Assembly (NCBI GenBank): GCA_030390025.1
Contig: CM059431.1
Location: 129,272,001 to 129,336,000 of the forward strand
Origin: Squalus acanthias
Taxonomy: Eukaryota
DNA: 64,000 nt
Direction: 5' to 3'
Shown: positions 1 to 64,000 of the stretch, one piece after another
How positions within the stretch are numbered: the first letter of the stretch is position 1
Layout of the letters: each line of letters opens with the position of its first letter
The notes under the pieces: model-generated
Told to the model about the DNA's origin: nothing
The model's input: only the letters and a program-made list of their open reading frames with translations
Databases searched by the model: none
Position numbers and translations under genes: made by a program

Positions 1-42
1 TTTTTTTTTAATTGTCAATTTAGCTTTTGTTTCTTCCTCTAG

Positions 43-279
43 ATTAATGGCTCTTATGGTCCCTCATATTGTAAATATCTTAACTATTTCAGCAAAAAAA
101 AGTCCATCAGGGATTGGAAAACTGCTTCGGGTTTTTCGATGTTTGTTGTCCCTTCAGAGGGGAGAGAAGGAACATACTTCCTGATCAAAACATCTTCATA
201 TCAACAAGAGGATATTATTAAGAATTGCAAAAGTAATCCAATTCATCTCATCAATACCATCATTGTTAACAGTTACTGA
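43..279 (+). other. Possible host exon (78 open codons after a strong splice acceptor); product unrecognised
   Basis: ttttgtttcttcctctAG acceptor ends at 42; frame INGSYGPSYCKYLNYF...NTIIVNSY* is open to TGA 277-279; no homology recognised. Confidence 0.2.
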
Positions 280-492
280 TGCTGTTTGGCTGCCGAGATA
301 ATACTATAGGCTTAGTAAAAAATGTACTGCACTGAATCCTGACATCATCACAGGCACAAAATGATACACTCAACTCTGCAGTGCAAAAATCAATTTACAT
401 TGATTGATTAATTCTAAATTGCTAAAATAGTGACCATTTCAATTAAAATCCCACTTAATAATGTGTTTGCCACTACAGTTTTAAAATTGTTC

Positions 493-1172
493 TTGGAAGA
501 GAGTGTTTGAAGACCAGGACCTCAAACCCGGCACCAAGCTCATGGTCTACAGAGCAGTAGTGATACCCGCCCTCCTGTATTCCTCAGAAACATGGACCTC
601 AAAGCACTGGAGAGGAACCACCAATGCTGCCTCCGCAAGATCCTGCAAATCCATTGGCAGGATAGGCGCACCAACGTCAGTGTTCTCGCTCAGGCCAACA
701 TCCCCAGCATCGAAGCTTTGACCACGCCTGATCAGCTCCGATGGACGGGGCACATCGTCCGCATGCCCGATACGAGACTCCCAAAACAAACGCTCTACTC
801 AGAGCTCCGACACGGCAAGAGAGCCCCAGGTGGGCAGAGGAAACACTTCAAGGACACCCTCAAAGCCTCCTTGAAAAAGTGCAACATCCCCACCGACACC
901 TGGGACTCCCTGGCCCAAGACCGCACAAAGTGGAGGAGAAGCATCCGGGAAGGCGCCAAACACCGCGAGTCTCTTCGCCGGGAGTAAGTGGAAGCCAAGC
1001 GCAAGCAGCGCACGTCAACCCAAGCACCCCACCCACCCGCCCCTTCAACCACCGTCTGCCCCACCTGCGACAGAGACTGTAGGTCCCGCATTGGACTCAT
1101 CAGTCACCTGAGAATTCATTTTTAATGTGGAAGCAAGTCATCCTCGGTTCTGAGGGACTGCCTAAGAAGAAG
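493..1172 (+). mobile_element. 5'-truncated RTE-clade LINE (ORF C-terminus with C2H2-like motif)
   Basis: ORF 592-987 LRKILQIHWQD...QLRWTGHIVRMPDTRLPKQ; downstream CPTCDRDC...HLRIH; (AAG)n tail; 10-bp TSD AAAATTGTTC at 483-492 and 1173-1182. Confidence 0.9.
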
Positions 1173-2730
1173 AAAATTGTTCACCAGGCTAGTTCTGCTT
1201 CTTAGCTCCTCATGCTGCATTTGACAAGCTCAATTATAGAGTACCAAAGTCTAATAAGCAGTTTTCACTTGCTCACTATATAATTATTATACAACATATG
1301 AATTTCATTAGATTTTAATGAAAATTTTTTAGATTAATTATCCAATTCACGAAATTCTTTGGCAGTGGCTTAAAAGTATATTCCATTACACGAGTCTCCA
1401 AATTATTTAGAAATGGGTTCACATGAAATGAAGAGATTGAGAGTGATGTAGAAATTCTGTGCATTTTCAGATCACTGAAAAGATGTCCTTGAATGATTGA
1501 AAAGTTGACGAGGCAACATCTTACAAGGACTGTAGAAGCTTTTGCTCATTACTGTGTTTTTATTAAGCTTTCTCAAGCAGATTTGCCTGTGTGTTCAGGA
1601 GTAGACATTCTTGACACTACTGGCTAATAAAAAGAAAATTGATCAAAGCGTTCACTAAGCTGAAGGTAAAGTGGATTTCAAAACTTAAATCATGCTGCAT
1701 ACATTTTTTATATAATAACTGTGAAATAGGGAACATTAAAAATTGTACAAGACATACTATCTGTCTCTCCAGGTTGCCAGTATGCTAACATTGATTATAT
1801 GACACATCTGCTTGATTTTACACCTATGACAGGATGAATTTCTTAATGCTCTTTTCCTAACATTCTCGCACTATTTTGGCAAATGGAAGATTAAAAAGAT
1901 GCAGACCATGATTATTCTAGTATGTGTAACTTAATGAATTATTTTAACTATATTATTTACCCATTTCAAAAGAACCAACTAATATTTTACAAAATCTTTT
2001 TTTCCAAAAGGCTCTAATCTCTTAGCAAAAGAAAACCAGTAAGAATAGAGTTTAACCTTCTCAGCATCATGTAAAATGTGATGATGTTTTATGCCAAGCA
2101 ATAAGTAGATTTTTTTAATATTGTAAAACTATCTTCATGAATATGATAAAGAATATAAGCTTTAAAAAGCAATGTGGACCTTGAACTCTGCTATATTTTG
2201 CACATGGAGGAATTCCTATAGGGAAACCAATAACCTTTCTATAACATTTTCTCATCATGACAGTCTTCTCATAAATTCCAATTAATAACACACTTAAATG
2301 CCAAATAGCAGCAATTGGTGTTATTACTTTCGAACGTGTTTATTATCTCTGCCATATTAAAACATACTGAAAAGAAAATTTGAGTTTAAATTTGAAAAGA
2401 AATTAATGCCTTTTTTTAGGGGAGGATGGGGTCTGAATATTTTAGCAAGTAAGATTCTGCTTTAAAGGCCAAAGCTGTTAAGAACAAAAACGATGTCCTT
2501 TTTTATCTAGGTCAATTTATGCTTGCATCATGCGTCTTCTATATATATATCTATTTTAAAATTCTGTTCACATAGGTATTCTAGTACTTACTTTAAAAAC
2601 TCAGATGAGCAACTTCCAGTTAGTCTAGTTGTTAAAAACTCGGGCAAATTTTCGTATTCACCGCCTGTGTGATAATCTTGCGGAGCAGATCACCCATGCT
2701 TTATAGAACCCGACCAACTTTCAATTCATT

Positions 2731-2768
2731 GGCCCGTAATTTCCAATAGGAGGCTTCCTGCGTGCGGA
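2731..2768 (-). mobile_element. Terminal fragment of the MITE family at 18322
   Basis: GGCCCGTAATTTCCAATAGGAGGCTTCCTGCGTGCGGA resembles the reverse complement of the right end of the 18322-19023 MITE. Confidence 0.55.
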
Positions 2769-4345
2769 TGGAAGAGCCAGAGAGAGTAACAAAGGTAATT
2801 GGGCATCAGTGACTAAGGTGACATCAGGGAAAAATAGAAAAAAGGCAAAGCTAAAGGCACTATATCTGAATGCACGAAGCATTCGCAACAAAATAGATGA
2901 ATTAATAGCGCAGATAGAAATTAATAGGTTTGATCTAATAGTCATTATGAAGACCTGGTTGCAAAGTGACCAAGGTTGGGAACTAAATATTCCAGAATAC
3001 TTAACTTTTAGAAGAGATAGGTGAAATGGAAAAGGAGGAGGGGTAGCCCTGATAATAAAGGATGGGATAAAGACAGTTGAGAGAAAGGATCTTAGCTCAG
3101 AAAATCACGAAGTAGAATCAGTTTGGGTGGAGCTAAGAAACAGCAAGAGGCAGAAAACATTGGTGGGATTTGTTTATAGGCCCCCAAACAGTAGTTGTAA
3201 TGTAGGGCAGCATATAAATCAGGAAATTAGAGGAGCATGTAACAAGGGTAATACAGTAATCATGGGGGACTTGAATCTACATATAGACTGGGCAAACCAA
3301 ATTTGCAGTAATAGTGTGGAGGACGAGTTCATGGAATGTATTCAAGATAGTTTTCTAGATCAGTATGTTGAGGAACCAACTAGGGAACAGGCTATTTTAG
3401 ATCTAGTATTGTACAACGAGAAAGGTTTAATTAATAACCTTGTAGTAAAGGGGCCTTTAGGGAAGAGTGACCATAACATGATAGAATTTTATATTGAGTT
3501 TGAAAGTGATTTAGTTTAGTCCAAAACTAGGGTCTTAAATCTAAATAAAGCAAACTACGTAGGTATGAGGGGCGAGTTGGCTATGGTAGATTGGGAAACT
3601 ACATTAAAAGATATGATGGTAGACAATCAATGGCTAGCATTTACAACATATATACATTCATTTGAGGCACAAAAAACCCAAAGGAAAAGTGGTCCAATCG
3701 TGGCTAACAAGAGAAGTTAAAGATAGCATTAGATCAAAGGAAGAGGCTTGTAATGTTGCCAAAAAGAGTAGTAAGCCTGAGGATTGGGAGGATTTTAGAA
3801 TTCAGCAAAGGAGGACCAAGAAATTGATAAGGAAAGAGAAAAAAGAATGAGAGTAAATTAACAAGAGACATAGGGAGAGAAATTCAGTTGGTTAGCGCCT
3901 CCCATTAGCTCCTGGCGGGGGCGCTAATGGGGTGTTAATGAAGTAGCGCCCGGGGCGAGGTGAATCCAGCACAACATGCCAAATTCAGTCGCCCATTAGC
4001 ACCGCCACTAACAGTTAACGGCTGGAGCTTTAGCGCCAGGCTGATCGTGATGTGAGCGCCCGATCTGCCAAATTGATTATCGCCCCCTGCCTTAGCACCT
4101 CGTCCCGACAACGACAGGAAGAGGAGGCGTGAAGCAGGCAGATGGCGGCTCCAGCGGCGCTATTTAAAGAGATCAGTCGCAGCTGTCAGGTTGGTGCTGT
4201 TTCACTGCTTCCTTGTCAGTTTGCGATTGTGCAAGAGTTTAATTCAGTCATTTAAAGGTTCTTTAGTATCAGGAATGTTGTGGCTACGAAAAAATTGTTA
4301 CATTTATTCTGACAAAATTTCAAAGTGCTACACATCATTATATTA

Positions 4346-5506
4346 ATGGGGGCTGTACTGGCAGTCAACCTCACCCTCCAGGATCTACTGTGGAGGGAGC
4401 GAGAAAGATTGCAAGATGTGGCCAGAGGGAGGAGGAGGGCCATCAGGGCTCTCAACAGGAGGCCTTACCCTCCAAGGGTATTCCGAGAGCACTTCTCCTA
4501 CCTCCAATTAAGCGAGGAGCATTGCATTAGGAGGCTCCACTTCACCAAGGATGTGGTCACCGAACTCTGCCACCTTCTGCAACCAGACCTCGAGCCTCAG
4601 ATCAGGTCAACTACGGCTCTCTCAGTGGCGGTCAAGGTCACCGTCGCCCTCAATTTCTTCACCAGCAATTCTTTCCAGTCTGCAACAGGAGATATAGTGA
4701 ACATCTCGCAGTTCGCCGTCCATCGCTGCATCCAGGAGGTCACAGAGGCTCTGTACAGCAGGAGAAGGGATTACATTTCCTTCCCCATCACCAGAGAGAA
4801 GCAGGACAAACGTACATGTGGCTTCGCCAGGATAGCGGGTTTCCCCATGGTGCAGGGCTCCATTGACTGCTCGCACGTGGCTTTGCAGGCACCGCATAAC
4901 AATTCTGAGGTCTTCCGTAACCGCAAAGACTACCACTCACTTCATGTGCAGTTGGTGTGCGACCACACACAGCGAATCCTCAATATGAATTGCCGGCTAT
5001 CCTGGCAGCAGCCACGATGCCTTCATCTTGCGCCAGACCGGTGAGCCAGCACAATTCAAGCCGTCACATCAAGCTCACGGTCGGAGCCAAGGGCTATCAA
5101 CTTTCCACCTGGCTCATGACTCCCCTCCGCAACCCCAGCATTCCTGCTCAGCACTCATATAATGAGAGCCATGCTGCCACCAGGAACATAATCGAGCAGA
5201 ACATCAGGGTGCTCAAGCAACGGTTCCGCTGACTTTGACCGCTCTGGAGGAACGCTCCAGTACCCGCTGGAGTGGGTGTCCCATTCCATTGTAGTCTGCA
5301 CAATGCTCAACAACTTGGCCATCATGAGGGCCCAGCCCTTGCCACCAGGGATTGTGGGACCACCTCAGGAGGAGGAAGAGGGAGAGGAGGAGGAGATCGT
5401 GGACGAGGATGTGGAGGAGGAACAGGAGCGAGGGAGGAGTCCGCCACTCAATCTGCCTTCTGGAAGGGCGATCCGTGACCGCCTCATCAGACTGCGGTTC
5501 CAATAA
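4346..5506 (+). pseudogene. Harbinger DDE transposase (HARBI1-like family), frameshifted
   Basis: ORFs 4325-5044, 4957-5232, 5276-5506: GFPMVQGSIDCSHV, NRKDYHSLHVQLVCD, GAKGY (D lost), YNESHAATRNIIEQ, acidic C-terminal tract. Confidence 0.92.
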
Positions 5507-5750
5507 ATTAAACTTCAGATCCCCGTTGCTCACCACATCCCCATCATTCCATCCCTGTCACAGGCCATTTCACAGCACAAAGCTGAAATGAGAGACACCA
5601 CAAAATCATCCAAAGTAAATTAATAAATTTATCAATAATCAGTCAACACATATTTACAACAACAATATTAGCTGTTCACCCTTGTGCAATCCCTTAGTGC
5701 CTCTCGTTACTGTGCCTTTGCCTACTCTAGTGCTCCTACGAAGTGTTGGC

Positions 5751-7555
5751 TTAGTGGCTGCAGCACGGTGGGTGGAAGGCTGCTGAGACTTCAGATGGCC
5801 TTGCAGGACGCCCTCGACCAGCTCTGGGCCTGGAAGGCCCGGCTGTAGACTGCACCACCTCAGCATGGGCAGCAGCAGTCTGGGCTGGCTGGATAACAGG
5901 CAGCGACAAGGGCAATGGCGGAGTGCCAGTGGTGGGAGCAGGAATGCTGTCATCCTGAGAGAAGACAGCAGTTTCCTGCTCCACTGACCCACTGACAGTC
6001 CCCCGGGGCAGCAGCTCAGCATCACTAGGAATCTGTTGCAGCACAGATTGCTGGCCTGCTGCGACACCGTGAAAGCCCCGGTGGATGGTAGTCGACCCAT
6101 CCACGATGGCAGCCCTCAGAGCTTGCATGGCATCAAGCTGAGACAGCAAGAGAGCAGTCTGAGAATCGATGGCACAAAGCATAGACTGCATTACTGCACT
6201 AAGACGTTGCAGGGCTTCCGCCTGTGCTGCAATGGAAGCTGTGACATCGCCCATCACACGCAGCATCAGGTCTGGGTTGCTACGGTCTCTCTGGGAGCCC
6301 ACCATCTGTTGCAGACTGCTAATGATGGGCTCCATGGTGTACGCAGAGCTCTGTGCAATGTTGAAGGTGGACTCCTCCACGCTCCTTACCATTGCCGAGA
6401 GTCTGTCAGGCACCCTTGCCATTGCATCTATCATCTCCGTGTGCATGCCCATCACCCTTCTTCTAAAGGCCTCCCCATCGAGGTCCTCATCTGAGTCCTG
6501 TGCAGCAGAGCTCGCGTGCAAACTCGTCCTCCAGGGAGCTGGCTCCCGAGCTACCCTTTGCCCCTGGCCTTGCTGCAGCCTGCTCGTCCCCAGTGCCTCA
6601 CCTTGTGCAGATTGCACTACTATACTAGCCTCTAAAGAGCATGTAGTGCCAGTATCTTAGTTGGTGCCTGCGGGTGAGACATGCAGTGACGCGGTGTGTT
6701 CTTCGTCCTCCTCTTCTCCGGCCTCGCTCTCAATGTTGCCCTCAGGGACAGGCTGCTCAGGTGCTTGCTCATTATCTGCAAGCATAAAGGCACAAGAGTC
6801 GGTTTAAGGTGAGGGGAGGGGGGCAGGAAGGGAAAAATGCATGCATACACCATGATCAGCTGGAAAGTGTGAAAGGCTTGAGGGGGAAGTGGGATGTGAG
6901 AAGAAGGAGTAGGGATGAACATACCAATGTTGTCCCCAAGGGGGCCAACGTCTCTGGTGGCCACGGCGCCCACCACCTGGCGCTCAATAATCTCCAGCAC
7001 TCTATTATCCAGCGCAGATAGTGTTTGGGTGTCGGCTTGTCACCCGCCTGTGTGCTCCTTCTCCCTCCTGTTGTCAGCCGCTTTGGCCTGCTAGAGAAAT
7101 GTGTGAGTGAGTGTGGAGCAATGTGTTTGGGTGATGTGCCTGCCATAGTTGAGTAGCTGTCATTGTGTGCAAGGTGTGAGATGTGGGTGTGAGTGTTGGT
7201 AGGTAGAGATTGTTGGTGGGTGAGTGCTTGGGGGATGTGGTGCTTTGGCCAGTGTGTGCAGACTGTGGTTCAGACGGTGGTATGTAGCATTTGTTAAAGC
7301 ATTGACTCACGCTGACCACCCGAGTGAGGTCGTTAACTTTCTTCCTGCACTGTGTGTGGGTCCTGGGCACCACAATGCTGCCTGAGACATGCTGGGCAAC
7401 CTCCATCCACATGGCATGGAAGACTTGCAGCGAGGGTCTCCTGCCACTTGCCGGTAGAGCACAGCCCTCCATCTCTCCACAGCGAACATCCACTCCTCCA
7501 ATGCTCGGTCCAAAAATCTGCGGGCTCTCTCCCTGGGGCATGGATCTGCCATCAT
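5751..7555 (-). pseudogene. Harbinger Myb/SANT-like DNA-binding protein, 3 exons (~7555-7311, 7087-6925, 6775-5751)
   Basis: MADPCPRERARRFLDRALE...TQCRKKVNDL; donors GTGAGT and GTATGT with CAG acceptors; frameshift in exon 1 and stop in exon 2. Confidence 0.85.
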
Positions 7556-8548
7556 GAAACCTGCTTGAGTCGTCTGACTCCTTGGGCTTGGCCTGTTCCT
7601 GCTTGCTGACACAAGTTCACTGCCAGCAATGCTGAGAATGAGGTTCTACAGCATCAATGAACCTCCCCTTTAAGAACTGGAAAGAGCCTGTGACAATGAT
7701 GACTTGCCATTAGATTGCATCTGATATTGGTTTGCGCTTTGAGTGTAACGCCACTGAGCTAAGCCGTTAGCGCTTGATTTAGCGCTCCAATCTTTTCTTT
7801 GAGCGATGACACTGAATTTTGCATGCAGCGAGATTCATTAGCGCCTGGCACTAAATCTCAAATTTTTCCAAATTTAGCGCCCATTCCTGGGCTATAATGA
7901 ATTTCACCCCCATAAAAACAGATTGTAAACGTTTCTATAGGTATGTAAATCGGAAGAGATTACTGAAAGTAAACTTGGGCCCATTAAAGGCAGAGACAGG
8001 AGAAATTATAATGGGCAATAAGGAAATGGCAGAGACATTAAACAAATACTTTGTATCTGTCTTCCCAGTAGAAGACAAAACAATATTCCAGAAATAATGG
8101 GGAACCAAGGGTTTAGAAAGAATGAGGAACTTAAAGAAATCAGTTTAAGTAAAGACATAGTACTGGAGAAATTAATGGGACTAAGTGGCGACAAATCCCC
8201 AGGACCTGATGACCTGCATCCTAGGGTTTTAAAAGGGGTAACTGCAGAGATAGTGGATACATTGGTATTAATCTTCTAGAATTCCCTAGATTCTAGAACA
8301 GTCCCCAAGGATTGGTTGGTAACAAACATAACCCCGTTATTTAGGAAAGGAGAAAGAGAAAAAACAGGAAACTACAGGCCAGTTAGCCTGACATCAGTAG
8401 TAGGCAAAATGCTAGAATCTATTATTAGGGATGTGGTAACAGGACACTTATAAAATCGTAATTTGATTAGGCAGAGTCAACATGGTTTTATGAAAGGGAA
8501 ATCGTGTTTGACAATTCTGTTAGAGTTTTTTGAAGATGTAACTAATAG

Positions 8549-9025
8549 AATGGATAAAGGGGAACCAGTGGGCAACACGGTGGCATGTGGGCAACACGGT
8601 GGCATAGTGGTTAGCACTGGTGCCTCACAGCGCCAGAGACCCGGGTTCGAATCTGACCTCGGGTGACTGTCTGTGTGGAGTTTGCACATTCTCCCCGTGT
8701 CTGCGTGGGTTTCCTCCGGGTGCTCCGGTTTCCTCCCACAGTCCAAAAATGTGCGGGTTAGGTTGATTTGGCTATGATAAATTGACCCTTAGTGTTAGGG
8801 GGGGGGATTAAATATGTGGGGTTATGGGGATAGGATGGGATATGTTAGGGGGAATTAAATACGTGGGGTTACGGGGCTAGGGTGGAATATGTGTACTGTG
8901 GGGATTAAAGCAGGGACAGGGTACTGGATTTGAATGATCAGCCATGATCGTATTGAATGGTGGAGCAGGCTCGACGGGCCGAATGGCCTACTCCTGCTCC
9001 TAGATTCTATGTTTCTATGTTTCTA
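8549..9025 (+). mobile_element. tRNA-derived HE1/V-SINE-like SINE inserted in CR1 RT
   Basis: A-box GGTGGCATAGTGGTT, B-box GGGTTCGAAT, core GTGTGGAGTTTGCACATTCTCCCCGTGTCTGCGTGGGTTTCCTCCGGGTGCTCCGG, CR1-type 3' end with (TTTCTATG)n. Confidence 0.88.
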
Positions 9026-9925
9026 TGTAATATATGTGGATTTTCTAAAAGCATTTGATAAGGTACCACACAAGAGGTTATTACACAAAATTAGGACTCA
9101 TGGGATTGGGGATAATATATTAGCATGGATTGAGCATTGGTTAATGGACAGAAAACAGAGAGTAGAAATAAATAGGACATTTTCAGGTTGACAGGCTGTA
9201 ACTAGCAGGGTACCGCAAGGATCAGTGCTTGGGCCTCAGCGATTGACAATCTATATTAATGACTTGGATGAAGGGACTGAGTGTAATGAATCCAAGTTTG
9301 CTGATGATACAAAGTTAGGTGGGAAAGTAAGCTGTGAGGAGGACGAAAAGAGGCTGCAGAAGATATAGACAGGTTGACTGAGTGGGCAAGAACATGGGAA
9401 ATGAAATACAATGGGGTGAAGTTTGAAGTTATCCACTTTGGTAGGAAAAACAAAAAAACAGAATATTTTTTGAATGGTGAGAGACTGGGAAATGTTTGCA
9501 TTCAGAGGGACCTGGGTGTCCTTGTACATGAATCAGAGAAAGTTAACATGCGGTACAGCAAGCAATTAAGAAAGCAAATGGTATGTTAGTTTTTGTTTAA
9601 AAGGGATTAGAGTATAAGAGTAAAGAAGTCTTACTATAATTATGCAGGGCATTGGTGAGGCCACACATTGAGTACTATGTACAGTTCCGGTCTCCTTACC
9701 TAAGTAAAGACATACTTGCCATAGGGGGAGTGCAACAAAGGTTAACTAGACTGGTTTCTGGGATGAGGGGATTGCCCTATGAGGAGAAATTGAGTAGACT
9801 AGGCCTATATTCCCTAGAGTTTAGAAGAATAAGAGGTGATCTAATTGAAACATAAAATTCTTAAGGGACTTGACAGGGTTAATGCTGGGAAAATATATCC
9901 CCTGGCTGGGGAATCTAGAACAGGG

Positions 9926-11651
9926 GGGGGGGACTTTTTGGGGGGTGTGTTCAGTGGCAGGAAAATGTTTTTTTGACAGCGGGTCGGGACCCCGCTGTCA
10001 ACCAGCCACCACGCGACTTTCCCAGATGTCAGGTCTGTCAGCACTGAACAGACCCAACACGCAGCGGCGGGGGAGGCAATTCAGGTTATTATGACTTTGT
10101 TAACAGCCCATTAAGAAGTATTTGAGCTCACCTTACCATTTTACGAGGTCGCCCACGGGGTCCACGCTACTTGGGGATCACGTCAGGTAAGGAGGTCGGG
10201 AGTTGTACAAGCATGGAATCATCTCATTACTTGACAGCTACAAATGTGCTATAAAAGCTCCCATCTCACAGCTGTTCACTTTCCAAGCTCAAAAGCTGTT
10301 GCTTACTGCATTTGGAAGACAGATTGAGCTTTATGCAGGTTGCAAGTGTTTGGAGTAAACTCTCTATCCAGTGTCACCTCATTGGAACAACCTCTCTCAC
10401 CATTGACAGATCGCTTCTGTCATCACAAGTTCACCTGCCATCTATTCCATCAGCATCGGTGCCCTTGAAATATCTCACCTTGGTCCTCAGAATTCCACCA
10501 CGATCAGCCCCAACATCAGCAGCACCAGGAACACCAGCAGCACCAACAACAACACCAAAATCTCCGCAACCAACTGATGCACAGTACACTGGGCATCAGC
10601 ACCCGACCACATTGCTACCCGGGACATCAAGGATGGCCTCACCATGGCCAGATTTACTTCACTTGACGCTGTACACCCTGGCTGCCACATAATGCACCAG
10701 GTTGGTACCACCCCACACCAACACCATAAAGCATCCCTACAATGTCCAAGCCACAATCATGACCATTGAGGGGGGTACCGTTATGTCTCACCATTCACTG
10801 CAACTCACTAGCCACTTCCAAAGGTCCACACAACTCTGTCCAAGAATGCAAAGTGTTGAAAACAAAGATTTCAATGTTTGACAGCACATTAACAGAAACT
10901 TCACATGAACATTGGCTAAAACACACAAGTGACTACCCTCGTGTGCTGTTACTTGGATGTGTGAGGGGTGGCTAGTGAGATGGGAAAGTAATAATGTAGC
11001 TAGAGAAGGATGGGTGGAAGTGCAAGGTAAGTTGGTGTGAGTAAGGATGTGCAGGAGTAGGGTAGGGAAGGCAGATTGATGGGGATGAGGTGAGTGGCAC
11101 AGCAGGATGAGGTTGAGTGTGGCTTTGCAGTAACGTTTTGTGATCTACTGAGATCATTGAATGGTTTGCGGCACTGCAGCCTGGTCCTCCTTACGACATC
11201 CCTGCTTGTGTCCTCCTCTGCAATGTGCAACCAGGCTGCATTGATCTCCTGGGGAGGTCTCTTCCGCCCATTGGAAGGGAAGAGAACCTCCCTGCGTGCT
11301 GTGACTCCCTCCATAAGCATGAGTGAGTCATGGGAGAGCCTGGGTGCAGCCATGCACCTCTGTGCAGTGCTTGTCAGTGTTTGCAGCACCTCAATGTTGT
11401 AGAACACTGACAGCACAACTGTCAAAGTAAATTTGCACATGGTTCCTTTAAGGAAACCAGCTGATGATGCGTCATCAAATGAAGTAATCAGACCCACTTC
11501 CTTCAATTGGCTGGCAAACGCGCTGGGCGGGCTTAACAAGCCCAATCAGGGGAAAATCATTTTGGACAGCGGGCTGGAGCCAGCAACGGGTCCAGGACCC
11601 GCCACCAACGTCGCCCACCACAGACCCGCTGAGGTTGGTAAAATCCAGCCC
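9926..11651 (+). mobile_element. Non-autonomous Harbinger (transposase ends only; Myb exon 1 on minus strand)
   Basis: Right TIR AAAATCCAGCCC, degenerate left TIR; probable TSD GGG; ORF 11000-11545(-) APRLSHDSL...LQCRKPFNDL; homologous to 34812 and 46958 copies. Confidence 0.85.
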
Positions 11652-11949
11652 GGGGTCGCAGTCTCAGAATAAAGGGACGGCTATTTAGGACTGAGATGAG
11701 GAGAATTTTCTTCACTCAAAGGGTTGTGATGAGTTTAGAATTCTCTACTCCAGAGAGTTGTGGATGCTCAGTAGTTGAGTATATTCAAGACAGAGGTCGA
11801 TAAATTTTTGGGAATTAAGGGATATGGGGATTGTGCGGGAAGGTGGAGTTGAGGTAGAAGATCAGCCATGATCTTGTTGAAGGGCGGAGCAGACTCGAAG
11901 CGCCAAATGGCCTACTCCAGCTCCTATTTCTTATGTTCTTATGTTAAGA

Positions 11950-12168
11950 GCAGTTCAGAGGCTGGGTACTCTGCAGCGAGTGTCTCACCTCCTGACTCTC
12001 CCAAGCATTTCCACCATCTACAAGGCACAAGTAAGTAGTGTAATGGAATATTCTCCACTTGCCTGCATGAGTGCAGCTCCAATGACACTCAAGAAGCTCG
12101 ACACCATCCAGGACAAAACAGCCCACTGGAACTCCCTCCCTACCAGCACTGTGGGAGTACCTTCACCT
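11950..12168 (+). mobile_element. Short LINE RT C-terminal fragment (different family from the main CR1s)
   Basis: STIYKAQVSSVMEYSP...LKKLDTIQDK...WNSLP. Confidence 0.65.
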
Positions 12169-12169
12169 T

Positions 12170-15100
12170 GACCGGAGCTGAGCGGTGGACCTGCGAGAGG
12201 CACAGAGTCAGCGAGAGGAGAGAGAGAAGTAAAAAGTAATCGAAGTGTGACGTCACCAGAAAGCAGGTAAGTGATTGGTAGGTGAGTATTTTTCTCTTTC
12301 TCGCATTTTTCCAAACTTAGTTTTTGTGGTTTATAGTTTCTAGGGTCTCTGTTGTGTAGCGGGGAGTGCTGGTAAACAAGGGCCCTTGAGTATATCATAT
12401 AATTGTAGTGTAATTAGTGGTATTGATTTGATTTAATTTAATTTGAATTAATTAAAGGGTAAGTCATGGCAGCATAGCTCGGCCCCGTGGCATGCTCCTC
12501 CTGCACTATGTGGGAAATCAGGGACACTTCCTGTGTCCCTGACGACCATGTGTGCGGGAAGTGTATCCAGCTGCAGCTACTGACAGACCGCATTGCGGCG
12601 CTGGAGCTGTGAATGGATACATACTGGAGCATTTGCGATGCTGAGCACATCGTGGATAACACGTTTAGGGAGTTGGTCACACCGCAGGTAAAGGCTGCAC
12701 AGGCAAGAAAGGAATGGGTGACCACCAGGCAGCATAGTAGGCACAGGCAGGTAGTGCAGGGGTCCCCTATGGCCATCCCCCTTTCAAACAGATATACCAC
12801 TTTGGATATTGTTGAGGGGGATGGCTTATCGGGGGAAGGCAGCAGCAGGCAACTTCCTGGCACCATGGGTGGTCCTGCTGCACAGGATGGGAGGAAAAAA
12901 AGCAGGAGAGCTATAGTGATAGGGGATTCTATTGTAAGGGGAATAGATAGGCGTTTCTGCGGCCGCAAACGAGACTCCAGGATGGTATGTTGCCTCCCTG
13001 GTGCAAGGGTCAAGGATGTCTCGGAGCGGCTGCAGGGCATTCTGGAGGGGGAGGGTGAACAGCCAGTTGTCGTGGTGCATATAGGTACCAACGATATAGG
13101 TAAAAAACGGGATGAGGTCCTAAAAGCTGAATATAGGGAGTTAGGAGGTAAATTAAAAAATAGGACCTCAAAGGTAGTAATCTCAGGATAGCTACCAGTG
13201 CCACGTGCTAGTCAGAGTAGAAATAGAAGGATATTTCAGATGAATACGTGGCTAGAGGAATGGTGCAAGGGGGAGGGATTCAAATTCCTGGGACATTGGA
13301 ACCGGTTCTGGGGGAGGTGGGACCAATACAAACTGGACGGTTTGCATCTGGGCGGGACTGGAACCGATGTCCTAGGGGGAGTGTTTGCTAGTGCTGTTGG
13401 GGAGGGTTTAAACTAAAATGGCAGGGGGTTAGGAACTTGTGCAGGGAGACAGAGGAAAGGGAAGCAAGGTTAGAAGCAAAAGACAGGAAGGAGAAAAGCA
13501 AAAGTGGAAGGCAAAGAAATCAAGGGTGTAAATCAAACAGGGCCACAGTAAACAATAATTCTAAAAGGACTAAGAGTGTTAAAAAAATCAAGCCTGAGGG
13601 CTTTGTGTCTTAATGTGAGGAGCATTCGTAATAAGGTGGATGAATTAGCTGCGTAAATAGATGTAAACGGATATGATATAATTGGGATTACGGAGACATG
13701 GCTCCAGGATGACCAAGTCTGAGAATTCAACATCCAGGGGTATACAATATTCAGGAAGGACAGGAAAAAAGGAAAAGGAGGTGGGGTAGCATTGTTGGTT
13801 AAAGAGGAGATTAACATAATAGTAAGGAAGGATATTAGCTCTGATGATGTGGAATCTGTATGGGCAGAGCTGAGAAATACCATGGGGCAGAAAACGTTAG
13901 TGGGAGTTGTATACAGACCCCCAAACAGTAATGCTGAGGTTGGGGATGGCATTAAATGGGAAATTAGAGACGTGTGCAATAAGGGCACAGCAGTTATCAT
14001 GGGTGACTTTAATCTACATATAGATTGGGCTAACCAAATTAGTAACAATACTGTGGAGGAGGAATTCCTAGAGTGTATACGGGATGGTTTCCTGAACCAA
14101 TATGTTGAGGAACCAACTAGAGATCAGGCCATCTTAGACTGGGTATTATGTAATGAGAAAGGATTATTTAGCAATCTTGTTGTGCGAGGCCCCTTGGGGA
14201 GGACCGATCATAATATGATAGAATTCTTCATTAAAATGGAGAGTGAAGTAGTTGACTCAGAGACTAGGGTCCTGAATTTAAATAAAGGAAACTACGATGG
14301 TATGAGGCACGAGTTGGCTAGGATGGATTGGAGAGCGTTACTTAAAGGGTTGACGGTGGATAGGCAATGGCAAACATTTAAAGATTGCATGGATGAACTA
14401 CAGAATTTGTTCATCCCTGTTTGGCATAAAAATAAAACAAAAAAGGTGACTCAACCGTGGCTAACAAGGGAAATTAGGGATAGCATAAGATCCAAGGAGA
14501 GAACATATAATTTGGCCAGAAAAAGCAGCAAACCTGAGGATTGGGAGCAGTTTAGGATTCAGCAAAGGAGGACAAAGGGATTAATTAAGAGGGGGGAAAT
14601 AGATTGAGAGTAAGCTTGCAGGGAACATAAAAGCTGACTGTAAAAGCTTCTATAGATAAGTGAAGAGAAAAAGATTGGTGAAGTCAAGCGTAGATCCCTT
14701 GCAGTCAGAATCAGGGGAATTTATAATGGGGAACAAAGAAATGGCAGACCAATTAAATACATACTTTGGTTCTGTCTTCACAAAGGAGGACACAAATAAC
14801 CTCCCAGAGATGTCTGGGAACATAGGGTCTAATGAGAGGGAGGAATTGAATGAAATCACTATTTGTAGGCAAATGGTGTTAGGGAAATTGACGGGATTGA
14901 AGGCCGATAAATCCCCAGGGCCTGATAATCTACATCCTAGGGTACTTAAGGAAGTGGCCCTAGAACTAGTAGATGCATTGCTGGTCATCTTCAAAAATTA
15001 TATGGACTCTGGAACAGTTCCCATGGATTGGAGGATAGCAAATGTAACCCCACTATTTAAAGAAAGTGGTAGAGAGAAAACGGGGAATTATAGACCGGTA

Positions 15101-15272
15101 AGTCTGACATCGGTAGTGGGGAAAATGCTAGAGTCCATTATAAAAGATGTAATAGCAGAGCACTTGGAAAACAGTGACAGGATTGGACAAAGTCAACATG
15201 GATTTACAAAAGGTAAATCATGCTTGACTAATCTACTGGAATTTTTTGAGGATGTAACTGGTAGAATGGACC
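12170..15272 (+). mobile_element. CR1 LINE 5' part: 5'UTR, ORF1, ORF2 truncated in RT
   Basis: ORF1 followed by APE (VYRPPNS, GDFN, TDHN) and RT start to QHGFTKGKSCLTNL; premature stops. Confidence 0.92.
12467..13416 (+). pseudogene. CR1 ORF1 (zinc-finger/coiled-coil + SGNH esterase)
   Basis: CSSC...CGKC; IVIGDSIVR; VHIGTND; DGLH; internal stops. Confidence 0.88.
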
Positions 15273-17724
15273 ACTGAAAAACGGGCATGTTTTAAAAAAA
15301 TTATTTAATACAAAGGTGACTGCTGAGGGCAAACTAGAATTCTTTCCGGGAGGGGGTCCCCACCTTCCCCCCTGACTGGCAAATGCTGTGCAGCAATTTA
15401 TGGCTTTTTGGACACATGGGCACCCAAGGTACACCCTTGGTGATGTGACTGCCCGCCAGTGGTAGGCAAATTAAAGGATTTCCTCTTGACGCCTTTTTGG
15501 TGGTCAGCGACAGAGGTCCTGAGTGGATGCATCCTGGCACTTATGATAGGATGCGGCGCCCGTGATTATGCTTCCATTGTTTTAAGAAAACCTAGAAGTA
15601 TATTAAAACTAATAAACAGAAAATCGCGGGGAACACACACTTAATTTCCCAAAATGCTCTTCCAATGAACAATGCTGCCAGCTTGTAGCACAGTTTCAGA
15701 AAATCAGCCTTTGTGTGTGTTGCAGAACCAATTTAACAACTGAAAAATTTTACACTGCATCCAACTGGTGAGTAAACATTGGGACCAGAATGTAAGTAGA
15801 TGTGCTTATTACAGGGCTTCCTTATCATCTTGAAGGTAAGTAATGGCAAGGGATGTGAGTCCAATCATGGAAGATAAGACCGGTTTTGAACAACTATCAT
15901 GAAATAAAGGAATTAAATGTAAAAAGAAAAAAAGAATTATAGGTGAGCGTCAATGCGACCTCCCACTAGTCAATTAGAAAGCAGCTTTGATCCTTCCTGG
16001 AGTAACAATAATAGATTGCTACCACTATTGTTTCAGAGGGAACTAAAATCTTAAGCATTGTGACAACGCATTTCTATCATTATTATTAGGTTGAAAAATC
16101 ATGGCACCACTAGCAGTAAAACTGCTCCCAGTTATAACAAGTAGAAAAATTATAACTGAACTGCAGTCATTGTGACTCAACTGATCATATTCCTCTGTTA
16201 CACCTGGCAGCTTAGTGTATCTGGGCTAAGCTCTGCTCTGGTCTCGGCAGCAACCACAGAAAAATAATGTATTATTTTTGACTTTGTTTGTATGAGGTAA
16301 CTAGAACAGCCCTCTACTTTAATGTTGCCCAATGACAGTTAACGTACACCCCGTCGAGGGCTTGATCTGCCATGTATATTACTTTTCTTTTTGCCAGAGC
16401 TACTGAAGTTTGTCAGTTAAATGGAAAATTGTAAAATGTATCTCACAATCCAAGATGCAAGCAGACCAAGACACTCTTAAATGTTGATCTGAAATAGTGT
16501 TTTATTGTAAGTCAGAAAGTAGAGAAAGATTCAAGATAGTGAGCTGCATTTTCCTACACTTCAGTTTCACCATTGGAGAGGATTTGAGGTGAGACTTCTG
16601 CCATTGTGACCCTGATCCATTTTCCTGGGTTGGAGGTCATTACACATGCAGATTGGGGTCCTGGCAATAACTCTGCTGTATAGATGAAGCCTGCCTGTGC
16701 CAGTGAGGGAAATTGGGCAGTGCTACAATGGGACACTTGCTGCAGCACCAGAAGGGGGAGGTAAATCTCATTTCTCTCTTTCTCTGATGTCTGCATCCTT
16801 CTTGCTGCTACCCCAGAAAGTACCACTACCCCTCTTCTAACTTTACCTGGGAGTGGCCACACTGTGGCAGAAAGGCAGGAAAATTTTCCCCCTTCCCAAG
16901 ACCGTGACAACCGCTATACTTTAAATGCAATGGGATAGTCAACAGGTGGGCAGTCAAGGTCCTTGCTGGAGGAGGGAAGGAAAATGTGCAGTGGTATTTG
17001 CAAGGTCAGAGATCTGGTGGCAGGTCTCCATGCCACATTTTTCCTTCTCCACCAGCACTATTTTGAGCAATATAGTTGTGGAAAATCCAGCTCAATGAGT
17101 CAAAAAATTGTACACTTTATGAGTAAGACTGAAGGCAGAATTAAGCACACACAATGCATACACAAGCATGCATGCATGCTCACACAAATGTACACATAAA
17201 CATATATACACACATTCCCCATAGCTTTGTTCATGGTAAGTCAGAGCATACGGTTGCTCCCTTACATATACCTGTTGTCTTTATGTTGCAGTTTCTTTCT
17301 CTATCTCTCCTCTTCTGCTTCTGTCTCTCTCTTTCCCTTCTCTTTTTTTCCTCTGTGCCTTTCTCTCATGTTCTGTTCTTGTCTCTATCTGTGCTCTTCT
17401 GCCCTTTTCTCTTTTTTCTTTTTCTGTTCTCATCCCCTCCTACTTAACCCTGACAGAGATAGGCAAGCAAGCAGCCTGAAACTACAGAGAGCAGGCAGGA
17501 ACCAAGAAAGCCTGAAAATAAAGAGGAAGGGCTGGGACCCAGAGCAGCAGCTAATTCACAGGCAGCAAAACCATGGGGCAGTCTGAAAATACAGAGAGCA
17601 TTGATACAAAGTGGGCAAAGACTGAGAATGCCCGCAAAATACCGACAACAGGTCAGAAATGGAGAAACTTACAGGCAATTTTTAACGCACAGAAACAGAA
17701 GATGCAGCTTCCTGCCCTCTGGTG

Positions 17725-17810
17725 GGGGGAAGAGGATGTCCCATCTCCTGTCCATTGCTTGGATCAGGGCCTCCAAGACAGCATCAGAGAACCTCCTGGT
17801 CCTCTCAGTA
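17725..17810 (-). mobile_element. Harbinger Myb/SANT N-terminal remnant
   Basis: Minus strand reads ERTRRFSDAVLEALIQAMDRRWDILFP, like the other Myb exon 1 copies. Confidence 0.55.
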
Positions 17811-18321
17811 CTTGTTGCAGCCATCTCTCTCCTTTCAAGTGTTACCTTCTTTCTGCAGGCAGAGTTTCACCTCTCCTCTCAGCGTGCCGGCTGGCTTCCT
17901 TGAAATGGTGTCAGAGACAGTCGATTTCTGCCTCCCAACGATAGGCCTGGAGCCAATGAATAGCATGGGTAGGAAGTGGCTGCTTATAATTCCTTCTCTT
18001 ATAATTCTCTTGTTCTCTTTTTCTGTCTTATCTGTCTATAGTAAGAGAAATTTTCTGTGCTGCCTGAGTCGACATTAACAGGTGCATGCAATGTGCACAC
18101 TGAACTCTGCACACCCATTTCTGGCATGATCAGATTTCTAGGCCACTGCCACTTCACCACCCTCTCTTTGACTCCAATATCTCCTCTCACTCTCTCACTC
18201 AGCTGAATACACATGCGGAAGAATACAACCAAAAGCTACATCAGGTGTCTAATCAGTATTTTTTTTCTCTCTCTCACAAGCACACAATCAGCCTTTCTGT
18301 TTAAAATGCATTCAATATAAT

Positions 18322-19023
18322 GGGCCGTATATTCCGATCCCTATGGGTGTGTACGCGCTGTGTGCTGAAAACCGGCATTTCCGATCTGCCAAGAATGCTC
18401 TTGACAGATCGGACGCCTGCCCTAGAGAAGGGCCTCTGCGGGCGAATAGTTCCGCTTTCTGGAGAACCTCCGCCCGAAGAAAACCCTTAGAAATCTTACG
18501 CCTGGTAAAAGCAGGAGTAAGGCCTGCTTTTACCAGCATAAGTCAAAAAAAGTAAAAGAAAATGTTTTCACTCATTTATCATTTAAAAATACTATAAAAG
18601 AGGTAAGTTTATTTTTAGCCCTGTAAAAAACTTTAATTATTTTTTTCAAAAAAATAAATTTTTGTTTAAAATATTTAATTTATTGTAATTTCAACTCATT
18701 TTAAAAATGTGATTTTAAAAAAAAATTTATTTAATGTTTTACAGTGTTTATGGGATGCTCTCCATTCATATATTTGACAGTTCTATCTGTCAAGTGTATG
18801 AAGGGAAATTCCCTTCTCCTATTGGCTCCCCATGGCCCACGTGATCCCAGGGACACTTGCGAACTGCATGCGCCTCTGGGATACGTGGGCCCTGCATGTT
18901 TCGAGTTGGAGAGGCCCAGGAGCGGAAGTATACGCACCTCGGGAGCCCTCAGGTAAGTCCGTAGATTTTTTCCAGATCGGAGGCCTCCGCATGCAGGAAG
19001 CCTCCGATCGGAAAATACGGCCC
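18322..19023. mobile_element. MITE (Harbinger-like ends) with promoter-motif cassette
   Basis: 18-bp TIR GGGCCGTATATTCCGATC / GATCGGAAAATACGGCCC; flanks AAT/ATT; AT-rich core; interior related to 33339 and 61257. Confidence 0.85.
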
Positions 19024-19569
19024 ATTATTTAGCTCGATAAAGCTTTTGAAATTTGTCCCCTTGTTTTTCAAAATTATTTAAAGAAAAGCCACTGAGCAAA
19101 AAGTCCCAGAAGCCAAACAAAAATATTCCACCAGTACAGCTGACAGAGCGATGCTGATGCATCCTGGGAAATGAGGTGCACTGCACGTGCTCAGACCACG
19201 CAATCCAAATTCAGCTGGCAGAATCACAGCTCTGGACAATAACATCAACTCCAAGCCCAAGATTTTGGGAGAAGCTGACTCCTTCAAGGGAAGAAAACTT
19301 TAAAGAAGACACTAAAAGAAACAAAAAACAATTCAATAGATAAACGTAATCAATTTATTGTAAAACCTGTGATTTTTTTTTGTTTAAATCTTTATTTGAG
19401 ACAAATTAGAATTTCAGTTACTGAGAAAGAATTGTGGATGAAAAAAAAGTCAGCTCGCATTTTGAGAGTTTTGTGAGAAGTTGGCGGCCAGATTATATAA
19501 TCAGTAATGAGTTTACATAGGGAAAGCTCATTATACATGTAGATGTAGGAATTTATAATAGGAATAATT

Positions 19570-19795
19570 ATAGAATCATACAGGACAGAAGGAAGACATT
19601 CGGCCCATCGTGCCTGTGCTGGCTCTTTGAAGAGCTATCCAATTAGTCCCACTCCCCTGCTCTTTCTCCCTAACCCTACAAATTTCTCCTTTTCAAGTAT
19701 ATATCCAATTCCCTTTTGAAAGCTACTGTTGAATCTGCTTCCACCACCCTTTCAGGCAGTGAATTTCAGAATATAACAATTAATTGCATAAAAAG
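19570..19795 (-). mobile_element. CR1 3' end fragment
   Basis: ATAGAATCATA tail, TTCGGCCCATCG 3' stem, coding end in reverse. Confidence 0.8.
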
Positions 19796-20449
19796 AAGTT
19801 GGCACAAAAACCTGACAAGTTGTGCAGACAGGAAGCTTGCACATACATAAGAAATTAACATTAGCTGATGGATCACTTTAATTATGCAATTATACAGCAC
19901 CTCTTGCATTATCCCAATACAAAGTTGCACAGTATAACTTAGCTGCCATCAGAGGCCAGTGAACAAAACACTGTGCATCTGTTTAAGTACACATTCATGG
20001 AGCTCTACTTCTGATTATAGGGTGATGCAACCAGATAGTATAGTTGAGTGCTGTCCACTCCCACCATGCTAAAAATGGTACTGTAATCATACCGGTATCA
20101 AAAGTATAATTGTACCATTCCTGTGCAGTTCTCAAACAGTCTAAAATTAATACTTCAAAATTCAGAATCATGTCTGCAGCTTCATGAAAGAAACAGAATG
20201 TACCTCTTTTGCTATTATTGTATAATATTTCGAAGTGATTTAACTTATTTGCAATCAAAATGTTCCAAATTACTCATCACACAATTCTCCAAAGCAGAAA
20301 CAGCAGATAAGTTTCAGTGCTTACATATCTTTTTACATTTATGTTTTATTTAATGACTGTTTAAAAACAGTTATTGGGCCTCCAGGCCCTAATTGCTTTT
20401 ATAAGGCTAGAAATTGCTTTGGTCTGCTGCTCATAGGTAATCTGTGAAG

Positions 20450-20820
20450 TGTCAGGCTGACTCAGCGGTAGCATGCTCATCTCTGAGTCAGGAGGTTGTG
20501 GGGTCAAGCCCCACTCAAGGACTTGAACACATAGTCTAGGCTGACGCCAGTGCAGTACTGAGAGGCTGCTTTATTGTTGGAGGTTGCGTCTTTCAGATGA
20601 GCTGTTAAACCAAGGCTATCTCTGCTTGCTGAGCTATATGTAAAAGATCTTCTGGTACTCTTCGAAGAAATGCATGGGAGTTCTTCTTCTGTTGTCCTGG
20701 TCAACATTTACCCCTCAACCAATGCCACCAAAACACACTAACTGGTCATGTATCTCATTGCTGTTTGTGCATTTTACTGTGCATAAATTGGATGTCATGT
20801 TTGCCAATATTACAGCATTG
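20450..20820 (+). mobile_element. Old tRNA-derived SINE (Deu-SINE/SacSINE1-like)
   Basis: tRNA-like head GCTGACTCAGCGGTAGC...GGGTCAAGCCCCAC followed by a SINE-like body; family assignment from recall. Confidence 0.6.
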
Positions 20821-21882
20821 ACCCAACTGGTCTCATGGAACTCATTTTGCATGTGAACAAGGGCAAATTAATCAGGTACATCCCTGGACCACTCAAATGC
20901 TTTTCAGCAGCAGGTGCCACTCATTCCTAGCTGCCTAAATGCCACGTAAAATAATCTACCCTGAGAGACTTCATTCATGGCTGATGGGGTTGCAGCAGGT
21001 AACTTATAAAGCACAAGTGACCAGGAAGAGGTAATAGTGGAGGCAGAGGAGGGGCAAGAACCTGAAGGACCAATTTATATCCTCCCTCAACTGAGGAGCT
21101 AAGGGATACAGACCTTACAGGACCTTTTTTTAAGAGAAGAATACTTTTTGAGCACTGAGGCAAAGGCCGGGAAATCACTTGGAGCTGCTCCTTCTCCGCC
21201 AGCAGTACTTCACTGGAAGTGTGGCAGAAGCCGTGTTTACGTGCATAAACGGGGTTTCTCGCCACACTTTCAGTGAAGTAACGCTGACAGAGCGGGTGCA
21301 GCTCCGAAGAATTTCCCAGCCATAGTACAATTCGTGGACACTGTGCATGTCATCCTGAAACAACTCAAGGCATTGTGAAGGAGTGGATACAGGGATGAAG
21401 GACAAATTCAGAGCATTGCAATCCACCATTGTGTGTGTGGTAACTCCAAAGATATCTGCATGAAAGTCCCCACAGGCAGAGGACTTGGCTTCAACTTTAG
21501 AACAAGGTCTCTCCTCTGGTTTCCAAGTGCTGGCTGATTAGACCGAGTAAAGCATGACCAAGGGCTTCACAGATTTCATAGTTGCCATCAGATCTGCTGC
21601 TACAGCTTAGCTTCGCTACACCCTCCATTTTCTTCACGGCAATGGGTGCTTGCAATATGTGGTGGGTCTGTCAGTGTCCAAGAGGAAGGAGAAGGGTTGA
21701 TGTTTGGGGTGGAGATTTTTCATTAGAGCACAGCATTTGTGGGGTCTGAGCTCATGGTGTGGACCCATTCTTTTTTCTGTACTTGTAATTGGCAGACCCA
21801 CTATATTTAGGTTGCATTTCCTGCTTTATTTTCACATCAGCTTTCACAGCTGTTATACTTGGACCTCTGCTTTGTCTTTTCA

Positions 21883-22085
21883 CCCCTGTTGCAGAATCAA
21901 AGGAACCAGTGGCTTAAAAAGTCAGGGCTGTGGTGACTATGAGAGCCATTGGCATTGCATGCCCCCACGGTCCAGCAAGCAGCAGGTTCCGTTGCAGGAC
22001 GTTCCAGAGGTCTGCATGAGCCTGCCTGAAGAAGCACAGCCTCCTCCTGCACTGCTCCTCAGTTAGGTCCAGGAAGGTAAGTCTT
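21883..22085 (-). mobile_element. Harbinger transposase N-terminal fragment
   Basis: Closely similar to 26879-27081 (minus strand LTFLDLTEEQ..RLRFSRQ). Confidence 0.75.
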
Positions 22086-22758
22086 CACCCCCTCCCCAAC
22101 TATTTTCATATTCTTTTGTCCTTTCTACATGTCTGTATTATCTCACTGATGATCTTTTATACCACCATTTTTTTAAATTTAAGTTTGCAGATAATTGAAC
22201 ACATTAACTCCCTCTCTGTGATTGCTTTATCTGTTGATTTTCACCTGCTCTCCTCCCTCCCTTCTCTATTCTACCAACTTTACTGAAATGCCTGTTTATC
22301 TCTACGCCATCAGTCTAATGAAGGTTATATCAAAACTTGTCTTTTCTCTTTACAAATATTCACTGATCTGTCTATTTCCAACATTTTCTGGGGGGTTTTC
22401 AGTGTATATACTAATCACCTTTTATCCCAATGCTTCCCCTTGAAGACAATGTATGAAATATATATTCTAGAACCTAACCTAAATCTAGTTCTAGGTACTG
22501 CCTCAATAGAAGAAGTAAACAAGATGGCCGTCTATGGATATTAGTGGGAGCCTCTCGTAGTTTGAATGTGTGTCTTCTAGAGTATAGGTGTGTAAGACCT
22601 CTTGGGCTGTGTGAGGAGTTGGCACAGACAAGCAGTAAATATGGAACAAGTTGAATGACAACACTTTGTGGGACATATAATTTGGCCATCTAACTGGTAA
22701 ATGGTATTGCTGGATAGTCTTACCTTCACATGTACCCTATTCCTGTGTCGCACAGGTA

Positions 22759-23603
22759 GGGCTGGATTTTCTCAATAAGAAGCTTTTGGAGGCGGGACTG
22801 CTGCTTGCCGGCTTTCAATCCCGCCTCCATCAGCTTCTGGCCAACAAACGGGATTTTCCCCTGATTGACATTGTTAAGCCCGCCCAGCAGGCTCAGCAGG
22901 CCAATTAGAGGGAAGTCACTGACAGAACACGTCAACGTATGACGTGCCATCTGTCAAGAACTTTTGAAAGAAGAAATGTCATTGTTTGACAGCTCTGTGA
23001 AGCTGTCAAACACTGACATTCTGTGTAGTTTGATGAGTACTTTTGTTCAGGACTCATCAAACCTTTCAACTTTGCAGAAATCACCTGGCTGTTGGTTCGG
23101 AGGATCCAACAGCCAGTCTGTGATATCTACAATGGAGATGTCGGGACTCCAGATCCACAGCGGCTGAAGGCTGGAGGCAGAAACAAAGGTAAGTGAACAT
23201 TTTATAACACTTTACACTCAACTTACATACTTACCACTCCACACTTGCACCCATCACTCACTTCTACGTCGCACTTTCAGACCCCTCCGACCCCCGCAGA
23301 CCTCCTTCTCGTCTCCTACACCCTGGCGGGGTTCTCCGAGGTCAGGAAGCCTGCACTTCGGAGCTAAAAATGGGGATAATCCTATTTTCTGCCTGTTAAC
23401 TACCTGTTAACAGGCAGTTAAAAGGCTTTAATCCCTATCCCGCCTTGAGGAGACGGGACCCAGGGAAGGACGGCTTCCCACCTCCTGGCAAGAGGGCACG
23501 GAGGCGGGTTGGGGGCGGGTTTGCCAGCCGCCCCCAAATTCTGCAACTTAACCGGCAGTCCCACCTCCATACCCGCCTCCTCGGGGCTGACAAAATCCAG
23601 CCC
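22759..23603. mobile_element. Harbinger-type MITE (845 bp)
   Basis: Perfect 12-bp TIR GGGCTGGATTTT/AAAATCCAGCCC; TSD GTA; CCCGCC-rich subtermini. Confidence 0.9.
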
Positions 23604-24242
23604 GTAGTGTACAATGCATTGACCCTACCTCCCACCTTCTGTCAGGTATGCTGCACTATTGTCCACTGGGGAGAGTGTCCTGGAGCACCATACAGGGCAA
23701 TCTTCCTCATGCCCATCTCAGGCAGCAGAACCTCCATTTTGCCATCATTGATGAGGGGGTTCAGGTGCTGCACTGTTCCATTAGTTTCTCCATTTACTTC
23801 CTCCACATTTGTTTTGCTATCCACTGGTGTGAGGTCGTGAGAGGCGCTATATAAATGTAAGTTCTTTCTTTTTTTGAATGCAGGAACGGAGAAAGAATCT
23901 GTTGGTGAACCTTGCATTTGTGCCCCCTCAGATTGGAGGGTCTGCGTGGGCCACGCAGCAAGGCAAGTGGACTAAGTCCTACTTCTTTTGCAACCTCCCC
24001 TCGAATCTTTGGGCAAACATGTTCCAAAAGAACATATTTACAATTTGGCTAAATATACCACAGAGAAAATCCTCACAAACACATTTATGATGTTGCTTCA
24101 CATAGTGGCCAAACGAACTTTTACCTCCATAATTATTTTTTTCAGAACTAAGGCTTTCATCCATTACGCTTAGAGAAGTGAATCATGAATGACACAGGAA
24201 TGCTTACTATCTGCTTATCATTTCCATCTATCACGACGTGCA

Positions 24243-24397
24243 GTAGTATGAGACCTCCACCGGGAATGTCCTCAGTGATTCTCCCGATCGGCCGGCTAAA
24301 TGCAGAAGATCGGCAGAAGCCCCAGACAGGTGCGTGATCTTCCGCCGAAGTTACGGAAAACTCCCAAGAAAACTCCCGCGCGCACGTCTCATACTAC
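24243..24397. repeat. 155-bp CpG-rich element bounded by a 12-bp inverted repeat (tiny MITE?)
   Basis: GTAGTATGAGAC at 24243-24254 and GTCTCATACTAC at 24386-24397. Confidence 0.55.
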
Positions 24398-26126
24398 GAC
24401 ATATTGTGCTGCTATTCTAAATTTGGTAGATATTCTTAACTAAAGTATGATATTTTTCCATAAACAGCACTAGCCTATGCTCAGTTAACAATATGTAAAA
24501 GAATTAATCACTTTTATTTTAAATGTATTTAATTAAATTCAATAAAATTGTCAGTGAGAACATTATCTGACTAAACCAGATATGACCATAAAGGAACAGA
24601 AAAAATAAAAGGTTTAGCCTACCATCTACAGGCGCTTTGTGGAATTCATCTCCTCAGAATTAATTTCAAATTCAGCATCACAATCACGAGGGACGATTTT
24701 AACTCGGGCAGGGTATTGTGCGTCCGAGGTACAAGGCAGGCGACACCCCCCATGACGGTGTTGGCATGAGGCCCAGGCCATTTTAACTCCAGGGCCTAAT
24801 CAAGATCATCTACAGAATCGGGCAGCCTGCCCACATGACCCATGCAATTTCAGGCACTGCCCCCCACTTTACTGATGCATCCTTGGAGGTGCTAATGAAG
24901 AAAGTGAGGACCAGGATGGAAGTACAGTTTCCCAGCACCCACAGGAGCATCCCCAAGGACACTTAAAGCAAGCCTGAACAGAGGTGTTTGAGAGGGTCAG
25001 TGCCAGCAGCATCCCCTCAGGACCTGGGTTCAATGTAGAAAGAGGTTTGATGCCCTCACAAGAGCAGCAAGGATGTGTACAGCTCTTCACCTCTCCACCT
25101 CTCTCAGCAATACATGAAAACAAACCTCTCACCCCATTCCCCATAACGCTCAACTATTACTTCCCCTACATCACATCCTTCACCATACAATCACAAGGCC
25201 ACACTATTTACAAACACACTCACTTCTTCCTTTCCTCTCCTCACACCACACACACTAGCACCATTATCTTCTCAGATGCTACCACTTGCACAACCACAAA
25301 AGAAAGAGAAAATGGAAAAGAGTTAGGATGGGAGCGAGAAGCTGCACATGATCAGGTAACAGTCTGAAGCATGCAGGTTGAAGTTGCTCAGCTTGCAGCA
25401 TCACTCCTTATTCACTTTCCATCGCACACACTTCCCTTTACATTCAGCACTTCCCTATTATCATTACATCTTGATTCTTCTACATCTCGCAATACAATCA
25501 CCATATGCACAAGCCTCACATATCTACACTTGTCTTTCCAGCGCACACTCACTCTTGCCTTTTCTTTTTACAGGACAGCACATAATGCCAGGGAGAGGAA
25601 CAGGATGGGTGGAGGAGACCCCAACATCATCTCAATCACACAGGCAGAGCAAGAAGCCCTGGAGATCACTGGCCCAAGGAGGGTGATGAGCATTTGGCCA
25701 GAAGAGGCTGGTGACATACCCAAGCAGGGCATCTTCATATTACTTGTATCCCTTCATTCAACTCTGCACAGATGCTGCAAGCTTAGCAACTTCAACCTGC
25801 ATGCTCCAGACTGTTACCTGATCATGTGCAGCTTCTCTCTCCCATCCTAACTCTTCTCCATTTTCTCTTTCTTCCCAGTCCTTCTCAACAAAAAGAAGTA
25901 CCAGCAGAAGAACAGACCTTGGAGGAAAATAATCCCACTGAGGATGCAGCATCAGCTGTTCCACCATACTAGGCACCAAATCAGACATTGGCACTCAGCG
26001 TAGGCTAGATGGCGAGCTAGAGGGGTCTGCACATAAAAAGCACCCAGCACCACTGGGCTGCAGCAGCAAGTGGCAGAACACAGGAGAGATCTTGCTATCC
26101 ATTCTGCTGCTTGTTCCCTGACTCCT

Positions 26127-26602
26127 CATGCTCTGACCTTAGTCCTGCGACTACTGTGTGGTACCTTATTAAAGGCCGTTTGAAAATCCAAGTATCTTAC
26201 ATCTATTACATTAACCTTATATACTCTTTCTGTTACTTCTTCAAATAATTCAGAAAGGTTGGTCAAGCATGACCTTCCCTTTTGGAATGTGTGCTGACTA
26301 TTCTTTACTATATTTTTGGTTTCTAGATGTGTTTCTATTACATCTTTGAGTAAAGATTCCATTAACTTTCCTACCACCAACATTAAGCTAACTGGTCTGT
26401 AGTTCCCTGGACTTGTTATATCTCCCTTTTTGAATATAGGAATAACATTAGCTGTCCACCAGTCCTCTGGCAGTATTCACTTTTAAAATTAATTTTTATA
26501 TACATATAATAGTGCCTTTGCTATCTCTTCCCTTGCTTATTTTAGTATGCGCTGATGCAATCCAATCAGACCAGGTGTTTTATCCTCTCTAAGTTTGACT
26601 AG
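26127..26602 (-). mobile_element. CR1 RT fragment
   Basis: ORF 26126-26383 GKLMESL...GRSCLTNL...YLDFQTAFNKVPH. Confidence 0.85.
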
Positions 26603-28112
26603 CTGTACATTGATAATGTTGTACCTTTTCTATTGATGAATATTACTGTCTCGTGTTCCAGTGCCTTGATGACGACATGTCTATCATGCCCCATAGAAAC
26701 ATAGAAACATAGAAACATATGTGAGGGAAGCCAGCCACTGCTGCAAAGCCACAAATTCATTCCTGTTGACTGCTGAGTTCAGTGGGGCAGGTAAAATACT
26801 GCTCGACCCTGGCAAAAAGGCCATCAGTCACCTGCTTAATGTAGCTGTGAATGGCAGACTGCAAGATGCAGCTGGTGTCCCCTGTTGCAGAATGAATGGA
26901 ACCAGTGGCTTAAAAAGTCAGGGCTGTGGTGACTATGAGGGCCATTGGCATTGCACGTCCCCCTGGTCCAGCATGCTGCAGGTCCCGTTGCAGGATGTTC
27001 CAGAAGTCTGCAAGAGCCTGCCTGGAGAAGCGCAGCCTCTTCCTGTACTGCTCTTCAGTTAGGTCCAGGAAGGTAAGTCTTGGCTGTAGATCATGTGTGC
27101 TGGGTATGGCCTCTTGCATGCAGTCCCCTCACCTGATGTACTCTGAGAGGCCAAGGTGGTAGCTCCAGAGGTTGCTGCTGCTGCTGTTGTTCCTCCTTCA
27201 TGTCTTGCTCCATCCAGAAGAAAGAAGCAAAAATGGCTCCTGTAATAAGTAGAGACACCGGACTGAAGACAACAAAAGTGTAGAAGTCCTGATCTGGAAA
27301 CTGGAAATTCTCCATGCAGTCCAGACCACAGAAGATGCTGTGATCCAGTGAGTTACAGCTGAGAGCCCTCTTTTATGCAGCTTCAGGACCTCTCAGACAC
27401 CAATCCCTCTCGGTTTTGCTGGCGGGTCCTAGAATGGGCAGAGCATCCACAAATTCGAGTTAAAAAGCAGTGTGGGGGTTGCTGTGGGGTGGGTACAACA
27501 TCATCTTTGACCTTTTAATTAGTACACCAACAATAACAACAATATTGTTGTTGTTTTAATTAGTATCCGCTTGCCTGGGGCGGGTGCCTGACACATGGGG
27601 GGCGATTTTCCCAGCCCCGAGGAGGCGGGTTTGGAGGCGGGTCAGGAGGGAAAATCGCAAAAAATGAGTGCAGGTTCGGAACCTGCCTCCAACCCGCTTC
27701 CGCGCAATTTTGCCGGAGGCGGTTTTGATGGGTGTGATTCAGCAGTCCAGAGAGGTAGTTAAGACCCTTAAATGGTAATTAAAGGACTCTGTAATCCTAT
27801 TTTGAGAGGCCCTCATTATTTTTCCACATTTTCAGCGTGCTCCACGACCCTCCTAAACCACGCCAGCTAATCCTGGCGGGTTGACAAGTGTGTGGCCTCC
27901 TCACAGCTGCAGCTCCACCATTAAAACGGAGCTTTCATCAGAGATTAGTTGCAGGTGGCAGAACTTTGCTTCAAAAGGTCTTTCAGCACTTTTAGCAGGC
28001 GTTCCAAAGTCGGAGGTGCTGCAGCTTCTATCTCTCAACTGTGGGACCTCCTTGGAAGACCTTCTCCCCACTTGGACTGAGCGCTTCCCCAACGGAGGTA
28101 TCTGCCAGCAGC

Positions 28113-29860
28113 ATGGGAACCATTTATTTCCTTTCACCATGGAGCTCAGAATCGGATGAGGAGCAACCACGGCAGCAGCAGAACCAGGCAGCTCAGCAGC
28201 AACAGCAGAAGGAGCCCCAACCTCCTGCTTAGCCACCTGATGCTGCACATGGCAGAAGGCACCAGCGCATGGAAGTACATCGCCGCAGGAGATACCCCCA
28301 ACACAGGGTTTACAGACAGAGGATGAGCTACTTCAACATGAGTGAGCAGCAGTGCCAAAGGAGGCTGAGACTTTCGCGAGATGTTGTCCGAGACATCTGC
28401 ACACTGCTGCACCAACACCTGAACCCAGAGAAGTGGGTGGACAACCCTTACCAGTGGCTGTCAAAGTCACCACCGCACTCAACTTTTTGCCTCAGGCTCC
28501 TTCCAGGGATCATCAGCAGACATCAACAGCATCTCCCAGTCGGCCGCCCACAGTTGCATCACGCAAGTTACTGATGCCCTTTTCGCTAATGCCCACAATT
28601 ACATCCACTTCTCAAGGGATCAAGCAAGTGTCACCACGCGTTCGCTTGGCTTTGCAAATATGGCAGGCTTGCCAATGGTGCAGGGCGTCATAGACTGCAC
28701 ACATGTGGCCCTAAGGGCACCCCATCATAACCCAGCTATCTTTGTCAACCGCAAACGTTTCCACTCCCTCAACGTACAGCTGGTGTGTAACCACGAGAAG
28801 GAGTTTTTGCATGTTTGCGCCAAGTTCTGTGGTAGTTGCCATGACTCTTTCAACCTGCGGAACTCTAGTGTTCCTCCGCTTTTCAATCCACCAAACCAAC
28901 TTAATGGCTAGCTCCTCGGTGACAAAGGCTACCCCCTGAAGAAGTGGCCAATGACGCCAATCAGGAGGCCAGCTAACGAGGCTGAAGAGCGCAACATTGC
29001 CAGCCACACTTCGGTCAGGTCCATCATCGAGCAAACCATTGGCTTGCTGAAGATGCGATTCTGATGCCTTGACAGATCAGGTGGAGCCCTGCAGTATTCA
29101 GCAGCCAGGGTCTCCAGAATGGTCGTGGTCTGCTGTGCACTGCACAACATGGCACAGTGTCATGGCTTGCAGCTTCCTGATGAGCAAGTGGCTCATAGAA
29201 ACATAGAAACATAGAAACATAGAAGATAGGAGCAGGATTAGGCCATTCGGCCCCTCGAGCCTGCTCCGCCATTCGATGAGATCATGGCTGATCATCCAAA
29301 CTCAGTACCCTGTACCTGCCTTCTCCCCATATCCCTTGATACCTTTAGCTTTAAGAAATATATCTAACTCATTCTTGAATATATTTAATGACTTGGCCTC
29401 AACTACCTTCTGTGGTAGAGAATTCCACAGGTTCACCACTCTCTGGGTGAAGAAATTCTTCCTCATTTCTGTCCTAAATGGCTTACCCCTTATCCTTAGA
29501 TTATGACCCCTGGTTCTGGACTCTCCGACCATCGGGAACATTCTTCCTGCATCTAGTTTGTCCAGACCTGTCAGAATTTTATATGTTTCGATGAGATCTC
29601 CTCTCATTCTTCTATACTCCAGCGAGTATAAGCCCAATCGACCCAATCTCTCCTCATATGTCATTCCTGCGTTCCTAGCCTCCTCAGATGAGGATGAGGA
29701 GGCAGAGGAGGAGGATGAGGAGGCTGAGGAGGAGGAGGGGCAGGAGGAGGGGCAGGAGGAGGACCGAGCGCCAGTCTATCAACCAGCAGCAGCGGCAGCA
29801 TGCGAGCACATGGCTGCCCGTGATGCAAGGGATGAACTTATCCTGGCCAGATTTGCATAG
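28113..29860 (+). pseudogene. Harbinger DDE transposase, disrupted (stops, frameshifts, CR1 insertion)
   Basis: [43 protein letters not shown], acidic tail, ARDARDELILARFA*. Confidence 0.9.
29195..29664 (-). mobile_element. CR1 3' fragment inside the transposase gene
   Basis: ORF 29302-29664 YEERLGRLGLYSLEYRRMRGDLIE...WNSLP; (ATAGAAAC)n tail. Confidence 0.92.
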
Positions 29861-30042
29861 GTTGCCCATGTTGGCACATGTAACTTGGCTCCATCTTACG
29901 ACATGATAGACAATGGGCATGACTCTCTGGCCTCCTTTCACTCTGGCCACCAACCTGACCATGCAATTGTCGCGGAGCCCGCAATGTGGAATAAGGTGAA
30001 ATAACAGATGCCATCACGCCAACATTTTGCCATCAAACATTT

Positions 30043-30282
30043 TTATGCTTTCCAACAGGGATGGCATTTCATCAATACACATAAACATTCATCCAATCTG
30101 CACACAGATCTGGAGGTTATATCCCTTGCCAGCTGGACCCACACAGCCTTGGTTTCTTTTGGAGGCCTCTTCCTCCCAGATGAGGGGAAGAGCACCTCCC
30201 TGCTAGCTCTCGCCCCCTCAACCAACATTTGCAGCGCCTCATCCGAGAACCTCGGGGAGGCCCTTGCCTTGGAATTGGACAT
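30043..30282 (-). pseudogene. Truncated Harbinger Myb/SANT exon 1
   Basis: MSNSKARASPRFSDEALQMLVEG...REVLFP...W. Confidence 0.8.
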
Positions 30283-32454
30283 AGTGATTTCTCAGAATAT
30301 GTTGCAGGTGGTGCAGCATCGACAGAAATCCAGTGGAATGATCCAAGGCAGCAAGCAGCCCTTAAATGAGGCTGGAAAAGTGATGTCAGCAGAGGCGAGT
30401 TTCAGTCCCAAAACACTAATTGGCCAAGGGCAACCCACACCTCTGAAATCAACTGGCCAATTAGGGGAAAATCACAATTTTTTCCCACCTCTCAGTGGAG
30501 GCGAGTTTGGAACCCACCCAAACCGAAACCCGCCTCCAACCCGCCTCGAGTGAGAAAATCGGCCCCATAGCGACAAGCAGGCCAGTTAAAATGGCGGGGA
30601 GGCGGGAATGGTTGCGGGAAGGGTGCGGAGCAACCACAGAGACAAATCTCCCTCCCACATCGTTTACGTGGTTAAAGTCGACCATTTAGTGTCAACCTTC
30701 CCGCTCCACATCCACACCTCCCACTGAGCAGAAAGCAGACAACAAAAACACTTTCAATCAAGGATTGAATTAAATGCCCCCACTGAGCAGAACTGAACAT
30801 AAAATGTTGAATACCTAAAGACCCCTTCCAATGAACTCTTATTTCCTTCAGGCCCTTTATTGACCAGCGGTGCTTCACTGGTTAGCCATTGGGCCATTCT
30901 TTTGTGCTGCTGCTGGCTGCTCGATGCAGCTGGACCATTCCCCTCCCCCAGTACTGCTGATAGACACCTCTTCCCAAAGACATGGGACAGTGTGTGGAGC
31001 TAGCACTGTGAAAGGCAGGAAAGCAAGGCTAGAAGTGGAGGCCTTTGACTTGCTATTGTCCTTGCAGGTGGGTAGAGTGGGACCGGAGCAGAAACCTTTG
31101 CTTTCTATTTATTATTATTGCGGCCATCATGGCAGGGAGCTTGCCTCTGCCCTTCCCCTGCTCTCTTCCTTTCTCTCTCTCTTCTTCCCTCTTGTCCCCT
31201 CTTTCCTCTCCTCTAGCTGCACTACTCCTCCTCTTCCTCTTGCAGGGGGAATGAGGGAGGGGTTGGGACAGGAGGAGCAAAGGCAGGGAAACTTCCTCAG
31301 TAGGGAGGGAAAGGCCAGCGAGCTCACTCAGTGGGAAGGGGAAAGCTCGCCTGCCTTCCATCAGGCCTGGAATAGACATTTCACCAAAAAATGTAAGACA
31401 GGCCACATTGACATTAATTTTGTCTCTGATGACATGGCCTTATCCTACCTGGCACAAAATAAGTAAAGTTGTTAGATATTTTGAAATTCTCATGTCAAAC
31501 ATCTAGAGGAGACCTAGATGTACTAGTCAAAGAGAAAGGAAAGTCTAAGGGGAATGCTTTGAACCAGAATTTACTCTTCCGAGATGTTCCTGTCTCTTTA
31601 AAGTAAACAAACAGTTCTGACTTTTGATAAGCAGAAGGCAATGCACAAGGCTAGAAATTGCCCTTTGCATATACTTGTAAAGAGGACAGTATTTTGGCCA
31701 TTTTTACTGAATTATTTCAGATGCCTGAAAAGGAAATGTCTATAGCGAGCCAAATGTTTGTGGCTTTGTTGCTGTTCTCAGCTGGCAACTAAGTCTGCAG
31801 GATTAATATAAAGGAGTTCTACCAAACAGCAGGCTTTCATAATGTCCTGGGGCCAATCAGCTTAAACACATGACGATCAGACCATCTGCCCATAATGTGG
31901 AATTTTTCAGAAAATCTTTCCATTCAATAACTATGCATATGGCCTCTGAAGCTGTGGAAAATTAGTGGTCCAACCTCACTTATTTCCTAATGGTTCATGG
32001 ACTTTGCCACATCTGCTTTTCTGGGGTGGAGCAGGGTAGTTGTGTGGTCAATTTTTCTTTGCCAATATTGATTTGGCCATATCTTGTTTTTTGTATCTGT
32101 CATGTCTGATCAATCAACATTTTACTGACACTACACTCCCAACAGGGTGCCATGCCTAAAGGGAATGCAGAGAATTGGCTTGACATTGTTGTATTCCTAT
32201 CTCTGACCTGTCCTATCCTCAAGAGTGGCTCCCTATTGGGAATATGGCATCATAAATTACCCGATTAGGTGGCCTTTTTAGAATATCTGCTCAATTTTGG
32301 CATGGTTTTATTCACATGTCCAAGTAGCAGGTGCTGCTAGCAGGTAACCTCAGAAATGGAAACATGAGGGGGAATCTTAACTCTCTTCGCTTGGTGGGAT
32401 GGAGTGGGCAAGCAGTTAAGAGGCAAGAGTGCTACCAACTGAGCCACGGCTAAC

Positions 32455-33025
32455 ATGGCTGAAGGGTCGATAACCAGAAGGCACAGACTTAAGGTGATCG
32501 GCAAAAGAACCAGAGGCAACATGAGGAAAAAAAAAATTATGCAACGAGTGGTTCGGATTTGGAATGAACTCACAGAATCACAGAATCACAGAATCCCCAC
32601 AGTGCAGATAGAGGCCATTTCGGCCCATCGAGCCTGCACCGACACACATCCCACCCTATTCCCGTAACCCCGCGTATTTAATCCCCCCCTAACACTAAGG
32701 GTCAATTTATCATAGCCAAATCAACCTAACCCACACATCTTTAGACTGTGGGAGGAAACCGGAGCACCCGGAGGAAACCCACGCAGACACGGGGAGAATG
32801 TGCAAACTCCACACAGACAGTCTGATAGGGTGGTGGTTACAGATTCAAAAGTAGCCTTCAGAAGGGAATTGGATAAATACTTGAAGGAGAAAAAATCGCA
32901 GGGATATGGGAAAAGAGCAGGAGAGCGGGACTAACTGGATTGCTCTTCAACAGAGCGGGCGCAGACTCGATGGGCCGAATGACCTCCTTCTGTGTTGTAC
33001 TATTGTATGATTCTATGATTCTCTC
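32455..33025 (+). mobile_element. CR1 3' fragment interrupted by an HE1-like SINE
   Basis: GSITRRHRLKV...QRVVRIWNEL; (ATTCTATG) tail at ~33010. Confidence 0.8.
32570..32822 (-). mobile_element. 5'-truncated HE1/V-SINE-like SINE
   Basis: Reverse complement of the 8549 SINE core; (CACAGAAT)n tail. Confidence 0.88.
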
Positions 33026-33057
33026 ATTAACATGGGACAGCTCCATTTCCCATTCCA

Positions 33058-34545
33058 TTGCATAGGATTACATAGGATATATGGCACAGAAACAGGCCAT
33101 TCGGTCCAACCAGTCCATGCCGAAATTTATGCTCCACTCGAGCCTCCTCCCGTCTTTCCTCATCTAAATCTATCAGCATAACCCTCTATTCCCTTCTCCC
33201 TCATAGGCTTATCTAACCACCCTTAAATGTATCTATAGTATTCGCTTCAACCAGTCCCTGTGGTAGCGAGTTCCACATTCTCACCACTCTCTGGGTAAAG
33301 AAGTTTCTTCTGAATTCCCTATTTGATTTCTTGGTAATGGCCCGAAAATTAGACCTAATACGGGAGATTACGCACTGTGTACTCTCGCGTATTAGGTCTC
33401 GAAGTGCTGGTTTCCTGCATGCACTGCGCATGCACGGGAAACCGGCACTTCGGGTATTGCGAAGGGGGCGGTTCCTAAGTGAACCGCGTGCGCACTACAG
33501 GTTGCGCGCACGCAACACACTTAGTTTTTTTTTCAGGTTTGAACGCGCAGGTAAGTGTTGAAGATTTTACACATGAAAAAAGCAGGCGTAAGACCCCCTT
33601 TTAACAAGGTAAGTAGTTAATTAAGTATTATTTTAAAATTTTTTCAACAGGTTTATCTTTTTTAGAGACTTTAAAGAAAGGCAAGTTTAGTTTTATAACT
33701 TTTAAAAATAATTTAAATTTTTCAAAAATTTAAATTTTTGTTTAAAGTGGTTAATTTATTTAACTATAGTTATTTTATTAATGTGATGGCTTTTCTTTTT
33801 AAATTTAATTGAGGTTTAGCTGTTCTTTTGGGGGCTTGTTGTATTCATAGTTTTGACAGCTCTTCCTGTCAAAACTATGAATGAAAGATGGTGTGCTGCC
33901 ATTGGCTCTAACTGGCCCACGTGATCCCAGAGGTCGCATCGAACTAATTGCACCTCTGGGACACGCACACACTGCACGCCGGCACCAGGGAGAGGCCCAG
34001 GAACTGAAGTTCATGTGGGCCAAAACCATAAAGGCAGGCGCGGAGTGCGATATCGCAGGGGATCCTTACCCCCGCGGCAACCATCGAAGTCCAATTTCTG
34101 GGCCAATATCTTATATTGATATCCTCTAGTTATGCTCTTTCCCACAAGTGAAAACATACTCTCTATATCTACTCTATCAAACCCTTTCATAATTTTATAG
34201 ATCTCTATTAGGTCACCCCTCAGCCTTTTCTTTTCAAGAGAAAAGAGACCCAGCCTGCTCATCCTTTCCTGATAGGTATACCCTCGCATTTCTGGTATCA
34301 TCCTTGTAAATCTTCTCTGCACCCGCTCCAGTGCCTCTATATCCTTTTTATAATATGGCGACCAGAATTGTACGTAGTAATCCAAGTGTGGTCTAACCAA
34401 GGTTCGATACAAGTTTAGCACAACTTCACTACTTTTCAATTCTATCCCTCTAGAAATAAACCTTAGTGCTTGGTTTGCTTTTTTTATGGCCTTGTTAACC
34501 TGTGTCGCTACTTTTAGTGATTTGTGTATTTGTACTCCAAGATCC
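33058..34545 (-). mobile_element. CR1 3' fragment interrupted by a MITE
   Basis: ORF 34011-34580 EKDLGV...LVRPHLDY...GDLIEIYK; (CATAGGAT) tail. Confidence 0.88.
33339..34104. mobile_element. MITE with promoter-motif cassette (copy 2)
   Basis: TIR GGCCCGAAAATT / AATTTCTGGGCC; TSD AAT; inserted in CR1; closely similar to 61257. Confidence 0.9.
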
Positions 34546-34574
34546 TTTTCATTCCCACTGAACTCCAATATTAA

Positions 34575-37175
34575 CACCATTGGTTTTAGCAGCGGATGAG
34601 GTGTTCACCAGACTCAGGCGGGAGCCTCAATCATAAATGCGAATAGGGGTCCTATGACATCTGTAGAAGCCCGTTGGCATTTAACTGAGGCTTGAGCAGG
34701 AAAGCCACGGCATCTCCGCTGCCAGGTTGAAACAGATCAGCAGCTGGTGGGAAGGAGCAGTGGTGGATCTAGGTTTGGCCAAAGAGAGGCAGGCTGGGGG
34801 ACAAACTTAGTGGCTGGAATTTTTCCTACCTGGGCGGGTCCGGTGTGGGCGGTGTCTGTGGTGGGTCGCGACCCCGCTGCTGGCTCCATCCCGCTTGACA
34901 ATGGACTTACCTTAATGGGGCCTATTAAGCCCGCCCAACGTGTTACCCAGCCCAATGAGATGGAGCGGGTCTGCTGATGTTATTCATGACGTGTTTTCAG
35001 CTGGGATCCTTAAAGGGACCCTGGCCACATTACATTTGAAGTTTTATCTAACATAGTGCTGTCAGAGTACTACAGCATTGGAGTGCTGCAAACACTGACA
35101 ATGACTGCACAGAGGCAGAGGGCTGCACCCAGGTTCGCCAATGACTCCTGCCATATGCTTATAGAGGGAGTCAGAGCACGCAGGGAGGTCCTCTTCCATT
35201 ACAATAGGCGGAAGAGACCTCCCCAGGAGACCAAGACAGCCTGGTTGCAGATTGCAGAGGTGGTCACAAGCAGGGATGTCATAAGGAGGACTCGGCTGCA
35301 GTGCTACAAAAGTTTCAATGATCTCATTCAATCAGGAAACGTTAGTACAAAGCCACACTCAACTGCATCCTGCTGTGCCTCTCATCACATCCACATCAGT
35401 CTGCCTTCCCTACCCTACTCCTGCACATCCTTCCTCACACCAACATACCTTGCACCTCCACCCATCCCTCTCTAGCTACATTATCACTTCCACATCTCAG
35501 TAGCCACCCCTCACACTCATCCTCATCCTAGTGCAATCATACCAACTAACAACACACAAGGGTAGGCACTTGGGTGTTTTATGCAATGTTTATGTAAAGT
35601 TTCTGTTAATGTGGTGTCAAACATGAAAATCTTTATTTTCAACACTTTCCGGTCTTGAACAGATTTGTGTGCACTTTTAGAAGTGGCTCAGTGAGTTGCA
35701 GTGAATGGTGAGACATAACGGTACCCCCTGCAATGGTGATGAGTGTGAAAGGAATGGCTTGGTCATTGTAGGGATGCTTTATGGTGTTGGTGTGGGGTGG
35801 TGTCAACCTGGCACCATCATGTGGCAACCATATGGGTGTACAGCATAAAGTTAACTAAATCTGGCCATGATGAGTCCATCCCTGACCTCCCGGGCAGCAA
35901 TGTGCTCAGGTCCTGATGCCCTGTGTCCTGTGCAGCGTCAGGTGATTGCGGAGAAGGTTGGTGTTGTTGTTGGTGCTGCTGGTGTTGGGGCTCATCGTGG
36001 TCCGATTCTGAGGATCGAGGTGAGACAGTATAAACGGCACCCATGTTGATGGAATAGATGGCAGGTGAAGTACAGATGGCTGAAGCATTCTGTCAATGGT
36101 GAAAGAGTTCTTCCAATGAGGTGACACTGGATGGAGTCTTTGCTGGAAACATTTGCAGCCTGCAGAATCTGTGCTGGAAATGGACTGAGCAACAGTTTCT
36201 GCCCGAGGAAAGTGATCATCTGTCAGGTGGGAACTTTTACTGTACATTTGATGCTGTCAAGTAATCAGCTGGAGCAATGGCCATGGAACTCCCGCCTCAG
36301 GTTGACAGGCGTGCTTCCCGAGCTGCTTGAATCCCGTGGCCATGTAGGGAAATTTTAAAAGTAAGTGAAAAAATGCTCTTAAGTGCCTGTAAACTACCTG
36401 ATAATCATCTCAATTCAGTCCCCCGCCGCTGCTGGTCGGGTTGGCTCCGCGATGACAGACGCGCCTGGGGGAAAGGCGCGAGGGAGCGAGATGACAGTGG
36501 GTTCCCGGCCCGTTGTCAAAAATAGCAACTTTCCCACCCGACCCACCACCGATCGCGCCAGCTACCACCCCGGAAAATTCCGGCCAATGTTTGGCTGACA
36601 TGGAAGGAAAGACCGAGTTGGGAACTGCGGAACGTGGGCTTACCTAGTGCGAAGGGAGAGCAGGCAACCACACAGACTTGCAGGCCAAACCTGGAGGCCG
36701 AACACGGGTGACAGGTTCCCGGAAGCGAAATGAAGATGATGCTTCAAAGCTGCGATGGCAGACCTCAAAATGATTGGGGGGGCAGGGGGTGGTCATGATG
36801 CCCCTGATCCCCACCTGGCTCCGCCACTGGGATGGACTTCAGGTAAGTGAAAAACCTTCCTTTATGGGACCAGATGGAGCTGGAGTTCTCTTCTGGGCCC
36901 CACAGGGAAAGTCCCCTGCTCCGTACTCTCCACTTCCCTCCGGCGAGGACTTCCGTAAACCCTCTCCCTGCCAATCTGGCAGGCGGTCTTTGGCCACCCG
37001 ATCTTCCCCTGCTGGCAGCTGCTCTGATCCCCTTCTCGCCCATTCTGGGCAGTAAGTGGACTGGCTGGAGTTAAATAAGGCTCAGGAGTTAAAATATCCT
37101 GGACATGAAACTTAGGCCAGTGAGTGCATTTCACACTGCACCGTACCCCGCCCGCTCAGGGTTACAATCGACGCC
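34575..37175. mobile_element. Probable degraded non-autonomous DNA element hosting the 34812 Harbinger
   Basis: GC-rich, GGGTTACAATCGACGCC end resembling the GGGACGATTTTAAC-type TIR; partial resemblance to ~52930-53510; boundaries uncertain. Confidence 0.3.
34812..36585 (-). mobile_element. Non-autonomous Harbinger (family of 9926/46958), opposite orientation
   Basis: TIR GGCTGGAATTTT / AAAATTCCGGCC; flanks AGT/AAT; Myb ORF 35056-35475(+). Confidence 0.88.
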
Positions 37176-38004
37176 GTATATTTACTCAATGCCATATTAG
37201 CACTTTCCTCCAATCAAAATCAAGTTCACAAGGTTAGATTTTACGTATTTGTACTCCTGATATGGAGCTTTGTGTGCCAAGAGCGCACGTAGGGAATTGA
37301 GGTACGGACGCCAGTGGACTTGAAAGGATTTTCCGTGACTTCCATGCCTAAATTCCGATACGTGCTCTCTGGACATGTAGCTCCATGCCAGGAGTGTCAA
37401 TTTGTAAAATCTACCCTTAAAATATTAACAGAGCTGTCATTTGTATGTTCTTACCATTGCCATTAAAATTGCGAATAAACATCTGCGGTTGTTGAACGCT
37501 GTTGTACTATTAAAAACAGGCTATTTGTTTTCCTCAGTTACAAAATGTTAGATTTAATTATAGCCTTGAGTTCAAACAAATTAATTAAAGAGTTCCTGAA
37601 CAGTTTCCTGAGAGTTGTGTTTGTGACAGAGGCTAGCCAAATAAGGACTTTCTGAGTTCAATTCTTCATGTTACACTAATTTGTTTCTATTCGAGACTAA
37701 ATACAGGAAAACACTCGCTGCTGACAATATAATGTCTTGTGTAGTTAGGCCAGTAGAGCAACAGAATGTTTCTCTGAAAGCCTTAGGAAACAAATACGTT
37801 TACACCCTAAGCATCTGTTTGATTTTTTCATTGTATGCGTCATGAGTCAAACCCTGCTTGTAGTAGAACCTAATTTATTTGTGATTTCAGATGCTAAAAA
37901 ATATCAGTGAATATAAGATTTGAACTGCATAAGAATGGAGTGCTCAAAAAAGGTCACAATTCATCTGGATAGCCTCAGCAACTGACCTGAACACACAGAA
38001 TCAA

Positions 38005-40891
38005 GGGGAACAAATTCTAATGGGGCGCTAGAGTAGTATCGCTGGGGCGAGGCAAATCCAGCGCCGCACGCCAAATCCCGCCCCACCCCATAGCGCCGCC
38101 GATAAGAGTTATCGCCGGGAACGTCAATGCCAGGTGGATCGTGACGTCAGCGAGTGTGCAACGCTCACTGAACGCCCGATCTGCAAAATTGATTGTCGCC
38201 ACCTACCTTAGCACCTGGAGTAAACACCGATAGGGAGAGCTGGCGTGAAGCACCAGGAAGTCGGCTCCAGGGACGTTATTTAAAGGGATCATCAGTAATG
38301 ACTCGCAGCTGTCAGGTTAGTGCAGTTTCAGTGGTTTCTTGTCCGTTTCACATACTCCAGCAGTTTCATTCAGTAATTTCAAGGTTCTTTTTGTATCAGG
38401 TGGGTTATGGCAACTAAAAAGTAGTTACATTTATTCTTCAAAGATTCAAACTGCTACACTTGGTAACATTAATGGGGGCTGTACTGGCATGCCACCTTGC
38501 CCTCCAGGATCTATGGCAGAGGGAGTGTAGGCAGCAAGAATGACGGGGACATGTGCGCATAGAGATGAGGAGGGACATCAGGGCTCTCGCCAGGAGGCCT
38601 TACCCTCCGAGGGTATTCCTACCTTCAATGAAGTGAGGAGCAATGTATTAGATGGCTCTGCCTCACCAAGGAGGTGCTCACAGAACTCTGCCACCTCCTC
38701 CAAACAGATCTCCAGCCTCACACCAGGATGACTTAAAGCCCAAAACCCCTTTGCTCACCACATCCCCATCATTCCATCTCTCTCACAGGCCATATCACAC
38801 CGCAAAGCTGAAATGACAGACACCACACAAGAATGCTAAGTGAATTAATAAATTTATCAAAAATCAGTGAACACATTTTTACACCAAAAATATTACCTGT
38901 TCACCCACCTCAGCATGGGCCGCAGCAGTCTGGGCTGGCTGGATGACAAGGGCAATGGCGGAGTGGCAGTGGTGGGAGCAGGAATGCTGTCATCCCGACT
39001 GCCACTCCCCCGGGGCAGCACCTCAGCATCCCTAGCAATCTGTTGGAGCACAGATTGCTGGCCTGCTGCGACACTGTGAAAGCTCCGGTCGACAGTGGTA
39101 GACCCAGCCATGATGACATTGTATGAGAGCAGTCTGAGATTGAATGACAACAAGCATAAGCTCCATTACAGCACTAAGACATTGCATCGCTTCCACCTGT
39201 GCTACAATGGAAGCTGCCAGATCGCCCATCATATGCGTCATCAGGTCTGGGTCGCCACATTCTCTCTGGGAGTCTACTATCCTTTGCAGACTGCAAATGA
39301 TAGGCTCTATGGTGTGCGCAGAACCTTGTGCAAAGTTAGAGGCAGACTAATCCACGCTCCTTACCATTGCCGAGAGGCTCTTAGGGACCCTTGCTATTGC
39401 ACCTATCATATCCATGTGCATGCCCATCACCCTTCTAAAGGCCTCCCCATCGAGGTCCTCACCTGAGTCCTGTGCAGCAGAACTCGCGTGCGAACTCGCC
39501 CTCTGGGGAGCTGGACCGCAAGCTACCCTTTCCCCCTGGCTTTGCTGCAGCCCACTCATCCCCGGTGCCTCACCCTGTGCAGATTCCGCTACTATACTAG
39601 TCTCTAAAGAACACGTAGTGCCAGTATCTGAGCTGGTGTGTGTGGGTGAGAGATGCAGTGACACAGTTTGTTCTTCCTCCTCCTCTTCTCCCGCCTCGCT
39701 CTCTACGGTGCTCTCAGGGACAGGCTGCTCAGGTGCTTGCTGATTATCTGAAAGCATAAAGGCACAAGAGTCGGGTTAAGGTGAGGGGAGGGGGCAGGAA
39801 GGAAGAAATGCATGCATACAGCATGATTAGCTGGAAAGTGCAAAACGTTTGTGGGGTTAGGGGGAAATGGGATGTGAGAAGAAGGAGTCGGGATGAACAT
39901 ACCGTTGTTGTCCCCAAGGGGGTCAACGTCACCGGTGGCCACAGCGCCCACCATCTGGTGCCCAATAATCAGCAGCACTCGATTCTCCAGCGCAGACAGT
40001 GGTTGGGTGTTAGCTTGTCCCCCGCCTGTGTGATCCTGCTCCCTCCTGTTGTGAGCACCTTGGCCTGCAAGAGAAAGGAAAGTGTGTGAGTGAGTGTGGA
40101 GCAATGTGTTTGGGTGATGTGCCTGCCATAGTTGGATAGCTGTCATTGTGTGCAAGGTGTGAGATGTGTGTGTGAGTGTTGGTAGGTAGAGATTGTTGGT
40201 GGGTGAGTGCTGGGGGTGTGATGCATTAAGCAGTGTGTGAAGATTGTGGTTCAGATGGTGGTATGTAGCATTTGTTGAGGCATTGACTCACCCGACCACC
40301 TGAGTGAGGTCGTTAAGTTTCCTCCTGCACTGTGTGTGAGACCTGGGGACCCCAGTGCTGCCCGAGACGTGCTGCGCTACCTCCCTCCACATGGTGCCGA
40401 AGACTTGTGGCAAGGGCCTCCTGCCACTTGCCGGGTAGAGCACCACCCTCTGTCTCTCCACAGTGAAAATCAGTGCCTCCAATGCTTCATCGCAGAATCT
40501 GTGGGCTCTCTCCCTGGAGCGTGGATCTGCCATGAGTACAGCAGGTTCAGTCCTTTGGCTGCATCACCTTGTCCTGCTTCTGCTTGCTGAGGCAGCTACA
40601 GAGCCAGCAATGCTGAGAATGAGGTGTTGCAGCATCAATGAACCTCCCCTTTAAATACTGAAAAAAGCCTGTGGCAATCATCACTTGCGATTAGACTGCA
40701 CCTGATATTGGTCCACCCTTTGCGTGTAATGCCAATGTGCTTGGGCTTTAAGACTTGAATTAGGACTCCAATCATTTTTTGAGCAGTGAGCACGAATTTT
40801 GCGTGCATCCTAAAGCATTAGTGCCTGGCGCTAATTCTCCAACTTTTCTACTGACACCGTCCATTCCTTGGCTATAACTAATTTCTAGCCC
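38005..40891 (+). mobile_element. Internally deleted relative of the 3873 Harbinger (transposase 5' stub, 3-exon Myb gene)
   Basis: Ends GGGGAACAAATT / AATTTCTAGCCC; colinear with 3873-7911 apart from deletions. Confidence 0.9.
38900..40533 (-). pseudogene. Harbinger Myb/SANT gene, exons ~40533-40292, 40064-39903, 39747-38900
   Basis: MADPRSRERAHRFCDEALE...QCRRKLNDL; same splice sites as 5751-7555. Confidence 0.82.
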
Positions 40892-42070
40892 ATAGAATCA
40901 CACAGCACAGAAATAGGCCATTCAGCCCATTTCTGTGCCGGTTCTTTCAAAGAGCTGAGCAATTACTCCCACTCCTCGCTCTTTCTCCAAAGCCCTGCAA
41001 TTTTTTCACTTTAAGTATATATCCAATTCTCTTCTGAGAGTTACTATTGAATCTGCTTCCACCAACTTTTAAAGCAGTGCATTCCCAATCATAACAACTC
41101 GCTGCATAGAATTTTTTACCTCATCTCCCCTCTGGTTCTTTTGCCAATTATTTTAAATTTGTGTCCTCTGGTTACTGACCCACCCACCACTGGAAACAGT
41201 TTTGCCTTATTCACTCTATCAAAATCCCTCATAATTTTGAACAACAACAACTTGTATTTATATAGCGCCTTTAACGTAGTAAAATGTCTCAAGGCTTCAC
41301 AGGAGTGTCATAACACAAAATTTGACATTAGGCCAGATAAGGAGAAATTAGGGCAGCTGATCAAAGAGGTAAGTTTTAAGGAGCATCTTAAAGGAGGAAA
41401 AAGAGGTAGTGCAGCAGAGAGGTTCAGGGAGGGAATTCCAGAGCTTCGAGCCTAGGCAACTAAGGGCACGGCCACCAATGGTTGAGTGATTAAAATCAGG
41501 GATGCTCAAGAAGCCAGAATTAGAAGAGCGCAGCTTTCTCGGGGGGTTGTGGGGGTGGAGGAGATTACAGACATAGGGAGGGGTGAAGCCATGGAGGATG
41601 AAAACAAGGATGAGAATTTTAAAACTGAGACATTGCTTAATCGGGAGCCAATGTAGGTCAGCCAGCATAGGGGTAATGGGTGATGGGACACCTCTATTAA
41701 ATCTCACCATAACCTTCTCCCCTTTAAGAACAATCCCAGCTTCTCTAGTCTCTCCACACAACTGAAGTCCCTCATCCCTGGTATCATTCTTGTAAACCTG
41801 CTCTGCATCCTCTCCAAGGCCTTGACATCCTTCCTAAAGTGTGGTGCACAGAATTGGATACAATAGTCTAGCTGAGGCCTAACCAGTGATTTATAAAGGT
41901 TTAGCATAACCTTGCGTTTGTACTCTTATGCCTCTATTTATAAAGCCATATATCCCAATTACTTCTTTGAAAGATTTATCAATTTGCGTGCCACCTTCAA
42001 AGATATATGTATGTAAACCCCCAGGTCTCTCTGTTTCTGCACCACCTTTAAAATTGTGCCATTCACTTTT
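40892..42070 (-). mobile_element. CR1 3' fragment interrupted by an L2-like fragment
   Basis: ORF 41704-41907 LYKSLVRPQLDYC; CR1 tail at 40892. Confidence 0.82.
41243..41690 (-). mobile_element. L2-like LINE 3' fragment
   Basis: ITPMLADLHWLP...KLWNSLP...FKMLLKTYLF; tail GGCGCTATATAAATACAAGTTGTTG on minus. Confidence 0.75.
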
Positions 42071-42479
42071 CCCTCCAAGCTGCGGGGCTGCGCGCACTGA
42101 TCCCGAGCTCGCACGCAGTTGAATTGAAATGCCGCGCAAAGAACTGGACAGGTTCTGGAGCGGGGGAGGGCCCAATACACAATGGCCCCGGGAATCCAGA
42201 CAGACTCGTTTGTGAGTCATGCAACCTCAGAGCCAATCCCAATTGCATCTCTTGAAGTTTGTGTTCCGATGGTCGATGGGTTGCTGTGTAATGCCGAGAG
42301 GGGTTTGGTTTTTTCACTTGAACTTTGACCTTTCAGCTGGATAGCGGGAGAATCCCCCGTGCTCTGATTATTTGCCTTTGCAGCCTTCTGTGTCTGCGCT
42401 TAGTATCCAGTTGGGCCACGCTTTCGTCGGCTCCATGCAGAGGTCAGGGGCTCTGTTGGTGGCCGGTGGGGGGAAGATC

Positions 42480-43164
42480 GAGAAAGAGACTGGAGAGAGA
42501 GAGAGAGAGACGGGGGGAGAGAGAGGGGGACTGCGGAAGAGAGCGGGACTGGGGAGAGAGAGAGAGACAGGGAGAGAGAGAGAGACTGGGGGAGAGAGAG
42601 AGAGAGAGAGACTGGGGGGGAGAGAGGGACTGGGGGAGAGAGACTGGGGGAGAGAGAGACGGGGGGAGAGAGAGGGACTGGGGGAGAGAGAGGGACTGGG
42701 GGAGAGAAAGAGAAAAATGGGGGGGAGAGAGAGACGGGGAGAGAGAGGGACTGGGGGGAGAGAGACTGGGGAGAGAGAGAGAGACTGGGTAGAGAGAAAG
42801 AGATGGGAGAGAGAGAAAGAGAGACGGAGGAGGGAGAGAGAGAGAGAGACGGGGAGAGAGAGGGACTGGGGAGAGAGAGAAACTGGGGTAGCGAGAGAGA
42901 AAGACTGGGGAGAGAGAGAGAGTGACGGGTAGAGAGAGAGAGAGAGACGGAGAGAGAGAGAAAGAGAGATGGAGAGAGAGAGAGAGATGGGGGCGAGAGC
43001 GGGTCTGGGGGAGAGAGAGAGAGCCTGGGTGAGAGAGAGAGAGAGACGATGGGAGAGAGAAGGACTGAGGGAGAGAGAGAGGGACGGGAGGAAAAAGAGA
43101 GAATGGGGAGAGAGAGAGAGAAAGACTGGGAGAGAGAGAGACTGTGGGGAGAGAGAGAGACTGG

Positions 43165-43196
<32 letters not shown>

Positions 43197-43671
43197 TGGG
43201 GAGAGAGAGAGAGAAGAGAGAAACTGGGGGAAAGACTGAGGGCTGGATTTTGAATGACCCGTGGAGTCGGGTTTGGAGGCATGTGGGGGGTTAAATTTGC
43301 GGGGTCGGGTCCCTCCACGCAATTTTGACAAAATTAGTTGCGGGGTTCCCGACTCCGTCCCGCCTCCAAGAGGCGGGAGAGGCCATTAAAGCCCTTAACA
43401 AGTCTTAAATTGGCTCTGTAATGCCATTTTGAAATGTTTTAGCTAGTTTAACCCTTTTTTGACGTGAAGTACGCCTGATGTGAAACACTCCAGTGAAACC
43501 TGGCGGGAGCACAAGTGGATAGCTGACTATCGGCTGCAGGTCCACTATTACAACTGAGATGTGATGAAGGTGGTAGTATTAGGTCTGAAAGTCGCCTCTG
43601 ATGCTGCTGCTTTGAATGTCTTCAGAGACTGCATGGCCTTTGCTGTGAGAGGACTTGGATGCAAAAAATTC

Positions 43672-43713
<42 letters not shown>

Positions 43714-44225
43714 CAGCAAAAGCCAGGCAGGTCCTCTCTCACCAACAGCCAGGCAGTCTCTGAGACCAGGCAGTCAGTCTCTGACCTGCAATGCAGCAGC
43801 AATGATGACATCATCAGAGGCGACTTTCAGACTGAAAACACTAATTAGTTCATGGGTTCCCACATGCTGGAACTCAATTGCCCAATTAAGTGAAAATTGC
43901 ATCATTCTCCCACATTAATCTGGAGTCGGGGGGAACACGAAATGCGGATGACACAACCCCAACCCGACCCCAAGACAAAATCCAGCCCTGAGAGAGAGAC
44001 TGGGGGAGAGAGAGACTGGGGGAGAGAGAGAGAGAGAGAGAGAAAGACTGGGGAGGAGAGTGAGAGAGACTGGGACAGAGAGAGACTGGGGGAGAGATAG
44101 GGATAGTGAGCGATTATAGCGAGAGGGACAGAGAGAGAGACAAGGACAGAGAGATGTAGAGAGAGCAAAACAGAGGGAGAGAGGTACAGAGAGAGAGAGA
44201 GAGACAGCAAAAGAGGGAGAGAGAG
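42480..44225. repeat. (GA)n/GACTGGGGG polypurine minisatellite, split by a MITE
   Basis: 42480-43236 and 43989-44225 are almost entirely purine on +. Confidence 0.95.
43240..43988. mobile_element. Harbinger-type MITE (749 bp)
   Basis: Perfect TIR GGGCTGGATTTT/AAAATCCAGCCC; TSD TGA (43237-43239, 43989-43991). Confidence 0.92.
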
Positions 44226-45559
44226 AGTGGTGATGGTCCAGACATGTGTAGTCTGTTCCCGGGGACTGAGCAGTGGCCGCACTTTTGCACAGCACATGTA
44301 CAATGGCTGCTGGAAGGAGGCTAAAGCAAACAAGTTTTAGGCCCACGGTGAAACAAAAATGAGAATTCTTCTTTAAAAAATTCAGAAAATTGTTTAAAGT
44401 CGGAAAAAAATACAGGAAAGTGATGTTGAATGTCCCGCAGTAAGTTCCAGTTAAATTTTGCCAGGTGTTATCCCCTTTTTGAAAGAGTTTATCAAGGTTA
44501 TTTAAATCATGTTGTGAGAGAGGGGTAAAAGTTTGTGCCCCTGTTTGTACCTCAGAGTCTGAGAGACAGAGGGAACGGCAGCAGAAAAAGAGGAAACAAT
44601 TTCGCCAAAACTGATCCCAACTCATCGCCAAGGCTGGGGAGAGATAACCTCACCACCTTCTTTGGAAGTTTAACCACTTTCTTATTTGAGCTCCGTTTGG
44701 AATTAGAGTTTATTTAATTATTTTTTTGTTGTATGTTTACCGAGAGCGTTGAAGAGGGAAAGAGAAACTTGGAGCAACTTCTTCTGTCAAAGCTGCAACG
44801 AGTCTTGAAAGAATTTAAAGATTTTTAATGAACTTTTCACAAAAAATGAGTGTTGAAAACACTTTTTTACCCCCTAAGTTTCGAATATGATTTTGGAAGA
44901 AACAGAAACAAAAATCAATTTTCCCCTCATCTAAACAAGTTTCAACCAGGTCTTGAAGTCCCAAAGCTTTTAAAAAGGGTCTGAAATACTTAAAACGTCT
45001 TAAAATTGAAATTTCTCAATATTTGATTTTGACATGTTACATGGGGCCGGGGGTGGGAGTTGCTGGTTCAAGAAGACAACGTTTATTAATGGAAGTGATT
45101 GAAGTTGGAAATACGTAATACCTGTTTTTGTTCAATTCTTTTTAATACTGTGAACTAAAGAACTACAGTACTTTATATTTGTTGGTTGTCTAGTTGCATT
45201 GTGATTAATATTCTAATTACGTATCTGGACGTACAGCACGTCCCGCCATAGGAAAGCTGCTGCTCCTGCTGCTTGTGCAGCCATTGCCATAGTGACATGA
45301 GGGATGGGCTAATACGTTGAAAACTTTAAAATTAATACAAATTGCACGAATAGATACGCCTCTTTCAGCTCACCTTGGGCTTTTGGATTGTTTGTCGATG
45401 CATAACCGTGTAACTGAGTGACATTTCTGAAGTGTTAATACATTATTATGCAGTTCTTTTATATCCCAATCATTTCTGACAAGTAATTTTTTTAAATAGA
45501 GTTTGTAGATGATGAACTAAAAGCTTTTAATTAACTCTACCGTAAACAAACTTGCAGAA

Positions 45560-45820
45560 TGGGCATGTAAATGACAAATTAGTTTCAATATAGATAAATA
45601 TGAGGTGGTGCATTTTGGTAGGAGGAATAAGGAGGCCACCTACTCCTTGGATAATAAGAGTCTAAATGGAGTAGAGGTGCAAAGGGATTTAGGGGTATAG
45701 ATTCACAAATCATTAAAAGTAGCAACCCAGGTTAAAAAAGCCATAAAAGTGCAAATAAAGCACTGGGGTTCATTTCTAGAGGAATAGAATTCAAAAGCAG
45801 AGAAATTATGTTAAATTGTA
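45560..45820 (+). mobile_element. CR1 RT C-terminal fragment
   Basis: HFGRRN...QRDLGV-like sequence matching other CR1 copies. Confidence 0.7.
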
Positions 45821-46039
45821 TAGACCATTGTCTGATTGTCTCATGATTTGAGATGGTGGGGTGGCAATATAGCATTACTGTATATATGCTTCGAAGTGGT
45901 CGCTGTTGCTGCTGTTGTAAAAGTTGTTGTTGTTGTAAAATTTGCTCACGGATGAAAAGGTCGCGCTCAAAGGAGTTTGTGGCCCACTCAGTACAAAACA
46001 AAGTTAGAGGGAGCATTGGTGCCATTTAGTTTATATTGC

Positions 46040-46735
46040 CTCTCCTCATTCATCCTCCCAAAATGCATCACTTCACACTTCTCTGCATTAAATTTCATCT
46101 GCCACGTGTCCGCCCATTTCACTAATCTGTATATGTCCTCCTAAAGTCTGCTAATATCCTCCTCACTGTTTGCTACATTTTCAAGTTTTGTGCCGTCTAT
46201 AAACTTTGAAATTTTGCCTCCTATACCCAATTCCAGGTTATTAATATACATCAAAAAAAGCAGTGGTCCTAATACCGACCCCGGGGACACCACAGTCTGC
46301 TTCCCTCCAGTCTGGTAAACAACCCTTCACCACTACTCCTTGCTTTCTGTCTTTTAGCCAACTTTGTATACACACAGCCATTGCCCCTTTAATCCCTTGG
46401 GCTTTGATTTTTCTAACATGTCTTTATGTGGCACTTTATCGAACACTTTTTGAAATTCCATATACACAATATCAACTACACAACCCTCATCAACCCTCTC
46501 TGTTATTTCATCGAACAACTCAATCAACTTTGTCAGACATGATTTGCCTCAACAAATCCATGCTGTCTGTTATTTATTAACACTTGTACTTCCAAGTGAC
46601 AATTGCTTTTGTCCTGAATTATGATCTCGAAAAGTTTCCCCACCACTGACATTTGGCTGACTGGCCTATAGTTACCGGGTTCTCCCCTTTTTTCAACAGG
46701 GATGTAACATTTGCAAACCTCCAGTCCTCTGGCAC
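46040..46735 (-). mobile_element. Degraded CR1 RT fragment
   Basis: PGNYRPVS...RQHGFV; MKFNAEKCEVMHFG in reverse. Confidence 0.78.
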
Positions 46736-47352
46736 CTTCACTTTCAGCCAATTTCATGTCCATGCTTCAACTGTCCCTTTAATTCCATGGGCTTCAATTT
46801 TGCTAATAAGCTTTTAACATTTTTTCTACCTCAAACCCATTTCTTTACTTCTACTGAATCCAATTCTTTATCTAAATTCCTGACTACTGTTCATATTTAC
46901 TGTACTATTTATTCATTACTGCCATGGCAGCCCATTCTGACTAAATATGAAGACGTAGGAGGAAATTTTTCAGGGGGTCAGCTGGCACGTTTGGTGGCGG
47001 GTCGGGTGGGAAAAAAAATTTTGACAGCTGATCGGGACCCCGCTGTCAACCCACCGCCACACAACTTTCCCAGATGTCAGGGCTGAACAGACCCAACATG
47101 CAGCGGTGGGGGAGGCAATTCAGGTCATTATGACCTTGTTAACAGTCCATTAAAAATATTTTGAGCTCACCTTACCATTTTACGAGGTCGCCCACGGGGT
47201 CCACGCTACTCGGGGATCACGTCAGGTAAGGAGATCGGGAGTTGTATGACCATGGAATCATCTCGTTACTTGACAGCTGCAAATGTGCTATAAAAGCTCC
47301 CATCTCACAGCTGTTCACTTTCTAAGCTCAGAAGCTGTTGCTTACTGCATTT

Positions 47353-50300
47353 CCTAAACCAATATGTTGAGGAACCAACTAGAGGGGAGGCCATCCTGGA
47401 CTGGGTGTTGTGTAATGAGGAAGGACTAATCAGCAATCTTGTGGTGCGAGGCCCCTTGGGGAAGAGTGACCATAGTATGGTGGAGTTCTACATTAGGATG
47501 GAGAAGGAAACAGTTAATTCAGAGACCATGGTCCAGAACTTAAATAAAGGGCAACTTTGAGGGTATGAGGCGTGAATTGGCGAGGTTAGATTGGCAAGCG
47601 ATATTTAAAGGGTTATCAGTGGAAGGGCAATGGCAGACATTTAGAGATCGCATGGATGAACTACAGCAATTGCACATCCCTGTCTGGCGTAAAAATAAAA
47701 AAGGGAAGGTGGCTCAACCATGGCTAACAAGGGAAATCAGGGATAGTATTAAAAGCAAGGAAGTGGCAAACAAATTGGCCAGAAGTAGCAGCAAACCCGG
47801 GGACTGGGAGAACTTTAAAACTCAGCAGAGGAGGACGAAGGGTTTGATTAGGGCAGGGAAAATAAAATATGAAAGGAAGCTTGCGGAGAACATTAAAACG
47901 GACTGCAAATGCTTCTATAAATATGTAAAAAGAAAGAGGTTAGTAAAAACAAACGTAGGTCCCCTGCAGTCAGAAACAGGGGAAGTCATAATGGGGAACA
48001 AAGAAATGGCAGATCAATTGAACAAGTACTTTGGTTCGGTGTTTACTGTGGAGGACACAAACAACCTTCCGGAAATAAAAGAGATCAAAGAATCTGGTAA
48101 GAGGGAGGAGCTGAGGGAAATCCTTATCAGTCGGGAAAAGGTGTTGGAGAAATTGATGGGACTGAAGGCTGATAAATCCCCAGGGCCTGATGGTCTGCAT
48201 CCCAGAGTACTTAAGGAGGTGGCCTTGGAAATAGTGGATGCATTGACGATCATTTTCCAACATTCCTTAGACTCTGGATCAGTTCCGAAGGAGTGGAGGG
48301 TGGCTAATGTAACCCCTCTTTTTAAAAAAGGAGGGAGGGAGAAAGCAGGGAATTATAGACCGGTCAGCCTGACATCGGTGGTGGGTAAAATGATGGAATC
48401 AATTATTAAAGATGTCATAACAGACCATTTGGAAAGTGGCGACATGATAGGTCCAAGTCAGCATGGATTTGTTGTAAGGGTTTTGACCCGTGTGGCTCTG
48501 TGCTCAGCCTGGGTGCTAGTGCGAGGTTAGGCCTTGTTGCCTGTTCTGGTCTCCAGCCAGCCTGGTAGCACTAGACACCTGTGAGTGGTTCGACCCACTC
48601 GCCTTACGGTTCTGACACTGGACTTAGATGCGAGAGCAATAATGCAGAGAAAACTCAGGTAGACCCAGTTGAATAGTGCGAAATGGAAAATCTTTATTGC
48701 ATATTATTCAAGATTACGAAATACATGTCATAAGCACAGATTAATGACAGTACAATCTTACACGCAGTTATGTAGCTAATTTTAGGGAAATGAGGAGCGC
48801 ACGACACATCGTAAAAGGGGGCACACATTACAGTTATCCTTAAAACTTAAACTCTCCCCTATCAATACCTGCCCGAAACTAGATTTGTAGGATCGAGACT
48901 CATGCTCACCACTCGTGATAACTCGGAGAATTCCGAAACTCTGCTCGGATGTTTTTCCTGCAGCACCTGACCACCCATGTGTTGATCAGGGGTCTCTGTA
49001 CCCCACTTGTTTACTCGTTTCTGCTCCGGCTAGCAGGCTGGACCGTCTGCTGTCATGAAGATCTGTGTTGTCCTCGGAGTTCCGACACGACTCAAAAAAT
49101 AGTCTTCCTGTGCCCTCGCCCCGATGCAATAAAATTCGAAGAATGGTCTTCCTGTGCCCTCACGCCAGTTTGTAAAACTCAAAGAATAGTCTTCCTGGGC
49201 AAGGAAAGTGTGTATTCGACCTACAGGCGCGGTCGGGGCTTACTGACCGTGGCGATACGTATGGTCGTCTTCTTCTCTTCTCATCTCATCTCATCTCATC
49301 TCATCTCATCTCATCTCGGGCCTTCGGTTCCAACACCGTTTACCGACTTCTCGGGATGGTGTGCCCGTTTCAAGGCTTCACAGCCCAGTTCCACACAGAT
49401 CTTCGCGGCAAGCCACGAGGTTGATCCTGGCGGATCAGAAAGTTCAAAGTCTTCTAGCAAGTCGAGCAGCAAGAGTCAGGATCCAAGAGTCAAGATGCAG
49501 ATGCAAGAGTCAAGAGAGAGATGGACGGTTGTACCTTACAGTTATAGTGCTGTAATTCCTCTTTTCCCGCCCAATCTTAATGTCTTTTCTTTTGTCAGGG
49601 TTTTGGCGCCCAAACTTCTTGTATAGGGTGATCTCCGTTTAATGGGTTTCGGTGATACTTGTAACTGCCTGAGTACCCGTTAATACTTCTCCCATTGTGT
49701 AACCGGTCAGTATTCTCCCTGGAGGGGTTTTGGGGCTTCCAAATGTTTCTGTAACTACCCGCAAACGGCTCTGTCATCGTAGAGTCGTGGGGATTTTGCA
49801 TATTAATGTCTTTGGATGGGTTCTTGATCGCTCGGTACAATAGCCCTTATTCGCACCTGGGAGACCGATTCCAGTATTTATGTGTAAAATGCAAACCCAT
49901 TATGTCTTGTGATTTATCTCAAATGTGCTGAGTCTTGTCCAATCTCGCACAAATGTTTATTGGAACGCCATCTTGTCTGCTTATCGAAAAGTCTAGAATG
50001 TTCTGCCACGAGGCGTGGCGGCCATTTTACAGGCTGCTTGTGTCCACTTTGAAAACCTGACAGCATTCTGCTGAAATAAAGCTGTTTGTACGAAACTATG
50101 TGTCTCCTCCTTATTTATAAAATCGCGATAATATTGCGAATTCTACATTGTGAAAGGGAAATCATGCTTGACAAATCTTCTGGAATTTTTTGAGGATGTT
50201 TCCAATAGGGTGGACGGGGGGGGAACCAGTAGATGTGGTGTATTTGGACTTTCGGAAGGCCTTCGACAAGGTCCCACACAAGAGATTGGTGTTCAAAGTT

Positions 50301-51435
50301 AAAGCACATGGGATTGGGGGTAATGTGTTGACGTGGATTGAGAACTGGTTGGCACACAGGAAACAAAGAGTAGGAGTAAATGGGTACTTTTCAGAATGGC
50401 AGGCAGTGACCAGCGGGGTACCGCAGGGTTCAGTGCTGGGGCCCCAGCTGTTTACATTATATATTAATGATTTGGACGAAGGGATTAATTGTAATATCTC
50501 CAAATTTGTGGATGACACTAAATTGGGAGGCAGTGTGAACAATGAGGAGGATGCTAGGAGGCTACAGAGTGACTTGGACAGGTTGGGTGAATGGGCAAAT
50601 GTATGGCAAATGAAGTACAATGTGGATAAATGTGAGGTTATCCACTTTGGTGGTAAAAATAGGGAGGCAGACTATTACCTGAATGGTGGCAGATTAGGGA
50701 AAGGGGAGGTGCAACGAGACCTGGGCGTCATGGTACATCAGTCACTGAAGGTGGGAAGGCAAGTGCAGCAGGCAGTCAAGAAAGCAAATGGCATGATGGC
50801 CTTCATAGCAAGGGGATTTGAGTACAGGAGTAGGGAAGTGATGCTACAGTTGTACAGGGCCTTGGTGAGGCCACACCTGGAGGATTGTGTGCAGTTTTGG
50901 TCTCCTAACTTGAGGAAGGACATTCTTGCTATTGAGGGAGTGCAACGAAGGTTCACTAGATTGATTCCTGGGATGGCCAGACTGACATATCAAGAAAGAC
51001 TGGATCAACTGAACTTGTATCCTCTGGAGTTCAGAAGAATGAGGGGGGATCTTATAGAGACGTTTAAAATCCTGACTGGTTTAGACAAATTAGATGCGGG
51101 CAGAATGTTTCCAATGTTAGGGGAAACTAAAACCAGGGGTCACAGTCTAAGGATAAAGGGGAAGCCATTTAAGACTGAGATGAGGAGGAACTTCTTCACC
51201 CAGAGAGTGGTGAATCTGTGGAATTCTCTACCACAGAAGGTTGTTGAGGCCAGTTCGCTAAATATATTCAAAAGGGAGTTAGATATAATACTCACAACTA
51301 GGGGGATCAAGGGGTATGGCGAGAAAGCAGGAATGGGGTACTGAGGTAGCATGTTCAGCCATGAACGCATTGAATGGCGGTGCAGGCTCGAAGGACCGAA
51401 TGGTCTACTCCTGCACCTATTTTCTATGTTTCTAT
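47353..51435 (+). mobile_element. Relatively intact 5'-truncated CR1 ORF2 interrupted by a solo LTR
   Basis: ORFs 47565-48530 and 50190-51344 ([14 protein letters not shown]); (TTTCTATG)n tail. Confidence 0.95.
48473..50147 (-). mobile_element. Solo LTR, 1675 bp (LTR retrotransposon or ERV)
   Basis: TGTA...TACA ends; 4-bp TSD TTGT (48469-48472, 50148-50151); removal restores CR1 QHGFVKGKSC; internal (TCTCA)n. Confidence 0.85.
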
Positions 51436-53879
51436 GGAAGACAGATTGAGCTTTATGCAGATTGCAAGTGTTTGGAGCAAACTCTCTATCCAGTGTCACC
51501 TCATTGGAACAAACTCTCTCACCATTGACAGATCGCTTCTGTCATCCCAAGTTTACCTGCCATCTATTGCATCAGCATCGTTGTCCTTGAAACTATCTCA
51601 CCTTGGTCCTCAGAATCCCACCACGATCAGCCCCAACACAACATCACCAGGCACACCAGCAGCACCAACAACAACACCAACCTTCTCCGCAATTAACTGA
51701 TGCTGCACAGGACACAGGACATCAGCACCTGACAACATTGCTGCCCAGGACACCAGGGCTGGCCTCACCATGGGCAGATTTACTTCACTTGACGCTGTAC
51801 ACCCTGGCTGCCACATGATGTGCCAGGTTGGCACCACCCCACATTAACACCATAAAGCATCCCTACAATGCACAAGCCATTCCTTTCACACTCATCACCA
51901 TTATGGGAGGTACCGTTATGTCTCACCATTCACTGCAACTCACTAAGCCACTTCCAAAGGTGTACACAGAGCTGTCCAAGAATGCAAAGTGTTGAAAATA
52001 AAGGTTTCAATGTTTGACACCCCATTAACAGAAACTTTACATGAACATTGGCTAAAACACCCAAGTGCCTACCCTTGTGTGTTGTTAGTTGGTATGATTG
52101 GACCATGAAAAGGGTGAGTGCGAGGGGTGGCTAGTGAGATGCGAAAGTGATAATGTAGGTAAAGAGGGATGGGTGGAGGTGCAAGGTAAGTTGGTGTGAG
52201 TAAGGATGTGTAGGGAAGGCAGAGTGATGGGGATGTGATGAGTGGCACAGCAGGATGAGGTTGAGTGTGGCTTGGCAGCAACATTTCGTGATCTACTGAG
52301 ATCATTGAAAGGTTTGCGCCACTGCAGCCTGGTCCTCCTTACGACATCCCTGCTTGTGCCCGCCTGTGCAATGTGCAACCAGGCTACGTTGGTCTCCTGG
52401 GGAGGTCTCTTCCGCCCATTGGAAGGGAAGGGAACCTCCCTGCGTGCTGTGACTCCCTCCATAAGCATATGGAGGGAGTCATGGGAGAGCCTGGGTGCAG
52501 CCGTGCACCTCTGAGCAGTGCTTGTCAGTGTTTGCGGCACCTCAATGCTGTAGAACACTGACAGCACAACTGTCAAAATAAATTCACACACGGTCCCTTT
52601 AAGGAAACCGGCTGTTGATGCGTCATCAAATTATGTCATCAGACCCGCTTCCTTCAATTGGCCGGCAAACGCACTGGGCGGGCTTAACAAGCCCAATCAG
52701 CGTAAAACCATTCTACAGAGCCGGCTGGAGCCAACTGCGGGGTCAGGACCTGCCACCGACGTCGCCCGCACCGGACCCACCGAGGTAGGGGAAATCGTGG
52801 CCCTCTTCCTTGAGTTTAATTTATAACTTCTTTAATAGTTTTGAACTTTTTGAATTAGTATCACATCCACAAGTCCTTTAATCCTGATTTATGTGCCAGA
52901 CAGCTCCACAGGCAGCAAAACTGTCCTGACCTCAGTAGTGTAGGATCCTGGAGATTTTAACACACAGGCTTCATCTCCATGCCCCTAGTCAAGTTGTCGC
53001 CCAATATCATCAGGAGCGGCAGCTGGCCAGCGGGATGGAGCGCAATGCTGGGTGGCAGGAGACCGCCACTGGGGACCAGACAATAGGTCCATGGCACTCA
53101 GATAAGTCATAGGGAGGGTTTTTTTGGAGGGCCTCAGATCAGGGGAAGGGGGGAGCTCAGGGCAGGGAGGACCTAAACATTCCTTGTGTAGCCCAGAGGA
53201 GCAGGAGTTAAGAAACAAGGAAAGCTAAACATAAGTATAGGAACTTACCTTTTTGGGCCTCTTCTAGCCCTGGCTCCTCTTCCTGCCAGGTTGACCTGGC
53301 AAGAAAGCCCCAATCGTTTCCCCGCTCAGGCACATGGTTAAAATAGATCTTGGGTCCTCTATTCCGATGGGTGTCTTTCTAGCCTGCTCAGAAGAGCGGG
53401 TTAAAATTGAAGCTTGCGGAAAGAGACCAGGACATCGGCAAGTGAGTCTCCCAGCTGATTTTAACTACCCATCCGTTCATTTTTTCCCTGGGTTAAAAGT
53501 GCGCCTATCCTGTCCTCACCATTTCCGCACAGGTGTACCTTTCCAGAAAAAGTCACTGGATCGTCACCAAGAGTGGGAACTCTTTCAGATTTTTCTCTGT
53601 CTCTCAAACCTCAAGAACACAGTCCCAATTTCAGTACTGCCCCTCCCCCACCCCTGCTACGCTGGCTGGGACCAGCTAATTTAGCACAGACCACAGATTG
53701 AACCTTAAACTTCCTGTTCTATATGGTCCATTGCCACCCAGGCAGTTGGTTCACCTACTGAGGCATCATTTTTCTAGAGAATTTTTATAGATTTTGTTTT
53801 GTTAACTTGTCCTCATAGTTCAAATACCTGAATCATCTTTGTTGCTGTTACCTTTCCACGACCTCTGTATCTCCTCATA

Positions 53880-54165
53880 AGTACAACAACTTGCAGTTTT
53901 ATAGCACTCCTCATAGAAACATGCCTCAGAGCATTTTATAATGGAGAGGAGCAGAGGATAGGAAAGATTTAAGGGGAAGAACTAAAAGTATGATTGAAGG
54001 TATACATTTCTAAGAGGCTTTTCAACCAAGGGTAGGATGGTAGCAAAGTGATTTAGGGGAGAGTTGCAAAAAGCATGTCTGAAAGATTGGCCACTGATGG
54101 TGGAGCAGAAACATTGGGGAATGAGCAGCAGTTCACAGTCAGAAGAGCAGAGAGGTGTGAGATGT
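53880..54165 (-). mobile_element. Degraded L2-like 3' fragment
   Basis: ACAACAACTTGCAGTTTTATAGCAC tail and resemblance to 41243-41690. Confidence 0.45.
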
Positions 54166-54207
54166 ATAACTATAAGTACAGAGATCACAAAAATCTCACA
54201 CACAGAT

Positions 54208-54943
54208 GGGGAGAAATTTAGTATAGCCCCGTTTGGGGCACTAAAACTGTAAAAGTTGAAAAATTAACGCTGGGCGCTAATCATTCTTGCCTCCCGCGAA
54301 ATTCAGTTTCAGCGCTCCGAGAGGGAAGTGGAGCAATAAATCAAGCGCTTTTCTTAGGGCGCTAAAGTGTGTGAGAGAGGCAGTAGCGGCAGAGCAGTGC
54401 AGTGCAGTGCTCCTTCCCTCGCTTAAAGGGAAAGGCCAATGATGGTTTGCAACATTCTTCTTCTTAGTTCTGTGGGGCCAGGGGACCTGCGCGACTTCCA
54501 TTACAGCCCCAATCACTCTCAGAGAGTGGAGGGCTTAGGCATCACGCAGCAATGAGGCTTCAAAAACTTTCAGCAGGCACCAGACTGGTGCAAAGAATAA
54601 AGTTTGGCCTCTCTGGCCACCACTGCCTTTAATTATCACTCCCCAAGCGGCCAGCCGAGGTGACAACGCCTCCTGTTGCTGCTGTTGTTGACGCCCGGCG
54701 ATGCAGCAGGGGGCGGGAGCGAATTTCACATCCGGAGAGGTAACTAGGTGTTGCGCACTTGATGACGGCACGATCTACAGGGCGCTAGAGACCGAGGCGG
54801 TAAGTGTTAGCGCCAGCGCAAAACCACCAGGGAAGTTCGCGGGCGTCGCTGAATTCGCCGCGCCCAGTCGGTAACCCCTAGCGCCCCGTTACCGCCACCC
54901 GCAGGCGTTAACGGGAGGCACAAAGCAGCCGAATTTCTAGCCC
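54208..54943. mobile_element. Harbinger-type MITE related to the 3873/38005 ends
   Basis: GGGAGAAATTT / GAATTTCTAGCCC; TSD ATG; many TAGCGCC/GGCGCTA motifs. Confidence 0.8.
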
Positions 54944-55234
54944 ATGGTCTCACTAATGTTTTATATAATGTGAGCATCACATCCTTAGAGCTCTATTCTA
55001 TCGGTCTACGTATACACCCGATCATTTTATTGTCTTTGGAACTTCTGCCTTGCACTGCTTTCAATGTTTTGTCAACAGTCCCACTGTAATACTTTCCCGA
55101 TTATGGATAAGCATACACTTGCCTTTATACTGTTTAATGCACTATGTATTATCTTACGTTTTTCAATATTAAATGACATTTGTGACTCATCTGCCCAGTT
55201 GCTTTGGCTGAAAGGCAGGAAAGAAGAACCATTA

Positions 55235-55325
55235 CATAAGAACATAAGAACATAAGAAATAGGAGCAGGAGTAGGCCATTCGGCCCTACGAGCCTGCTCC
55301 GCCATTCAATCAGATCATGGCTGAT
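55235..55325 (-). mobile_element. Very short CR1/SINE 3' tail
   Basis: (CATAAGAA)3 followed by the GGCCATTCGGCCC...GCCTGCTCC stem. Confidence 0.8.
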
Positions 55326-55732
55326 TACCAGCAACTAATAAAAATTAAGTAAACACTACAGTGAAAGTGAAAAACTGGACTTTAATTGGACATTTTACAC
55401 GCTGTAATCAGAGAGATTCTTACTTCGAGAATGTGTTTGGATAGAGATGGTAAATTCCAAGCAGCCTGCCCAAAGGACAATACTGTAGACTCAATGCCAT
55501 TTTAAAAAGTCAATGCACTTTCTTTGATTTGTAAGTAAAATTGATTTGTGACTACGAGTTGGAGATAATTTGTTCCGACAAGGACACCAAATATCGTCAA
55601 CTCTACACAATTATTGGTCAATTTGTCACTGGATCTAAGATTGATATTCCAAAGCTTTTCAGCTTTTATTTTTGTTGCAAATGTTGTGATCGATTTTCAG
55701 CAAGATGATGTTTTAATTCCATACTTTCAACA

Positions 55733-58700
55733 GACATGACTCCAGGATGGTATGTTGCCTCCCTGGTGCCAGGGTCAAGGATGTCACTGAATGGCTGCAG
55801 GGCATTCTGAAGGGGGAGGGCGAACAGTCAGAGGTCGTGGTTCACATTGGTACCAACGACATAGGTAGAAAGAGGGCTGAGGTCCTGCAACAAGAATTTA
55901 GGGAGCTAGGTAGCAGATTAAAAAGCAGGACCTCAAAGGTTGTAATCTCTGGATTACTCCCGGTGCCACGTGTTAGTGAGTATAGGAATAGGAGGATAGA
56001 GCAGATGAATGTGTGACTGAAGAGTTGGTGCAGGAGGGAGGGCTTTAGTTTCCTGGATCATTGGGTCTGTTTCTGGGGAAGGTGGGACCTGTACAAGTCG
56101 GACAGGTTGCACCTGAACCGGAAAAGGATGAACATCCTTGCGGGGAGGTTTGCTAGTGCTGTTGGAGGGGGGTGTAAACTAACTTGGCAGGGGAATGGGA
56201 TACGGAGTGGAGCTACAGTAGGGGGTGATGCACAGCCAAATATAGAGGAAAAAACAAGTCAGTCTGGAAGGCAGAGCAAATATGTAACGGCACAAGGGAG
56301 TATGGCAAGGCTGTGTGACATTTATTTTAATGCAAGGAGTCTTACGAGTAAGGCAGATGAATTGAAGGTGTTGATGAAAACATGGGAGTATGATATTGTT
56401 GCTATCACAGAGACATGCTTGAGGGAGGGGCAGGACTGGCAGCTCAATATTCCGGGGTATAGAATCTTCAGGCGAGACAGAGAGGGGTGTAAAAGAGGAG
56501 GGGGTGTTGCAATATTAATCAAGGAGTCAATTACTGCAGTAAGGAGGGATGATATGGGTAGAACTTAAAAACAAAAAGGGGGCAAGCACTTTGCTGGGAG
56601 TGTACTATAGGCCCCCAAACAGTCAGGGGGAGATAGAGGAACAGACATGTAGGCAAATCTCAGAGAAGTGTAGAAATAATATGGTAACAATAGTAGGGTA
56701 TTTCAACTTCCCCAATATTAACTGGGATAGTCAGAGTGTGAAAGGCTTAGAGGGTGCGGAATTCTTAAAGTGCATCCAGGAGAGCTTTTTGAGCCAGCAT
56801 GTAGAAAGTCCTACAAGAGAGGGGGCGGTACTGGACCTAATTCTAGGGAATGTAGCCGGGCAAGTAGTAGAAGTGTCAGTAGGAGAGCATTTTGGTAACA
56901 GTGACCATAATTCGGTGAGATTTAAGGTAGTCATGGAAAAGGACAAAGATGGACCGGAAATAAAGGCTCTAATTGGGGGAAGGCTGATTTTAGTATGATA
57001 AGGCAGGATCTGGGCAAAGTGGACTGGGATCAGCTACTTGTAGAAAAATCCACATCAGAGCAGTGGGAGTCATTCAGAAAGGAAATAGAGAGAGTACAAT
57101 GCCAACATGTTCCCGTAAAGGTCAAGGGGGGGACCAACAAGTCCAGGGAACCCTGGATGTCAAGGGATATACAAGAATGGATTAGGAAAAAAAGGGAGGC
57201 TTTTGGCAGTTACAAAGGACTAAAAACAGTGGCAGCCCCAGAGGAGTATAGAAAGTGCAGGGGGGTACTTAAAAAAGAAATTAGGAGAGCGAAGAGGGGG
57301 CATGAAAAAACACTGGCAGGCAAAATAAAGGAAAATCCCAAGGTGTTTCATAAGTATATTAAGGCCAAAAGGATAACCAGGGAAAGATTAGGGCCTATTA
57401 GGGACCAAAGCGGCAATCTGTGTGTAGAGCCGGAAGATGTAGGTGAGGTTTTAAATGAATATTTTGCATCTGTGTTCACTATGGAGAAGGACGATGTAGG
57501 CATAGAAATCAAGCAGGGGGATTGTGATATACTTGAACAAATTAGCATTGAGAGGGAGGAGGTACTAGCGGTTTTCGCGGGCTTAAAAGTGAATAAATCC
57601 CCAGGCCCAGACGAGATGTATCCCAGGCTGCTGTGTGAGGCAAGGGAGGAGATTGCAGGGGCTCTGAAACAAATTTTCAGAACCTCTCTGGACACAGGGG
57701 AGGTGCCAGAGGACTGGAGGACAGCTAACATAGTATCATTATTCAAGAAGGGTAGTAGGGATAAACCAGTGAATTACAGGCCAGTGAGCCTAACATCAGT
57801 GGTAGGGAAATTATTGGAAAAAATTCTGAGGGACAGAATTAGTCTCCACTTGGAGAGGCAAGGATTAATCAAGGATAGTCAGCATGGCTTTGTCAGGGGG
57901 AGATCATGTCTAACCAATTTGATTGAATTTTTCGAGGGGGTGACTAGGTGTGTGGATGAGAGTAGTGCAGTTGATGTAGTCTACATGAACTTCAGTAAGG
58001 CTTTTGACAAAGTCCCGCATGGGAGACTGGTCAAGAAGGTAAGACCCCATGGGATCCAGGGCAATTTGGCACATTGGATACAAAATTGGCTTAGTGGCAG
58101 GAGGCAGAGGGTGATGGTCGAAGGTTGTTTTTGTGACTGGAAGCCTGTGTCCAGTGGTGTACTGCAGGGATCAGTGCTGGGTCCCTTGCTGTTTGTAGTG
58201 TACATTAATGATATAGATATGAATGTAGGAGATATGTTCAGTAAGTTTGCAGATGGTACGAAAATTGGTGGAGTGGTAAATAGTGAGGAGGGAAGCCTCA
58301 GGCTATAGGACGATATAGACGGGTTGGTCAGATGGGCAGAACAGTGACAAATGGAATTTAACCCTGAAAAGTGTGAGGTGATGCATTTTGGGAGGACTAA
58401 CAAGGCAAAGGAATACACAATGAATGGTAGGACCCTAGGAAGGACAAAGGATCAGAGGGACCTTGTTGTGCATGTACATAGATCCCTGAAGGCAGCAGGA
58501 CAGGTAGATAAGGTTGTTAAGAAGGCATATGGGATACTTGCCTTCATTAGCCGAGGCATAGAATATAAGAGCAGGGAGTTTATGATGGAGCTGTACAAAA
58601 CGTTAGTTAGGCCACAGCTGGAATACTGTGTGCAGTTCTGGTCGCCACACTATAGGAAGGATGTGATTGCATTGGAGATGGTGCAGAGGAGATTCACCAG

Positions 58701-59167
58701 GATGTTAGCTGGGCTGGAGCATTTCAGCTATGAAGAGAGACTGGACAGGCTGGGGTTGTTTTCCTTGGAGCAGAGAAGGCTGAGGGGGGACCTGATTGAG
58801 GTGTACAAAATTATGAGGGGCATAGATAGGGTAGATAGAAAGGAACTTTTCCGCTTAGTAGAGGGGTCAATAACCAGGGGGCATAGTTTCAAGGTAAGGG
58901 GCAGGAGGTTTAGAGGGGATTTGAGGAAAAACTTTTTCACCCAGAGGGTGGTTGGAATCTGGAACTCACTGCCTGAAAGAGTGGTAGAGGCAGGAACCCT
59001 CACAACATTCAAGAAGCATTCAGATGAGCATTTGAAACGCCATAGCATACAAGGCTACGGACCAAGTGCTGGAAAATGGGATTAGAATAGATAGGGCTTG
59101 ATTGCCGGTGCAGTCACGATGGGCCGAAGGGCCTCTTTCTGTGCTGTATAACTCTATGACTCTATAA
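55733..59167 (+). mobile_element. CR1 LINE: ORF1 esterase C-terminus, near-complete ORF2, 3' tail
   Basis: VHIGTND; YFNARS; ORFs 56549-56998, 56995-58308, 58351-59085; ACTCTATG tail. Confidence 0.95.
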
Positions 59168-59251
59168 CAGTTTCCAAGCTGTGTAACAAAAACTATCCTA
59201 ACATCATATTACCAAAATTTTCTATCATCATGTTATGTCTGAATCTCACAA

Positions 59252-59530
59252 TCATAGAAATTTACAGCACAGAAGGAGGCCATTCGGCCCATCATGTCTG
59301 TGCCGGCTGAAAAAGAGCTGTCCAGCCTAATCCCACTTTCCAGCTCTTGGTCTGTAGCCCTGTAGGTTACGGCACTTGAAGTGCATATCCAAGTACTTTA
59401 TAAATGTGATGAGGGTTTCTGCCTCTACCACCCTTTCAGGCAGTGAGTTCCAGACCCCAACCACCCTCCGAGTGAAAGAAGTTCTCCTGAACTCCCCTCA
59501 AATCCTTCTACCAATTACTTTAAATCTATG
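59252..59530 (-). mobile_element. CR1 3' fragment
   Basis: GGCCATTCGGCCCATC stem; WNSLPERVVEA in reverse. Confidence 0.82.
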
Positions 59531-59749
59531 AATATTTTGCTGCAACTCTGGAGGCAAGTTGGTTACCTTCCTTCCCATGATTTTTTCAGATTGATCTTGT
59601 CACAAAGCACAGATTGATGAGGCTAATATCCTCATGCCCATGTTACTTTATCATATCATTTCTATGTTTCAGCACTCTTCCTGGTTTATTTTCATCATTG
59701 AAGATGAGCTCAGAAGCCTTACTAGATTCCATCAAACCTCTAATATTTG

Positions 59750-60877
59750 CATAGTCATAGAGTCATAGAGTTATACAGCACAGAAAGAGGACCTTCGGCC
59801 CATCGTGTCTGCGCTGGCCATCAAGCCCTGTCTATTCTAATCCCATTTTCCAGCACTTGGTCCGTAGCCTTGTATGCTATGGCATTTCAAGTGCTCATCT
59901 AAATGCTTCTTGAATGTTGTGAGGGTTCCTGCCTCTACCACCCTTTCAGGCAGTGAGTTCCAGATTCCAACCACCATCTGGGTGAAAAAAAAAATCCTCA
60001 AATCCCCTCTAAACCTCCTGCCCCTTACCTTGAAACTATGCCCCCTGGTTATTGACCCCTCTACTAAGGGGAAAAGTTCCTTTCTATCTGCCCTATCTAT
60101 GCCCCTCATAATTTTGTACACCTCAATCAGGTCCCCCCTCAGCCTTCTCTGCTCCAAGGAAAACAACCCCAGCCTGTCCAGTCTCTCTTCATAGCTGAAA
60201 CGCTCCAGCCCAGGTTAGATCCTGGTGAATCTCCTCTGCACCCTCTCCAATGCAATCACATCCTTCCTATAGTGTGGTGACCAGAACTGCACACAGTATT
60301 CCAGCTGTGGCCTAACTAGCGTTTTGTACAGCTCCATCATAACCTCCCTGCTCTTATATTCTATGCCTCGGCTAATGAAGGCAAGTATCCCATATGCCTT
60401 TTTAACCACCTTATCTACCTTTTCTGCTGCCTTCAGGGATCTATGTACATGTACACCAAGGTCTTTCTGATCCTCTGTCCTTCCTAGGGTCCTACCATTC
60501 ATTGTGTATTCCCTTTCCTTGTTAGTCCTCGCAAAATGCATCACCTCACACTTTTCAGGGTTAAATTCCATTTGCCACTGTTCTGCCCATCTGACCAACC
60601 CATCTATATCGACCTGTAGCCTGAGGCTTCCCTCCTCGCTATTTACCACTCCACCAATTTTCGTGACATCTGCGAACTTACTGATCATACCTCCTACATT
60701 CATATCTAAATCATTAATGTACACTACAAACAGCAAGGGACCCAGCACTGATCCCTGCGGTACACCACTGGACACAGGCTTCCAGTCACAAAAACAACCT
60801 TCGACCATCACCCTCTGCCTCCTGCCGCTAAGCCAATTTTGTATCCAATGTGCCAAATTGCCCTGGATCCCATGGAT
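59750..60877 (-). mobile_element. CR1 3' fragment closely matching 58048-59167
   Basis: ORFs 60215-60883 and 59837-60166; (CATAGAGT)n tail. Confidence 0.93.
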
Positions 60878-61256
60878 TAACAAAAAGGCATTTGGATTCT
60901 GTAGTTCACATGATCAGGGAGGAATCTGCTAATATGTAGAGTGTAGGTTTACATTTGAATTTTCCTCTGAAGAATATCTTTGAGAAACCCATGATTTGCA
61001 CCTACAGGCTTTTTGCTGTAAAATACTTACAAAGGATAATAAGCCAGGTGTTTAGACTCTGCATTCTTTGCATCATTTTCTACCTAATGGATAGAGAGTT
61101 CATACAAAAGCAATTGAAAATCATTAACTGAATAATTATACTTTCAGAATGGCTGCTGTAAGACACACAACTGTGACCCAGAGTTGACATTCTTTCTGAT
61201 CTCCCTTATTTCTTTGTGCAGATGAAATGCATGCAAATCAATGGCAAAAAATTATA

Positions 61257-62021
61257 GGCCCAAAAATTCGGCCGTTCTCGGGTGAGTACTCAGTGCGTAC
61301 TCACCCGTATTCATTCCCGAAGTGCCGGTTTCCTGCATGCACTGCGCATGCGCGGGAAACCAGCACTTCCGGTATGGCGAAGGGGGCGGTTCCTAGGTGA
61401 ACCGCGTGCGCACTAGAGGCTGCGCGCACGCAGCACACTTAGTTTTTTTTTCAGGTTTCAACGCGAGGGAAAGTATTGAAGAAACTACGCTAGTAAAAAG
61501 GAGGCGTAAGACCCCTTTTGAACAAGGTAAGTAGTTAATTAAGTATAATTTAAAAAATTTTTCAACAGGTTTATCTTTTTTAGAGACTTTAAAGAAAGGT
61601 AAGTTTATTTTTATAACTTTTAAAAAGTATTTTAATTGTTTCAAAAATTTAAATTTTTGTTTAAAGTGGTTAATTTATTTAACTATAGTTATTTTATTAA
61701 TGTGATGGGTTTTAAAAAAAATTTATTTGAGGTTTAGCTGTTCTTTTGGGGCCGATTTCAATTCAAAGATTTGACAGGTCTCCTGTCAAATCTATGAATG
61801 AAAGATGGTCTGCTGCCATTGGCTCTCCATGGCCCACGTGATCCCACGGGTCGCATCGCACTAACTGCGCCCCTGGAACACGCAAGCACTGCGCGCCGGC
61901 TCTTGGGAGAGGCCCAGGACCCGAAGTTCCTGTGGGCCCAAAACACAACGGCAGGCGCGGTGGGTAAGATCGCGCGCGATCCTTACCCCCGCGGCAAGCC
62001 TCCGAATCGAATTTCTAGGCC
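61257..62021. mobile_element. MITE with promoter-motif cassette (copy 3)
   Basis: TIR GGCCCAAAAATTCG / CGAATTTCTAGGCC; TSD ATA. Confidence 0.9.
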
Positions 62022-62304
62022 ATAGTTTTTTTTTAAATTCTTATCAACAGCTAGCATTGATGTGAACTTTATTCCTGTATTCAAGACGAAAGGCACAGAA
62101 AACGAATGTGTAAGCAAGCCACATAATTTGGCCTGTGAGCATCAAACTAAAGAAAAAAGGTGTGAAATTACTAAGTACACAGAGTCTCACACTCTCAAGG
62201 AGATTAGAAACAATAGAGACAATTTTAACTGTGGCTGCCTGGAAGAATAGGCCAGTAGCAGCTCGAGGATGTCATCGGCTCCCTTACTGCCCTCTTTATG
62301 TTGG

Positions 62305-62806
62305 CAGATGGTTTCCATCCCAGGGTTTTGAAGGAAGTAGGTGAGCACATTGCAGATACCCTAACTATAATATTCCAAAGTTCTCTCGATTCAGGAACAG
62401 TTCCTTTAAATTGGAAAATTGCTCATGTCACTCTGCTATTTAAGAATGGCGAGAGAGGGAAACCAGGAAATTATAGACCAGTTAGCCTTAACATCTGTTG
62501 TCGGAAAATTGCTGGAGTCTATAATTAAGGATAGGATGACTGAACACCTCGAAAATTTTCAGTTGATCAGAGAGAGCCAGCATGGATTGTAAAAGGTAGG
62601 TCATGCCTGACAAACCTGATTGAATTTTTTCAGGAGGTGACTAAATTAGTGGACAGGGGAATGTCTATGGATGTTATTTATACAGACTTCCAGCAGGCAT
62701 TTGATAAAGTCCCACATAAGAGACTGTTAACTAAGGTAGAAGCCCATGGAATTAAGGTCAAATTATTGAACTGGTTAGGAAATTGGCTGAGCGGCAGGAG
62801 ACAGAG
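62305..62806 (+). mobile_element. CR1 RT fragment interrupted by an LTR
   Basis: HPRVLKEV...PGNYRPVSL; FDKVPHKRL...WLSGRRQ. Confidence 0.88.
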
Positions 62807-64000
62807 TGTAAAGTTTCGCAATTATCGCGATTCAAAATAATAAGAGAGAAGCAGATTCGTTTGATCAGTTTTATTAAACGAAATGCTGTCCTGATAATAA
62901 AGGACACAGAAGCCTGTAAAATGGCCGCCGAGCATCGTGGCAGAAGCTTCCAGAAACACAGTGGGCAGACAAGATGGCGTCGAATATACATTTAGTATAA
63001 GATTGGATCATACTCGGTAAACACTGATAAAGACAGGATGCAACCCGTTTGCATTTGGAACAATAGCAAAGATATAAGTGCTGGAATCGTTTTCCTATGC
63101 ACAGAAAGGATCATTGTACTGGGCAACCGAAGGCCCATCCAGACACATCAATACACAAATAACCCCCCGGCTCTACAATGAGAGAGACATTGACGGGTGA
63201 TTAAGCAAGTATTGGGGGGGCCCCAAAACCAGTCAGGGAGACGATTCATACACATCCTGGCTGGTCCAACAATGGGGAAAACATTAACGGATAGTTGGCC
63301 AGTCTCAGGTGCTACCGAAACCCGTTAAGGAAGATAAACGCCCCATGCTGGGAGTTTTGAGCGCCAATATTACACAAAGCACAAACATTAAGATTTGAGC
63401 GGGCGATAAGCGGACACATCACTATAATTATAGAGAACAAATGTCCATCGGTCTCTTATTCTCTTATCTCTCGGCGGACCCTTGCTGAAGCTCTTCCTTA
63501 GGGCTGGACTTTGTGTTTCTCTGGACTTTGTTGACTCTTGACTCTTAGCCGTACTGGTCGGTTATGCGAGTGTTGGGTGGAGCTCAATCGGAACGAGCCA
63601 CCCCGACAAGGGCAAGTAACAGGGTACACCATCCCGAGTGTCGGTAAACGGTGTCTGGACCCGGAGGCCCGAAGAGACGAGACGAGACGAGAAGAAGAGG
63701 AGAAGAATCCACGTGCCGCCACGGTCAGTAAACCCCGACCGCGCCCTAAAATATAAATAAAGAACTTTTCTTTGAGTTCTACCGACAACCTGTATCGAGC
63801 ACAGGAAGACTCTTCTTTGAACTGTGTCTGAGGTCCGTCGAGTTCTTCATGACAACAGGGAGTCTGGCCTGCTTTTCGCAGCAGCGAAAGTAAACAAGTG
63901 GGGTGCAGAGACCCTTCCAAACACGTGACAGTCAGGCGCTGCAGCGAAACGAGCCGAGTGCCTCACTTTAAAAATCTCCGAAGTAACACGAGTGGTGAGC
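62807..64000 (+). mobile_element. LTR related to 48473-50147, opposite orientation, runs off the window
   Basis: Starts TGTAAAGTTTCGCAATTATCGCGATT, matching the reverse complement of the 50147 end; shared blocks AAAATGGCCGCC, CAAGATGGCG, CCACGGTCAGTAA, GAGTGGTGAGC. Confidence 0.82.

Follow-up and report, generated by a model that had tools for sequence, protein, structure and literature searches.

The 64,000 bp of Squalus acanthias DNA analyzed here, referred to as the window, contain three related MITE copies in which motifs typical of housekeeping promoters lie close to consensus splice donors. The question raised by this locus is whether the family constitutes a portable promoter with a first exon, as proposed in the initial annotation, or whether its promoter- and splice-like signals have a more ordinary origin.

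All three elements described previously were recovered by BLAST and are flanked by exact or near-exact 3-bp target-site duplications (TSDs; Table 1). The first copy (c1) can be aligned with the second (c2) and the third (c3) in the core and the inner right arm only, at 69-73% identity, its outer arms being unalignable. In a 14-bp scan, the terminal inverted repeats (TIRs) of c2 matched at 11 of 14 bases and those of c3 at 12; for c1, a match of 23 nt at 96% was found, flank included. The additional end that had been noticed at 2731 exists as well and is a reversed c1-type right end (87% over 2731-2768). It was considered as the start of an autonomous parent and rejected, since no more than 40 bp remain of it and the transposase located at 4313 is part of a separate element that has ends of its own (3873-7911). 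The reported composition, CpG-rich arms around an AT-rich core, is also correct. The arms show an observed/expected CpG ratio of 0.63-1.22, compared to 0.41 for the window, while the cores have a GC content of 15-17% and zero CpG. No open reading frame of 150 amino acids was detected within c1 or c3, frames overlapping the MITE copies gave no Pfam match, and Rfam yielded 0 matches across the 64-kb window. With 702-766 bp, the elements exceed the 100-500 bp given for MITEs in PMC2836001, and the stricter label for a family of this size is 'short non-autonomous element'.

Table 1. Positions of the MITE copies, their predicted signals and the comparison element within the window
Feature	Position	Strand	Remarks
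MITE copy 1 (c1)	18322..19023	+	sister subfamily; flanks AAT/ATT, one mismatch
MITE copy 2 (c2)	33339..34104	+	TSD AAT/AAT; 85.7% identity to c3, full length
MITE copy 3 (c3)	61257..62021	+	765 bp, non-coding; BLAST and depth step at edges
c3 left target-site duplication ATA	61254..61256	+	
c3 right target-site duplication ATA	62022..62024	+	
c3 left terminal inverted repeat	61257..61270	+	12/14 bases pair with the right one
c3 right terminal inverted repeat	62008..62021	-	
Subterminal hairpin A	61279..61307	.	
Hairpin B	61312..61376	.	holds NRF1-type and ETS-type sites
NRF1-type site	61343-61353		inner stem of hairpin B
ETS-type site, c3 only	61364-61372		right arm of hairpin B
GC box	61382..61389	+	in c2 and c3, absent from c1
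Hairpin C	61393..61442	.	followed by acceptor-like T-run
Candidate 100-nt mini-intron	61469..61568	+	acceptor-like end at 61568; predicted from sequence signals
Consensus donor, c3	61525..61532	+	common to c2 (33607)
c3 AT-rich core	61528..61745	.	17% GC, no CpG, partly palindromic
Consensus donor, c3	61597..61604	+	common to c1 (18601); c2 has GC for GT
TTGACAG/CTGTCAA hairpin	61761..61799	.	in 3/3 copies; motif also at other Harbinger ends of the window
E-box, 12 bp, CCAAT	61818..61840	-	order inward from right end; invariant in 3/3 copies
Right subterminal hairpin H	61956..61993	.	
c1-type right-end remnant, ~40 bp	2731..2771	-	directly adjoins CR1-type LINE
Two-gene Harbinger H1	3873..7911	+	DDE_Tnp_4 transposase on +, Myb/SANT on -, TSD ATA/ATA

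The family is a non-autonomous PIF/Harbinger (PHIS) element, namely a long MITE. This identity follows from the 3-bp TSD, the extended target preference and ends resembling those of two-gene Harbingers. The designation 'MITE family' was right and is sharpened by the TSDs, the TIRs and the target flanks. Diagnostic of PIF/Harbinger elements are a target duplication of 3 bp, a preference for an extended target and two proteins encoded by the element (PMC2836001, PMC9179366, PMC4482050), and the TIRs of PHIS elements are described as short, their first base being mostly G or A (PMC4482050). A TIR of the type G-G-x-x-x-x-(x)-AAATT, recognized by inspection and without a statistic, is common to the MITE, H1 and other Harbingers of the window. 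In a scan for paired ends, five further elements out of 14 candidate pairs, H1 among them, were accepted as real carriers of the terminal pattern. Across 16 half-sites of eight elements, three of which are the MITEs, the base at position -1 to the duplication is a pyrimidine in 14 cases and position -4 is an A in 10. The TSDs seen (ATA, AAT) match no PHIS subgroup label cleanly (PIF/Harbinger proper, Pangu ANT, NuwaI CWG). Other Harbingers of the window revealed Pfam matches to DDE_Tnp_4 and Myb_DNA-bind_4/5, the Myb match in H1 falling under the curated cut-off (E 0.0054). An autonomous parent sharing the MITE arms was not found in the 64-kb window, and the arms gave only short local matches to other Harbinger ends, five of about 200 comparisons reaching z values of 4.5-5.8. 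H1 is a comparison element and a possible type of mobilizer, not the parent of the MITE. A literature search gave no description of this family, and a name may exist in Dfam or Repbase, which lay outside the search.

The window is eukaryotic DNA made up largely of repeats, and the Pfam matches of its frames were to LINE proteins (RVT_1, Exo_endo_phos, GDSL-like ORF1) besides the Harbinger proteins. Three more short Harbinger-type elements, belonging to other families, are located at 22759-23603, 21165-21321 and 54208-54942. The first of them is arranged like a Myb-gene end, with a GC box, CCAAT, CRE-like sites, a TTGACAG hairpin and a donor. In a nested stack (2772-11945), a CR1-type LINE is interrupted by H1 (3873-7911), a short interspersed repeat (~8580-9025) and a Myb-only Harbinger derivative (~9950-11650). 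CR1-type LINE pieces also form an inverted repeat (58047-60875; 1122-nt arms, 95%, 585-nt spacer), which ends about 380 bp before c3. Another inverted repeat of 103 nt (25300-25402 / 25771-25873; 96%, 368-nt spacer) lies inside an apparent decayed Harbinger Myb region. At 48473-50147, a LINE contains a 1.7-kb insert that starts with TG and ends with CA. A stretch near the window end (62815-64000) is 67-76% related to this insert in the opposite orientation, and the two are possibly solo long terminal repeats. Finally, a 203-bp stretch occurs twice (21883-22085 and 26879-27081, 91% identity), an acceptor-like end and an exact consensus donor forming the boundaries of either copy. None of the three frames is open across it, and it may represent a non-coding exon that was duplicated, or an exon of a transposon.

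To estimate the abundance of the MITE, contigs of sequencing runs were considered. At 80% likeness, 25,376 contigs of the DNA run X1 align to the region of c3 (61140-62140). The summed contig depth, which is not a copy number, amounts to 5.7-8.2 in the flanks and 49,000-3,000,000 (median 1.4 million) inside c3 with a step at both ends, giving an inside/flank ratio of about 2 x 10^5. A second measure is the local density of three copies per 64 kb, set against about 2,000 million letters of contigs. By these two crude estimates, the copy number is roughly of the order of 10^5 and, at 0.75 kb per copy, the family may cover a few percent of the genome. X16, a run bearing the label of another organism, covers the MITE without its flanks, hence the family is present beyond this species. 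One X1 contig contains a joint from 62022 to 61253, i.e. from the right end to the left end, with a few A/T letters between; this represents either a head-to-tail copy pair somewhere in the genome or an excised circle.

The four motif strings attributed to c3 are all in place. The combination ATTGG-N12-CACGTG occurs three times in the window, once per copy. Its spacing is indeed the same in all three copies, as had been pointed out, but it is one inherited stretch and not three independent cases. In 1000 segment-wise dinucleotide shuffles, in which each arm and the core were kept separate, the five of five motif classes present in c3 (1.2 expected) were reached by 0 of 1000, and four of five in c2 and three of five in c1 gave P values of 0.003 and 0.018, which are optimistic since the motif list was picked after viewing the sequence. 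Taken singly, motifs of c3 are not significant (CCAAT P 0.80, GC box P 0.15, E-box P 0.10). The initial observation was thus partly confirmed. The motifs are real and exceed the shuffles, but a single co-linear cassette shared by the copies is not supported: the GC box is present in two copies, the NRF1-type site is exact in c3 only (one mismatch in c2, where it was hit by CpG decay), and the ETS column reads CACTTCGGG in c2 and CATTTCCGA in c1. Among the named motifs, conservation across c1, c2 and c3 is limited to CCAAT, the E-box and the TGACAG/CTGTCA hairpin. Out of 52 CpG sites in c2 and c3, 27 are common and 10 appear as TG/CA in the other copy; CpG decay is in progress but limited. No exact match to the shared CCAAT/E-box pattern turned up in collections of metagenomes, viruses and prokaryotes, which agrees with its being part of a vertebrate repeat.

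The donor sequence AGGTAAGT occurs twice per copy, compared to 0.01-0.03 expected from 1000 shuffles. The donors listed in the initial annotation (18953, 33551, 33609, 61526) are real consensus donors but mostly non-homologous. Only 33609 and 61527, which is the correct reading for 61526, correspond to each other, donor 18953 (feature start 18951) is private to c1, and donors at 18603 and 61599 had been overlooked. c2 retains the donor of the predicted mini-intron (33551), which carries a mutation in c3; at 61470, 99.8% of the family depth is T, the donor base. In the whole window, AGGTAAGT was found 15 times on the plus strand and twice on the minus strand. Six of the 15 lie in the three same-oriented MITEs, and the remaining nine versus two are unexplained.

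All signals of the MITE face inward. On the plus strand, the left arm of c2 and c3 presents the NRF1-type site at +88, the GC box at +128, an acceptor-like T-run, which ends at 61454 after hairpin C, and donors at +211, +269 and +341. ATTGG on the plus strand is CCAAT on the minus strand, and a reading that starts at the right end and proceeds inward meets the E-box first, then, after 12 bp, CCAAT, followed by the hairpin and the core. The succession of CCAAT, E-box, NRF1-like site, CGGAAGT and donor, which had been read as one cassette in c1, mixes two directions, CCAAT and E-box being opposite to the donors. Of the proposed promoter-plus-donor module, there remains the left arm of c2 and c3 with its co-linear NRF1-type site, GC box and donors; the CCAAT/E-box part opposes them. 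For the left arm, a portable promoter with first exon is a possible candidate reading.

In the model built on the original proposal, the transcripts of many copies would start within the left arm and be spliced from the donors to host exons, or exons would be trapped. The excess of the motif set and the donors over shuffles would fit this model, as would the co-linearity of the NRF1-type site, the GC box and up to three donors on the plus strand of c2 and c3 and the presence of the first donor in the family majority. On the other hand, the motif set varies among the copies, the CCAAT/E-box pair faces away from the donors, CpG decay has affected the NRF1-type site of c2, and it seems implausible that about 10^5 copies are all active. 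Furthermore, the Pfam scan of 106 stop-to-stop frames, covering the window except for a simple-repeat tract (~42300-44600), gave no host-gene family, and no host exon was recognized near the MITE copies. Four of 24 runs on record were compared with the region of c3, one of DNA and three guessed to be RNA, in each case as contigs, which cannot show starts, strand or level. Among the 15 joints listed (nine more exist), one derives from a guessed-RNA run. It leads from 61542 to 61654 with four letters between and GT..AA ends, hence it does not reflect splicing at any of the named donors. Of the 24 loose ends listed (540 more exist), none lies at a donor, which is no evidence either way since contigs cannot show starts, and the same applies to the depth profiles of the three guessed-RNA runs, contig data that track the DNA profile with Spearman coefficients of 0.83-0.87. 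In all, we regard a general function of the copies as promoters and first exons as quite improbable.

The arms are also rich in secondary structure. As a chain of short inverted repeats, c3 folds far better than its shuffles (z -7.3, 0 of 20 as good), and the NRF1-type and ETS-type sites lie inside hairpin B. One may thus ask whether the motifs are by-products of CpG-rich palindromes, in which case palindromic factor sites would have arisen by coincidence within subterminal inverted repeats that template switching preserves or restores. In the Harbinger3_DR study, the Myb-like protein reportedly binds subterminal palindromic repeats. The subterminal inverted repeats of the MITE are possible Myb/SANT binding sites, and binding of a Myb-like protein to element ends is described in PMC2836001 and PMC9179366. 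Between c2 and c3, four to five of 178 pairs show compensatory changes compared to 1.1 expected (P 0.006-0.027), a test that is partly circular since the hairpins were chosen from the very two copies compared. Between the two copies, transversions outnumber transitions (73 versus 34), whereas in eight other repeat pairs transitions are more frequent (563 versus 452 transversions; P 3e-6). In the AT-rich core (33611-33830 / 61529-61745), one transition stands against 14 transversions, and A/T exchanges predominate among the listed family variants from the run contigs. Compensation and transversion excess fit template-switch repair in palindromes or selection on the end structure for transposition and require no host function. 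As an account of the motifs, however, the palindromes appear very unlikely, because the GC box, the CCAAT box and the plus-strand donors lie outside the stems and have no mirror copy.

Motif conservation bears on a further explanation. It holds that the NF-Y/USF and NRF1-type sites are kept since host factors open or protect germ-line chromatin and thereby aid transposition, the sites serving the element and not host genes. A comparison of motifs with their neighbours, which had been recommended as a check, revealed that motifs are somewhat better kept: 45 of 47 motif columns of c2 and c3 are identical, compared to 612 of 717 others (P 0.049, post hoc). In the three-way alignment, the CCAAT/E-box columns are invariant (11 of 11 versus 236 of 354 others; P 0.019, post hoc) across subfamilies that are about 70% alike. 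None of the 38 variable positions listed (83 more rows exist) falls into the 47 motif bases (2.3 expected, P 0.09), and CpG retention is high. The E-box lies upstream of CCAAT, which is the orientation of human NF-Y with USF/MAX, for which -12/-11 (PMC3730095) and a spacing of 10-12 bp (PMC4889920) are given. When each right arm was shuffled 5000 times, a pair in this orientation with 10-12 bp occurred 0, 1 and 3 times, and NF-Y and USF are reported to bind closed chromatin at LTRs (PMC3730095, PMC4889920). Yet non-motif runs are just as invariant and equally long (an AT-rich 16-nt run at 61650-61665 and a 14-nt run at 61906-61919), and the conservation rests on three aligned copies. Maintenance of the sites for the sake of the element's own mobility is unlikely.

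By analogy with other Harbingers, it is most likely that the promoter- and splice-like signals are left over from the two genes of a parent transposon. We consider it probable that the family is a non-autonomous Harbinger which keeps the promoter ends and a 100-nt untranslated intron of a two-gene parent, is moved in trans and is mostly silent. The MITE arms would be the two ends of this parental element, both genes having been lost. On the left, an inward CpG-rich promoter (NRF1-type site, GC box), a 5'-untranslated exon and the 100-nt intron would have been retained, and on the right the inward E-box/CCAAT promoter of the opposite gene. Two-gene Harbingers would supply the transposase and the Myb/SANT proteins for mobilization in trans. 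The signals may persist because the family is young and because the end architecture is needed for transposition. Most copies would be silent, and cryptic promoter or donor activity may arise now and then in a few of them, as is the case for many transposons.

Other Harbinger ends of the window show a comparable layout. At the Myb ends of H1, H2, H6 and H7, an inward CCAAT is followed by a TATA-like box 56-58 bp on and then by the Myb start. The transposase ends of H1 and H7 contain a TATA-like box, a donor at +310/315 and an acceptor, all ahead of the start codon, the candidate intron of H1 being 83 nt long (4190-4272). The TTGACAG hairpin motif lies at +215 to +245 in H2, H2's second copy and H4, and at +231 to +246 in the MITE. 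In the other Harbinger ends, GGGCGG reaches 1.69/kb compared to 0.20 in non-Harbinger DNA (8-fold) and TTGACAG 1.84/kb compared to 0.07 (26-fold). Inward promoter-like motifs and donors are thus general to Harbinger ends of the window, which offers an ordinary origin for the signals of the MITE. The derivation from a two-gene parent rests on analogy of layout, because no parent was found in the window and the arms share only short matches with its longer elements. The MITE is without a clear TATA-like box after CCAAT. Moreover, it is far denser in NRF1-type sites, CACGTG and exact donors than the other Harbinger ends (GCGCAT 4 versus 0, CACGTG 3 versus 0, AGGTAAGT 2.64 versus 0.28 per kb), which counts against a mere relic. 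In the same direction, the invariant CCAAT/E-box pair within a non-coding core of about 70% identity suggests that selection on the non-coding element has continued, and the CpG ratio of 1.03 versus 0.61 could reflect methylation protection instead of youth.

A more far-reaching reading would be a vertebrate DNA transposon of about 10^5 copies in which selection acting on the element itself preserves a housekeeping-type promoter kit (NRF1-type site, GC box, NF-Y/USF pair) together with a spliceable mini-intron. Its copies would thereby stay open in germ-line chromatin and would have given rise to working promoters and first exons in the hundreds or more. This appears rather improbable to us. 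The point most worth testing is the NF-Y/USF-type pair, which is invariant across subfamilies that share only non-coding sequence. Should selection on the pair and the donors be borne out across subfamilies, the family would serve as a large natural test of two questions, namely whether host-factor sites in successful MITEs benefit the mobility of the element or its host, and to what extent DNA transposons have seeded vertebrate promoters. If the family is an ordinary Harbinger derivative, its importance lies chiefly in repeat annotation, since CpG-rich promoter-looking sequence with perfect donors everywhere can mislead promoter and gene prediction.

Among known systems, Tourist-like MITEs and other non-autonomous PHIS elements (mPing from Ping, zebrafish Harbinger3N_DR) are similar in their short TIRs, 3-bp TSD, extended target preference, lack of coding capacity, high copy number and two-gene transposase/Myb partners in the genome, as far as described in PMC2836001. 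Compared to that account, the present family is distinguished by its length of 700-770 bp, its many internal hairpins, vertebrate housekeeping-type motifs and donors. The short non-autonomous variants of Harbinger-Snek in sea kraits represent another vertebrate Harbinger expansion with solo-ORF and non-coding derivatives, and insertions in introns and regulatory regions are reported for them (PMC8437027). This likeness is one of description, and the passages considered from PMC8437027 describe no promoter/splice cassette. With regard to the motif pair, the NF-Y/USF sites of human promoters and of LTR12/MLT1 repeats share the E-box upstream of CCAAT at a short fixed distance and the location on repeats (PMC3730095, PMC4889920). 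Their carrier is different, since it is a DNA transposon here, and the agreement in spacing depends on the measuring convention of these papers. Most NF-Y/USF sites in such repeats are bound but transcriptionally inactive according to the same sources. MITE-derived promoters, on the other hand, are already established in C. elegans, where CERP2/CELE2 elements spread a fixed pair of factor motifs and provide a model for the idea pursued in the initial annotation (10.1101/2022.01.21.477252). Promoter use was demonstrated there by ATAC, ChIP, reporters and editing, while the signals of the present family are known from sequence. In addition, the inverted-repeat motifs of CERP2/CELE2 are bound by one dedicated factor, HIM-17 (10.1101/2022.01.21.477252), in contrast to the sites for general host factors found here. 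If the promoter kit of the Squalus family were indeed selected, it would be the vertebrate counterpart of CERP2/CELE2, using general pioneer factors.
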